Shown here: positions 1-39,274 of the stretch, one piece after another
How positions within the stretch are numbered: position 1 is the first letter of the stretch
Layout of the letters: each line of letters starts with the position of its first letter
Virus record (IMG/VR): IMGVR_UViG_3300037511_000247
Location: 1 to 39,274 of that record
DNA from: a virus
Direction: 5' to 3' (one strand)
Length of the DNA stretch: 39,274 nt
Position numbers and translations under genes: made by a program
The notes under the pieces: model-generated
What the model was told of the DNA's origin: nothing
Database searches by the model: none
What the model saw: the letters and a program-made list of their open reading frames with translations, nothing else

Positions 1-127
1 CACCAAAGCCCGGCCGCGGCGTAAACCCAGGATCGCGGCGCGCGGACGACGCCACACGGCTCAGATCTACTGGTTCGAAATGGAACGCCTGAAGCGCTTG
101 GGGTTGCGGTGAAGTCATCAAGCGGCC
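1..127. repeat. Left copy of a 127-bp terminal direct repeat identical to 39148-39274. It marks a circularly closed contig or terminal redundancy.
   Basis: Both window ends read caccaaagcccggccgcggcgtaaacccagg...gtgaagtcatcaagcggcc. I compared them block by block over 127 nt. Confidence 0.9.
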
Positions 128-315
128 TCGCGCTCGGCGACTTTCGCAGCGGCAACATCTTCAAGACCCAGTTTGAGATGATCGGCGAAGGTTCGCCAAT
201 GGCCCGGTGGTATGCCCTTGGTGTCCCACTTGTAAGTGGCCCAGGTGGATACCCCGCACAGTTCGGCCGCTTTTTCGCGGCCACCAGCCTTGGCGTACAG
301 TTCGGCGATGGTCAT
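118..315 (-). CDS. cro: Cro/YdaS-like helix-turn-helix switch regulator
   Basis: 65 aa. AELCGVSTWATYKWDTKGIPP reads as a YdaS/Cro-type HTH. The gene diverges from the CI-like gene across a 79-bp operator region. It is the first gene of the minus-strand operon that continues across the circular junction. Confidence 0.7.
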   Translation of the reverse strand: MTIAELYAKAGGREKAAELCGVSTWATYKWDTKGIPPGHWRTFADHLKLGLEDVAAAKVAEREAA

Positions 316-394
316 GGCGCGGAGTATATGGATGTAAATTCCAACTCACAAGGAAAATAATTCCAACCTCCTGGACCGTAATTCCAAGCATTAT
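316..394. promoter_or_regulatory. Divergent cI/cro control region with three phased operator-like direct repeats
   Basis: AATTCCAAC at 337-345 and 359-367, AATTCCAAG at 380-388, same orientation, spaced 22 and 21 bp. On the minus strand, TTGTGA (351-346)-N17-TATACT (328-323) ends 7 nt before the cro ATG at 315. Confidence 0.6.
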
Positions 395-1177
395 GTGGCA
401 ATGCACTCTTGGGCGCGCCGACTGCAGGAAGTTGTAGAAGCCAGGGGGCTCTCCATGAGGGAGTTGTCCCGGCTCTCCGGCGTCAACTATGACACCGTAA
501 ACAAGTGCTTACGCGGAGATGTCGAGAATCCACGGGGCGACACAATGGCCCGGCTCGCGCGCGCACTTGGCGTTTCGGAGGTCTGGCTCCGCCACGGGAT
601 TGGCGAACCGGCAGTAGTAATCCACAGCTCATCATTCCCCGAAAAGGCCGTTGCGGGAATGATCGATGCGAAACTATCGTCTAAGTCGTTGGACAGGCGA
701 AGAGAAGAATACGAAGCCGCGGACGATCTGATCCCAGTGATTGGTGAAGTTCAGGCCGGCGCCTGGCGGGAAGCGTTCGAACTCCCTGAATCGGAGTGGT
801 CCGAAATGCGTTTGCCCGCCGACCCAATGTACCCGGGCGTTCCCCGCTACGCCCTACGCAATGTCGGGGAATCCATGAACCGGGAGTGCGCCCATGGCGG
901 CCTATGGGTGTTCGTCAAGTTCGCGGATCTTACGGGCGTAGGCCCACAGCCGGGGGATTACGTCATCGTTCGGCGCGTCCGTCATGACGGCATGATCGAA
1001 GCCACCTGTAAGCGTCTTGAGATCCGGGCGGGTAAACCGTGGCTGTGCCCGGACTCAACAGACCCCTCATTCGAGGCCTTTCCTATTGAAGGTGACGGCG
1101 AGGTCGAAGAAATCGTGGTGTTCGGCTTGGTCACCGACATTGTGAATAAGCCCGGACGGCGCACCACTAGGGCCTAA
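395..1177 (+). CDS. cI: CI-like repressor: XRE-type HTH fused to a LexA/S24 autopeptidase domain
   Basis: 260 aa. HTH is LSMRELSRLSGVNYDTVNKCLRG. S24 hallmarks are IPVIGEVQAGAW (Ala-Gly cleavage context as in LexA VAAGEP), GESM (Ser nucleophile) and CKRL (Lys base). Start is GTG 395 or ATG 401. Confidence 0.9.
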   Translation: MAMHSWARRLQEVVEARGLSMRELSRLSGVNYDTVNKCLRGDVENPRGDTMARLARALGVSEVWLRHGIGEPAVVIHSSSFPEKAVAGMIDAKLSSKSLDRRREEYEAADDLIPVIGEVQAGAWREAFELPESEWSEMRLPADPMYPGVPRYALRNVGESMNRECAHGGLWVFVKFADLTGVGPQPGDYVIVRRVRHDGMIEATCKRLEIRAGKPWLCPDSTDPSFEAFPIEGDGEVEEIVVFGLVTDIVNKPGRRTTRA

Positions 1178-1217
1178 CCCCCTATTTCCATTACTGGATT
1201 TTTTTTCCATTTTCTGC

Positions 1218-1246
1218 TTGACCGGCTCCGTGAGTTGGATTTTACT
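1218..1246 (+). promoter_or_regulatory. Sigma70-like promoter candidate (PL analogue) for the plus-strand operon 1273-5608
   Basis: TTGACC (1218-1223), a 17-nt spacer, then TTTACT (1241-1246). It lies in an AT-rich 95-bp gap after the cI stop. Confidence 0.45.
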
Positions 1247-1265
1247 TCCAACACACACCGTTGGA
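1243..1265. promoter_or_regulatory. Operator-like site overlapping the -10 of the PL-like promoter
   Basis: TACTTCCAAC (1243-1252) matches the TAATTCCAAC operator repeat at 358-367 in 9 of 10 positions. It is the left arm of a perfect dyad TCCAAC-N7-GTTGGA (1247-1265). Weaker TTTCCATT copies lie at 1185-1192 and 1204-1211. Confidence 0.5.
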
Positions 1266-1272
1266 GCCGCCA

Positions 1273-1536
1273 ATGTCCCTCGACCGCCGCAACACCGCCA
1301 CCCGCCCCGCTCACACCGTCCATGAGGACATTCGGGCGCAGCGCTTAGCGAGCATGATCGCCAGCAGCCGCCGGCTGGTTGCGATGGGCGAGGACGAGCT
1401 CCGCCGTATCGACGCCGGCGAATACAGCGCTACCCCCAAGCACCGTGAGCACGTCGCCCGTGAACTGGAAATCCATCGTGGGTGGCTGGCCGATCTGACG
1501 GCGGAAGCCTCTCCCCTCCGCGCTGCGGCGGAGTGA
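1273..1536 (+). CDS. Hypothetical protein (early-left operon gene 1)
   Basis: 87 aa from ATG 1273, preceded by TGGAG. The ORF track starts it at TTG 1261. Its stop overlaps the next start as TGATG. Confidence 0.55.
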   Translation: MSLDRRNTATRPAHTVHEDIRAQRLASMIASSRRLVAMGEDELRRIDAGEYSATPKHREHVARELEIHRGWLADLTAEASPLRAAAE

Positions 1537-1949
1537 TGACGATGACCGTCATCCCCTTCCCCATCGGCCCCCGGCTCATTGAAGCCGACAGCGTATTGGC
1601 TCGGCCTCCGGCCAGCCCCCGCTCGCTGAAGGTCATCGCGCTCGACATCCTCATTCATCAGGCGATGGCACGGCCTGACCCGATCAAAGCTCTCTGTGAC
1701 CTGGATTTGGCCGTTTTGCGTAGGGCGCTCCGTCTCGCTCGCGGCCGCCTGAAATACATGCGCGGCTCTTTCGGCAATGCCTGCGGTTGGAGACGCGTCC
1801 TCCGCGGCCATGCACCTTCGCCGGCGGTCCTTCGGGAGTTCGCGGAACACCAGGTCAAGACCATCAAGTCGTCCATCGCTGATTACCGCCTGCGCATCGT
1901 CCGCCTGCAGGCCGCCATTGTCCTGAAAACAAACCCACCAGCCGCATAG
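1536..1949 (+). CDS. Hypothetical protein (early-left operon gene 2)
   Basis: 137 aa starting MTMTVIPFP. ATG 1536 shares one base with the upstream TGA. No motif recognised. Confidence 0.55.
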   Translation: MTMTVIPFPIGPRLIEADSVLARPPASPRSLKVIALDILIHQAMARPDPIKALCDLDLAVLRRALRLARGRLKYMRGSFGNACGWRRVLRGHAPSPAVLREFAEHQVKTIKSSIADYRLRIVRLQAAIVLKTNPPAA

Positions 1950-1958
1950 GAGAGCACC

Positions 1959-2258
1959 ATGACGCTCGAAGCCCTAATGGCCAACCTCGCCGCCGTCCGT
2001 AGTCAAATCGCTAAACGGGGATGGACCGACGCCCAGGTAAAGCGTTTGGCAGACAAAGAAGACGCTGCCGTTTTCGCTATCGCTCGCCACCCAGCCGCTT
2101 CGGTGGACGAAATGTGCGCCAAGCTCCTCGTCCTGTTCGATGTCGAGGCGCGGATCGGCCTGTTTCAGGGCTGCGCCGACCTGAAGGCTCTCAAAGCCAG
2201 CCTGCTCACCGACATGCGCCACCTCCGCGACAAGCGGTCTCCCGCCAAAGCCGCTTAG
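1959..2258 (+). CDS. Hypothetical protein, paralogue of 3427-3762
   Basis: 99 aa. The segment AVFAIARHPAASVDEMCAKLLVLF aligns with AVCALARYQPKDTDELLQKLWTGF of the 3427-3762 product. Confidence 0.6.
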   Translation: MTLEALMANLAAVRSQIAKRGWTDAQVKRLADKEDAAVFAIARHPAASVDEMCAKLLVLFDVEARIGLFQGCADLKALKASLLTDMRHLRDKRSPAKAA

Positions 2259-2266
2259 AGCCCACC

Positions 2267-2665
2267 ATGAACGCCGTTCTTCCCTTTGTCGCCGCCGGAA
2301 GCCGCTTCAACGCCGCTGATCTGCAAATGTCATTGGTGCGAACCAATAGCATGGCACCGGCGGTCCCCATGGACAGCCTTGTGTTCTTGGGGCCGGCGCT
2401 GACCCCCCGGGACCGTGTTCTTGAAACGCTCTACAGCATCGCGTCCCCATCCGGCACGCACGACGGCAACCTGCGACGCGTCAGCGTGATCGGGCCGGGT
2501 CGTTACAGCCTGCGCGCGGATGGCGCGCCGTTCCGCGACGAAATCACCCGAGAAGAACTGACCAACCCGCGTGGCGACGTTCGCCGCGTCCTCGGCGCAT
2601 GCATCCCCTACGACTACGAATTTGGGATGTGGATGCGCGAACACTTTGACCGCTCAGCCCGATAG
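2267..2665 (+). CDS. Hypothetical protein with possible degenerate S24/LexA-like fold
   Basis: 132 aa from ATG 2267. VRTNSMAPAVPMDSLVFL resembles the S24 v.GdSMeP..dGd.v.v strand. LRRV sits where S24 enzymes have vKRl. RGDVRRVLG resembles the C-terminal G.V..v strand. Confidence 0.5.
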   Translation: MNAVLPFVAAGSRFNAADLQMSLVRTNSMAPAVPMDSLVFLGPALTPRDRVLETLYSIASPSGTHDGNLRRVSVIGPGRYSLRADGAPFRDEITREELTNPRGDVRRVLGACIPYDYEFGMWMREHFDRSAR

Positions 2666-2674
2666 GAGACATCC

Positions 2675-3427
2675 ATGAGCACAATCCGACAAATCCGTAA
2701 GCGCCTGAAGACAGAGACGCTGGAATGGACTGAGGTCCACGTCTCGGCTGATGAACTCGACGTTCAGGACCTGTGCGACTGGGCGGAATATCTCGGTCAC
2801 TCCATCAGCCCGAGCAGCGGATACGGCTATGGCGTCTCCATGGCGGAGGATCGACCCAAGGACTACGAACGCCAGCACATGCCGTTCTTCGCCGTCCTGA
2901 ACGCCGACAACCCGGGGCGCCGGAAGTCGTGGAAGATCACCGACTTTTTCAACGAGATGTTCCCGGAAATCCGCAAGGCCGCGGACATGGAAGCGGCGGC
3001 TTTGCGCAAGATCCACAAGCACGCGCTGTTTCTCCCGATCAGCCGCACCGGCACCTACTGCAACCGTCGCGATGCTCTGGATAATCCCGAGAAGCACGGC
3101 ATTCCGCTCTACGCAGCGACTGCTAACGATATCCTCCGGGACCCGCGAGGCGACCAGTGGAAACAGGAACGTCTTGCCGAACTTAAGCGCGCACAGGAAC
3201 AGCACGCGGTCCTGATGGCGGACGCCGGCAACGCCAAACGCCAAGCAAGCCTGCGTCGGGCGGCGAAAGCCTACGCGCAAGCGCTGGAGATGCTGGCCTT
3301 TAGCGGTGATCTGCACCGCGCTGGTTATGAGCGGGTGAGGGTGTGGCGCGCCGCGATGCGCAAGCGCCTGGGCCTCAAGGACCGGAAGCCGAAGGCCATC
3401 GGCGCCCCGCGCAAAAAGGCAGCCTGA
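2675..3427 (+). CDS. Hypothetical protein (250 aa), basic C-terminus
   Basis: Largest ORFan of the operon. Its stop overlaps the next ATG as TGATG. No motif recognised. Confidence 0.65.
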   Translation: MSTIRQIRKRLKTETLEWTEVHVSADELDVQDLCDWAEYLGHSISPSSGYGYGVSMAEDRPKDYERQHMPFFAVLNADNPGRRKSWKITDFFNEMFPEIRKAADMEAAALRKIHKHALFLPISRTGTYCNRRDALDNPEKHGIPLYAATANDILRDPRGDQWKQERLAELKRAQEQHAVLMADAGNAKRQASLRRAAKAYAQALEMLAFSGDLHRAGYERVRVWRAAMRKRLGLKDRKPKAIGAPRKKAA

Positions 3428-3762
3428 TGTCCGCACAAATGACGCTCCCCGTAATTCTCGCGAAGATGGCCGGGGCCCTGAGCAGGGTTCAGACTTCAAC
3501 CGAGCAACGCCGGATTATGGGCGCCATGCGAGCATACAACGACGCTGTGTGCGCGCTCGCTAGATACCAACCCAAGGATACCGACGAACTGCTGCAAAAA
3601 CTGTGGACCGGGTTCGCCATCCTCGATGCCGACTACCGGGTGGACCACGAGGAAGACTGTCCGCTGCACGCGCCGTCCGATCTGGCGGTCAGAAAACTGC
3701 GCAAGTCCATGGAGATGGACGTGCGGGCGGCGGTGGCGCTCAAGCTCAAAGCCGCTGCCTAG
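3427..3762 (+). CDS. Hypothetical protein, paralogue of 1959-2258
   Basis: 111 aa from ATG 3427, which shares one base with the upstream TGA. Shares the A-V-x-A-[IL]-A-R-[HY]-x5-D-E-[ML]-x2-K-L segment with the 1959-2258 product. Confidence 0.6.
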   Translation: MSAQMTLPVILAKMAGALSRVQTSTEQRRIMGAMRAYNDAVCALARYQPKDTDELLQKLWTGFAILDADYRVDHEEDCPLHAPSDLAVRKLRKSMEMDVRAAVALKLKAAA

Positions 3763-3771
3763 TCTCGCTCC

Positions 3772-3930
3772 ATGCCCCGCAAGTCCGCATCAGCGCTGGC
3801 GAAACAGCCCCAGGAGCCGCCCATGCCGGTGGAACTCCTGGAGCTGGCCCGCTTGCTTGCGGACATCAGCGTCACGCGCGAACATGGGCAGGCCGCCCCG
3901 CAGGAAGTCCCTCCGCCGCCGCGGCGCTGA
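3772..3930 (+). CDS. Possible 52-aa micro-ORF just upstream of int (positional RDF/excisionase candidate)
   Basis: MPRKSASALAKQPQEPPMPVELLELARLLADISVTREHGQAAPQEVPPPPRR. Third codon positions are strongly G/C-rich. An internal ATG at 3823 has an AGGAG 6 nt upstream. It is below the ORF-track length cutoff. Confidence 0.3.
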   Translation: MPRKSASALAKQPQEPPMPVELLELARLLADISVTREHGQAAPQEVPPPPRR

Positions 3931-3940
3931 GGACACCCAC

Positions 3941-5608
3941 ATGCGCGTATGTCTCTACGCCCGCTATTCCTCCGATCGGCAGAACCCAAGGTCTGTTGAC
4001 GATCAGGTCCGGGAGCTTCGCGACTTCTGCGACCGTCGCGGCTGGATCGTGGTGGACACTTTCTCTGATCCCGAGGTTTCCGGCGCAACCGTCATCCTGC
4101 GCCCCGGCGTCCAGGCGATGATGGCCGCCGCCGCTGAAGGCCGCTTTGACGTTGTCCTTGTCGAATCCCTGGACCGGTTCTCACGCGACCTGGGCGACAC
4201 GGCGAACCTGCGAAAGAGCCTGAAATTCCATCAGGTGGCCTTACACACGCTGAGCGGCGAACAGTCTCTTTTGCATATCGCCTTCGATGGCGCCCGCGCC
4301 GAACAGTTCCTGGAAGACCTCAAGGTGAAGGTGCGCCGCGGTCAGCGCGGCAACATCTCCCGAGGCCTCGCCGCAGGCGGGGTGAGTTACGGCTATGAAG
4401 TGGTCCGCGAGTTCGATGACAAGGGGCGGGTCCAGGGCGGACGGCGGCGCATCAACGAGGCGGAGGCCGCCATAGTGCGGGAGGTCTTAACCAGCTACGC
4501 CGCGGGCGTCTCACCCCTGGCAATCGCCGAGGATCTGAACCGGCGTGGGATTCCGGCGCCGCGAGGCGGCCGGTGGCGCGCCTCCACGATCAGCGGCAAC
4601 AAGGCCCGCCGGACCGGCATCCTGCAAAACGAACTCTATACCGGCCAACTCACCTATGGCCGCACCTGTAAGGCCAAGAACCCGGCCACGGGCAAGGAGC
4701 TGATCCGCAACCAGCCCGAAGCCGAATGGAAGCGACAATACGTCCCCGAGCTGCGGATTATTGATGACGCCACCTGGGCGGAAGTCCGGGCCATGATGAC
4801 CCGCACAGGGGCCCAGGCGCGCGCCGGCAAGCCGGTGAAGCGCGCGGCGCACCTGCTGTCCGGTTTGATCACCTGCACCTGTGGCGCGCCCTACGTCGCC
4901 CGGGACGCCAAGCGCCTATCCTGCCGGGGGTTCATGCACGACGGGACCTGCACGAACGCCCGAAGGGTCCGGCGCGACTGGATCGAAACTCGGGTTCTGG
5001 ACGAGATTGCCGCCGCCCTGGCACGCCCAGAAGCCGTGGCCGCGCATGCCCACAGGCTGCACCAGGCCAAGGCCGCCCAGGATGGCCAGCGCCGCGGTCA
5101 GCACCGGGCGGCGGTCAAGGAACTGGGTGAGGTCCGGACCAAGATCGGCCGCCTTGTTAACTCCATCGCGGATGGCGACAGCGCCCCGGCCTCTATCATG
5201 ACAATGATCACGAGCCTGGAGGCCCGGGAGAAGGTGCTCGCCGCCACCGTGGACAGCCTCAAGGACGAGGACGTGGTTCGGCTGGAGCCCAACGCCCATA
5301 GGCTCTACGCGGCGCGGCTAGCGAACCTGCGGGAGGCCTTGGAAAGCGGGACGCCGGCCCAACGGGCCAAGGCGCGCAGCCTGCTCCGCGGTCTCATCGA
5401 GCGGGTGGAAATCATCCCCGTGACCGGCGCCGATGGCCGGGAGACGTTCGAATGGAAACTGGTTGGAAAGCTCGCCGAATTCCTCAAGCTCGCCGCGAAC
5501 GGCGGAGCCGAGAAGACCCCAAATGTAGCGTGGGGGTCTGTGTTGGTGCGGGTAGAGGAAGTTGGTCAGATACCCCCACCCCTGCTGGAGCTACGATTTA
5601 CCGGATAG
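3941..5608 (+). CDS. int: Large serine recombinase (phage integrase)
   Basis: 555 aa from ATG 3941, with GAGGA 7 nt upstream. The N-terminal resolvase domain reads MRVCLYARYSSDRQ...VLVESLDRFSRD. A recombinase domain follows, then the Cys cluster CTCGAPYVARDAKRLSCRGFMHDGTC and a C-terminal coiled coil. The 660-aa ORF-track version is an upstream over-extension. Confidence 0.92.
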   Translation: MRVCLYARYSSDRQNPRSVDDQVRELRDFCDRRGWIVVDTFSDPEVSGATVILRPGVQAMMAAAAEGRFDVVLVESLDRFSRDLGDTANLRKSLKFHQVALHTLSGEQSLLHIAFDGARAEQFLEDLKVKVRRGQRGNISRGLAAGGVSYGYEVVREFDDKGRVQGGRRRINEAEAAIVREVLTSYAAGVSPLAIAEDLNRRGIPAPRGGRWRASTISGNKARRTGILQNELYTGQLTYGRTCKAKNPATGKELIRNQPEAEWKRQYVPELRIIDDATWAEVRAMMTRTGAQARAGKPVKRAAHLLSGLITCTCGAPYVARDAKRLSCRGFMHDGTCTNARRVRRDWIETRVLDEIAAALARPEAVAAHAHRLHQAKAAQDGQRRGQHRAAVKELGEVRTKIGRLVNSIADGDSAPASIMTMITSLEAREKVLAATVDSLKDEDVVRLEPNAHRLYAARLANLREALESGTPAQRAKARSLLRGLIERVEIIPVTGADGRETFEWKLVGKLAEFLKLAANGGAEKTPNVAWGSVLVRVEEVGQIPPPLLELRFTG

Positions 5609-5646
5609 GTGGCGTGGTGCAAGACACAAGCGGGAGGGGGAGCGGG

Positions 5647-5955
5647 CTATTCCTCGCCGTCTGGGAATAGCGCGTGGAGGCTGTACAACAGCCCGCCGCA
5701 TGCACCCACCAGCAGGAACAGGCTGGTGTCCCCGATGACATCCAACACGTCCTTATCGACCAACCCGACCATGATAAGGATCGAGAACGCGAAGGTCGTC
5801 GCGTCGAAGATGATCTGGTTGACCCGCTTGCCCGGCCGGCGAAGCGACTTATGGACCCAAAACGCCCGAATATAGACCAGCGCAAGGTAAAGGATGCTGA
5901 GGACCAGCACCCACGCCGAGAGTTGTTCCTTGGTTTTTGGAAGATCCGGAAGCAC
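5647..5955 (-). CDS. Small integral membrane protein (3 predicted TM helices)
   Basis: 102 aa. Hydrophobic spans are WVLVLSILYLALVYIRAFWV, IIFDATTFAFSILIMVGLV and LFLLVGACGGLLYSLHALF. It is convergent with int and its start shares one base with the stop of the upstream gene. Confidence 0.65.
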   Translation of the reverse strand: MLPDLPKTKEQLSAWVLVLSILYLALVYIRAFWVHKSLRRPGKRVNQIIFDATTFAFSILIMVGLVDKDVLDVIGDTSLFLLVGACGGLLYSLHALFPDGEE

Positions 5956-6155
5956 TAACCCCGCAGGGCAGCGAGCGCTCCGATAACGCCCCCAATACCC
6001 GCAGCCGCGCCTTCACCGACAATCGTCGGAGGCACACCGAGGAAATGGGGTACGGTCACGCCGACGAGGGCCAGTGCAAGAACCGCACAGCCCACGCCGC
6101 CTTTAACCGCCATTACGAAGCGGGCGGTCTTAACCACCTTACGCATCGCGGACAT
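5955..6155 (-). CDS. Small glycine-zipper membrane protein
   Basis: 66 aa from ATG 6155, with GGAG 7 nt upstream. The ORF track extends it to 6179. Sequence contains GGVGCAVLALALVGV and GAAAGIGGVIGALAAL. Confidence 0.55.
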   Translation of the reverse strand: MSAMRKVVKTARFVMAVKGGVGCAVLALALVGVTVPHFLGVPPTIVGEGAAAGIGGVIGALAALRG

Positions 6156-6465
6156 AGAATTCTCCATATCCAAAATCATCGTTCCCTCATGCTCCCGGGG
6201 TACTTAAGTATCTGTTAATTTAGGCAATGGCAGGGCGAACCTACCGTCGTAGTGGGCGCATGAAGCAGGACGTTTAAACGCCCGTCAAGGCGTAGAGGTA
6301 CACCCGTAGGCGTTGAACCGTGCAATTTTTGCCCGAAAGCTGGCTTCGTTGCACTGCCGCAACACTTATGGGCGCTTAACAGGGATTACAATGCGAGGAC
6401 CTGAGTTGCAGGTATGCAATCGGCGCACGACTTCGTAAGCTTTCCCCCTACGGCTTTCCCGAGCC

Positions 6466-6482
6466 GCGCAAACCGTTTGCGC
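6466..6482. promoter_or_regulatory. Perfect palindrome GCGCAAAC-C-GTTTGCGC, 14 nt upstream of the 6497 ATG
   Basis: Two 8-bp arms that are exact reverse complements, separated by one central base, read directly from the sequence. Confidence 0.4.
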
Positions 6483-6496
6483 CACCCGGACAGACC

Positions 6497-6685
6497 ATGC
6501 CCAGACCAGCCCAATGGCTTCGCCTCACCCATGAGCGCCTAGGCGATATACCGGTCTACCGGTTCGTGCCGGTCGATTACTTCAGCAAGACGGAACTGCG
6601 GCGCTTGCCGCAGACGGAGGCGCTCAAAGCCGCCCTGAAGGCGCTGCGCGCCCACCGGAAAGCACAAACCCCGCCCTCGGTGTGA
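6497..6685 (+). CDS. Hypothetical 62-aa protein, stand-alone plus-strand unit
   Basis: MPRPAQWLRLTHERLGDIPVYRF.... A palindrome lies upstream and an intrinsic terminator overlaps its stop codon. Confidence 0.45.
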   Translation: MPRPAQWLRLTHERLGDIPVYRFVPVDYFSKTELRRLPQTEALKAALKALRAHRKAQTPPSV

Positions 6686-6700
6686 GGACGGGGCTTTGTT
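6669..6700. terminator. Bidirectional intrinsic terminator
   Basis: CCCCGCCCTC (6669-6678) pairs with GAGGACGGGG (6684-6693) at 9 of 10 positions around loop GGTGT. CTTTGTT follows on the plus strand and TTTGTGCTTT on the minus strand. Confidence 0.7.
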
Positions 6701-6753
6701 GGTGGCCCCGGGCCGGCGTCTCGAGCACCCGGGGCAGGCGAGATTATAGCAAA

Positions 6754-6776
6754 GGGGGTCGTTCCGGACGACCCCC
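6754..6776 (-). terminator. Intrinsic terminator closing the minus-strand late/lysis operon
   Basis: Perfect 9-bp stem GGGGGTCGT/ACGACCCCC with a 5-nt loop. On the minus strand it is followed by TTTGCTATAAT. Confidence 0.6.
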
Positions 6777-6915
6777 TGCGCGGATGCCTGCAGGACTGAT
6801 TCCCTCTGCAAGCATAAATCAGGCTAAGTCATTGATTTAAAAAGCGCGCGGACTGATTTTGCGCGTGGCGGCGGCGACATGGGCCCTTTTGAAGGGGGGG
6901 CCCGCAAGAAATGCC

Positions 6916-7218
6916 CTATTTATCGGCATTTCCTGCCATCGACGGCTTCACGATCTGCGCCACGGCCTCCACCTTCGACCGACAGTCCGCGCCGGCCGCA
7001 GCCAGGTCGATGATGAACTGGCCGACGTCGCGCTGGGTGCCGGTATCCGGCGGCGCCGGCTGAGGGGCGCACGTCAGCAGGTCCCCGGGGATCGGCTGGC
7101 GCACTAGTTCCTTGCGCACCACGACCTGGGGAACAGGCGGCTCCGGCTTACTGGCGCAGGCCGCCAAGGGCAGCGCGAAGCACAGGAGCAACAGGGCCGT
7201 CATCGGTAGCCGGGGCAT
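6916..7218 (-). CDS. o-spanin (Rz1-like outer-membrane lipoprotein)
   Basis: 100 aa. Signal plus lipobox reads LLLLCFALPLAAC-ASKPEPP, followed by a Pro-rich mature part with further Cys. The start lies inside the 3' end of the i-spanin gene, giving an overlapped spanin arrangement. Confidence 0.7.
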   Translation of the reverse strand: MPRLPMTALLLLCFALPLAACASKPEPPVPQVVVRKELVRQPIPGDLLTCAPQPAPPDTGTQRDVGQFIIDLAAAGADCRSKVEAVAQIVKPSMAGNADK

Positions 7219-7540
7219 CGTGAATTCTCCGTTTCAGGGCGTCATAGTCGGATTGCAGGGCGGCCTGCGCCTGGCGCGCGGCGTCAGCCTTGGCCTCCGC
7301 TGCCGTGGTCATGTCCTGGTACAGCTGCAGGGTGGCGGCGTTGGCCTGGGCGGTTTCGTTCGCCGCGGTGAAGTTGGCCTTCCACTGATCGCGTGCGGTC
7401 TCGGTGGCGCTCAGGCGCGCATTGGCGGCGGACAGGCGTTCGTGTTCGACATAGACAGCGCCCGAAAGCACCAGCACCAGGACCGCGGCGCCGACGGCCG
7501 GCCAGATGTTGCCCATCAGCCAGGACAGGATGGTTTTCAT
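7148..7540 (-). CDS. i-spanin (Rz-like)
   Basis: 130 aa from ATG 7540. It has an N-terminal TM (MKTILSWLMGNIWPAVGAAVLVLVLSGAV) followed by an Ala/Gln-rich coiled coil. The 239-aa ORF-track version is over-extended. Confidence 0.75.
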   Translation of the reverse strand: MKTILSWLMGNIWPAVGAAVLVLVLSGAVYVEHERLSAANARLSATETARDQWKANFTAANETAQANAATLQLYQDMTTAAEAKADAARQAQAALQSDYDALKRRIHDAPATDDGPVAPVLRAALGGLRQ

Positions 7541-7601
7541 GGAAGCGCACCGCCGAGAGTGATGAGTAACAGGGTGGCAAGGACGATTAGGTGGGCCGCC
7601 G

Positions 7602-7898
7602 TCATGGGAAGCCTCCTTTGGAATCACCGCAGGCCACGCACAGCAGGTGCGGCCGGCATCCTTCCGGAATGACATATTCAAAATAAGAGTTGCCGCAGGC
7701 GCAGACCCATTTGGAATCACCCGGCGCGCCTCCGTAGAGGCCTTCACACACACCCTTGTCCAGGCCGCATGCCGGGCATTCGAATTGATCCTGCGGCGGC
7801 TTGTAGGTGGCGGTCCATCTGTGCCGACAACCGAGACACAGGAGCGGGCCGGTGGCCCATCGGTCACCCGGTCGCTTGAGGGTGACGATGTCGCCCAT
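7602..7898 (-). CDS. Cys-rich double zinc-ribbon protein
   Basis: 98 aa. CxxC-type pairs are CLGC, CPAC, CAC and CVAC. ATG 7898 shares one base with the upstream TGA. Confidence 0.6.
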   Translation of the reverse strand: MGDIVTLKRPGDRWATGPLLCLGCRHRWTATYKPPQDQFECPACGLDKGVCEGLYGGAPGDSKWVCACGNSYFEYVIPEGCRPHLLCVACGDSKGGFP

Positions 7899-8398
7899 CA
7901 CGCGGCCTTCACAAGAACGCGCGGAACACCATCTGCGCCAAGCTGCGGAGCCAGGAGAGAACCCAGGCTATTGTCCAAGGCGCCGCGGGCTTGCTCGATG
8001 GTGGCGAAGGGAAACGGCGTCAGCGTACCGCCGGACGCCGGGACGGCCACCTGCGCGAACCGCGAGGCAAGCAGCTGGTTAATGCGCGGGGCGTAGTCGG
8101 TGACCATGCGATATCCATAATGGTTGAGGATGTCGAGCATCGAGCCATTGAGGACCGTTCCGTCCGGGTGGTGGTATTCGTTCTGGTTGTCCTCGTCCTC
8201 GTACCAGATCGAGGTGTAGTTGGTGCCCGTCATGAAATCCCAGGTCCCGTTGGCTCCCTTTTCCACGAGAACCAGCGCCAGCGGGCGAATGATGCTGTCC
8301 GGCCATTCGTGCAGGTCCAGGTAGATTTCCGAATTGTCCGGCGTCGGTATCTTCAGGCCGTTGCCCGTGGGGCCGGCGTAGTTGCTCGGGAGTGTCAC
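7898..8398 (-). CDS. Hypothetical protein inside the lysis cassette
   Basis: 166 aa from GTG 8398, which forms a GTGA overlap with the endolysin stop. The ORF track gives an alternative start at 8422. No motif recognised. Confidence 0.55.
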   Translation of the reverse strand: MTLPSNYAGPTGNGLKIPTPDNSEIYLDLHEWPDSIIRPLALVLVEKGANGTWDFMTGTNYTSIWYEDEDNQNEYHHPDGTVLNGSMLDILNHYGYRMVTDYAPRINQLLASRFAQVAVPASGGTLTPFPFATIEQARGALDNSLGSLLAPQLGADGVPRVLVKAA

Positions 8399-8961
8399 TT
8401 GTTGCGCTCCATCAGCTGCCAATAGTCATTGATCCGGCGGACATAGGCCGGGGTCTCGGGAGTGTGCCGCGCCGTGCATACGGAGATAGCCGCCCAAAGG
8501 AGCGCATCGCCGCATTCGGCTTGGTCACGGATTATGTTTCCGGTGCCGCGGTTGTAGCTGGCGGCGGCGAGCCAGTGCTTATCCAGGGGCAGCCGTCCAC
8601 GAGCCCACTGTCCTCGAAGCTGGGCCATGTAGGCGGCTCCTGCGGGTATCGCGAACTTGGCGACGTGTGGGCTGGTAAAGGGATCGACGCCCAGTCGTTT
8701 GGCCAGATCGCGTCCCGTACCTGGCATGATTTGCGCGATGCCGAGGGCACCCACCGGCGATACCGCTCCAGGGTCGCATCTGGATTCGGCGTAAAGCTGG
8801 GCTGCCCACAGCAGGGGCACACGGAGGTCGGGCCACCATCTGCCGACAGCAGTTTCAACATCGCCGCGGTACTCATCGCAGCGCGACCCAAAGGACGATG
8901 CCCAGCAAGGCTGCGGGAGCGAGACAGAAAGCAACAACGCCAGGCCAAACATCACCTTCAT
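8395..8961 (-). CDS. Endolysin: secreted SLT-family lytic transglycosylase
   Basis: 188 aa from ATG 8961, with GGAGG 9 nt upstream. The N-terminal signal/SAR-like segment is MKVMFGLALLLSVSLPQPCWA. The catalytic region AESRCDPGAVSPVGALGIAQIMPGT plus AAASYNRG is typical of SLT domains. Confidence 0.85.
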   Translation of the reverse strand: MKVMFGLALLLSVSLPQPCWASSFGSRCDEYRGDVETAVGRWWPDLRVPLLWAAQLYAESRCDPGAVSPVGALGIAQIMPGTGRDLAKRLGVDPFTSPHVAKFAIPAGAAYMAQLRGQWARGRLPLDKHWLAAASYNRGTGNIIRDQAECGDALLWAAISVCTARHTPETPAYVRRINDYWQLMERNK

Positions 8962-9136
8962 CGGCGCGCGCCTCCACATTGTTGATGAAGCGTTCGAGGT
9001 CGAGGCCTAAGGCCTTCTCGCCAAGGGCCGCGATTAGCGCGCCGGCCGCGACGATCACGAGGAGAGCCAATACCAGGTAAAGGATGTTGAGGTGCGCGAC
9101 GCTGGAAGCGAGCGCAGCAGCGGTTCCTGCGTCCAT
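8873..9136 (-). CDS. Holin-like protein (2 TM helices)
   Basis: 87 aa. TM1 is LNILYLVLALLVIVAAGALIAAL and TM2 is VWPGVVAFCLAPAALLGIVLWVAL. The 3' end overlaps the endolysin start out of frame by about 89 nt. Confidence 0.6.
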   Translation of the reverse strand: MDAGTAAALASSVAHLNILYLVLALLVIVAAGALIAALGEKALGLDLERFINNVEARADEGDVWPGVVAFCLAPAALLGIVLWVALR

Positions 9137-9459
9137 TAGTCTTCCCTCCGGCGGGTGAGGCTATCGATCTTGGTTTCAATGCGGGCCAAGCGGTCCGCCA
9201 GCTCGCGCGTCAGATCCTGTGTCTTTGTCTGACCGTCGATGATCAGCCGCGAGTGCTCCGCAAGCTGCTCGGTGGCCTGATGCCGCCACGCGTTGAAGTC
9301 CGCGACGTACCAAACCCCTAAGGCCATCTGTCCGATCAACACCAGGATCAGGCTAATGTTGATTTCCTTTTTCAGGTGCCAGGGCTCCGGCTCACGGGGC
9401 CGGCGTTCGTCGCCGTCATACTTCCGCACGGCAGCCTCCCCCTGTGTTGGTGCGTTCAT
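9136..9459 (-). CDS. Single-TM membrane protein with C-terminal coiled coil (holin/antiholin or lysis regulator candidate)
   Basis: 107 aa. It has a charged N-terminus, TM INISLILVLIGQMALGVWYV, then a helical tail. Its TAA shares one base with the ATG of the holin-like gene (TAATG). Confidence 0.55.
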   Translation of the reverse strand: MNAPTQGEAAVRKYDGDERRPREPEPWHLKKEINISLILVLIGQMALGVWYVADFNAWRHQATEQLAEHSRLIIDGQTKTQDLTRELADRLARIETKIDSLTRRRED

Positions 9460-9573
9460 TGGCTGCCTGCATCTGCAATCCCCTGTGGATTGTGGTTGAT
9501 AGGAAGTGCCCGGGCCTCAGCGCCAACTGGGGTCCGGGTGCGCCTGAAAATGTTGCAAAATCAGAGGACTACC

Positions 9574-9596
9574 GGGGTTGAGAAACCCCCGCTTTT
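9574..9596 (+). terminator. Orphan plus-strand terminator-like hairpin
   Basis: GGGGTT (9574-9579), loop GAGA, AACCCC (9584-9589), then CGCTTTT. There is no credible plus-strand CDS upstream. Confidence 0.35.
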
Positions 9597-9698
9597 GGCC
9601 TATATTTGGATGTGCTCTGACCCAGTTCGCCTCACACCTACCAGGCTGGCCTTTTCAATCCTGGTGGGGCGAGTTGTAAGGGGGCTGATCCGCCTTGG

Positions 9699-10508
9699 TC
9701 AGCCTGCAGGATAGGCGCCCTGCCTCCAGAGCACCTTCTTTTCCCCCGAAGTGAGATAGCGTTTCTCGACCTGCGGCATGAGAGTCGTAAGGCCGTAGTG
9801 GTCACCCTCTGGGCGCAGCTCAACGGCCATATAGTGGTTGGGGGGCTTGCCCTTTGCGGTCAGACCGCGCCCCGGCGTCACAATGAGACCAATTCGCCCG
9901 TTGTCCTGCTGGACCACCATGTTGTGGTTCCGCGCCACGTACTGAATGAAGTCGTCTTGTGAATCAAATCCGAGGTCTTTGATTTCTTTGATGCGCTTTT
10001 CGGGCGCGTGCTTAAACCCAAAGGTCTGGTCTCCCTCCGCGACGCGGATAGGGAGATTTTGCAAAACGTCGGGCGCTGCCTTCACGGCCTCGGGGTGCAT
10101 CATGCCCCAGTCGATGCCGCCTGACGGCGCGGGTCTGTAGGCCAGCTTCTTCGAAGCTTCACCGAATAGGCTCGGCGCTGCGCCTTCGCTCGCTGTGGCC
10201 GCCTCCGGCGCCGCCGTTTCACGCAGGAGGCTCGGCGCCGATTCCGTAACCGTCCTCATTGCCGCACCCGGCAGGCTGCCAGTCGCACCGAGCGCCAACA
10301 GACCGAGGTTGCGGCCGGCTGTCTGCACGTCCCCGCTGCGGTACGCGTCCAGCGTCTGGCGACCCATGCCGTAAAGGCCGCCGATCTGGTGTCCCAGGAG
10401 GTCAGCCAACGCCATGGTGCCGCTTAGCCAGGGGTTGATCTGGACTTCGCGCGCGGCGACGGGATCGGCGGCCAGGGGATCGCCGGGATGATCGAACAAA
10501 GAGGGCAT
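9699..10508 (-). CDS. Virion-module terminal protein with possible PBECR-type (Barnase/EndoU/ColicinE5-D/RelE-like) C-terminal domain
   Basis: 269 aa with GAGG 5 nt upstream of the ATG. The first ~120 aa are low-complexity and Ala/Gly-rich. The C-terminal block FGFKHAPEKRIKEI...FIQYVARNHNMVVQQDNGRIGLIV...HYMAVELRPEGDHYGLTTLM resembles the PBECR pattern. Confidence 0.6.
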   Translation of the reverse strand: MPSLFDHPGDPLAADPVAAREVQINPWLSGTMALADLLGHQIGGLYGMGRQTLDAYRSGDVQTAGRNLGLLALGATGSLPGAAMRTVTESAPSLLRETAAPEAATASEGAAPSLFGEASKKLAYRPAPSGGIDWGMMHPEAVKAAPDVLQNLPIRVAEGDQTFGFKHAPEKRIKEIKDLGFDSQDDFIQYVARNHNMVVQQDNGRIGLIVTPGRGLTAKGKPPNHYMAVELRPEGDHYGLTTLMPQVEKRYLTSGEKKVLWRQGAYPAG

Positions 10509-10601
10509 AGAGGCCTCAAAACGTTGAAAAACAGGCCTTTTCGGTGGGCTGACGAGAATCCCGCTTGCAGCTAAACTGCCTGTCTGCAGTTACTGGGGAA
10601 A

Positions 10602-10982
10602 ATGATGTCACAGCGGTATATCGGTCTCGCGGCGTTGACTGTCTCAATGGCAATCGGAATTGGTCACTCAATCGCCGCTGTGGACGAGTACGGCAGTTTG
10701 ACGGCGGAAATGCTCATGTCGTTTTGCGGCGCCGACGCCGATAGCGGTGTCCACAAATCTTGTGAAATGTATCTGAAGGGCGCGGCCGATGCCTTGAACA
10801 ACAGCAGCGCCAGCGCTCCCCATGCCTGCATGAGGTCCGCGACGCTAACTGAAGTGCGCTTGGCGTTCGTTCGCCTGGCGGCTCAACGGCTGGAAAATCA
10901 TCCCCAAGATATTGAAGCACCGGCCGCAAAACTTGTCGCCGCTGTCCTCCCGTCCGCGTTTGCATGCCCCTCTAAGAAATAG
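10602..10982 (+). CDS. Secreted Rap1a/Tai4-like immunity-family protein (moron)
   Basis: 126 aa. The signal peptide is MMSQRYIGLAALTVSMAIGIGHSIAA. Four Cys sit in the pattern FC-x11-CEMYLKGAADAL...HAC...LENHPQDIEAPAAKLVAAVLPSAFACP. It is on the opposite strand to all neighbours and is more AT-rich. Confidence 0.5.
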   Translation: MMSQRYIGLAALTVSMAIGIGHSIAAVDEYGSLTAEMLMSFCGADADSGVHKSCEMYLKGAADALNNSSASAPHACMRSATLTEVRLAFVRLAAQRLENHPQDIEAPAAKLVAAVLPSAFACPSKK

Positions 10983-10991
10983 AATTTCCGA

Positions 10992-13154
10992 CTACGGACC
11001 AAACAGGCTCCGCGTCGCCAGAGGGGTGGCGCCCAGCAATCCTTCTGTCGGCACCGCGCCGAAGGCGTTCCCTGAATTATAGAACCGGCGCATCTGATCG
11101 AGCGCGTAGGCGCGTCGCGCGGGATCGGTGGAGAAAAGGTACTGCGCCCCGAAGTCCCGCACCGCTTCCGGTTCAGCTTTGATCCTATTCCAGCCGCTGG
11201 AAAGCAGGTTGGCGGCCGCGCCCGTCAGCCCACCGTGCTTTGCCCCGTCCACAGCCTCGCCCATCATGTCGGCGGCGTCCTGCATGCCGGCCAGCCGCGG
11301 CGCTGACGGTGACCCGCCCAGAATGGTGTTCTTTGATGAGTGAAACTTGTCCTCGATAATCATGGACCGCTTGAAGTCATTGAACGCTTGGCGCGAGGGG
11401 TAAAACAGCTCGGCATTGCGGGCAGCGTTTTGGTTCTTGAAGAACTGATCGCTGACGTTTCCGCCGCGGTTCGTCTTGCTCAGCAGGAACTTGGCTTGAT
11501 CGGCGAAGCCGATGCGCGCGAAATCCCGCTCGTTCGGCGTCATACCTTCGAGAAGTTCAGCGCTCAGCCTTGCGTCCCCCTTCGCCGCCTGCTGCCCAAG
11601 TTCGACCATGCGCATCGCCTGGGTGGGGCCCGACCAGGTACGCAGCGCGTCCTGATATTCTGGGAATTGCAGCTGGAGCTCCTGAAGGATCGAGCTGCGC
11701 ATGTCGTTGATAGAGCGGCCGTACTTGGTGAGCTGGCCCGTGGTCGGATTGACGATATTTTCCCCGCCGCTGAACAGGATGTCGTCCAGACCTTCTTTGG
11801 CTGCATGCCACGCCTGGAAGGTGGGCTTGCCGTTGATGTTGAATATCGCCGGGTCCATCTGGCGACCTTCAGCGTTTTCGCTGTTGCGGAAGGTGTTTTG
11901 CCCGATATTCATGCCGCGGCGCACTTCGGGGTTCTCCGCGAGAACGTCCAGCACAGGGCTGTCTGCGGCGCGAGGCGTAGCAAACATCTGGCGCCAGATC
12001 GGACTGGAAGAACGGCTGCGCAGATCCACAAGCCCGTCGATGGTCGCTCGGGCCTGGTCGCTGGTAAGGTTGTGGTTGATGGCGTTTTCAGCGCGCGCCA
12101 CAGCGCCGCCTCGGGTGCCGAAGCGGCTTCCCTGCTGTGCGCCGAAGCCGGCCTGGGCCGCCTGACGGGCGCGGCCGGGGAACTGAGCGATGTCGCGGGC
12201 GAAATCGGTGATTTGGCCGCCGACGTTGGCCAGCATGCCGGCAGGCCCCAGCTTGTCGGTTTTCGCCGCGAGCATATCCGGGGTGAGGTTGGCGCGGTCA
12301 GCGGCTTTCGACAGCGATGCAAAAAACGCCTCCTCGGGGTTCAAGCGCTTCAGAATCGGGGCCGCGAGAGACTTAAGGGCAGCGGGTCCGCCCTCGACCA
12401 GCGCTGGACCGCCGACGCTGAACGCGGCGCCCTTAAAGAAATCGGCCCCGGCGCGCTTAATGGCGTCGTTCAAGGGGTTGGGAAGGCCGCCGCCCTCTGG
12501 GGGCGCAACCATGCCGAGGGCCGCCAGCCCACCAGCACCAGCAGCGCTTTTCTTGGCCGCGTCGGGATCGTCGTTCGTCGCACCGTAGAGAGAATTCAGC
12601 ACGCCGCCCTGGAAGCCATACCGGCCATAGCGCGACAAGAGCGCTGGCAGACCCTCAGCCATTTCCGGAATCACCTTGGCCGCACCAAGGGCGGCCACCT
12701 TGTTCACCGGACTCGCGACCAGACCAAGGGGGCCGATAGAGGACTTGACCGCTTCCGGCACCGCATCCGATTTCGCCTGTTCGTCGGCAAGGGCTTTTTC
12801 GTATGGAACGTTATCAAAGAGGCTGCGAACCTTCGCCTCCAGCTTGTTCGCCTGGTGAAAACTAGCGAGGTCCGCGAACTCGCGCCCGATGTCCCCTATG
12901 CGCTTGGGGATGTCCTTGAAGGCAATGCCGTTGGCGTTGTTCGGAGCCGGTACCGATAGGTGCGAGCCGTCAGGACGCAGCTTGTACCAGCCGGTGTTGT
13001 CGGTCGAATGGATCGGCTGTTGCTGGGCATAGGGCAACCACGGAGCCTTTGAGGGCGCGGGCTCCTCAGCGTCCAGCGTAAAGCCCGGAGGCAAGCCACC
13101 GCCGGCGGGCGGGGACGGCGCATCCAGCTCGAAGCCTTCCGGTAGGTCACTCAT
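10992..13154 (-). CDS. Large internal virion / DNA-ejection protein candidate
   Basis: 720 aa from ATG 13154, which forms an ATGA overlap with the upstream stop. The N-terminus has a duplicated LP(E/P)GF(E/T)LDA motif. The protein is Ala/Gly-rich, and the call rests on its position after the tail genes. Confidence 0.6.
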   Translation of the reverse strand: MSDLPEGFELDAPSPPAGGGLPPGFTLDAEEPAPSKAPWLPYAQQQPIHSTDNTGWYKLRPDGSHLSVPAPNNANGIAFKDIPKRIGDIGREFADLASFHQANKLEAKVRSLFDNVPYEKALADEQAKSDAVPEAVKSSIGPLGLVASPVNKVAALGAAKVIPEMAEGLPALLSRYGRYGFQGGVLNSLYGATNDDPDAAKKSAAGAGGLAALGMVAPPEGGGLPNPLNDAIKRAGADFFKGAAFSVGGPALVEGGPAALKSLAAPILKRLNPEEAFFASLSKAADRANLTPDMLAAKTDKLGPAGMLANVGGQITDFARDIAQFPGRARQAAQAGFGAQQGSRFGTRGGAVARAENAINHNLTSDQARATIDGLVDLRSRSSSPIWRQMFATPRAADSPVLDVLAENPEVRRGMNIGQNTFRNSENAEGRQMDPAIFNINGKPTFQAWHAAKEGLDDILFSGGENIVNPTTGQLTKYGRSINDMRSSILQELQLQFPEYQDALRTWSGPTQAMRMVELGQQAAKGDARLSAELLEGMTPNERDFARIGFADQAKFLLSKTNRGGNVSDQFFKNQNAARNAELFYPSRQAFNDFKRSMIIEDKFHSSKNTILGGSPSAPRLAGMQDAADMMGEAVDGAKHGGLTGAAANLLSSGWNRIKAEPEAVRDFGAQYLFSTDPARRAYALDQMRRFYNSGNAFGAVPTEGLLGATPLATRSLFGP

Positions 13155-14647
13155 TGCAACGGCACCCACTGGCCTTGGCGATAGACCAGCCGCGCGCCGG
13201 TCTGTTTATTGGTGGCGGTATCGCCTTCCTTCGGCTGCGCGGCCGGCGGTAGTGGAGCGGCGCCGCCACCCGCCGCGGGCGACGACGCACCCCCTTGCCC
13301 AGGCACGTTCCCGGAAACCCGTCGTTGGATGTCGTCCTGCACCGCCGACGACGACCCATGCACGGCCGTCGCTTCGTTCTTCATCTGCTTGATGATCGCT
13401 GCCACCGCGCTGGGGCCAGTCGCCGCGTTGATAAGATCGTCAGCCTTATGTTGCGCCTCGACAGTGGGCACCCCACCGCGGCTGATGACCGTGGAGTAGG
13501 CGCCCTTGAGGCCTTGGAGCGCCGTCTTATAGGCGGCCAGTTTCGGATCGCTGATCTGGCTGTCGGCCATATTGGAAAGCTTGTTCCAGGGAACGAAACT
13601 CCCCTCGTTCATGCCTTTGAGGGCGTCCGTCACCTGATCGGCGAAGGCGTCAAGCTCGTAAGCGCCCATATCGACGCCAGCGCCGCGCTCAGCCGCCCTC
13701 TTCGCGGCAGCGCCCTGCGCGTTGAGATTGACGCGAGCCGCAGCCTTTTGCGCCTCCGTAAAGCCGTCCTCACTCATGCGCCGTGTAATGTAGTTTTGCA
13801 GGGCAATAATCTGGTTTGCACCCTGCTGGCCGCGGCCAAGGTTTGGGATTAGCTGGTTCAGAGCCTGCCCGGTCTTCGTGCCTTGGTAGACGCGCTCCAT
13901 CGTGTCCTCATCGAGGCCGGTGGACTTAAGCATCTCGGTTTGTGCAGCGGTCTTTGCAGCACTGGCGTTCTTTTCGGCGATGCCGGCCTTTTTCTCTTCA
14001 ATGTTCAGGGCGTTATTGTCCGAAATGTATGTGTCCTTCGCGCGCTTCGCGGCAAGGAACTCCAGGCCCTTCGGCGATTTGGGGTCAATGCCCGCGGCCA
14101 AAAGTTCCTTTTCCACATCAGTCATTCCGGGAAGCAGGCGTTCAGCCTGCGCCTTCTGGACGGCTGCCGGCGCGATAGCCGCAAGGGGTCGCAAGGCCTC
14201 GGGGAGAGACGCAACCCAAGGGGCGGTCATCTGACGCTGCAGGTCCTGGGCAAGGAATGTCTCCGGAGATGCGCGTCGCATCAATTGTCCGCGCTGATCG
14301 GCAAAACTCTGCGCCAGATTCTGCTGCAGGTTAGCGGGGGTGACGTCGCTGTTCAGCAGCGACGGGAACGCCTGTTTTGCCGCCGCCGAGGGAGCGCTGC
14401 CGGGCTGCTCATCAAACAATGAGCGGGTTTCCCATTCGCCGGTGTCGTCGTTCTTGGTCTGATATTTACCCGTCGGCGCCGAAATGGGGTCCCAAGTAAT
14501 GCCGGTTTTGGCGTCGGTGCTACCGTAAAGCCGCCCCAGTGCATCATTCTGGTCCTTCTCCTTGGCCAGCGCAGTCTTCAGGCCTTCGTTGATGAGCGAT
14601 CCGCGCTGAAGCTGCTGGATGCCCTGGAGAATTCCGCCCTGTGACAT
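13151..14647 (-). CDS. Internal virion protein candidate (coiled-coil rich)
   Basis: 498 aa, Ala/Gln/Lys-rich helical sequence, tightly packed between neighbouring virion genes. Confidence 0.6.
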   Translation of the reverse strand: MSQGGILQGIQQLQRGSLINEGLKTALAKEKDQNDALGRLYGSTDAKTGITWDPISAPTGKYQTKNDDTGEWETRSLFDEQPGSAPSAAAKQAFPSLLNSDVTPANLQQNLAQSFADQRGQLMRRASPETFLAQDLQRQMTAPWVASLPEALRPLAAIAPAAVQKAQAERLLPGMTDVEKELLAAGIDPKSPKGLEFLAAKRAKDTYISDNNALNIEEKKAGIAEKNASAAKTAAQTEMLKSTGLDEDTMERVYQGTKTGQALNQLIPNLGRGQQGANQIIALQNYITRRMSEDGFTEAQKAAARVNLNAQGAAAKRAAERGAGVDMGAYELDAFADQVTDALKGMNEGSFVPWNKLSNMADSQISDPKLAAYKTALQGLKGAYSTVISRGGVPTVEAQHKADDLINAATGPSAVAAIIKQMKNEATAVHGSSSAVQDDIQRRVSGNVPGQGGASSPAAGGGAAPLPPAAQPKEGDTATNKQTGARLVYRQGQWVPLQ

Positions 14648-14650
14648 TGA

Positions 14651-15079
14651 TTACCCCAAAGCCATGAGGCGCGAGATTGCGCCGGTGACGCTGCCGGGAT
14701 TGCTGGATTTGCCAGTGACACCACCTTTCGGCGACGCCTGCCCTGTACCCTGAACTGGTGTCGCAGCGGCAGCGCTGCCGGCCGCCGCCGTTGCCTGCTT
14801 GCCCGCGTCGGCAGGCGCGGCATTCACCGGGGCTGGCGCGCTCTCGTCCAGAAGACCACCTGCAGGGACCGTGCCGCCCGGCTGTGTCGCGGCCTGCGGC
14901 GTAGGCGTACCAGCGGCGTCCTTTTTCTTTCCATGAAGGATATCGAGGAGCGATTGAAACCCGGCGGTCGCGCTGTCTCCATCGCCATTCGGGCCAAAGC
15001 CCTGCTGGAAGGCCTGCATGGTCTGGGGCTGCATCATTTGCTGCGTCATGCGCAGCATGGTCTCGAAATCCGTGCTCAT
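14651..15079 (-). CDS. Low-complexity virion protein candidate
   Basis: 142 aa. It has a Met/Gln-rich N-terminus (MLRMTQQMMQPQTMQAFQQ) and a Pro/Ala/Gly-rich remainder. Its start forms an ATGA overlap with the upstream stop. Confidence 0.55.
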   Translation of the reverse strand: MSTDFETMLRMTQQMMQPQTMQAFQQGFGPNGDGDSATAGFQSLLDILHGKKKDAAGTPTPQAATQPGGTVPAGGLLDESAPAPVNAAPADAGKQATAAAGSAAAATPVQGTGQASPKGGVTGKSSNPGSVTGAISRLMALG

Positions 15080-16230
15080 AGGCTGATCCCCTGCGACTTA
15101 CCGGAACTCTGTCCCGAGTTGTACCCGCTTGAATTTCCGGAGGTGACGCCAACGCTGCCGCCGACATTGGCGCTATCGGACTGGGTGTTCTGTTGCGAAT
15201 TCTGCTGGGTATTTTGCTGCGAATTCTGCTGGGTATTCATGTTGGTGTTCTGGCTGCCGGTGTTCGACGTGGTATTGCCCAGCAGCGAGTTGCCGGCGGT
15301 GAACAGGTTCAGGTTCTGCCCTTGGCCCGTGGTGCCTGAGTTGAAGTAGTTGTTCGCCAGGTCCGCATTCAGGCGCGTCCCCTGCTGGGCCAGCTGAGAG
15401 GTATTTATTGCGTTCTGGCCGGCGCTGTTCAGCGCATTCAGGTTGAGGCCCTTGGCGGCAAGATCATTGGCGGCATTCGCCTGGCCCACGGAGTTATTCT
15501 GGGTAGCGTTGAACTGGTTGTTCTGGGTCAGCCGGCCGGCGTCCTGCTGGCCCAAGTCCGCCGCCCGGGTAAAGCCAGTGTCGAGGAGGCTTGAGGCGAG
15601 TTGGCCGCGGCCCAAATCCGATTTGGCACGGTAGGTGGCGTCGGCGAGCTGAGAGCGATCACCGAAGGCTGAGCCCCGCCCGCGCTGCGCCTGCATTCCG
15701 GCGAGTGTGTCCGCCGTATTCTGGTCGTAGTTCCGCAAGGTGGAGTTGACGACGTCATTGGTGTAGCCCGCCTGGTAGGGCTGCATGAGACTGGCGCCGG
15801 TGCTGGCCGCCGCGTTGGACGAGTTGATGGGCGTCGCGGTCGCGGTCGCGAGATTGTTGTAACCGGGCTTGAGGTTATTCAGGTCATTGATTGAATACTG
15901 GGCGGAAACCGTGCCCTGCCCCATCTGGTCGCCCATGAACTTCTGGGCCTGCCGCTGCGCATCCGTGAGTCCGTCAGGGCCAATGTTGGCGCCGGCACGG
16001 TCGTAATAGGACTGGTTCGCGGCCGGAACGTTTACCCCGGTGGTGCTGGTCGAGGCGTTTGTGGTGTTCCCGGTGGTGGCGCCTGTCGTCTGCCCCGTGG
16101 TCGCGCCTGTGCTCTGGCCCGTGGCTGAGGTGGCGCCGGTCTGGGCCCCCACGTTCAGGCCGGCGGTGTTGCCGGCGAAATTTCCCGACTGATAGCCGCT
16201 CTGCTGCTGCTGCTGGCCGCCTGTGCTCAT
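15076..16230 (-). CDS. Q/N/G/T/S-rich low-complexity internal virion protein candidate
   Basis: 384 aa from ATG 16230, with AAGGA upstream. It starts MSTGGQQQQQSGYQSGNF and contains the tandem NSQQNTQQ repeats near its C-terminus. Confidence 0.6.
   Translation of the reverse strand: MSTGGQQQQQSGYQSGNFAGNTAGLNVGAQTGATSATGQSTGATTGQTTGATTGNTTNASTSTTGVNVPAANQSYYDRAGANIGPDGLTDAQRQAQKFMGDQMGQGTVSAQYSINDLNNLKPGYNNLATATATPINSSNAAASTGASLMQPYQAGYTNDVVNSTLRNYDQNTADTLAGMQAQRGRGSAFGDRSQLADATYRAKSDLGRGQLASSLLDTGFTRAADLGQQDAGRLTQNNQFNATQNNSVGQANAANDLAAKGLNLNALNSAGQNAINTSQLAQQGTRLNADLANNYFNSGTTGQGQNLNLFTAGNSLLGNTTSNTGSQNTNMNTQQNSQQNTQQNSQQNTQSDSANVGGSVGVTSGNSSGYNSGQSSGKSQGISL
15182..15253. repeat. About three tandem copies of a 24-nt unit encoding NSQQNTQQ
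   Basis: The units are tgggtgttctgttgcgaattctgc, tgggtattttgctgcgaattctgc and tgggtattcatgttggtgttctgg, read directly from the sequence. Confidence 0.75.
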
Positions 16231-16232
16231 GG

Positions 16233-16598
16233 CTAAAGATCCTTGTACATATAGACGCCAGCCTTTTTCCAATCACTGCGGACGCGCGACCATCCAAAGC
16301 GGCCACCGCCTGAAATGCGGATGCATTGGTTTTGCTTGGCGTATTCGATCAACTGGGGTTCGACGGTGCGCAGTTCGTCCAGATCGCCACCGACCAGCCA
16401 CACGTTTAGCGCCTTGAGCCGGGGAAAATTTATGAACTCTGTAATCAGCGCGCTTTTCTCGAACAGCCACAGTTTTGAGCCATGGGTTCCGTTCAGCAGC
16501 ATCAGGAGGACGTCATCCTCGTTGTGCGTTCCGTTTGTCTGTTCGATAGCATCCAAGAGGTGTTCGCGGGCCCTGCTCCAGGTCTCAAAAACCGTCAT
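16233..16598 (-). CDS. Conserved-looking phage protein of unknown function
   Basis: 121 aa. Its start forms an ATGA overlap with the stop of the 723-aa tail protein gene. The sequence looks globular (WLFEKSALITEFINFPRLKALNVWLVGGDLDEL). Confidence 0.6.
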   Translation of the reverse strand: MTVFETWSRAREHLLDAIEQTNGTHNEDDVLLMLLNGTHGSKLWLFEKSALITEFINFPRLKALNVWLVGGDLDELRTVEPQLIEYAKQNQCIRISGGGRFGWSRVRSDWKKAGVYMYKDL

Positions 16599-18766
16599 CG
16601 GCGGCGTCCCGTAAGTTGTGCGTCCATGCCCATGGAGCCAAGCCGCCAGAACGACGGCGCTCCCGAGAAGGTGAAGGTGAACTGGTAGTCCTCGCCGCTC
16701 GCCCTGACCGGGACGAGGCCCGTAGAAGCGCTGGCGGGATAGGGCCCATAAGCGCGGGTCAGGATTCCGTTGGAACTGCGCGTGCGAGTGTTGATGGCAA
16801 TGGAATATGCGCCCTGCACCCCGGCGGCGTCGGGCTCCAGCGCCGACAGCCTGGTCTGCGCTCCGTCCTTGGAGCCCTGCATATACCCGCTGGTGAAGTA
16901 GCCGGAGCGCGCGCCGCCGTCCTCAGAGAAGCCCTTTTCGTGAAACCAGATTGTCCCGGTGGCATCGACGGCCAGCGGATACGGAAACACGCCAGCGTTT
17001 AGATACGTGGTGCGATTGAAGGTACCGCAGCACCACACAGGATAGCCGGCAAGCTGGCTTTCGGTGACGCTGTAGATCGCATATCGGGAGCATTCGTTGC
17101 CGTCGCGGAAATCTGGATAGAACCACCAGACCTCAACCACGCCATTTACGGTCAGGACAGAGGCGTAGATTTTGTCCTGCTGTGATGGAGCCAGGTTGTC
17201 GCGGATATCTCGCCCGATGGTGCAGCCCAGCGGCGTGGGGAAGCTCCCGGAGTAGGACCAGAAGCCGCCGTTCGGGTCCATCCAGTAAACGGTGCCGCCG
17301 ACTTCGGCCACGGCATTGGGGCCGATCAGGCCACAATCAGATGCGAGCTCATCTATCGTGTAGATGACATTGATGTCCGGCACCGAACGCATGGTCCAGA
17401 CACCGATGTTGGTAAAGATCACGTTTTCCCGGTTGGTCGGAAGACCGCGGACGATATAGCTGCCGCTGGTCAGCGTATCGCCGCCGGCAAGGTTGCTGGT
17501 CGCGGGGGTCCAGGTCTGATTGTCGCGGCGGGCGCTCCACACCACGCGAAGCGGATTGAAAGCCCCATCAAACCGGCTGCTGACGTCATCCGGCACGCCG
17601 CACGCGACCACGTTTCCTTCGGCGGTCACGAACATGCACGTGCATTGCGTCGGCGCGTTTGGCACCAGCTGCGCATAGGTCTCAACCTGGACCGATACGT
17701 CGTCCAGAGTCAGGTTCGCCGTGGTGCAGGACATGGCAAGAGTGACGGTGCCACCGGAGCCCGAAAAAAACGCCGCCGCCGTGCGCCCAGCAGCGCTCAA
17801 TGCACTTCCGACCGCAGCACCAGCCACCTTTGGCTGGACGCTACCTGACGTATAGGAACTGATATTGGCTTTAAGCAGGCACCAGGACGCCGCCGGCAAA
17901 GCGATGCTTTGGCTCAGATCCCCGTTACTGGCTGTCGCCACGACATTGTTGATGCCGTAGGCCCAACCCGGGCCCGTCGTCCACCCGGTTGCCGATCCGG
18001 TGAAGGTCCCGTTGGTAACCAGCTCGGTGGCGGTGAAGTTCGGGGCAAATTCGTAGATCCCGCCGCCGCGCGGGTTCAAAAGCGCATTCTGGCCGAACGG
18101 CGAGCCTGACCAGGTACGCGTATAGAGCGTGGCGAGACTGGATGAGCCGCCATAGCCGCCGGAACTCCAGCCACCTGTGCCGTACCCACTGCCCGCCAGG
18201 CCGTCGGCGAGGCCGGGAGCAAGAAAGCGAGTCCAGCTGACCACCGTGGCGGTCGGACCAGCGCCCGATGTTGCGGTCTGAGCCGCGGTGAAGGTGAAGT
18301 TGTCCGCGTCGGTGACGGACAGCACCACATAGGTACCGTTGACCGTGACACCCCCCACGGCCGTAACGGTGGCATCTTCCCAGGTGAACTTCTGATCTTG
18401 AACCAGCCCATGGGCGGTCCAATTTGCCGCAACTACCGCGCTGCCGTTGGTCGTAGTGAGGTTGACGGTGGTCCCAAACCCGCGCGCGGACACCGGCGTA
18501 ATGTCCAGAGTGGTCCCGTCCGCGTTCATCGCGTAGGCGCGCAGGTTCGTTCCGAAGGCAGCGAAAGGGTTTTTGGACCCGTCAGTCCAGGTCAGGCCGC
18601 CGCGGCAATACCCGAGCAGCACGGATGTAGATGCACGTTCCCATCCATATAGGGATTCCGGCAGAGCGCCACGAAACCGGCCTTTGTCGGCATCGACAAA
18701 AAAAAGGCCCGCTACCAGCGGGCTTTCGTCTTTAATGACCCCGGGTTTAGGGGTGTATTTAGGCAT
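16595..18766 (-). CDS. Large tail structural protein (tail-tubular-B/nozzle-like by size and position) with inserted sugar-binding-like module
   Basis: 723 aa with GGAGG 10 nt upstream. The internal segment TELVTNGTFTGSATGWTTGPGWAYG resembles CBM/galactose-binding-like inserts. It is followed by internal-protein genes, as in T7-like gene order. Confidence 0.5.
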   Translation of the reverse strand: MPKYTPKPGVIKDESPLVAGLFFVDADKGRFRGALPESLYGWERASTSVLLGYCRGGLTWTDGSKNPFAAFGTNLRAYAMNADGTTLDITPVSARGFGTTVNLTTTNGSAVVAANWTAHGLVQDQKFTWEDATVTAVGGVTVNGTYVVLSVTDADNFTFTAAQTATSGAGPTATVVSWTRFLAPGLADGLAGSGYGTGGWSSGGYGGSSSLATLYTRTWSGSPFGQNALLNPRGGGIYEFAPNFTATELVTNGTFTGSATGWTTGPGWAYGINNVVATASNGDLSQSIALPAASWCLLKANISSYTSGSVQPKVAGAAVGSALSAAGRTAAAFFSGSGGTVTLAMSCTTANLTLDDVSVQVETYAQLVPNAPTQCTCMFVTAEGNVVACGVPDDVSSRFDGAFNPLRVVWSARRDNQTWTPATSNLAGGDTLTSGSYIVRGLPTNRENVIFTNIGVWTMRSVPDINVIYTIDELASDCGLIGPNAVAEVGGTVYWMDPNGGFWSYSGSFPTPLGCTIGRDIRDNLAPSQQDKIYASVLTVNGVVEVWWFYPDFRDGNECSRYAIYSVTESQLAGYPVWCCGTFNRTTYLNAGVFPYPLAVDATGTIWFHEKGFSEDGGARSGYFTSGYMQGSKDGAQTRLSALEPDAAGVQGAYSIAINTRTRSSNGILTRAYGPYPASASTGLVPVRASGEDYQFTFTFSGAPSFWRLGSMGMDAQLTGRRR

Positions 18767-18827
18767 TATTTACACCCCTCCAGCGGTTCCGGGTATGCTG
18801 GTCCAACAGCGGTGACCGTTCATTTAG

Positions 18828-19820
18828 GTGGTCTTCTTCGTGCTTGAGCAGATTTATGAGGAGCTGGGACGCTCAAAAATTGGCGGTGCATTATCGGAGC
18901 ATCCCGGCGACAGGCTTTTTTATGAAGCAGTCACCAGATCGTTGATTAAAGCGCCCGCGCGCGGCTTTAAGGCCGATCTGAAAAGACTCCCTCACATCTT
19001 CTTCCTTTCAGAGGAAGTGAAGGACATAGGCATCAAGCCCAGACCAGCGTGGCTCCAGTTAAACGACGGCTGGGGCGCCGCAGAACCAAAGGGCGGCGAA
19101 CAAGCGCTCTATTGGAACGGCACAGAGTTAGGGGCTCGCCCACACCCGGGCCCGGAGCGGGCTTGGTCTGAGGAATATGAGGATTTCGCAAATCGCGTTG
19201 TTTCCGTCGCCGCGCCGATGGCGAGGTCACCGGTCATCGTTGAGATCGGTGCCGGCACTGGAGCGGTCACCTTTCACTTGGCCGATATCGCTCGCTCGCG
19301 TGGTTTGCGCGAAATGCGGTTCGTCAATATCGAGCGTGATGCCGCAGCTCTCGCCTTCAGTCGCATTTTCTCTGACCGATATAAACTACCGATCAACCAC
19401 ATCCTGATGGATGTGGGCGCGTCCTTAGATCGGCAAAGCGACTTGGACGAGCTCGCGTCCCGCGTCCATGCAGAGGAGCGCCCCGTCATCGTAATCACAC
19501 ACGGCGCGCTCCATCCGTTCTACACCGATGAGCAGTACGCCAAGCTATTCCCCTATTTAGTTCGCGGTCTAAACGCTGTTGCTGGCGTACATCTTGAGCG
19601 GAACGGCTTCAGAACAGCGACGTTCGAGAACCTTAGAGGCAGGTTTCGTGAAAATACCTATGAGGTGCATCAGCAGTTCACCGAGTGCGCCTCAGATCCG
19701 TTCGAATACCTCGCCAACAACTCCGCCAATCTGGGCATCTCAATTAGAAGCCGGCAGGAGCTTTTTAGGCACTTCCCGCCAAGACACGCCCCGTCGTTTA
19801 TGGCCTGGTCCCGTCCCTGA
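18828..19820 (+). CDS. Class I SAM-dependent methyltransferase (non-DNA type), moron
   Basis: 330 aa. Motif I is VIVEIGAGTGAVTFHL and the acidic post-I residue lies in FVNIERD. I see no DPPY/NPPY or PCQ/ENV DNA-methylase motifs. Start is GTG 18828 or GTG 18840, with AGGTGG at 18826-18831. It is on the opposite strand to its neighbours. Confidence 0.65.
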   Translation: MVFFVLEQIYEELGRSKIGGALSEHPGDRLFYEAVTRSLIKAPARGFKADLKRLPHIFFLSEEVKDIGIKPRPAWLQLNDGWGAAEPKGGEQALYWNGTELGARPHPGPERAWSEEYEDFANRVVSVAAPMARSPVIVEIGAGTGAVTFHLADIARSRGLREMRFVNIERDAAALAFSRIFSDRYKLPINHILMDVGASLDRQSDLDELASRVHAEERPVIVITHGALHPFYTDEQYAKLFPYLVRGLNAVAGVHLERNGFRTATFENLRGRFRENTYEVHQQFTECASDPFEYLANNSANLGISIRSRQELFRHFPPRHAPSFMAWSRP

Positions 19821-19832
19821 TTAAGGGGACGG
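19811..19832. other. Hairpin carrying both convergent stop codons in its loop
   Basis: CCGTCCC (19811-19817), loop TGATTAAG, GGGACGG (19826-19832). TGA of the methyltransferase (19818-19820) abuts TTA, the complement of TAA (19821-19823), of the minus-strand gene. No U-tract on either strand. Confidence 0.4.
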
Positions 19833-20147
19833 CGGGTCATCCGGCGGCGGTGCTTCTGTCCCATCAGCATAGGTGTTGTCGGGATTTATATAGCTGCGCT
19901 CGTCGGCGTAATCGGTGCCCGAATGTGAGGCGCCGGCCTTGACGCCCGCAGGAACCTGAACAAACCACTGGCCGGCAGCCTGCCACTCCACTAAGCGCGC
20001 ACCAAAAATTCGCTCCATGGCTGCCTCATCAGAGGTCCACCAGTCGGGCTTCGTCGCAAAGTCGTCCGTGTCGAATAGATCCACCATGCGCACGGCCGAT
20101 CCGTCTTGATCGGCGCTCGAATCAACAGGCCTTGCGTATTTCGTCAT
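19821..20147 (-). CDS. Hypothetical protein after the glycine-rich fibre gene (possible fibre assembly factor)
   Basis: 108 aa from ATG 20147, which forms an ATGA overlap with the upstream stop. The 169-aa ORF-track version is over-extended. Confidence 0.5.
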   Translation of the reverse strand: MTKYARPVDSSADQDGSAVRMVDLFDTDDFATKPDWWTSDEAAMERIFGARLVEWQAAGQWFVQVPAGVKAGASHSGTDYADERSYINPDNTYADGTEAPPPDDPPSP

Positions 20148-21292
20148 GAGTATACCCAGCGAATGATGATGAGCCCCGCGCCCCCCGCGCCCGAGGTGCG
20201 GCCGGAATTGTCGTTCGCATTGGTGGCAACGGCGCCGCCGCCCGCACCATAACCACCCGCCCCGCCGACAATCTTCAGCGTGCCGCTGTTCGTGCCTGCG
20301 AAAAGACCTGGACCGCCGCCGCCCCACCAACCGCCAGCGCCTCCCGTAAGAGTGACGGTCCCAGAGACCGCGCTAGCAGATGTGATGCAGCCGCCGCCAG
20401 CGAAAATGCCTGCCGCGCCAGCTATCGCGGTAGAGGTGGTGGCCAGCAGTGATGCCCCGCCGACGCCGTAGCTGCCATCGACTGGGGTAGCATTTAGGCC
20501 ACCATGCCCGAACGGGACGGCAGTAGAGAGCTGGCTGGAATATAGAAGGACGTCCGTGTTGAGGGACGACCCGATGGCGATAAGGTTTGCGCTTCCGCCA
20601 TCCCCCGCGGTTTGGGTGCTAAGGCTTGCAGAGGCCGCACCCCAGCCGGCGCCACCGGAAAGGCCCATAGTGGTGTTGGTCGGTGATCCGCTGGAGAAAT
20701 AGACGCTGGCCCCGCCAGAGCCTGCGCCGTTTGTCGCGGCTGTCGGGGTGCCTGGAGACTTGCCGTTACCCCAAGGCCCCCCCGGGCTAGCGCCCCCCGT
20801 CGCGGCGAGCTTAGAGGCGACAGCGGTAAGCGCGGGCTGGCCGCCGCCCGTCGCATTGATGTCTCCGTTTGATCCGGTTCCGCCCCCGGCGTTCACCGTG
20901 CCGGTCACGTTCCCGGCTGCACCGCCGGTAGCGGACACTGTTTTGGAGGCAACGGCGAAACTCGTGGTACCACCGGCCGTGCCCGCGCTGCTGGCGCTAT
21001 TCACTCCAGCCGCGGTGGCCGCGACAGTGCAAACTGCGGTTTCCCCCGGGACAACGGTGACCATACCGGCGGCATAGCCGCCCGCGCAGCCGCCCTGCGC
21101 AACACTGCCGTTGGACGCGATGATCCCGCCCGAAGCGCCACCGCCCCACAATTCAACATATGCCCTGGTGACGTTCGCCGGAACCGTAATGGAAGCGCTC
21201 GCGAACACATACAGCGGCGATCCGAGACCAGCTTTGGCCGCGAGCCGCGCCGCGGAATAAACCTCGGTGAAAGAAATACCCGGCTGGGTCAT
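20144..21292 (-). CDS. Glycine-rich-domain tail fibre/spike protein
   Basis: 382 aa. VPANVTRAYVELWGGGASGG...GGCAGGYAAGMVTVVPGETAVCTV matches the phage glycine-rich domain pattern (vP.gv....v...GgGG.GG...GG.gG.y......v.pG). Confidence 0.6.
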   Translation of the reverse strand: MTQPGISFTEVYSAARLAAKAGLGSPLYVFASASITVPANVTRAYVELWGGGASGGIIASNGSVAQGGCAGGYAAGMVTVVPGETAVCTVAATAAGVNSASSAGTAGGTTSFAVASKTVSATGGAAGNVTGTVNAGGGTGSNGDINATGGGQPALTAVASKLAATGGASPGGPWGNGKSPGTPTAATNGAGSGGASVYFSSGSPTNTTMGLSGGAGWGAASASLSTQTAGDGGSANLIAIGSSLNTDVLLYSSQLSTAVPFGHGGLNATPVDGSYGVGGASLLATTSTAIAGAAGIFAGGGCITSASAVSGTVTLTGGAGGWWGGGGPGLFAGTNSGTLKIVGGAGGYGAGGGAVATNANDNSGRTSGAGGAGLIIIRWVYS

Positions 21293-21681
21293 GTCAGCTG
21301 CCTTTGAACGTGGCCGTGGATGATGAGTTTGGACGCCACCCCGGTATAGGAAACCCCGTCAATCCAGGTGATCGTCGCGGAGGCGACGCCCACCACCAGC
21401 GCATTGCGGATGGGCTTTTGGGTGCATATGCGCAAGGTCTGCCCCGCCAGGACAACGCCTGTCATCACGTCACTGGTCGCGGTGACGCCGCCCCAGGTCA
21501 ATGTGTACGGCACAGGAGACGTGTGGATGTTCTCAAGGTCTATGGTCACTAGGTCGGGCAAGGTGGCGCTGGCCTGGGCTGTGTGCGCAGTTGTCGGCGT
21601 CGCCACCGTGGTGGACGCGACACTGATGCCGCGGAAGTCGGTCGAGCCCGACAGCGGCGCAATGGAATAGGTTGTGCTCAT
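21289..21681 (-). CDS. Tail-associated structural protein candidate
   Basis: 130 aa. It has ATGA overlaps with the neighbouring gene at both ends and is Thr/Ser/Val-rich, suggesting beta structure. Confidence 0.55.
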   Translation of the reverse strand: MSTTYSIAPLSGSTDFRGISVASTTVATPTTAHTAQASATLPDLVTIDLENIHTSPVPYTLTWGGVTATSDVMTGVVLAGQTLRICTQKPIRNALVVGVASATITWIDGVSYTGVASKLIIHGHVQRQLT

Positions 21682-22388
21682 AGCGCGTACACTCCTGCAA
21701 TCAGCGCCGTCTGTCCTTCATCCGGGGCATAGGTGTTGGTGATTTGCAAAGCCAGGTTCCCGCCGCCAAGGTCAACAACGGCAAGGGACAGCGAGCCTGC
21801 GACCGTGATCTTGTCCGCGATGTAGCCCCGGAGCGCGTCAGCGACATTTACAAAAATCGTTCCGGCGGTTCCGGCCGGGACGCTCGCGGCGATGGCCGCC
21901 GCCATCTGCTGAAGGTTCACGGCGTGGGAGTTGGCGGTACCGGCAGAAACGCCGGTGATCTGCCCCGCGACGGTGAGTCCGGCCGGGAAAATCGTCGGCG
22001 CTGCGTTGGCGTAGTCGGTGCCGTCGCAGTACAGCAGGAAGTAAACCCCGTTGGGGATCGCCACGCCCGTCCCGCCGGAGCACTTAATGGTGAGCGTTTG
22101 GCCGGTCTGGTTCACACCACCGACGAAATTCTGATAGTTCGGGAACGTGAGCGTTGCCGCGGCCGTCAAAGCCCCCGTGAGCTTGAGAAACGCCACCGCG
22201 CCGGTGTTCGTCGCGGCATAGTTCGACCAGGTAATGGTGGCGTCCCCGGTCACCGCCAGGGCCTGATAGCCCTTGCTCGCGCGCTCCAGCGTCTGCAGAG
22301 CAACGTTCAGGTAGCTGCCCCACAGGTTGGTGTTGCTGCCGACGCTCTGCAGCCGCAGCAGTAGGATTGCGCTCGGGGTGTCAGCCAT
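21678..22388 (-). CDS. Tail fibre protein
   Basis: 236 aa. The N-terminus LLLRLQSVGSNTNLWGSYLNVALQTLE and the SHAVNLQQM motif are typical of phage tail-fibre proteins. Confidence 0.55.
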   Translation of the reverse strand: MADTPSAILLLRLQSVGSNTNLWGSYLNVALQTLERASKGYQALAVTGDATITWSNYAATNTGAVAFLKLTGALTAAATLTFPNYQNFVGGVNQTGQTLTIKCSGGTGVAIPNGVYFLLYCDGTDYANAAPTIFPAGLTVAGQITGVSAGTANSHAVNLQQMAAAIAASVPAGTAGTIFVNVADALRGYIADKITVAGSLSLAVVDLGGGNLALQITNTYAPDEGQTALIAGVYAL

Positions 22389-22666
22389 TAGCCCTTACCC
22401 ATCCGCATGCCGTCCAAGGGCGCGTTGTGCGGTGAGCAAAACAGCGCTTCGAGGGCGGCGATGTTGTCTTTCTCGTTGGCCGGATCTGCGATTGCGCGGG
22501 CAACGGTCTCACGGAAGGCGGGCGGGTTATCCACGCCCGGCGCTTCCAGGAAGGCCTTAACCACGCCCAGCACCGTGCGGGCGCCGTCGGTATTGCCGAC
22601 GTCGATCAGGGACACCGCGGCGGCGAGATGGCCCGCCGCGTGCCAGCGAAGGTTTTCAGGGGTCAT
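22388..22666 (-). CDS. Hypothetical virion-module protein
   Basis: 92 aa, translationally coupled at both ends. Confidence 0.5.
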   Translation of the reverse strand: MTPENLRWHAAGHLAAAVSLIDVGNTDGARTVLGVVKAFLEAPGVDNPPAFRETVARAIADPANEKDNIAALEALFCSPHNAPLDGMRMGKG

Positions 22667-22872
22667 TGATGGGCACCCAGGTTCGAAGCAGAAGCCGAAA
22701 TGCCGCCGGCACCGCCACCGCCGCCGCCTGTAGCTGTGAATCCTGCGCCGCCCCCGAGGAACGGAGGCGTCTCACGCGTCACCGTCGCGCCGGTCGGAAC
22801 CTCGATAGTGACGCCCGTTGACGTCCGGATGATGCAGCCTTCGCCAGCCGCCAGAACAATCTTCATTGTCAC
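22663..22872 (-). CDS. Small protein with poly-Gly tail
   Basis: 69 aa, ending ...FLGGGAGFTATGGGGGGAGGISASASNLGAHQ. Confidence 0.45.
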   Translation of the reverse strand: MTMKIVLAAGEGCIIRTSTGVTIEVPTGATVTRETPPFLGGGAGFTATGGGGGGAGGISASASNLGAHQ

Positions 22873-22874
22873 TC

Positions 22875-23132
22875 CTATGAAATCACGTTGCGGTCAGCGG
22901 TCCTGCGCCAGTCCGAGCCATCGCAAAAAGCGGGGGTGAAGCCGCCGACGTCGTCGGAGACCATAATCATCCCCCCACGCCAGCGGGTCGGATCTGGCAG
23001 CTTTGCTTTCGCGTAGACCGGCAGCGCATGCGGGCCGGCGAGTTTCGCTTCCACCCAGGACACGATGTCCTGCACCAAGCGCGTGGCCCAGCTCGGCGCC
23101 TCCGCCGACGCGCGCGGTGTCGCGGTGCCCAT
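22875..23132 (-). CDS. Hypothetical virion-module protein
   Basis: 85 aa containing RWRGGMIMVSDDVGGFTPAFCDGSDWRR. Its start shares one base with the upstream stop. Confidence 0.5.
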   Translation of the reverse strand: MGTATPRASAEAPSWATRLVQDIVSWVEAKLAGPHALPVYAKAKLPDPTRWRGGMIMVSDDVGGFTPAFCDGSDWRRTADRNVIS

Positions 23133-23761
23133 CAGACGGCGATATCGTTGCGGGAGACGAACGGCGTCGCACCGAATTGCGCGCGCTCGTTCGCGGCCTC
23201 AAGCTTGGTGATCAAGTCGCCGTAAAGGCCCTTCCAAAGGTCGATGCGCGGGTCAGTGCCCAGGTAGGCTTCCGCCGCGACTAGTGATCCATAGAGGTAG
23301 AGATTGCCGAAGTTCAGGAGCAGCCAGTTTGTCTGCGTGCCGCTGGCTAGCGGTGTAAGTGACTGATAATAATAGAGTTTAAGGCTGTATACGGCATCCG
23401 GAACCGGAGCCAATTCGAAGGTGGACCCCACGGTGGTGAAGCCCCTCGGCCGCGAGGACTGGCCGGACGGGAACTGCTTATATAATGCACCGGCCCCGTA
23501 AGCCTGGACCTGCTCCCGCGGGTCGGTCTGATTGATCAGCGCTTTGGCTTCCAGGTAGTCCGCCGGCAGCGCGACCGTGGCGGTGCTGGCCGCCGTGGTC
23601 AGGGTGGTCGTCGCCAGATTGAAGCGGGTCCGCAGCGGCAGCTCGGCATTGGCCGTCGTCTCGAACAGTGAAATGAACACCGGGATCTTGCTGACAAGGT
23701 CGGGCCGGTCGAGATGGTCCGAAATCTCGGTGATCAGGTTGTTGTAGGTATCGACTGACAT
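23132..23761 (-). CDS. Head-tail adaptor / tail-tubular-A-like protein (positional call)
   Basis: 209 aa. The call rests on size and position between the head genes and the fibre genes. No diagnostic motif recognised. Confidence 0.4.
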   Translation of the reverse strand: MSVDTYNNLITEISDHLDRPDLVSKIPVFISLFETTANAELPLRTRFNLATTTLTTAASTATVALPADYLEAKALINQTDPREQVQAYGAGALYKQFPSGQSSRPRGFTTVGSTFELAPVPDAVYSLKLYYYQSLTPLASGTQTNWLLLNFGNLYLYGSLVAAEAYLGTDPRIDLWKGLYGDLITKLEAANERAQFGATPFVSRNDIAV

Positions 23762-24108
23762 TAGACGTCGGTCCTCAGCCAGCGATAATCTGGGTCGCGG
23801 GTCATCTTCAGGACGATTTCCTTGAAGCCTTCGCGCGTATTGATGAACTTCAGCGCCTCAACCGAATTGCCGCAGCGGTCGGTGGCGAACTTCAGGAGGA
23901 TCGCCGGAGGGATGGACGCGATACGGCGCATCTCGCGGCTTTTGCTCCAACCACGCGTGCCGTCGGTTTGCGCACGCTTGTTGGCGTCGATAGCGCCCTC
24001 AACGTCTGCCTTGTATTCGATCCCGACAAGGTTCCCGTCGCTGTCGAAATGGGCAAATTCATGCGTGCCGTCCCACGCGACGTCTACCAGCTCACGTGCG
24101 GCGCTCAT
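23761..24108 (-). CDS. Hypothetical head-tail module protein
   Basis: 115 aa from ATG 24108, which forms an ATGA overlap with the upstream stop. The ORF track extends it to 24165. Confidence 0.5.
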   Translation of the reverse strand: MSAARELVDVAWDGTHEFAHFDSDGNLVGIEYKADVEGAIDANKRAQTDGTRGWSKSREMRRIASIPPAILLKFATDRCGNSVEALKFINTREGFKEIVLKMTRDPDYRWLRTDV

Positions 24109-24332
24109 CCCAGGCCTCGCGTCAATTCTGCGGCGCGGTGAAACGCGCTCATGTCGAAATAACAAGTGTCTCTGCGCAGCGCCTGGACCTGCTCCGGCGT
24201 GACGTTGCGCATTTCGGCCTCCATCGGCAGCGACGCCGCCGCGGCGAACGGTGCGAATGGCTTCAGCGCGTCTTCGAGCACTTCGATGTAGGCCAGGGCC
24301 TGCTCCAAGGTCTCAAGCGGCGGTCTGGGCAT
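24105..24332 (-). CDS. Hypothetical small protein
   Basis: 75 aa from ATG 24332, or 93 aa from GTG 24386. It overlaps the 3' end of the glycosyltransferase gene. Confidence 0.4.
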   Translation of the reverse strand: MPRPPLETLEQALAYIEVLEDALKPFAPFAAAASLPMEAEMRNVTPEQVQALRRDTCYFDMSAFHRAAELTRGLG

Positions 24333-25374
24333 GCGCCTGGTTCCAAACGGTTGGGTGGGCGCGGCGAACGGCTGAAGGCCAATCACCCGGAGTTTCCTGG
24401 CGCGCGAGTGTCAGGCTCGGATACCAAGGGCTGTCCGCCCGCTCGTTGTGCCAATACCAGAAGCGCCCAGTAGAGCCGCGCGGCAGGAGCACCACGCCCG
24501 GCTTCCCGAGAGCCCCGGCGACGTGGGCCGTTGTATTCGAGGTCGTAATCACAAAATCCAACGCCGCCACCTGGGCGACAAAGCTGTCCAGGTCAGTCAG
24601 CTGGTTGAATGACTGGTCGTTGACGATTTCAACACCGGCTTTCCCGAGTTCGGCCAATTCCTCGGACGTGTCGCCGTATTGGAGGTTCACCAGCCGTGCG
24701 CCGGACGACTGGAGTAGAGGCGCGAGGAACGTCAGGCACATGCTCTTGCCCAGCCCGTGGATGGCGTTCTGACTCCACCAGGACAGCCCGATCAGCCTTT
24801 TCCCGTCGGCGCGGTATTTATCGCGGAAGCGCAGCTTCTTGACCGGATCGGCCTGGAGATATGCCGGCTGTCGGAAATTCAGGTGAGGACGAACGGCGGC
24901 ACCGACGTCGGCGTGGGAGAGCTGGAAGTCAAATCGCCAATCAGCCAGGCGCCGCGGGACAGGATCGCCCACGCGATAGGTGATCGCCTGCGGGAAAGAC
25001 CTGCGGAAGACCGGCGCGAGCCGGCGGTTGCACATGATCGTGACGGAGCCGGCAATCTTGATCAGATCCGGGAACATGCCGGCCGCGAAAACCTGGTCCC
25101 CAATCCCGTGATCCGTCCAGACCAGCACATGCTTGCCGGTCAGGTCGGACCCGTCCCATTTCGCGACCGGGAACGTGTCGTAACTGACCTGCGAGCCGAG
25201 GCCCAGGTGCCACTTGTACTCAGGCCACCCCTCGGAGAGGCGGCCCAGAGACATCAGCATCCAGTGGCGGGCCTCGTTCCATTCCTTGTTGGTGGGATCG
25301 GAGGCAAGTTTGGCCTCGATGATGGCAAGTCCTGCTTCGCCGTCATCGAGGGTCAACTGCCGGCGTTCGGTCAA
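24313..25374 (-). CDS. GT-B fold glycosyltransferase, family 9 (heptosyltransferase-like)
   Basis: 353 aa. The N-lobe reads GKHVLVWTDHGIGDQVFAAGMFPDL. The C-lobe reads LDSFVAQVAALDFVITTSNTTAHVAGALGKPGVVLLP...FWYWHNERADSPWYPSLTLARQ. This is the signature of the TPR-associated GT9-like family. Start is TTG 25374, forming a TTGA overlap with the upstream stop. Confidence 0.65.
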   Translation of the reverse strand: MTERRQLTLDDGEAGLAIIEAKLASDPTNKEWNEARHWMLMSLGRLSEGWPEYKWHLGLGSQVSYDTFPVAKWDGSDLTGKHVLVWTDHGIGDQVFAAGMFPDLIKIAGSVTIMCNRRLAPVFRRSFPQAITYRVGDPVPRRLADWRFDFQLSHADVGAAVRPHLNFRQPAYLQADPVKKLRFRDKYRADGKRLIGLSWWSQNAIHGLGKSMCLTFLAPLLQSSGARLVNLQYGDTSEELAELGKAGVEIVNDQSFNQLTDLDSFVAQVAALDFVITTSNTTAHVAGALGKPGVVLLPRGSTGRFWYWHNERADSPWYPSLTLARQETPGDWPSAVRRAHPTVWNQAHAQTAA

Positions 25375-25688
25375 GCTTCCACCGGCGCGAAGTTGATGTT
25401 AGCCGTACCGGTTCGGGTGATCACGTTCACCACCGCCTGACCGCGGGTGTTCAACAGGACCGGTTCCGTGCTGTTGACCATAAGGTCGTTCAGCGTGGGC
25501 GTCATTGCGGAGCCCGGCGTGTTGATACCGCCGAGCTTCACATAGACAACGCCCGTATCCACCGTGGCCAGCACCGCACGCGGGAACTCACCCGAGCCGT
25601 TGGTGGGCAGCACCGTGGGCGTGGTGAGTGCCGCGGTGGTGGCGTTGATGGTTACGCCCGTCGAGGCAATCTTGATCGGGCTCCGCAT
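25371..25688 (-). CDS. Small Thr/Asn-rich head-associated protein candidate
   Basis: 105 aa, beta-rich and Thr/Asn/Val-rich, immediately upstream of the glycosyltransferase. Confidence 0.5.
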   Translation of the reverse strand: MRSPIKIASTGVTINATTAALTTPTVLPTNGSGEFPRAVLATVDTGVVYVKLGGINTPGSAMTPTLNDLMVNSTEPVLLNTRGQAVVNVITRTGTANINFAPVEA

Positions 25689-25692
25689 GGCG

Positions 25693-26226
25693 TTAGACCT
25701 TTCGAACGTCGGCGTAGAGCGTGATCTGCGCGGTGCTCCACTGACGGTTTGCGGTCACAAGGATCGCCTCGCCAACGCCCAGGATGCGCGTGGCGGCGCC
25801 CGAGCTGCCCTTGTTGTCGATGTTGTTCGGGTTGGGCGTCGAATTGGCCGTGTTGTAGTTGTAAGAGTCGATGAGGTTGTTGGATAACCCCTTCGGCTCA
25901 ATGCTGGAGGACAAGGTCCCGGTCCCGACGCTGATGGTGAATGTCACGTCCTGGCCCGTCGCAAAACGGAGCGAGGTAAGCCCGATCAGCAGTGCTTCCT
26001 GGAAGGGGTTCACCCAAATGGCGCAGCCGCCCGTGATATTGGCGGTGCCATTGTTGAGCGGGATTTTGACGGTCTGGACGCCGCGGAAGTTGGACTGGCT
26101 CTGGACCGCCGCGCTGGTGCCACCTACCGCCGGGTTGGCGGGGCCGCCGATGCGAAGGAGGCCAATGCCCTCCTGTTCGCTGTAGATGCTGATTGATCCG
26201 TCGTCGTGCTGTTTGAATTCGGCCAC
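25693..26226 (-). CDS. Head-associated protein (decoration/accessory candidate)
   Basis: 177 aa. GTG start at 26226 with GGAGG 5 nt upstream. It is the first gene after the major capsid terminator. Confidence 0.5.
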   Translation of the reverse strand: MAEFKQHDDGSISIYSEQEGIGLLRIGGPANPAVGGTSAAVQSQSNFRGVQTVKIPLNNGTANITGGCAIWVNPFQEALLIGLTSLRFATGQDVTFTISVGTGTLSSSIEPKGLSNNLIDSYNYNTANSTPNPNNIDNKGSSGAATRILGVGEAILVTANRQWSTAQITLYADVRKV

Positions 26227-26254
26227 GGTGGCCTCCTCTATCTGGGGAAAAGAA

Positions 26255-26280
26255 AAGGGCGCCGATGGTCTGGCGCCCTT
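26255..26280 (-). terminator. Intrinsic terminator/attenuator just downstream of the major capsid gene
   Basis: Perfect 9-bp stem AAGGGCGCC/GGCGCCCTT with an 8-nt loop. TTCTTTTCC follows on the minus strand. Confidence 0.65.
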
Positions 26281-26304
26281 GGTCTTTCAGCCGGTTGTGG
26301 TCGA

Positions 26305-27264
26305 TTACGACGTGGTGCAGTCGAACACCCAGGCGGAGCCGCTGTCGTTGCGGCTTTCGAGGGTGTATTCGGCCAGGATCATGGCCTTTTCGTTGTCACC
26401 GGTCTTGGCGAGGTCTTCCGTGCGCTTCGGACGGAGGTTCGCCACGGCCCACATGTCCGTCATCAGGCAGTGGACGGTGCGGTCGCGCGAGAAGCGGTTG
26501 GCCACCACCTTGTGGACGCCAAAGTCGGACTCGTAGACGTCGATGTTGGCCACCAGCTTCTTGTCCGAGGTGTCCTGGGTGCGGGTGTTGTTCCCGGTGA
26601 AGGTGGATACAACGGTCTTGTTGAACGGACCGACCATGATCGTGTCGATATCGCCACCGTTCGTCCAGGCACCCTGGATGGCCGTCTTCAGCAGAGCCTC
26701 GGTCAGGGGGCGCTGAGTGCCATCGGTTTTGGCCGCACCGGAGACCGACACGGCGCCGTTGGTGCCCTGGCTGTAGTTGTTGGTCGTGGTGACGCCGGCC
26801 CAGGTTTCCAAAGAACGGAGCTGGGGCGCGGTAGTCGAGTTGCCGGTCACAATGCCCTGGTTCTGGGTCAGGACATATTCCTGGTCGCGGTTCAGCTCTT
26901 TCGACCGCTTCATGAGCTGATAGACGATTTCCTTCTTGCGGCCGGCTTTGTTCACCGCGTCCTGGGTGCCCGAGATGATGCAGTCCTTGCGGCTGATCTG
27001 GGTACGGTTGCCCAAGCGAACGGTAGGGGTGACCGAGGAGAAGGTGTAGGAGGAGGTCGTATCATCGCCCTGGATCACAGCATTGGCGCCGGCTGCGGCA
27101 AGCGCGTCGGTCTGCCACTCGTGGAAGGTAGCTTCAGCTTTGGCTTTGCCGACGGCTGCCTGGAACGGGGTGTCGGTGGGGGAGATATTGTAGATCTTGT
27201 CGGCCAAGTCTTCGCGGTTGCCGACGGCCGAAAAGGTGAGGAAGGTTCCGCTAATGATCGCCAT
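26305..27264 (-). CDS. Major capsid protein (SU10/DUF5309-type, HK97 fold)
   Basis: 319 aa. NREDLADKIYNISPTDTPF followed by ATFHEWQTDAL is the N-terminal signature of this capsid family. It sits after a scaffold-like gene. Confidence 0.8.
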   Translation of the reverse strand: MAIISGTFLTFSAVGNREDLADKIYNISPTDTPFQAAVGKAKAEATFHEWQTDALAAAGANAVIQGDDTTSSYTFSSVTPTVRLGNRTQISRKDCIISGTQDAVNKAGRKKEIVYQLMKRSKELNRDQEYVLTQNQGIVTGNSTTAPQLRSLETWAGVTTTNNYSQGTNGAVSVSGAAKTDGTQRPLTEALLKTAIQGAWTNGGDIDTIMVGPFNKTVVSTFTGNNTRTQDTSDKKLVANIDVYESDFGVHKVVANRFSRDRTVHCLMTDMWAVANLRPKRTEDLAKTGDNEKAMILAEYTLESRNDSGSAWVFDCTTS

Positions 27265-27300
27265 GATGGCGTTCTCCTGCGTTGTGTGGAAGGGCTTGGA

Positions 27301-28362
27301 CTAGTCCAGCGCCGCCAGCACCGCGTTCGCCGCGTCCTCGAAACGGCCGGTCTTTTCGGCCTTCTTGAACAGGGCTGCAGCTTTTCCCCTACCGCCTTCA
27401 TTGTCGCCTTGGGCCTTCGGACGCATTATCCGGCCAGGATCAGCGGGGCGTCGCTGTTGGGCGATGCTCGCTTGCTGGGCCTTGATGCGGTCGCGGTCCA
27501 TGGCCTTGTACGCCACGCGGAGAATGTTGGGATCGCGGATGGACGCGAGGATGCCTTCGCCGAAACCTTCCTTGGTGAGGAAGGTCTTTAAGTCCTTCTG
27601 GAAGGTCACGCGCTTGTCCTGGTCCTTCCAGATCGGCCCTAACTCGGGGTCGGCCTCAAGGGCCTGGAGCGCGTTGGCAAAAGCCTCTCTGTCCTGGCGA
27701 ACCCGCCCCTCTTCCGCCTGCTGCTGGGCAGCGCCCAGCTCGTTGGCGAACGCCCCGATCTGACCAAGCGCCAATTGGTACTCTGTCCACTTGGCGTTTG
27801 CGGCCTGCTTGTCCTGCTCGAACAGCCGTTTCCAGCCGTCCACGCCCAGGGCATCGCCCTCGGCAATTACAGGATCCATCCGGCGCGCGAGGCCGATCAG
27901 GTGTTGAAGGTTCTGGGTGTACTGGGTGGTCGCTTTCTGCAGATTTTCCTGGGCGGCCTGCGCCGCGCGGGATGCCTCTGCATGTTCCTTGCGCGAATTC
28001 GTAAGCAGCGCTTCACGCTCGTTCTCCCGGGTCACCAGGTATTTCTGGGTCTCGGGTGGGAGTGCCTTGAAACGCTCTTTCTCCTCCGCCTTCCAGCTCG
28101 CGGGAGCTTCGATGGGCGTCGGACCCTGGGTCTTTTGACGGACTGGTTCCTCGGCTTCGTCGCTTGCGTCTGTGTCGGACCCCTCGCCAGCTTGTAGCTC
28201 GGCGTCCTCTCCCTCGCCGTCACCGGTCTCGCCGGCGCCGTCGTTGGATTCCTGTCCGGTGCTGTCCGTCGCGTCATCCGCGCCGTTGTCATCACCGAGA
28301 ATTGAAAGCACTTCATCAGCAGCGTGGTCAATCTGCTGGGTAGAGTCTTGGATGTTCGCCAC
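27301..28362 (-). CDS. Scaffolding protein candidate
   Basis: 353 aa. It has a highly acidic N-terminus (DDNGADDATDSTGQESNDGAGETGDGEGED) and a long helical remainder. It lies between portal and capsid genes. Confidence 0.55.
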   Translation of the reverse strand: MANIQDSTQQIDHAADEVLSILGDDNGADDATDSTGQESNDGAGETGDGEGEDAELQAGEGSDTDASDEAEEPVRQKTQGPTPIEAPASWKAEEKERFKALPPETQKYLVTRENEREALLTNSRKEHAEASRAAQAAQENLQKATTQYTQNLQHLIGLARRMDPVIAEGDALGVDGWKRLFEQDKQAANAKWTEYQLALGQIGAFANELGAAQQQAEEGRVRQDREAFANALQALEADPELGPIWKDQDKRVTFQKDLKTFLTKEGFGEGILASIRDPNILRVAYKAMDRDRIKAQQASIAQQRRPADPGRIMRPKAQGDNEGGRGKAAALFKKAEKTGRFEDAANAVLAALD

Positions 28363-28373
28363 GTGTCACTCCG

Positions 28374-28658
28374 CTAGGTGTGAGGTGATAGCCTGCCGGC
28401 CTGCTGGTCGGCCGCCTGTTGGGCTTTCTGTGTTTCCATGACGGCGTTGGCCGCCATCGTTTCAAGCTGGGCCTTGAGGCGCTGACAGGCGAACAGCACC
28501 CGATAAGTGTCCTCGCGGCCCTGGGTGTCGTTTGGCCGGCTCGCAGACCACTCCTTGGTCAAGTCCGCCTCGATCTGGGCGAAGGCCTGCATTGCCGCTT
28601 CATCGTTCAGCAGCCGCTTGGCGGCTTCACCGAGCAAAATGATCTGGTCTCGGGTCAC
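28374..28658 (-). CDS. Hypothetical small helical protein
   Basis: 94 aa. Its start forms an ATGA overlap with the portal stop. Confidence 0.5.
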   Translation of the reverse strand: MTRDQIILLGEAAKRLLNDEAAMQAFAQIEADLTKEWSASRPNDTQGREDTYRVLFACQRLKAQLETMAANAVMETQKAQQAADQQAGRLSPHT

Positions 28659-30883
28659 TGCATCACCGCCGGCTCGTTGGCAGCCAGGGTCTTCATCTGG
28701 GCGCTGATGGCGGCTGCGCGCGCCTTAGCCGCGTTGGCTGCCATGATGTCGTTGGCTTTCACTGCGGCCTTGAATTCCTCCAGGGCCATGTTGTGCTCCG
28801 CCTTCAGCATCTCCAGCATGGCGTCCAGATAGGCCTGTTCGCGCTGAAGCTGGGATTTCTGGGCGGCGGACTCGCGGTCGATCCGCAGCTTGGCCTGCGC
28901 CTGCTCCTGGATCGCGGCGAGCTGAGCCTTGGCGAGCTCCGCGGCCGGATCGGGCGGAGGCGGCGCCGGCTGCTGAGGCGGGATCGTTGACGGGTCGGTG
29001 TAAAACCCATCGTTCTCCTTGAAGCCCATGGCCTCGCACAGCTTCTCCAGCTTCTTGTAGACGTTTGGCGCGGTCAGCAGCGGACCGTTCAAGCCGCCCT
29101 GCTGCTGGACGATTGGCATATCCACCTGAGACAGCATGGCCATCAGCTGGTTGACCTGCTGCGTGCGGTTGCCCGTGCCGAGGCCGACGGCAACCTGCAT
29201 ATCCATCTTGGTCCGCCAGATTTTCGGGTCGATGTTCACCCACTCGCCGCGGAGGCGAACGGTGGTTTCCTTGTCCTGGTGGCGAGCCATGAGGCCAAGC
29301 ATGCGCTCGAACAGCTGCACCAGGCCCTGCTCCGCGAAATTGCGGGACAGCAGCATCTGCTGGTCCTGGCTCGAATCCTCCACGATGGCGGCGCCGGTCG
29401 CCGTCTTGTTGTACGGGTTCAGCGAGTCAGCCTGACCGCTGCCGGCAAAGCGCCGAATGCCCGTCCGCTGCTCACGAATGCGGTCCCAATAGTCCAGCAT
29501 CTGGAAGCCAGAACCGGAAACATCTTGGGTCTCTAGAGCCTTGACCGCGTTCATATCCTTGACGCGGATCGCAGAGCCCGGAACACGTGTAGAGGCGTCT
29601 TCGGCGTTTACCTTGCCTTCAAGGACCACTAGCTGCGGGGTGTTGTTGAAGTACATCCCGTCGAGCGTCTGGCGGTTGAGGGTGGACTTCACCAGCTGCA
29701 CGTCCATGGTTTTGTCCGTCATGGACTCGCCGTGCAGTTTGTAGGGATGCGGGTACGGGCACCATGCGCTGAACGGGTGCCCTTCGGTCTCCTCGTTATC
29801 CAGGATGCGATAACCGTCATTCCCGGCCATGCAGACCTTGCGCCACTCGGCGATACCGTCGCCGTCAAAGTCCACCTTCAGGTAGCACTCGGCGTACCAG
29901 ACCTGCCGCATGGACGGGTCTTCGTTGTCGTCCAGCCGGCCTGGAGTGCCGCCCTCGTCTTCGAAGCGCGTCACGGCTTCGCGGTTAAAATCCAGTTCGT
30001 CCGATGAGCCCAGATCCCAGACCTTCTCCTTGGGGTAGCCCATTTCGATCAGGTCAGAGATGGTGCGGCGCGCGCGGTGTGCGCAGAAAGAGGTTGTGTG
30101 CAGAGAGACGGTCCAGCGCTCGGTCAGGAACTCTTCCGATGGCAGGGACGCGATGGCGATGCGCCCGGTTTTCTCCTGCTTCTTGATCTTCACATCATAG
30201 GTTGAGCCATCGTCAAGCATCGGAGCCGGCGCTTGGAGCGGCGCGGCCGGCGGCGGTGGCGCTCCAGGCTGACCGCCAGCATTGGGCGCCGGTAACGCGG
30301 GCTGCGCGGGCGCGGGGCCCTGGCCCAGCTTCGCGGCCATCGTATCCACGTCGAGTTCGGCGCCGTCGGGCCCCTTACCGGTGATTTCAACGACTTCGGT
30401 GTTGTCGTCATCGATGAGGGTCAGAAGCTGGACGGCTGTTAGCCCCTCATACTTCTCGGTCGTGACCTCAACAGACTCCTCCCACCAGGACTTGACCACG
30501 CCGAGCTTGAACATCAGCCCGGCCTTGACCCAGCTCTGGATCAGAGAGAAGGCGTTGGGCTGGTTCTGAAACGCCCAGTTCAGGTAGTCGGTCGCCTGGC
30601 GGGCCGCAGCCTCGTCCTGTGAGCGCCGGGGCTGACACACAACAACGGTATCGGACGAGATGAACGGCTTCAGGACGCCGGGCAGAGCGCCGTCAATGGC
30701 CTCCGCCACGTCGCGCGATACGACCTGTGAACGGCCTTCCTTCTCGTTGCCGAACGGATCGCCGCGGTAATACTTCTCAGCTTCCTGCCGCTCCTTGGAC
30801 AGCCTGTCACTATCCCAGCTGACCGCGCTCGCCAGCTTCTGCGAGCAGATCTGCTTGAGGGTGGAGGCGTCCATTTGGGGCAT
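28655..30883 (-). CDS. Portal protein
   Basis: 742 aa. The call rests on position after terL and on size. The long Ala/Gln-rich helical C-terminus is reminiscent of P22-type portal barrels. Confidence 0.8.
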   Translation of the reverse strand: MPQMDASTLKQICSQKLASAVSWDSDRLSKERQEAEKYYRGDPFGNEKEGRSQVVSRDVAEAIDGALPGVLKPFISSDTVVVCQPRRSQDEAAARQATDYLNWAFQNQPNAFSLIQSWVKAGLMFKLGVVKSWWEESVEVTTEKYEGLTAVQLLTLIDDDNTEVVEITGKGPDGAELDVDTMAAKLGQGPAPAQPALPAPNAGGQPGAPPPPAAPLQAPAPMLDDGSTYDVKIKKQEKTGRIAIASLPSEEFLTERWTVSLHTTSFCAHRARRTISDLIEMGYPKEKVWDLGSSDELDFNREAVTRFEDEGGTPGRLDDNEDPSMRQVWYAECYLKVDFDGDGIAEWRKVCMAGNDGYRILDNEETEGHPFSAWCPYPHPYKLHGESMTDKTMDVQLVKSTLNRQTLDGMYFNNTPQLVVLEGKVNAEDASTRVPGSAIRVKDMNAVKALETQDVSGSGFQMLDYWDRIREQRTGIRRFAGSGQADSLNPYNKTATGAAIVEDSSQDQQMLLSRNFAEQGLVQLFERMLGLMARHQDKETTVRLRGEWVNIDPKIWRTKMDMQVAVGLGTGNRTQQVNQLMAMLSQVDMPIVQQQGGLNGPLLTAPNVYKKLEKLCEAMGFKENDGFYTDPSTIPPQQPAPPPPDPAAELAKAQLAAIQEQAQAKLRIDRESAAQKSQLQREQAYLDAMLEMLKAEHNMALEEFKAAVKANDIMAANAAKARAAAISAQMKTLAANEPAVMQ

Positions 30884-30887
30884 CAGA

Positions 30888-31019
30888 TCACCGGCTCAGA
30901 ACGCGTTCGCAGTAGAACCATGAGTGATCCTTGCGGCATTCGTTCCACATTGAGCATTCGGTCATAAGGCCGAAGCAGACCAGGGCGACCACGAGCGCAG
31001 CTACACCGACGCGGGCCAT
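30888..31019 (-). CDS. 43-aa micro-ORF: TM helix plus Cys-rich tail
   Basis: MARVGVAALVVALVCFGLMTECSMWNECRKDHSWFYCERVLSR, translated by hand. Its ATG shares one base with the upstream TAA (TAATG). Its stop lies 4 nt before the portal ATG. It is below the ORF-track cutoff. Confidence 0.45.
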   Translation of the reverse strand: MARVGVAALVVALVCFGLMTECSMWNECRKDHSWFYCERVLSR

Positions 31020-31231
31020 TAGGCGGCCTTCTTGCCCTTCTTCTCAGGCTCAGGCGGGGGCGGCGCCGGGCGCACGTCTTCCACGAGGATCGCCACGCCG
31101 GCCGGAATTTCATCGCGGAGTTTCTTGTGTGCGGCTGCTGCGGCTTCGTCGCCGGTAACTGCCTCCACGTCCACAAAGCGCTGCTCACGGTCGCGACCGT
31201 TCAGCACCTTGGCGCCAACGCGATAAAGCAT
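31019..31231 (-). CDS. Hypothetical small protein
   Basis: 70 aa. Its start shares one base with the terL stop. The C-terminus is Pro/Lys-rich. Confidence 0.5.
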   Translation of the reverse strand: MLYRVGAKVLNGRDREQRFVDVEAVTGDEAAAAAHKKLRDEIPAGVAILVEDVRPAPPPPEPEKKGKKAA

Positions 31232-32655
31232 CAGACGATTCCTTTGGTGTTAAAGCTGTTGTCGATCTTCGGGCCCCAGCCGGTGCTGTTGGACACCTTG
31301 TCCTTGCCCATCGCAGCGGTGCGGAAAGCATCAGCGCCGTGGCTGTTTTCGTCGTGTCGCGGCTCATTGCTGTAGACGTTGCGCTTTTCGTTGAACTCGC
31401 GGCGGTAGCGCTCAAGACGCCTGCGCCCGTCCGCGGTGCGCTTCTTGTCAAACCAAGACGTTCCCAGCAGCGTGCGGACCGCCTCTATGCCGTCGCCCAG
31501 GTGATGCTGCCCAAGAACCGTTGGAGCGGTACCGGTGAGCTTTTCCCAGGTGTCGCAGCGCCGCTGGGCGTTATCGTCCTTTGTGTCCTCAGCCTGCGCC
31601 GACATATCCCGGGCGCTGCCGTCGTGCGGCCAGACCACCGTGCCGAGCTTGTAGTTACGTTCCTTGCGGCGCTCCTCCAGCACGTTGGCGTAGTGCTGCA
31701 GGTTCTTCCCCCGGTTCTCGTAGTAGTCGATCCAGCGCCACTGACCGGCCGATCCCTGACCGAACCAAATCGCCATGTCGTCGCTGACACCCAGGTCCCA
31801 GAAGGTGTGGACGGGCAACGCGGGGTCCACAGCGATATCGAGGACGCGGCCTTGGCTGTTCGCCGTCGCCATTTCTTCGGCGTAGTAGGCGCCCTCCATC
31901 GGCAGCGTCCCGTATTCAGCGCCCAGGTAGACCTTGATCCAGTCGTCCCGCTTCCCGACCAGCTGGTCCGCGTAATAGCCGGGCGTCAGGTTCTGCATGT
32001 TCTCGGCAGTCGGGTTCGGCACCCAGCGCCCTTCCAGCCGCATGACGCCGCCGGGTTGCTTGAAGAACTCCCAGCCCTCGGCGTTGCTCTCGGCGAGGCC
32101 GTGTATCCAGTGGTCCTCGTCCGGAAAGTTCGTATCTGCCCAAAGGCCGGTCCAGGATGGGCCGCCGTCCTTCATCGCGGGATAGCGTCCCAGCCGCCCG
32201 TCGCCGGCTTCTACCAGCGCCTGGCGCAGCTCACGCACCTCGTTGAAGTAAATCCCCGTGACTTCCAGGGAGAGAAATTTCTTGGCGTCCGCTTCCTTAT
32301 CCATCGCAAGGAAGAGGACTTCTGAATCAACCGTGGTCCCGTCGGCGAGGCCGAACTTCAGCCGGTGTTCGAAGGGCGCGGCCTCAACGAACTGGCCGAA
32401 ATGGTCACCGACCCAGGCCCGCCAGGTCTTAACCGTGGTGTGCTTTAGCTCCGGGTAGCTGTTTCGAATGACGGCGAACCGTGTCCGCCGAATGTTATCC
32501 CGCGGCGATGGCCGCTGTTCGACGGCCCGCGCTATGACGTCCATACACGACGCAACAGACTTGCCGGAGCCGAACGGCCCCATGATCACCCGGCGGCGTG
32601 CGTTGCTGCGCAGGTAGGCGCTGCAGACAGGCCCCGCCGACGAATAATCAATCAC
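31231..32655 (-). CDS. terL: Terminase large subunit
   Basis: 474 aa. Walker A is GPFGSGKS near the N-terminus. Its start forms an ATGA overlap with the terS stop. Confidence 0.88.
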   Translation of the reverse strand: MIDYSSAGPVCSAYLRSNARRRVIMGPFGSGKSVASCMDVIARAVEQRPSPRDNIRRTRFAVIRNSYPELKHTTVKTWRAWVGDHFGQFVEAAPFEHRLKFGLADGTTVDSEVLFLAMDKEADAKKFLSLEVTGIYFNEVRELRQALVEAGDGRLGRYPAMKDGGPSWTGLWADTNFPDEDHWIHGLAESNAEGWEFFKQPGGVMRLEGRWVPNPTAENMQNLTPGYYADQLVGKRDDWIKVYLGAEYGTLPMEGAYYAEEMATANSQGRVLDIAVDPALPVHTFWDLGVSDDMAIWFGQGSAGQWRWIDYYENRGKNLQHYANVLEERRKERNYKLGTVVWPHDGSARDMSAQAEDTKDDNAQRRCDTWEKLTGTAPTVLGQHHLGDGIEAVRTLLGTSWFDKKRTADGRRRLERYRREFNEKRNVYSNEPRHDENSHGADAFRTAAMGKDKVSNSTGWGPKIDNSFNTKGIV

Positions 32656-33026
32656 TTGCGAATATTGATCGCGACGCCCTTCAGGGTGTGCTCGCTGCGC
32701 TCAACGAACATGCCCTGATGCTTGCCCAGAAGTTCCCAAGCGCGGATGCGGGCCGAAGACGGACCGTTATCCTCCGTCGTCAGCCGCGTTTCGGCGAGCA
32801 GCCCGTTTAGGACCATTTCCTGACTGAGATCCAGCTTGGCGGCGGCCTTCTCTTGGCCCCTTGCGACGGCCGCCTGAACGTCAGCATTGGTTAACAGGCG
32901 TGATCCCTGCGCCTTTGCCGTCTTGGCGCTGTATCCGGCGCGGATCGCAGCCTGGGTGGCGTTGAGGTCGATCAGGTATTCTTTGACGAACCGCGCTTGT
33001 TTAGGCGTCAGCTTTCCGCCCGACAT
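32652..33026 (-). CDS. terS: Terminase small subunit (P27/Terminase_2 type)
   Basis: 124 aa. LTPKQARFVKEYLIDLNATQAAIRAGYSAKTAKAQGSRLLTNADVQAAV is the family signature. Confidence 0.85.
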   Translation of the reverse strand: MSGGKLTPKQARFVKEYLIDLNATQAAIRAGYSAKTAKAQGSRLLTNADVQAAVARGQEKAAAKLDLSQEMVLNGLLAETRLTTEDNGPSSARIRAWELLGKHQGMFVERSEHTLKGVAINIRK

Positions 33027-33211
33027 TGGAGAACCTTGTTCTTTGCCATTTCCTGGCGGATTTCAGCGAGTTGGACCGGAGAACAGACCTTCAGCAGGAC
33101 GAATTCCAGTCGCAGGATGTCGTCGTTCAGGTCTTTGCCCCAGTTGTTGGGCATCACGTCGCCCGTCGCTCGAAGCAGGAAACCCATGAATGGCGACAGG
33201 CTGTTGGCCAC
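33008..33211 (-). CDS. Hypothetical small protein
   Basis: 67 aa from GTG 33211. Alternative starts are ATG 33253 or ATG 33187. It overlaps the terS start by 19 nt. Confidence 0.4.
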   Translation of the reverse strand: MANSLSPFMGFLLRATGDVMPNNWGKDLNDDILRLEFVLLKVCSPVQLAEIRQEMAKNKVLQCRAES

Positions 33212-33215
33212 TAGG

Positions 33216-33395
33216 TCAGTCCCACTCGAAAATCGTTCCGTTCCCGGCCTCATTGCGGCGGGAGTAGTAGTTGGCGCCCGGCGGCATCCCCTTCCGGATC
33301 GCTATGCCCACCATCGCCTCGCCGAAATCTTTGGTGCTCAAGCCCGGTGCACGGGGTGCTTCATCATCCCAGACCGTGACGCTTTCGCGGGCCAC
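33216..33395 (-). CDS. 59-aa GTG-start ORF missed by the ORF track
   Basis: VARESVTVWDDEAPRAPGLSTKDFGEAMVGIAIRKGMPPGANYYSRRNEAGNGTIFEWD, translated by hand. The GTG immediately follows the upstream TAG. It fills an otherwise unexplained 140-nt gap. Confidence 0.45.
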   Translation of the reverse strand: MARESVTVWDDEAPRAPGLSTKDFGEAMVGIAIRKGMPPGANYYSRRNEAGNGTIFEWD

Positions 33396-33638
33396 CTAGC
33401 CCCCAATGAAACGCTTGCTCATGCCGGCGGCCATCTTGGCCAGGCCATCGTCCTTGGCCTTGCGGCGTTGGATCGGGTTCTGGGGCTTCTGCCCGCCGCC
33501 GAAGTGCTTGCTGGTCTTCAGCGCGGGGTCGATCTTCTCAGCCTTGGGCATGGCCGGCATAGCGGCCTTTGCCTTGGCGGCCGCCATCTTGGCTTTGCCG
33601 ACGGCTGCTTTGGGGTTCAGAGCTTTGGTGACCGGCAT
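33396..33638 (-). CDS. Lys/Ala-rich basic small protein
   Basis: 80 aa containing KAAVGKAKMAAAKAKAAMPAMPKAEK. Its start shares one base with the upstream stop. Confidence 0.5.
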   Translation of the reverse strand: MPVTKALNPKAAVGKAKMAAAKAKAAMPAMPKAEKIDPALKTSKHFGGGQKPQNPIQRRKAKDDGLAKMAAGMSKRFIGG

Positions 33639-33832
33639 TATGCGCTCTCCGATGGGTAGGCCTGCCCATGCGCGACAGCGCGCGGGATACAGACGGTTAC
33701 CAAGTCTTGGGGCCGGAAACCGGTTTTCGTGATCAGGGTCGCATCGTCAATCTGGCCCATATGCCAGAGCTGCGCCCAATCGACCGTGTCGCCGACAAGG
33801 AAGCGGTGCCGGAGATCCACGATATCTGGCAT
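33638..33832 (-). CDS. Hypothetical protein, first gene after the early/late terminator
   Basis: 64 aa with GAGG 7 nt upstream of the ATG. The terminator U-tract ends 16 nt upstream. Confidence 0.5.
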   Translation of the reverse strand: MPDIVDLRHRFLVGDTVDWAQLWHMGQIDDATLITKTGFRPQDLVTVCIPRAVAHGQAYPSESA

Positions 33833-33848
33833 CCGGCCGCCTCAAATG

Positions 33849-33876
33849 AAAAAGCCCCGCGGGAACCCTGCGGGGC
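33849..33876 (-). terminator. Intrinsic terminator separating the replication/early genes from the packaging/late genes
   Basis: Minus-strand reading is GCCCCGC-AGGGTTCCC-GCGGGGC followed by TTTTTCATTT. The 7-bp GC stem has 2 extra inner pairs. Confidence 0.7.
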
Positions 33877-33882
33877 GCAACT

Positions 33883-33892
33883 GTTCGGACAT
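33883..33892 (-). promoter_or_regulatory. Isolated copy of the iteron motif ATGTCCGAAC, just upstream of the terminator hairpin on the minus strand
   Basis: The plus strand reads GTTCGGACAT. This is identical as a 10-mer to the iterons at 36057-36066 and 36082-36091, but in the opposite orientation. Confidence 0.5.
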
Positions 33893-33945
33893 TACCGAAA
33901 AAGAGTCTCCAATTACGACGGCAAAAGGTCAAGCAGATATTTTCC

Positions 33946-34605
33946 CTATGCCGTTGCGGACGGTTTTTGTCGGCGCGCTTGCGCCTCGCGCTTTCGTGCG
34001 AGGTAAATGCGACGGCGTTCACGCGCGAGAAGGCGCAGGCCGGCGCGCAGCCGCGGCAGGTACCAAGCCTCGATCATCTTGTCATCGACGCACACCCGCC
34101 AGACGGCGTTAAAGGCGTTGCGGTCGAACTTGGTCAGAAGGTTGGCCATGTCCCGATAGACCGGGTCCATAACCTCTTGGTCATCATCCGCCGGCGGGCC
34201 GCCGCTGACCGCGATTAGGCTTTCCAACACGCTCCTGGCGCTCGAGCGGCCATAGGCGACGCCAAAGGCGTATCGGAAATAAATCCCGGCCTGATGCAAC
34301 TCCTTGGCCCGCTCGGGGTCCGGCGACAGCAGGCCGCGCGCCATAAGCACGCCGAGAGGGGACTGTGCCAGGGTCAGGTCAGCGTCGGGATTCGTGCCGT
34401 CCGTCAACCTGAGCACGATGGGACGGCCGGACCCGTCAGCACCCTCCACCTCTACCGGCTTACCGCCCAGGGCGCGGATGCGCTTTTCCTGCGTTTCGAG
34501 CGTCCCGAAGTCCTGGCCCGTCTTGGCCTTTCGCTTGCGGCCGCCCCTGTGAATCCTGACCTTCTTTCGACCCATGTTTAGCTCCACAACCGCAATAGCA
34601 CCCAT
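33946..34605 (-). CDS. Hypothetical 219-aa protein, last gene before the early/late terminator (Q-like position)
   Basis: AGGAG lies 6 nt upstream of ATG 34605. The N-terminus is basic (GRKKVRIHRGGRKRKAKTGQ). No motif recognised, so the Q-like label rests on position only. Confidence 0.6.
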   Translation of the reverse strand: MGAIAVVELNMGRKKVRIHRGGRKRKAKTGQDFGTLETQEKRIRALGGKPVEVEGADGSGRPIVLRLTDGTNPDADLTLAQSPLGVLMARGLLSPDPERAKELHQAGIYFRYAFGVAYGRSSARSVLESLIAVSGGPPADDDQEVMDPVYRDMANLLTKFDRNAFNAVWRVCVDDKMIEAWYLPRLRAGLRLLARERRRIYLARKREAQARRQKPSATA

Positions 34606-34607
34606 GA

Positions 34608-34934
34608 CTAACTCCTGCCTCTCGTTGCAGATTTTGTAAGTGCTGCAATCTCCTGCACGTAATCGGTGATCTTTTCGGCTTCGTCGGGCTTCAGCCGCGC
34701 CTGGCGGACCAAGATCGCCAACTGGTTCTCGGCGCGGTCGGAACTGCGGTCGATGCTGGACAGCGTGTAGCCCTCGCGCGCATCCCGGCGGGTTTTGATC
34801 CAGGGTGTACGGGCCAACACCGTCACCGTCGCCGTCACCTGGGCGCCCAGCCGCGCGGCGAGCTCGGCAATTTGGCGAACAGCCTCCGGTCCGCCGCTGA
34901 CGCGCAGGGTGACGTCATTGATGGGTTTGGCCAT
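34608..34934 (-). CDS. Hypothetical protein
   Basis: 108 aa from ATG 34934, which shares one base with the upstream stop. Confidence 0.5.
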   Translation of the reverse strand: MAKPINDVTLRVSGGPEAVRQIAELAARLGAQVTATVTVLARTPWIKTRRDAREGYTLSSIDRSSDRAENQLAILVRQARLKPDEAEKITDYVQEIAALTKSATRGRS

Positions 34935-35224
34935 CAGCTCGCCACCAGCGTCATCACGACGGGCCCGGACCAAATATCCGGCGCAGCCCCGTATTCGTCT
35001 GCAAGGAGCCGCACCAGATCGGCGGGAACGTCGGCAATCTTGCGGCCATCCTCCCCCCGTATGCGGATGGTTTCCCGGTCCGCCCTCAGCTCAACCACGA
35101 ACCGGTCGCCGACTTTGAGGTCAGGGAGCGTGAAAGCCTTGGCCGCAGGGGTGGGAAGCGCCGATGACGCGGCGGCGGCCGCCAGGAACGCGAGAAACCC
35201 GCGGCGGGAAATGCTCATGGTCAT
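34934..35224 (-). CDS. Small secreted protein with twin-arginine (Tat) signal peptide
   Basis: 96 aa from ATG 35224. MTMSISRRGFLAFLAAAAASSALPTPAAKA-F contains the SRRxFL consensus, an h-region and an AxA-like cleavage site. Its start forms an ATGA overlap with the upstream gene. Confidence 0.6.
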   Translation of the reverse strand: MTMSISRRGFLAFLAAAAASSALPTPAAKAFTLPDLKVGDRFVVELRADRETIRIRGEDGRKIADVPADLVRLLADEYGAAPDIWSGPVVMTLVAS

Positions 35225-35403
35225 TTGCACTGCTCCTTGAGGGATTGCGCCCGGCAGGCACAGAAATATTGGCCGAACAGGATCTTTCCTCCTGCTATGG
35301 CCGCCATATACGATTGGCAGTACCCAGACTCTTGGCAAAGTCTGCGGGCCTCAGCAGTTTTAGGTTTGTCCTGATGCGCTGTGGTGGACTCACCTATTGT
35401 CAT
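35221..35403 (-). CDS. Cys-rich 60-aa protein
   Basis: MTIGESTT...RRLCQESGYCQSYMAAIAGGKILFGQYFCACRAQSLKEQCK has 5 Cys. AAGGA lies upstream of ATG 35403. Confidence 0.5.
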   Translation of the reverse strand: MTIGESTTAHQDKPKTAEARRLCQESGYCQSYMAAIAGGKILFGQYFCACRAQSLKEQCK

Positions 35404-35513
35404 GCAGTTTTCCTTGCTAGCTGCTGGGAGAGGCAACGAGCACAATGCGTGCGCCCAGGCTGGCGGGTGTCCTTGATTCCGTGGGCTTTGGCGAAGGAGT
35501 CAGCGAGGCTCAT

Positions 35514-35696
35514 TTAGGCCACCCTCGTTACGAGGCCGCCGCGCCACTCAAACACGAGACCCTTCTGCCGACGCAGGCGGTTTACGATCCCACGGTAAGT
35601 GTCATGATTCATTCCCTTTAGGTCGATCTGCTCGCCCACCAAAAGCTTGGCCAGCTTGTAAGTCCAGAACCCGTACGGTTTTCTCCCGCTTGCCAT
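35514..35696 (-). CDS. Hypothetical small basic protein
   Basis: 60 aa from ATG 35696, starting MASGRKPYGFWTYKLAKLLVGEQ. Confidence 0.5.
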   Translation of the reverse strand: MASGRKPYGFWTYKLAKLLVGEQIDLKGMNHDTYRGIVNRLRRQKGLVFEWRGGLVTRVA

Positions 35697-35700
35697 GGCG

Positions 35701-35886
35701 TCACCCCTCCGAGGTCCGCGACCGGTCATCCAGACGGCGTGGCGTCACCCGGCGCTCAGCGGCGTCGCCAAGGGCGGCTAAAAGCACACGGCGCATGTTG
35801 TGGGTTGCGCTCCCGCTCTGCGTCCAGCCGGCCTCAGTGACGGCGCGCTGGACCATCTCATCGGTTAGGGGGATTCGGTATTTCAT
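35701..35886 (-). CDS. Ribbon-helix-helix (Arc/CopG-like) DNA-binding protein candidate
   Basis: 61 aa with GGAGG 5 nt upstream. MKYRIPLTDEMVQRAVTEAGWTQSGSATHNMRRVLLAAL fits a beta strand, helix A, a G-x-S/T turn, then helix B. It lies directly downstream of the iteron array. Confidence 0.45.
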   Translation of the reverse strand: MKYRIPLTDEMVQRAVTEAGWTQSGSATHNMRRVLLAALGDAAERRVTPRRLDDRSRTSEG

Positions 35887-35954
35887 GCGGCCCTCCGGTC
35901 AGCATTGGTCAACAGGCAGCGCGCCCCGATCACCGGCACGGTGGTGGGTGGCCG

Positions 35955-36151
35955 TGTCCGAAGGCCGACCACCACCCCCGAAGGGGGTGAGTTCTTGTGC
36001 GGTGTGCGAAGTGATGGAAAATCAACAGGTTGGCGGCATGTCCGAAGTGTCCGAATATGTCCGAACAACACCACCCCTAGTATGTCCGAACCTACATATA
36101 TGGTGTTCGAACACTGATTACATTGTTCGAACATAGTTGGAAGTGTCAGAA
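35955..36151. repeat. Iteron array (candidate replication origin and/or regulator-binding array)
   Basis: TGTCCGAA at 35955, 36039, 36048, 36058 and 36083. Palindromic variants are GTGTTCGAACAC (36103-36114) and TGTTCGAACA (36124-36133). A degenerate TGTCAGAA lies at 36144. An AT-rich patch CCTACATATATGG and the GC hairpin CACCCCC-GAA-GGGGGTG (35973-35989) are also present. Confidence 0.7.
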
Positions 36152-36153
36152 CT

Positions 36154-37407
36154 TCAGGCATCGTTGCCGCCTTTTGCTGTTCCGATTTTCTTCACCGCCA
36201 CCACCCCGTCGCGCTCGATGGCGTCCGCGCTCTCCTTCGGCACCACGAGGGTTCGCTGCTTCGAGGGTGGCCCGATCTTGACCAGCCTCAGTTCACCGGC
36301 CGCGACCATGCGCGACATGGCCGGCGCCAAATCGGTGACCTTCAGACCTTCGGCCCAACCGTTCGCAGCCACCAGCTTGGGGGCGTACAGCTCACGGGCG
36401 CGGTCGGACGGACTGGGCTCGTAACCCAAGGCGACGGCCTTCTGCAGGCCGGAGAGCATGACCCGCTCCGCCTTGTCCTTACGCAGGCCCTTGAAGATGC
36501 CCGTGGGCTCAGCGTCGGCATGGAAGACGCCATCGCGCCAAGTCACCTCGATCTTTTCGCCGACGCGACCGTAATTGGCCTTGGCGAGGCGGATGGTGCG
36601 GGCATCGGGATTAAGGTCTTCGGGGTCGCTGACATGGATCACCGAACGCACGCCGGCATGCCAGGAGGTCGAACCGGAGGTGGGGTTCTTCGGATCTTGG
36701 CCGCTCGACTTGGACGGGTGCGCAAGGAGGACGACGGACCCAGCTATCTCGGTAGCGAGGTCCGTCAACATGGCGCAGAACCGGCGGGCGTGGGTGCGGT
36801 CGTTCTCGTTGCCGTCGAAAATGCCGTGGAGGGCATCAAGGACGACAAATCCAACTTCCCGTTCAGCGCACAGCCCCCGCAGCTCGTGGTAAATATGGGT
36901 GATCTGAGCTTCGCCGTTGTTGCGGTCAAACCTGGCCATGGCCGTGTCCTCGCGAACCATGGGTACCGGCAAGAAGCCTTTGAGGTCTGACAGCGACACG
37001 CCAAGGCTTTGGGCAATCTTGGCCGCCCTGATGTGGCAAACGGCCGGCGGGTCCTCTGTCAAGAAGGCCAGGGAATTGGCCTTCATCGTCGGCAGGCCCA
37101 GCCAGGGAATGCCCAGCGTGGCGCTGGCGCACATCTGCATGCCCAGGGTGGACTTGCCGCCGCCACCAATCCCCGCCATCAACGCCGCGGCATATCGGGC
37201 TACCCAACCCTCAACGGTAAACTCCATCTTTGGGAGCGGCTGGCCGTCCAGCGCCGCGAGGTCCATGACGTGACCGCGCAAGGAATTGGGCTGGGTCTTT
37301 AGCAACCGGATTTCCTGAGCCCTCCGGCCTGCGGGCGTCGAAATGTCCACGGGCTCGAAGGATTCCACCGAACCGGCGGACGTGATGTCGTCGGACTTGC
37401 TTACCAT
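36154..37407 (-). CDS. RepA/AAA_25-like replicative ATPase (helicase-like)
   Basis: 417 aa from ATG 37407, which shares one base with the primase TGA. Walker A is GIGGGGKST. Walker B-like VVLDALH and LLAHPSKSS follow. The 519-aa ORF-track version is over-extended. Confidence 0.75.
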   Translation of the reverse strand: MVSKSDDITSAGSVESFEPVDISTPAGRRAQEIRLLKTQPNSLRGHVMDLAALDGQPLPKMEFTVEGWVARYAAALMAGIGGGGKSTLGMQMCASATLGIPWLGLPTMKANSLAFLTEDPPAVCHIRAAKIAQSLGVSLSDLKGFLPVPMVREDTAMARFDRNNGEAQITHIYHELRGLCAEREVGFVVLDALHGIFDGNENDRTHARRFCAMLTDLATEIAGSVVLLAHPSKSSGQDPKNPTSGSTSWHAGVRSVIHVSDPEDLNPDARTIRLAKANYGRVGEKIEVTWRDGVFHADAEPTGIFKGLRKDKAERVMLSGLQKAVALGYEPSPSDRARELYAPKLVAANGWAEGLKVTDLAPAMSRMVAAGELRLVKIGPPSKQRTLVVPKESADAIERDGVVAVKKIGTAKGGNDA

Positions 37408-38459
37408 CACGCCGCGCGCTCCTGGGCAACGCGGTTCCAGTCCTTGCCGGCCGGCGGAGTAAGGATGTCCACGCCGCGGCCCTCGCGATACCAACGGCTG
37501 GCGCAGTTGCGAGCGGCCTCCTGCCCCCTGCCTCGGTCGTCGGCGTCGGCAAAGATGGTGAGGCGTTCCACACCGTCGATTACGGGGAAGGCTTCGACGC
37601 CGCCGGCACTCAGCGCGCACCAAACCGGGCGCCAGCCACTCGCCATCATGGTAGTGCCGTTCTCGATACCCTCGGAAATGCCGAGGCCGGTAGTTACGTC
37701 TTCCGGCGGGCAAAGCATGATCGCCGCACCCTCCTGGGGACCCAGCATCTTCTTGCCCAACACCTTGTCCCGACCGGTGCCGTCTCGTAGGAGAGCGGTC
37801 CTATGGATGCCTTGAGGCTTCCCGGTGATGATGTTGCGCATCAGACCCACCATCGCCGGCGCGCGGATCAGCTGGTCTTGGCGGTCCTTGCCCATCGGAC
37901 AGTTGGGATGGAAACGCAGATCGTTGACCGTCTCGGGCCAGGCGCAGCGGTGCCGCAGGTAGGCCTCTGCCAGCGAACCGGCAATGTCGGTACATTCCGC
38001 CCAGGTGCGTAATGCGAGGTCAGTGAAGTCTTTGTTTGACGCCTTGCGCGCGACCGGAGATGTCCGCCGGACTATGGGCCGTTCCTCGATCTTTCCGCCG
38101 AACCACTGGATCGCCCAATCCATGGCGTCCCTGGTACTACCTCCAAGACAGCGCTGGACCAGCCAAAGAGCGTCGCCGCCCTTCCGCTGCTCGTGGTCGT
38201 AGCAGGACCCCTGCTTGGCGCCGGCCACCATTATGGAGAAGGAACCCTTCTTGCCGTAGCGCCAATCTATGCGGGTCGAGAAATGAGAGTTGGGCTCGCC
38301 CAGGAGATGGGTAGCGGTGCGAACGATGTCTTTGCCGAGCTTTTCAGCCAGATCCCGTGCCGATGGTGCGGGAGCGCCTTGGACGCGGGAACGGGGCCGT
38401 GTGCCGCTGCTACGGTGGTCGCTCACGAGATATCCCTTAAACGGCACCGTCCATCCCAT
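37407..38459 (-). CDS. DNA primase, Toprim domain with P4-alpha/TraC-like N-terminal region
   Basis: 350 aa. The N-terminus reads GSCYDHEQRKGGDALWLV. Toprim acidic motifs are ISEGIENG and IFADADDRGRGQEAA. Confidence 0.7.
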   Translation of the reverse strand: MGWTVPFKGYLVSDHRSSGTRPRSRVQGAPAPSARDLAEKLGKDIVRTATHLLGEPNSHFSTRIDWRYGKKGSFSIMVAGAKQGSCYDHEQRKGGDALWLVQRCLGGSTRDAMDWAIQWFGGKIEERPIVRRTSPVARKASNKDFTDLALRTWAECTDIAGSLAEAYLRHRCAWPETVNDLRFHPNCPMGKDRQDQLIRAPAMVGLMRNIITGKPQGIHRTALLRDGTGRDKVLGKKMLGPQEGAAIMLCPPEDVTTGLGISEGIENGTTMMASGWRPVWCALSAGGVEAFPVIDGVERLTIFADADDRGRGQEAARNCASRWYREGRGVDILTPPAGKDWNRVAQERAA

Positions 38460-38541
38460 AGCAGGCGGAGCCGGAACAAAATCGAATCGTTGTCGTTGGT
38501 CTCAGCGTCAGCGGCGCAATTCGGCCGCCGTCGAACTCAGT

Positions 38542-38688
38542 TCAAATTTTTTTAATCGCCTCAAGGTCACGCTTCGCAGCGTCCGCCATCGGAATGCCGA
38601 CCTCCGATCCAAGCCATGCTAGGCGCAGACCGACCCACAAACGGATCAATGCCCAGCGGCGGCGCGCTAAGCGTTTGAAGATTTCCAT
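38542..38688 (-). CDS. Small amphipathic/membrane-like protein
   Basis: 48 aa from ATG 38688, or 61 aa from ATG 38727. Sequence contains WALIRLWVGLRLAWLGSEVGI. Confidence 0.35.
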   Translation of the reverse strand: MEIFKRLARRRWALIRLWVGLRLAWLGSEVGIPMADAAKRDLEAIKKI

Positions 38689-39020
38689 GCGTTCAATTTC
38701 TTCCGGTAAATTTCGAGATCGGCGCACATCTGCCGTTCCTTCCGCTCAAGCACGGCGGCGTAACGGTCGGCCATGGTGGTGAAGATGTGGGTGGGGATGT
38801 TCTTCACCTCGCCGTAGCGGATGCGCTTCGCGAGGCCGAAGGGGATGCCAAGGGCTTTAGACGCGCTGCGGAGGCGGTCTTTCACGCTCTCCCCTTCCCC
38901 GGCGTCGTTGAGGAAGTCGCGGGCGGTCTCAATCACGTTGTCGGCGGTCATGTCCACGCTGACCACCCGGACCGGTTTTCCGGACCACAGACGAAAATTC
39001 CGCATTTCGGAAAGCTCCAT
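38667..39020 (-). CDS. Hypothetical early protein with possible HTH (cII-like position after cro)
   Basis: 117 aa from ATG 39020. The ORF track starts it at TTG 39080, and ATG 39005 is also possible. ASKALGIPFGLAKRIRYGE is HTH-like. Confidence 0.5.
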   Translation of the reverse strand: MELSEMRNFRLWSGKPVRVVSVDMTADNVIETARDFLNDAGEGESVKDRLRSASKALGIPFGLAKRIRYGEVKNIPTHIFTTMADRYAAVLERKERQMCADLEIYRKKLNAWKSSNA

Positions 39021-39067
39021 GCACGATAAAGGACGTGCCTGTTCAGTGAGCTTTTCGAACCCGCAAG

Positions 39068-39092
39068 ACCGCCGCGCCAACGGCGGTTTTTG
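39068..39092 (+). terminator. Plus-strand intrinsic terminator facing the early minus-strand operon
   Basis: ACCGCCG (39068-39074), loop CGCCAA, CGGCGGT (39081-39087), then TTTTTGCTTCT. There is no credible plus-strand CDS upstream. Confidence 0.55.
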
Positions 39093-39147
39093 CTTCTCGG
39101 AGTTGATGGATGAAGGACAAGACGACGATCAACCCGCCGACGAAGGC

Positions 39148-39274
39148 CACCAAAGCCCGGCCGCGGCGTAAACCCAGGATCGCGGCGCGCGGACGACGCC
39201 ACACGGCTCAGATCTACTGGTTCGAAATGGAACGCCTGAAGCGCTTGGGGTTGCGGTGAAGTCATCAAGCGGCC
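39148..39274. repeat. Right copy of the 127-bp terminal direct repeat
   Basis: Identical to bases 1-127. It includes the last 10 nt of the cro-like gene. Confidence 0.9.

Follow-up and report, generated by a model that had tools for sequence, protein, structure and literature searches.

Lambda, P22 and Mu-like phages keep exchangeable cargo genes for anti-defence, host takeover or exclusion in the early-left position between repressor and integrase, with early timing. The Red and Erf recombination modules map between the immunity region and int. Peptidase S24 domains, the C-terminal domains of LexA/CI-type repressors, belong to clan SF together with the S26 signal peptidases, and S24 domains without an HTH exist in UmuD and P1 HumD. 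For ssrA-like degrons of ClpXP, a terminal Ala-Ala is the critical element; in E. coli screens Ala-Ala alone is insufficient for recognition, and leucine or an aromatic residue is preferred upstream (PMC10862746).

The window, by which we mean the whole analysed stretch of 39,274 nucleotides, holds the complete, circular genome of an uncultivated temperate phage (39,147 bp, GC content 62%) with a terminal repeat of 127 bp. Seven ORFs run head-to-tail from its repressor to a serine integrase, on the strand of cI. We consider it probable, if well short of certain, that this block is a lambda-type early-left operon of a temperate phage with new protein families.

Immunity region and operon layout

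The cI-like repressor (395..1177, + strand, 260 aa; start at 401 in the public gene call) combines an HTH with a Peptidase_S24 domain (Pfam HTH_3, 5e-9; Peptidase_S24, 1e-9; PHROG 4, 8e-24). Divergent from it lies a cro-like small HTH gene (118..315, - strand), the 65-aa product of which ends in -REAA and matches transcriptional regulators (PHROG 35/409, E 5e-6 and 3e-4) and, weakly, P22_Cro/YdaS; a sigma-70-like promoter for this gene is found at 351-323 on the - strand. An OR-like operator triplet occupies 329..386, with TGGATGTAAATTCCA at 329-343, AGGAAAATAATTCCA at 351-365 (one mismatch) and TGGACCGTAATTCCA at 372-386, spaced 22 and 21 bp from start to start. At 1195..1250 there are two OL-like operators, TGGATTTTTTTTCCA (1195-1209) and TGGATTTTACTTCCA (1236-1250), the second of which overlaps the -10 hexamer of a PL-like promoter. 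This promoter, read from the sequence as TTGACC-17-TTTACT (1218..1246, + strand; hexamers at 1218-1223 and 1241-1246), lies 30-80 bp 3' of cI and carries both operators. It is sub-consensus and was absent from the list of a consensus scanner, because its second hexamer lacks an A at position 2.

The operator TGGA-N7-TCCA occurs in exactly four copies in 39 kb (329, 372, 1195 and 1236), all of them flanking cI, against 0.43 expected, and four copies were reached in 0 of 100 shuffles; the fifth copy, with one mismatch, is the site at 351. These statistics are the reason why we regard the operon as putatively repressor-controlled, and the two-site layout recurs with other palindromes in five relatives (introduced below). 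Each of them repeats a palindrome of its own, with copies both in the cro-cI region and at the promoter of the operon: ATTGC-N4-GCAAT in L003, AATCACGATRCGTGATT in L005, GTTG-N9-CAAC in L008 and L010, and AATTGCAnnTGCAATT in L011. Counterpart promoters stand at the equal position in L005 (TTGACC-17-TTTTCT), L010 (TTGACT-18-AACTAT) and L004 (a TTTAC motif). Repressor control had been proposed in an earlier reading of the sequence alone (hereafter the sequence-only reading), which placed an operator copy on the promoter. The operator is indeed there, but in two copies rather than one, since exact sites are found at both 1195 and 1236. Two weak hairpins with T-runs (1168-1184 and 1222-1238, + strand), 3' of the cI stop codon, may mark where the cI transcript of the lysogen ends; the number of such sites found is at or below chance.

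The ORFs of the operon have the positions and lengths first described (87, 137, 99, 132, 250 and 111 aa, plus a doubtful one of 52 aa), and we number them o1 to o7 in the order of the map, with o7 as the doubtful one. Their junctions, too, are as tight as claimed: TGATG overlaps join o1 to o2 (1534-1538) and o5 to o6 (3425-3429), and the remaining gaps, at 8-10 nt, measure 9, 8, 9, 9 and 10 nt in order, several of them with AGGAG or GAGGA adjoining the stop codon. In the ORF frames, GC3 is 0.72-0.81 and GC2 0.43-0.52, which is the coding pattern for this genome and is not seen in long antisense and out-of-frame ORFs. No terminator-like site was found on the + strand from 1273 to 5608, and so there is none in the 10 nt between o7 and the last gene of the unit, int (3941..5608, + strand). 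Its product is a large serine integrase of 555 aa (Pfam Resolvase, 6e-24; Recombinase, 1e-19; Zn_ribbon_recom, 1e-7; PHROG 95, 2e-91), and the nearest phage integrases are 33-37% identical to it.

Protein families and their relatives

When 1.84 billion proteins were scanned in full with HMMER, rare relatives of the operon proteins were recovered. Members of the o2-o6 families were found in five other uncultivated temperate phages (L003, L005, L008, L010 and L011), always in the interval between repressor and integrase and in the order cro<-|->cI->operon->int. The designation as ORFans was therefore too strong, as o1, o2, o3/o6, o4 and o5 all have rare homologues, even if each of their families (F1, F2, F36, F4 and F5) has fewer than 10 members among approximately 15 billion predicted proteins. 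The companion claim, that none of the genes has a recognizable function, holds for all seven: for the window proteins, no function was obtained from Pfam, PHROGs, NCBIfam, PADLOC or PDB, and HMM and profile searches matched none of the products to a housekeeping phage family.

By family clustering, F2 and F4 are present in 6/6 phages of the clade, F5 in 5/6 and F36 in 4/6. Judged by these sequence relationships, the core of the clade is o2, o4 and o5, whereas o3 and o6 are paralogues. Between the core proteins and their L003 orthologues, identity is 31-37%, compared with 40% for the repressors. All genes of the operon lie on the + strand. The product of o2 (1536..1949, family F2) has 137 aa, or 135 aa with the start at 1542 of the public gene calls, a pI of 11.4 and the C-terminus -PPAA. 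F5 is represented by o5 (2675..3427, 250 aa, ending in -RKKAA), and F36 by both o3 (1959..2258, 99 aa, -AKAA) and a second copy, o6 (3427..3762, 111 aa, -KAAA), which share 28% identity over about 100 aa (BLASTP, E 6e-5); further F36 homologues occur in L003, L005 and L008, that is, in three of the five relatives.

The first gene, o1 (1273..1536, 87 aa, C-terminus -AAAE, family F1), behaves differently. Its homologues are P0006, P0012 and P0016, and the first of these, 80% identical, is in L004, where unrelated genes follow. In four relatives, the o1 slot holds a member of an unrelated family, FA; the link of L003's first gene to FA is only weak. We infer that o1 is an exchangeable first gene of the operon. 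At the other end, the small genes from the core to int also vary between relatives. Conservation of the gene neighbourhood, which had been suggested as a check with serine integrases in mind, was found for the operon slot as such, but in four relatives the neighbour is a tyrosine integrase, and within the clade only the phage studied here has a serine integrase.

Many early proteins of the clade end in Ala-Ala. Here, the tails are those of o2 (-PPAA), o3 (-AKAA), o5 (-KKAA) and o6 (-KAAA). Taking the six phages together, 22 of 47 early-left operon products have such an end, versus 14 of 110 other proteins (Fisher p 8.6e-6), and it is kept by 5/5 members of F5, 5/5 of F36 and 3/3 of FX. The tails probably make the operon products short-lived substrates of the ClpXP type, to the extent that this can be read from sequence; the residues before Ala-Ala (PPAA, AKAA, KKAA) are mostly basic or proline and not the preferred hydrophobic ones.

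For the core protein o4 (2267..2665, 132 aa, F4), there are hints of a fold. Its AlphaFold model is mostly beta (pLDDT 60.8, pTM 0.54), and the best BFVD/Foldseek matches of this pLDDT-61 model are to signal peptidase I, Repressor, COG2932 and CI (E 0.018-0.2, TM about 0.3). One F4 member matches PHROG 6201, annotated as "CI-like repressor", with E 1.2e-4, and one matches PHROG 4 at 0.014. The hhalign register places xM-P..SL.FL on SM...GD.L.V and RRL on KRL (P 0.015, probability 3%). Pfam S24 was not matched by any of the six F4 members even at E<=5, a PDB profile search with F4 gave no match, and neither did hhalign comparison of F4 with the clade's own repressors; taken together, the hhalign comparisons gave probabilities of 2-3%. 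The hints are non-significant one by one, weak but concordant, and we suggest that o4, as modelled, may be a catalytically dead protein resembling the LexA/CI C-terminal domain. An active S24 peptidase is ruled out, because the family alignment, read in the hhalign register, has S/Y/Y/D/D/D at the position of the nucleophile, and arginine replaces the general-base lysine in 6/6 members.

Possible roles of the operon

Together, these data suggest a model in which the repressor would close the PL-like promoter in the lysogen, and infection or SOS-induced cleavage of the repressor would cause the whole unit to be transcribed, with termination-reinitiation carrying ribosomes from each gene to the next. 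The conserved genes (o2, o3/o6, o4 and o5) would then serve an early job common to the clade, not a strain-specific one as cargo, and our best guess is that this job might be control of the lysis-lysogeny switch. As an HTH-less, catalytically dead repressor-type C-terminal domain, o4 could have the repressor or RecA as its binding partner, and the Ala-Ala tails, by making the products short-lived, could confine their action to a pulse. Spelled out in full, with the core as an undescribed regulatory module in which o4 latches the lytic switch via the repressor or RecA* and Ala-Ala tails provide ClpXP timing, this is a speculative proposal to which we attach a low probability.

Of the alternatives, the one put forward by the sequence-only reading survives best, although we consider it improbable as well. 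It holds that the operon is a hotspot for exchangeable anti-defence, host-takeover or exclusion cargo, fired early. Map position and early timing do fit the cargo sites of lambda, P22 and Mu-like phages, and no housekeeping phage family is matched by any product. Relatives have an unrelated family in place of o1, o7 is unique, and the small genes from the core to int differ among relatives. The hotspot description thus suits the variable o1 and o7, but not o2, o4 and o5, which form a conserved core, or the paralogues o3 and o6. Each core gene is retained by 5-6 of the 6 phages, despite a divergence between these phages as deep as that of their repressors (approximately 30-40% identity) and despite exchanges of operator specificity and integrase class. 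This conservation speaks against freely variable cargo, of which strain-specific anti-defence genes and morons would be examples, while being compatible with an anti-defence or host-takeover role shared by the six phages. There was no PADLOC match at E<=1, which is weak evidence, since that library holds defence systems and not anti-defence proteins. The exclusion variant is unlikely: a prophage cannot exclude superinfecting phages by means of genes that its repressor keeps silent in the lysogen.

Alternatively, the core might be a novel module for recombination or replication support, like lambda exo-bet-gam or P22 erf-abc, with o5 as the annealing protein. To this idea we give about as little credence as to the detailed regulatory proposal. 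The map position is that of the Red and Erf modules, the core is kept throughout the clade, o5 is similar to Bet in size, o2 is very basic, and no recognized recombinase is present among the gene calls with Pfam matches. However, a scan for recombination families, Gam and Abc included, in which the window proteins and approximately 57 proteins of related operons, homologues as well as neighbours, were taken one by one, gave no Redβ/RecT, Erf, Sak, exonuclease or SSB match for F2, F36, F4, F5, FA or FX in Pfam and PHROGs. The alignments show no evident invariant acidic motif of the nuclease type, and PDB profile searches were without match.

The last alternative concerns the integrase. Recombination directionality had been among the functions proposed for the region, but it is unlikely for the core genes; their families adjoin tyrosine integrases in four relatives, and hence they are not integrase-specific excision factors. 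What is left by position is o7 (3772..3930, + strand), a candidate partner of the integrase if it is a gene at all. Its coding status is uncertain: it would encode 52 aa, or 35 aa if the start is at 3823, as in the public gene call, GC3 in its frame is 0.81, and its only match among 1.84 billion proteins is itself. It is confined to the sole serine-integrase phage of the clade, directly upstream of int (10 nt), and its slot in the tyrosine-integrase relatives holds a conserved gene of 94-100 aa that overlaps or abuts int. The recombination-directionality factors (RDFs) of large serine integrases have no common fold, and homology cannot find them (bioRxiv 10.1101/2024.08.21.608926). Nonetheless, the idea that o7 most plausibly, or possibly o6, is the RDF and the rest of the operon incidental is the least probable of those considered, given that one promoter for RDF and integrase would have both made at infection, when integration is needed and not excision, that o7 is so short, proline-rich and devoid of homologues that it is perhaps no gene, that the core families occur beside tyrosine integrases, and that o1-o7 match no described RDF or Xis (excisionase) family in Pfam or PHROGs.

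Comparison with known systems

The regulatory layout is textbook lambdoid and therefore adds no new principle; it is the proteins that are unexplained. New is the content, namely five protein families (F1, F2, F36, F4 and F5), three of them conserved among the uncultivated phages of this clade and one (F4) a possible mimic of a repressor domain, together with the clade-wide habit of Ala-Ala ends among early proteins. If the tails are true degrons, "pulse" proteins could be recognized in phage genomes by a simple marker that is readable from sequence. Binding of o4 to the repressor, should it occur, would make o4 an anti-repressor of a new kind, with the repressor itself as its origin.

With ssrA-like degrons and the Ala-Ala tail of Caulobacter CtrA, o2, o3, o5 and o6 share the terminal Ala-Ala, which is conserved among F5, F36 and FX orthologues while the preceding residues vary; instead of leucine, as in the ssrA-like …LAA, or an aromatic residue, these are mostly basic or proline. 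Compared with the C-terminal domains of LexA, CI and UmuD, o4 lacks a significant Pfam, PDB or profile-profile match and has an extra C-terminal helix, yet it is of similar size (about 125 aa) and predicted mostly-beta fold, its motif register matches, and its top structural neighbours are CI-like repressors or signal peptidases.

The PL operons of lambda and P22 differ from the present one in several respects. Homologues of N, cIII, kil, gam/bet/exo and xis are not detectable here, and all products come from families absent in Pfam and PHROGs; there are two OL sites instead of three; a large serine recombinase, not a tyrosine recombinase, serves as integrase; and the coupling between genes is much tighter than in lambda. 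By position, however, the equivalence with lambda PL that the sequence-only reading had drawn is borne out by cro<-|OR x3|->cI, two OL sites with a promoter, coupled small genes and a distal int. Order and orientation match, the repressor has the HTH and S24 domains, and operator copies are found at the two promoters only. Even the position of lambda rexAB has its counterpart, as relatives carry Rap1a-like and SNase-like genes from cI to the promoter, which are putative lysogen-expressed cargo.

Organization of the operon and its genome

Translation of the sequence returns the seven ORFs of the early-left operon (o1 to o7, 1273-3930, + strand) at the places and with the lengths that the sequence-only reading had assigned to them (87, 137, 99, 132, 250, 111 and 52 aa). 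Its claim that they are joined by TGATG overlaps or by gaps of at most 10 nt also held: read from the sequence, all seven junctions fit, with overlaps at o1/o2 (1534-1538) and o5/o6 (3425-3429), gaps of 9 nt at o2/o3, o4/o5 and o6/o7, a gap of 8 nt at o3/o4, and 10 nt between o7 and the serine integrase gene int (3941-5608). AGGAG or GAGGA adjoins several of the stop codons. The named frames have GC3 values of 0.72-0.81 and GC2 values of 0.43-0.52, like cI and int; long antisense ORFs at 1311-1850 and 2654-3499 (- strand) were rejected as genes because they lack this GC3/GC2 pattern. Public gene calls, made independently, differ only in an o2 start at 1542 and a 35-aa o7 that begins at 3823. 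The only doubtful gene among the seven is o7, since it is short, proline-rich and without any homologue.

An exact 127-bp direct repeat at the ends of the window (1-127 and 39148-39274) identifies it as a circular assembly, with a genome of 39,147 bp; the early-right operon, on the cro side, runs across the window ends. Two further public assemblies of the same phage are available, a Logan contig (SRR12692973) with 100% identity over the 13.4 kb compared, and a JGI contig (3300045391) whose gene order agrees with that of the window. Pfam marks on public gene calls (small terminase, Toprim/DUF7146 primase-like, AAA_25 helicase-like, SLT lysin, spanin-like lipoprotein) show, at the level of predicted products, a temperate tailed phage; tRNA genes are absent from the window. 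The large terminase is closest to that of Myxococcus phage Mx8 (38% identity), the integrase to integrases of Microcystis and Rhizobium phages (33-37% identity). Nucleotide and tblastn searches found zero matches among 50,697 phage records and 72,556 plasmids, and close relatives are absent from INPHARED, PLSDB, IMG/VR and GTDB genomes (IMG/VR and GTDB were queried with o5, int, cI and TerL); the scan of GTDB genomes with int returned a sole match, at 22% identity, in a Sericytochromatia MAG.

Close to int, two non-coding stretches (6180-6500 and 6690-6900) are candidate attP regions; between them stands a 62-aa ORF (6497-6685, +) with a GC-rich hairpin plus T-run beyond its end. A gene pair at 5647-5955 and 5955-6179 (- strand) lies directly downstream of int, converges on it and encodes strongly hydrophobic proteins of 102 and 74 aa with several membrane spans predicted by inspection. 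Non-coding DNA parts the pair from the lysis genes; the two could be morons, exclusion genes or holin-like genes. At 10602-10982 (+), on the strand opposite to the neighbouring late genes, lies a Rap1a-like gene (Pfam PF18602), possibly one for lysogenic conversion.

Operators and promoter

Pfam and PHROG scans identify the gene at 395-1177 as a repressor with HTH_3 and Peptidase_S24 domains (cI), and the gene at 118-315 (- strand) as a small cro-like HTH gene. The palindrome TGGA-N7-TCCA occurs in four copies genome-wide against 0.43 expected, a count that no shuffle reached. Exact copies between cro and cI lie at 329 and 372, with a one-mismatch copy at 351 (triplet spacing 22/21 bp), and exact copies just past cI lie at 1195 and 1236. 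The copy at 1236 overlaps the -10 hexamer of the PL-like promoter, TTGACC (1218)-17 nt-TTTACT (1246), which a consensus scanner omitted because its -10 has no A at position 2, where one is usual. The corresponding site in related phages reads TTGACC-17-TTTTCT or TTGACT-18-AACTAT, or contains a TTTAC motif.

On the + strand, no terminator-like sites were found from 1273 to the end of int. Two weak sites with hairpin and T-run lie directly past cI, at 1168-1184 and 1222-1238, and could terminate the lysogenic cI transcript. The second, a 7-bp stem followed by ATTTTACTT, falls between the -35 and -10 of the PL-like promoter, and might be either such a terminator or a mere by-product of the operator palindrome.

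An OR/OL system predicts distinct immunity specificities on one two-site layout, as found in the relatives. Every one of the five has its own palindrome, present between cro and cI and again directly 5' of the first operon gene: ATTGC-N4-GCAAT in L003 (5943 and 5963 between cro and cI, 6820 and 6840 at the operon promoter), AATCACGATRCGTGATT in L005 (5840 and, at the promoter, 7372), GTTG-N9-CAAC in L008 (2892; promoter 4715, 4752 and 4770) and in L010 (6539; promoter 7673 and 7706), and AATTGCAnnTGCAATT in L011 (6441; promoter 7311 and 7333). At least five distinct operator palindromes, that is, immunity specificities, thus occur among the six related phages, on an otherwise conserved layout.

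Extra genes lie between cI and the operon promoter in L005 and L008. Both have a staphylococcal-nuclease-like (SNase-like) gene on the opposite strand (L005 6851-7351, -; L008 4216-4692, -), which is missing from the window. An unannotated 85-aa gene shares the interval in L005, as does a member of the Rap1a-like family in L008 (3763-4161), directly after cI in a lysogen-expressed position. In lambda, rexAB occupies the slot between cI and the early-left promoter.

Protein families of the operon

No function had been recognised in the seven products, and zero matches below E 0.01 in Pfam, PHROGs, NCBIfam and PADLOC are in line with this; in scans of another 34 operon proteins, taken from the relatives, the integrases were the only matches. 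PDB searches with sequences and profiles gave no match for any family (profiles of the o4, o5, o2 and o3/o6 families against all PDB sequences), and by inspection no membrane segments are predicted in any member. The o2 product is very basic (pI 11.4).

To call the products ORFans was nevertheless too strong, as rare homologues exist for o1, o2, o4 and o5. A full HMMER search of 1.84 billion cluster representatives, with the seven products concatenated as query, gave 12 matches other than the products themselves, with E no higher than 0.001: three homologues of o1 (P0006, at 80% identity, P0012 and P0016), one of o2 (P0013), five of o4 (P0009, P0010, P0014, P0015 and P0017), two of o5 (P0007 and P0008), and a 4,488-aa protein (P0018) that is probably a chance match. 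For o3, o6 and o7, these representatives contained zero non-self matches. A word-indexed protein search with o5 returned only o5 itself, and tblastn of the five o4 homologues against phages gave only junction artefacts (E 4).

The homologues are encoded on five independent phage contigs (L003, L005-7, L008-9, L010 and L011). All five carry cro and a replication module (Toprim/DUF7146 with AAA_25 or a DnaB-like fusion) on one strand, and on the other strand cI, then coupled small genes, then the integrase. When the operon products of all six phages are clustered by BLASTP, o2 and o4 fall in families present in all six (F2 and F4), o5 in a family present in five (F5), and o3 together with o6 in a family present in four (F36). 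Two families have no gene in the window: FA (136-140 aa), whose slot is taken by o1, occurs in four relatives and is linked weakly, by hhalign, to the first L003 gene, and FX (233-347 aa) occurs in three relatives.

The o3 and o6 genes are paralogues that flank o4-o5 (28% identity over about 100 residues, E 6e-5, BLASTP). The relatives have a single F36 copy, in some cases as a fusion with some 120 additional aa at the C-terminus (L003 7616-8293, L005 8237-8944). In a test for serial duplication across the operon families, profile comparison gave, beyond o3 and o6, only a weak match of FA to L003_105 (hhalign probability 59%, E 9e-5), and a relationship between o1 and FA was not detectable by it. 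On contig L004, an o1 homologue with 80% identity is followed by unrelated genes, which marks o1 as an exchangeable cassette. The identities of o2, o4 and o5 to their L003 counterparts (31-37%) are near that of the two repressors (40%), so the operon core is about as constrained as the repressor. At its ends the operon is mosaic, around a stable core.

By eye, the o4 family has the motif pattern of LexA/CI C-terminal domains. AlphaFold modelled o4 with a pLDDT of 37 from the single sequence, and with a pLDDT of 60.8 and a pTM of 0.54, mostly as beta-strand, from a six-member alignment. None of the Foldseek matches of the o4 model was significant: in the PDB the best was a signal-peptidase-complex chain (E 0.096), and SpsB and the CI of phage 186 ranked lower. 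The top BFVD matches were signal peptidase I (E 0.018), a "Repressor" (0.036), COG2932 (0.046) and two CI repressors, followed lower down by an S26 protein and LexA. When the six family members were scanned singly against PHROGs, one matched PHROG 6201, "CI-like repressor" (E 1.2e-4), and one match at 0.014 was to PHROG 4, to which cI of the window itself belongs; Pfam gave no match for any of the six. Against an S24-domain alignment of lambda CI, LexA, UmuD and five clade repressors, hhalign gave a weak result (P 0.015, probability 3%), with xM-P....SL.FL placed onto SM......GD.L.V and RRL onto KRL; against the clade repressors alone there was no match. In the register with the S24-domain alignment, S/Y/Y/D/D/D stand at the position of the nucleophile and Arg takes the place of the catalytic Lys in six of six members, so that o4, if S24-like, would not be a peptidase. 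We put the chances of an S24/LexA-CTD-like fold somewhat above even, and do not claim S24 membership; o4 is possibly a repressor-domain mimic.

Several operon products end in Ala-Ala (o2 -PPAA, o3 -AKAA, o5 -KKAA, o6 -KAAA), and o1 ends in -AAAE. By public gene calls for all six phages, such ends occur in 22 of 47 early-left operon products versus 14 of 110 others (odds ratio 6, Fisher p 8.6e-6); the 14 include several early-right genes, among them the cro-like and primase-like genes of the window, and few late genes. The -AA end is present in all members of F5 (5/5), F36 (5/5) and FX (3/3), and the residues before it are not conserved. As read from the sequence, the terminal alanine codons lie outside the downstream Shine-Dalgarno sequences. 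In ssrA-like ClpXP degrons, the terminal Ala-Ala is critical, yet insufficient alone (PMC10862746). The tails may be a built-in ClpXP-type degron, and we infer that the early proteins are built to be short-lived.

A model and its relation to known systems

Operon anatomy, operator distribution, the conserved layout and the four conserved families are the observed basis for a model of this operon. In the lysogen, the repressor would keep the promoter shut. When a cell is infected, or when the S24 repressor is cleaved in the SOS response, one transcript would be released, running from about 1253 through int, and translation of each gene would be coupled to that of the next. A clade-wide early job would fall to the conserved core; because of o4, a role in the lysis-lysogeny switch is our leading guess for it. 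The Ala-Ala tails would lead to fast decay of the products, o1 would be exchangeable cargo, and o7, if real, would be the one gene whose position makes it a candidate partner of the integrase.

A variable anti-defence or takeover cassette, as the exchange of o1 might suggest and as the conservation of the core speaks against, is unlikely. A novel recombination module, suggested by the map position between the immunity region and int and by the conserved core, is a still poorer candidate, since none of these products matches a recombination-protein model in Pfam or PHROGs. The reading centred on a recombination directionality factor fares slightly worse again: the sequence-only reading had raised such a role, and the same core stands beside tyrosine integrases in four phages (L005, L008, L010 and L011) and beside a serine integrase here, so the core genes are unlikely to be directionality factors tied to one integrase.

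Temperate phages commonly have early-left operons filled with unknown genes, and the block itself is therefore no surprise to the specialist. The points of interest are that the core is conserved, that o4 is possibly a mimic of the repressor domain, and the Ala-Ala signature. The proposed equivalence to the lambda PL operon passed the architectural tests: the layout is that of the PL operons of lambda and P22, and the operon would probably work as they do. Unlike in those operons, the proteins belong to no described family; what is known here is the early-left operon layout, and what is new is the protein families that it carries.

Follow-up and report, generated by a model that had tools for sequence, protein, structure and literature searches.

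Rap1a (SMA2260) of Serratia marcescens (structures 3ZFI and 4BI8) is an immunity protein whose gene adjoins ssp1, the gene of its effector, in a type VI secretion system (T6SS) cluster. It carries a 26-residue cleaved signal (PMC3852654) and has an all-alpha, five-helix domain that dimerises through the alpha2 helix. A disulfide from the alpha2-alpha3 loop to a C-terminal F-P/A-C motif is critical for this fold; it is formed by Cys78-Cys122 in Rap1a and by Cys80-Cys124 in the Tai4 protein of Agrobacterium tumefaciens (AtTai4; structures 6IJE and 6IJF) (PMC3852654, PMC6277958). AtTai4 is paired with its own effector, AtTae4. The Tai4 proteins proper (EcTai4, STTai4, Rap2a and Rap1b/2b) have the same presumed job, that of periplasmic, dimeric and helical inhibitors of Tae4 amidases, but they represent a different fold and a different sequence family (PMC3852654). 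Specifically, the Tai4 fold of Enterobacter, Salmonella and Rap2a is unrelated to the Rap1a ('Tai4a') fold (PMC3852654, PMC6277958).

It is established that phages can carry T6SS effector/immunity clusters and that orphan immunity genes reside on mobile DNA (PMC11481896, PMC13366799, PMC7400221). Such clusters are found in the phiRSY1-like prophages of Ralstonia and in Burkholderia phage AB4. The lysogenic-conversion morons bor and lom of phage lambda encode small exported proteins and lie in the late region with distinct orientation and composition. Phage T4 also encodes an inhibitor of a peptidoglycan hydrolase, the small, helical, Sec-exported periplasmic protein Spackle (gp61.3), which blocks the gp5 lysozyme (PMC7677548).

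Here we describe a Rap1a-family gene in a temperate phage and compare it with these systems. Like the mobile orphan immunity genes, it has a presumed immunity function on mobile DNA that would benefit the recipient cell. Unlike the phiRSY1-like prophages and phage AB4, the phage carries the immunity gene without an effector, VgrG or PAAR. In the literature searched, we found no description of a lone effector-less immunity gene within a podophage virion module. Its placement and its small, predicted-exported product are like those of bor and lom, whereas the product belongs to a different family. Spackle is unrelated to the product in fold and sequence, and its target is not a T6SS amidase but the lysozyme of a phage.

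An opposite-strand gene at a junction of the virion module

The window, that is, the whole stretch of DNA that was analyzed (39,274 nt), is a circular assembly with a 127-nt terminal overlap and represents a complete phage genome of 39.1 kb; integration as a prophage is not part of the assembly. Pfam searches identified a CI/LexA-type repressor with HTH and S24 peptidase domains (395..1177, plus strand) and a serine recombinase (integrase, 3626-5608). Together they show that the phage, an SU10-like podophage, is temperate.

The Rap1a (Tai4a)-family gene occupies positions 10602..10982 of the plus strand, with the stop codon TAG at 10980-10982. Two gene callers predicted this open reading frame, at 125 or 126 aa, in the Logan and JGI assemblies. 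The length is 126 aa if the first ATG is used and 125 aa if the ATG at 10605 is the start; a Shine-Dalgarno-like GGGGA at 10595-10599 suits the second ATG better. The first-pass annotation had described the gene as the only one on the plus strand in more than 8 kb of minus-strand genes, as preceded by 93 bp of its own and ending 9 nt from the convergent stop of a 720-aa gene, and as visibly more AT-rich. All of these points were borne out. The stretch in which it is the sole called plus-strand gene in fact reaches from about 6916 to 18766 (11.8 kb), and the plus strand resumes at the gene 18828..19820. The upstream intergenic region (10509..10601, plus strand) measures 93 bp, and the spacer between the two convergent stops (10983..10991) measures 9 nt. 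The gene has a GC content of 57.2%, compared with 62.4% for the window, which places it at the 5th percentile of 381-nt windows. Its GC3 is 0.638, compared with 0.71-0.84 in the flanking and structural genes. The compositional deviation is thus genuine yet modest.

The upstream region (52% GC) contains the Shine-Dalgarno-like element and a weak palindromic hairpin at 10509-10540 (AGGCCT...AGGCCTTTT). The stability of the hairpin was no better than that of shuffled sequence (z = -0.3). A sigma-70 promoter scan of the upstream region returned 0 sites, although the sigma-70 consensus may not be that of the host. An Rfam search of the region gave no match. No canonical terminator was found after the gene; the only candidate was a GC hairpin without a T-run (11012-11032, z = -1.9), which lies inside the 720-aa gene.

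The convergent neighbor (10992..13154, minus strand) encodes the 720-aa virion-module protein, which matched phrog_5880 (function unknown) with E=4e-30 and has distant homologs in Rhizobium phage RHph_I1_23 and in the related phage L015. The divergent neighbor (9699..10508, minus strand) encodes a 269-aa protein of no known family with a strongly conserved C-terminal domain of ~140 aa. This protein had no match in Pfam, PHROGs, NCBIfam, PADLOC or PDB, and only one homolog (P0037, 47% identity) was found. In RHph_I1_23, the position after the 720-aa homolog is taken by a Hydrolase_2 protein, the positional equivalent of the 269-aa protein. We considered the 269-aa protein as a cognate toxin or cell-wall hydrolase and rejected it, as it has no Cys and no domain match and is unlike the Hydrolase_2 protein. 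The lysis cassette (6916-9459) lies about 1.5 kb from the Rap1a-like gene.

The genes on either side are also found in phage L015, which retains a homolog of the 269-aa protein and lacks the Rap1a gene; in this one related phage, on which the comparison of the junction rests, the site holds a different, 96-aa opposite-strand open reading frame and a 200-bp gap. Searches with the 720-aa and 269-aa proteins, including a degenerate DNA pattern, found no further relatives in IMG/VR, GTDB genomes or JGI metagenomes. None of 50,697 deposited phages matched 12 kb of the window in Megablast. The gene is probably a moron, as had been proposed: an insert of opposite strand and deviant composition at a junction of the virion module, missing from L015 at the same site.

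Family, fold and predicted export of the product

The 126-aa protein matched the Pfam family Rap1a (PF18602) over the entire profile (2-90/90), with E=1.8e-9 and 38.4 bits against a gathering cutoff of 27.7. No other Pfam family matched at E <=1, and no family or defense model in PHROG, NCBIfam or PADLOC matched the protein. A profile of its nearest relatives matched the solved Rap1a (3ZFI/4BI8; E=6e-7), whereas its similarity to AtTai4 was marginal (E about 0.1). Pairwise BLASTP against Rap1a yielded no alignment, and phmmer of the single sequence against PDB returned nothing; only the family profile reached Rap1a. As judged from these alignments, the similarity to Rap1a itself is visible at the profile level only.

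An AlphaFold model built on a 25-sequence alignment was all-helical with a mean pLDDT of 78, and residues 31-120 reached about 85-95. A single-sequence model (pLDDT 57) was set aside. When the model was compared with PDB by Foldseek, the best six matches were all chains of Rap1a or AtTai4 (6IJF, 4BI8, 3ZFI and 6IJE), with probabilities of 0.97-1.0, TM(target) of 0.63-0.70 and weak E values of 0.06-0.46. The next hits had probabilities of <=0.3. AtTai4, the best of these matches, has the same five-helix dimer architecture (predicted for the phage protein) and an equivalent disulfide, Cys80-Cys124 (PMC6277958). No chain of EcTai4, STTai4 or Rap2 appeared in the PDB profile search or in Foldseek, and Spackle was absent from the Foldseek matches. 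By profile and predicted structure, the protein falls within the Rap1a (Tai4a) fold, of which Agrobacterium Tai4 is also a member. Thus, of the Rap1a/Tai4 assignment made in the first-pass annotation, the Rap1a part stood in the profile search and the structure prediction that it had suggested as checks, and the part concerning Tai4 proper, which is a separate fold, did not.

Like Rap1a, which is similar in size, the protein appears to start with a Sec signal peptide, as had been claimed. Judged by inspection and hydropathy only, residues ~1-26 (10602..10679, plus strand) begin with an n-region made basic by R5, continue through a hydrophobic core (residues 6-20) and close with the c-region H-S-I-A-A, where cleavage is predicted near SIA/A-VDE; they contain no lipobox. 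The homologs share this N-terminal layout, with A-x-A at the aligned position, and the AlphaFold pLDDT is below 50 over residues 1-26. Since the predicted signal peptide lacks a lipobox, the product is expected to be a soluble, Sec-exported periplasmic protein.

The mature five-helix domain (~100 aa; 10680..10979, plus strand) contains four cysteines, C42, C54, C76 and C122, in exactly the arrangement first reported, and all four are invariant in the family alignment A1. C76 and C122 are invariant across the family alignments and align with Rap1a Cys78 and Cys122 in both the HMMER and the full MAFFT alignments; Cys78 was placed from these two, as an alignment made with mafft --add misplaced it. 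C76-C122 is therefore the predicted counterpart of the fold-critical disulfide, an agreement with the expected pattern that comes from alignment only. The predicted link, from the alpha2-alpha3 loop to a C-terminal F-x-C motif, is shared with Rap1a. By the same alignments, the extra pair C42/C54 marks a 4-Cys subfamily; Rap1a has Tyr50, an Ssp1 contact, and Ala61 at these positions.

The motif Y-x-x-G-x-x-D-A of the dimerising alpha2 helix is also shared with Rap1a, as Y57-x-x-G60-x-x-D63-A64. The Rap1a dimer-interface residues Y64, D70, A71, I63 and L41 correspond to Y57, D63, A64, M56 and L33 in the phage protein. Interface residue L66 is replaced by K59, and further interface residues also differ. 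Most residues that contact Ssp1 are different: at best 2-3 of the 12 Ssp1-contacting residues of Rap1a are conserved, and there is no pairwise BLAST similarity. Since these contacts are mostly not conserved, effector specificity cannot be inferred. Such poor conservation is expected for polymorphic immunity proteins.

An exhaustive phmmer search of 1.84 billion representatives found 10 small relatives of 112-155 aa, and all of the eight that were scanned with Pfam were Rap1a-family members above threshold. The best non-self hits, P0002 and P0004, were long repeat proteins whose match lay in the signal-peptide region, and we discounted them as spurious. A word-indexed protein search with the single sequence returned only the protein itself, and no phage among 50,697 deposited ones gave a tblastn match to the query, P0003 or P0006. 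The relatives, at an identity of about 30%, keep the signal peptide, the motif of the dimer helix and all four Cys.

Rap1a-family genes occur in other phages as well. In another temperate phage, the gene of the closest small relative, P0003 (L020), follows that of a CI-type repressor after 5 nt, and a gene so placed should be expressed in lysogens. Phage DSL-LC04, which has no annotated integrase, carries a Rap1a-family gene (WJZ48091.1) in its early gene cluster. Three viral proteins in BFVD belong to the Rap1a family, and the UniProt entries A0A6J7W580 and A0A6J5LJN0 come from uncultured Caudovirales. P0003 and the protein described here are of the 4-Cys type and the DSL-LC04 protein is of a 2-Cys type. 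The DSL-LC04 protein, A0A6J7W580, A0A6J5LJN0 and P0003 share the Pfam family or fold with our protein and are likewise phage-encoded and effector-less; no effector was found beside the other phage Rap1a genes. Their positions differ, from a CI-repressor operon (P0003) and an early cluster (DSL-LC04) to the opposite-strand virion-module junction seen here. Such phage Rap1a genes are already annotated automatically in public databases and do not constitute a new system.

Candidate functions of the orphan gene

No Tae4, NlpC/P60, CHAP or amidase domain was detected in any called gene of the phage genome, and the sole peptidoglycan enzyme found was an SLT transglycosylase. The first-pass annotation had likewise seen no cognate amidase, a transglycosylase as the endolysin and an adjacent 269-aa protein without Cys, and the sequence agreed on each point. 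Because no Tae4/NlpC/CHAP amidase is detectable in the genome, the gene is an orphan, and it stands alone where rap1a adjoins ssp1 and AtTai4 is paired with AtTae4. The orphan state seemed to be general in the 4-Cys subfamily: its members were always orphan and often sat in ordinary chromosomal settings, for example beside urease genes. In none of nine genomic contexts examined was a Tae4 effector or a T6SS gene nearby, and the link of this subfamily to T6SS is consequently one of homology alone.

By analogy with the characterized proteins, we consider it fairly probable that the gene is an orphan Rap1a-type immunity moron that shields the lysogen or the infected cell from T6SS amidases of the Tae4 type. 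The gene would be horizontally acquired cargo with an orientation of its own, inserted where the virion module meets the 269-aa/lysis genes. Its product, a member of the Rap1a (Tai4a) immunity family with a predicted five-helix fold, would be exported by Sec to the periplasm, be stabilized by disulfides and probably form an alpha2-mediated homodimer as Serratia Rap1a and Agrobacterium Tai4 do. Such a dimer would capture a pair of incoming peptidoglycan DL-endopeptidases of the Tae4 family (Ssp1-like) and obstruct access to the Cys-His active site of each. The lysogen or infected cell would in this way be guarded against the type VI secretion of its neighbors, and with it the investment of the phage. 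In this scheme we infer export, dimerisation, the class of target enzyme, expression in lysogens and the fitness benefit.

Other readings of the gene have to be weighed. To our knowledge, only two members of the family have been characterized, and the gene may have some Rap1a-fold function other than the neutralization of toxins or lysins, or may be a silent hitch-hiker without a current role. The effector-contact residues that are not conserved, the lack of an evident promoter (in the sigma-70 scan) or terminator, and the orphan, often chromosomal settings of the 4-Cys subfamily would all suit this reading. However, the open reading frame is intact, and the retention of its signal peptide, dimer-helix motif and four structural Cys at about 30% identity points to purifying selection for a product that folds and is exported. 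That several unrelated phages have acquired such genes independently also argues for a selectable benefit, and orphan immunity genes are typical of T6SS immunity biology. We therefore regard this reading as unlikely.

The protein might instead act in superinfection exclusion, by inhibiting the virion peptidoglycan hydrolases of other phages and thereby blocking their DNA at the cell wall. Tail lysins of the papain-fold CHAP and NlpC/P60 types share the fold of Tae4. T4 Spackle sets a precedent: a small helical protein, encoded by a phage and located in the periplasm, that inhibits a muralytic enzyme (PMC7677548). Effector-less phage Rap1a genes recur, and that of P0003 is in a repressor operon, the seat of exclusion genes such as lambda rexAB. 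The DSL-LC04 gene is among early genes, and Spackle is also early. The nine contexts without adjoining T6SS genes favor this reading as well. On the other hand, inhibition of a phage enzyme is not known for any member of the Rap1a family, Spackle has an unrelated fold and was absent from the PDB matches, and no PADLOC defense model matches the gene. Moreover, the phages concerned use SLT (here) or M15 enzymes (DSL-LC04, L015), which are not Tae4- or CHAP-like, and exclusion of a phage's own type, as practised by Spackle, has no visible target. A Spackle-like role seems quite unlikely. A broader version, in which effector-less Rap1a-fold genes would be a recurrent and so far undescribed phage cargo, namely not just T6SS immunity on loan but phage-adapted inhibitors of papain-fold muralytic enzymes that act like Spackle or as dual wall armor against T6SS amidases and foreign lysins, is rather improbable too.

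It is very improbable that the protein is a self-immunity factor or lysis regulator that inhibits or times the phage's own SLT endolysin, the 269-aa protein or an ejected virion protein: immunity genes normally lie beside their toxin, the gene adjoins the 269-aa gene about 1.5 kb from the lysis cassette, and the virion-module hydrolase of RHph_I1_23 indicates that muralytic proteins do occur at this position, but the gene runs against the late operon and is thus not expressed together with it, the 269-aa protein lacks Cys, a signal peptide and a detectable hydrolase domain and shows no relationship to the hydrolase of RHph_I1_23, a homolog of the 269-aa protein is present in L015 without a Rap1a gene, the other phage Rap1a genes are in quite different neighborhoods, and Cys-His amidases, rather than transglycosylases, are the targets known for Rap1a.

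The recurrence of such genes in several unrelated phages, in one of which the gene is probably co-transcribed with a CI-type repressor, hints at a repeated, selectable strategy. We found no discussion of effector-less phage Rap1a genes as such a strategy in the literature searched. The T6SS-immunity reading would extend known ideas on orphan immunity genes, mobile interbacterial defense and phage-borne T6SS cargo. If it is true, the prophage would make its host resistant to one class of cell-wall toxins delivered by T6SS, a form of lysogenic conversion directed against competing bacteria and not against eukaryotic hosts or other phages. Lysogeny by the phage would then alter the outcome of contact-dependent bacterial warfare.

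Position and family of the opposite-strand gene

The Rap1a-like gene (10602..10982, plus strand) encodes 126 aa and was the only plus-strand gene called from ~6916 to 18766, in agreement with its first-pass description as a lone plus-strand gene among minus-strand genes. Independent gene calls on two public assemblies that contain this element also gave it, as 125 or 126 aa. The 93 bp of intergenic DNA on its 5′ side (10509-10601) and the 9 nt between its stop and the convergent stop of the 720-aa gene (10992..13154, minus strand) were measured exactly as previously noted. The gene had also been described as more AT-rich. Its GC content was 57.2%, compared with 62.4% for the window (5th percentile of equal-sized windows), and its GC3 was 0.64, compared with 0.71-0.84 in the neighboring and structural genes. 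The compositional deviation is genuine, though modest.

The second ATG (10605) is a better fit than the first to the Shine-Dalgarno-like GGGGA (10595-10599). A promoter scan found no sigma-70-like promoter for the gene, and Rfam gave no match around it. A GC-rich hairpin with an 8-bp stem (11012-11032; z = -1.9 against shuffles) lies ~30 nt past the stop, within the 3′ end of the 720-aa gene. Because it lacks a T-run, it is not a canonical terminator.

The first-pass assignment of the product to the Rap1a/Tai4 family was borne out by an HMM search. Pfam Rap1a (PF18602) matched at E=1.8e-9 with 38.4 bits, above the gathering score of 27.7, over essentially the full profile (positions 2-90/90). 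A word-indexed protein search retrieved only the sequence itself, and an exhaustive phmmer search of 1.84 billion cluster representatives matched 13 proteins. Two of these were repeat proteins and were rejected as spurious. Ten were signal-peptide proteins of 112-155 aa, and all eight that were scanned passed the Rap1a threshold. All four cysteines, Y57, G60, A108 and F120 were invariant in the alignment of these small relatives. A profile built from it found the solved Rap1a structures 3ZFI and 4BI8 (E=6e-7) and, at E about 0.1, Agrobacterium Tai4. The AlphaFold model (25-sequence alignment) had a mean pLDDT of 78, and about 85-95 over residues 31-120. When it was compared with the PDB by Foldseek, the best six matches were AtTai4 or Rap1a chains only (probability 0.97-1.0, target TM 0.63-0.70, E-values weak), and every match below them had a probability <=0.3.

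Tae4 immunity proteins have two unrelated folds (PMC3852654, PMC6277958). The phage protein has the Rap1a ("Tai4a") fold and not the EcTai4/STTai4/Rap2a fold, for which Pfam, the PDB profile search and Foldseek gave no match. Thus, the Rap1a part of the earlier assignment stood and Tai4 proper did not. The protein adds a divergent member to an established family, one whose type of role is known as well.

Both Rap1a and AtTai4 fold into five helices, dimerize via alpha2 and require a disulfide, Cys78-Cys122 in Rap1a and Cys80-Cys124 in AtTai4 (PMC3852654, PMC6277958). Rap1a gave no pairwise BLASTP alignment with the phage protein. Its Cys78-Cys122 disulfide aligns with C76 and C122, and its alpha2 residues Y64, D70 and A71 match Y57, D63 and A64. 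The four cysteines (42, 54, 76 and 122) and the motifs were exactly as first read, and, judging by sequence, the n/h/c regions of the Sec signal peptide noted earlier are present at the N-terminus, without a lipobox. Rap1a Tyr50 and Ala61 are replaced by C42 and C54, which define a 4-Cys subfamily; this pair probably makes another disulfide, which would staple alpha1 to alpha2. Of the 12 Rap1a residues that contact Ssp1, no more than 2-3 are kept, too few to point to a cognate effector.

The carrier phage and the gene junction

Bases 1-127 of the window recur exactly at 39148-39274, which marks the window as a circular assembly of ~39,147 bp (~39.1 kb). It is a complete phage genome and not an excised piece of chromosome. 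The same element occurs in JGI metagenome 3300045391 and in a Logan assembly of SRR12692973. Among its genes are those for a terminase and for an SU10-type set of portal, major capsid protein and adaptor. A large serine recombinase and a CI/LexA-type repressor are also encoded; thus, the element is the complete genome of a temperate podophage. No deposited phage is close to it: portals share at most 39% identity, and there was no nucleotide match.

The lysis cassette (6916-9459, minus strand) includes an Rz-like gene (9136-9459, 107 aa), a gene (8873-9136) whose 87-aa product has two hydrophobic TM-like segments, an SLT transglycosylase (8395-8979 as a long ORF with a signal-like N-terminus; gene callers start later, giving 119 aa), and an o-spanin-like protein (6916-7218) that has a lipobox (LAAC) and matches LysC weakly. 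SLT was the sole muralytic domain across the called genes. Neither Tae4 nor NlpC/P60, CHAP or another amidase was detectable in any of them by Pfam scans and precomputed Pfam calls, which supported the earlier view that the gene is an orphan without a cognate amidase. It is possible that a cryptic effector exists among the many unannotated proteins.

The divergent 269-aa protein (9699-10508, minus strand) is Cys-free, as had been stated, and had no match in Pfam, PHROGs, NCBIfam, PADLOC or PDB. Its C-terminal ~140 aa are very strongly conserved with its homolog P0037 (NHNMVVxQDNGRIGL, YMAVELRPxGDHYG) and constitute an unclassified phage domain. Rhizobium phage RHph_I1_23 has a virion cell-wall hydrolase at the equivalent position; the two proteins are unrelated.

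Only one relative of the flanking genes was found in any collection, the Logan contig L015; searches of IMG/VR, GTDB genomes and JGI metagenomes gave no others. On L015, the 720-aa protein has a distant homolog of 736 aa, and after it comes a homolog of the 269-aa protein at 47% identity. The junction is only 200 bp and has no Rap1a gene. A different opposite-strand ORF (L015 3058-3348, minus strand, 96 aa) occupies it. This ORF has no family match, encodes two hydrophobic TM-like segments and shares ~100 nt with the end of the 736-aa gene. This single comparator suggests that the junction is a variable cargo slot.

A second opposite-strand insert was seen in the tail module (18828-19820, plus strand, 326-330 aa), with weak SAM-methyltransferase-like matches (RrnaAD, OlsG, PADLOC mad2). 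As its GC content (56.5%) and GC3 (0.64) are close to those of the Rap1a-like gene, it may be another moron.

Rap1a-family genes in other genomes

In nine genomic contexts inspected for 4-Cys subfamily members, no Tae4 effector or T6SS gene was nearby. Several were plain chromosomal orphans, e.g. beside urease genes in Burkholderiales MAGs. P0003, at 33% identity the closest small relative, has its gene 5 nt 3′ of a CI-type repressor gene (HTH plus S24), an arrangement found on two contigs. Small early genes run divergently from the P0003 gene, MT-A70 and GapR are close by, and the ORF after it is lipoprotein-like and 86 aa long (phrog_29674). This locus (contig L020 1255-2903; also ENA ERZ1426819, a 7.8-kb contig) is a different temperate phage's repressor operon. 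Its layout is like that of rexAB, which implies that P0003 is expressed in lysogens. The gene of another relative, P0016, comes after a Cro-like HTH gene.

Using a typical family member, tblastn revealed a Rap1a-family gene among the clustered small early genes of phage DSL-LC04 (L021 5992-6318 = OR003939.1 25102-25428; PF18602, 63.8 bits, 2-Cys type). Its GenBank label, "type VI amidase (Tai4)", is a mislabel for an immunity-type protein of the Rap1a family; the paper describing that phage does not mention it. No integrase is annotated in DSL-LC04, and its endolysin is M15A. In BFVD, Foldseek found three viral proteins with the same predicted fold at probability 1.0 (A0A6J7W580, A0A6J5LJN0, A0A516LWR8), two of them auto-named [quoted passage not shown].

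Rap1a-family genes without an effector thus recur as phage cargo and can already be seen in databases; the location of our gene is uncommon, not unique. Whole T6SS effector-immunity clusters on phages and orphan immunity genes in islands are documented (PMC11481896, PMC13366799, PMC7400221, bioRxiv 10.64898/2026.08.01.741415). In the literature searched, effector-less phage Rap1a-family genes were not discussed.

Possible function

We hold with moderate confidence that the most likely mechanism is protection from T6SS attack. The Rap1a-like protein would be exported and then oxidized, would dimerize, and might neutralize incoming peptidoglycan endopeptidases, presumably of the Tae4 family. A lysogen or infected cell expressing it could thus be protected. 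Orphan status, the temperate lifestyle of the carrier, family and fold membership, the structural cysteines and the recurrence of the family in phages follow directly from the analysis; export, dimerization, the class of target, expression and benefit are inferred. An unrelated or currently silent function seems unlikely. Slightly less probable again is a Spackle-like inhibitor of foreign phage lysins, for which a precedent exists (PMC7677548). That the protein regulates the phage's own enzymes is very improbable, considering the gene orientation, the absence of a Rap1a gene from L015 and the non-Tae4 lysins of the carrier phages. The point most worth following is the recurrent, unstudied presence of the Rap1a family in phages.
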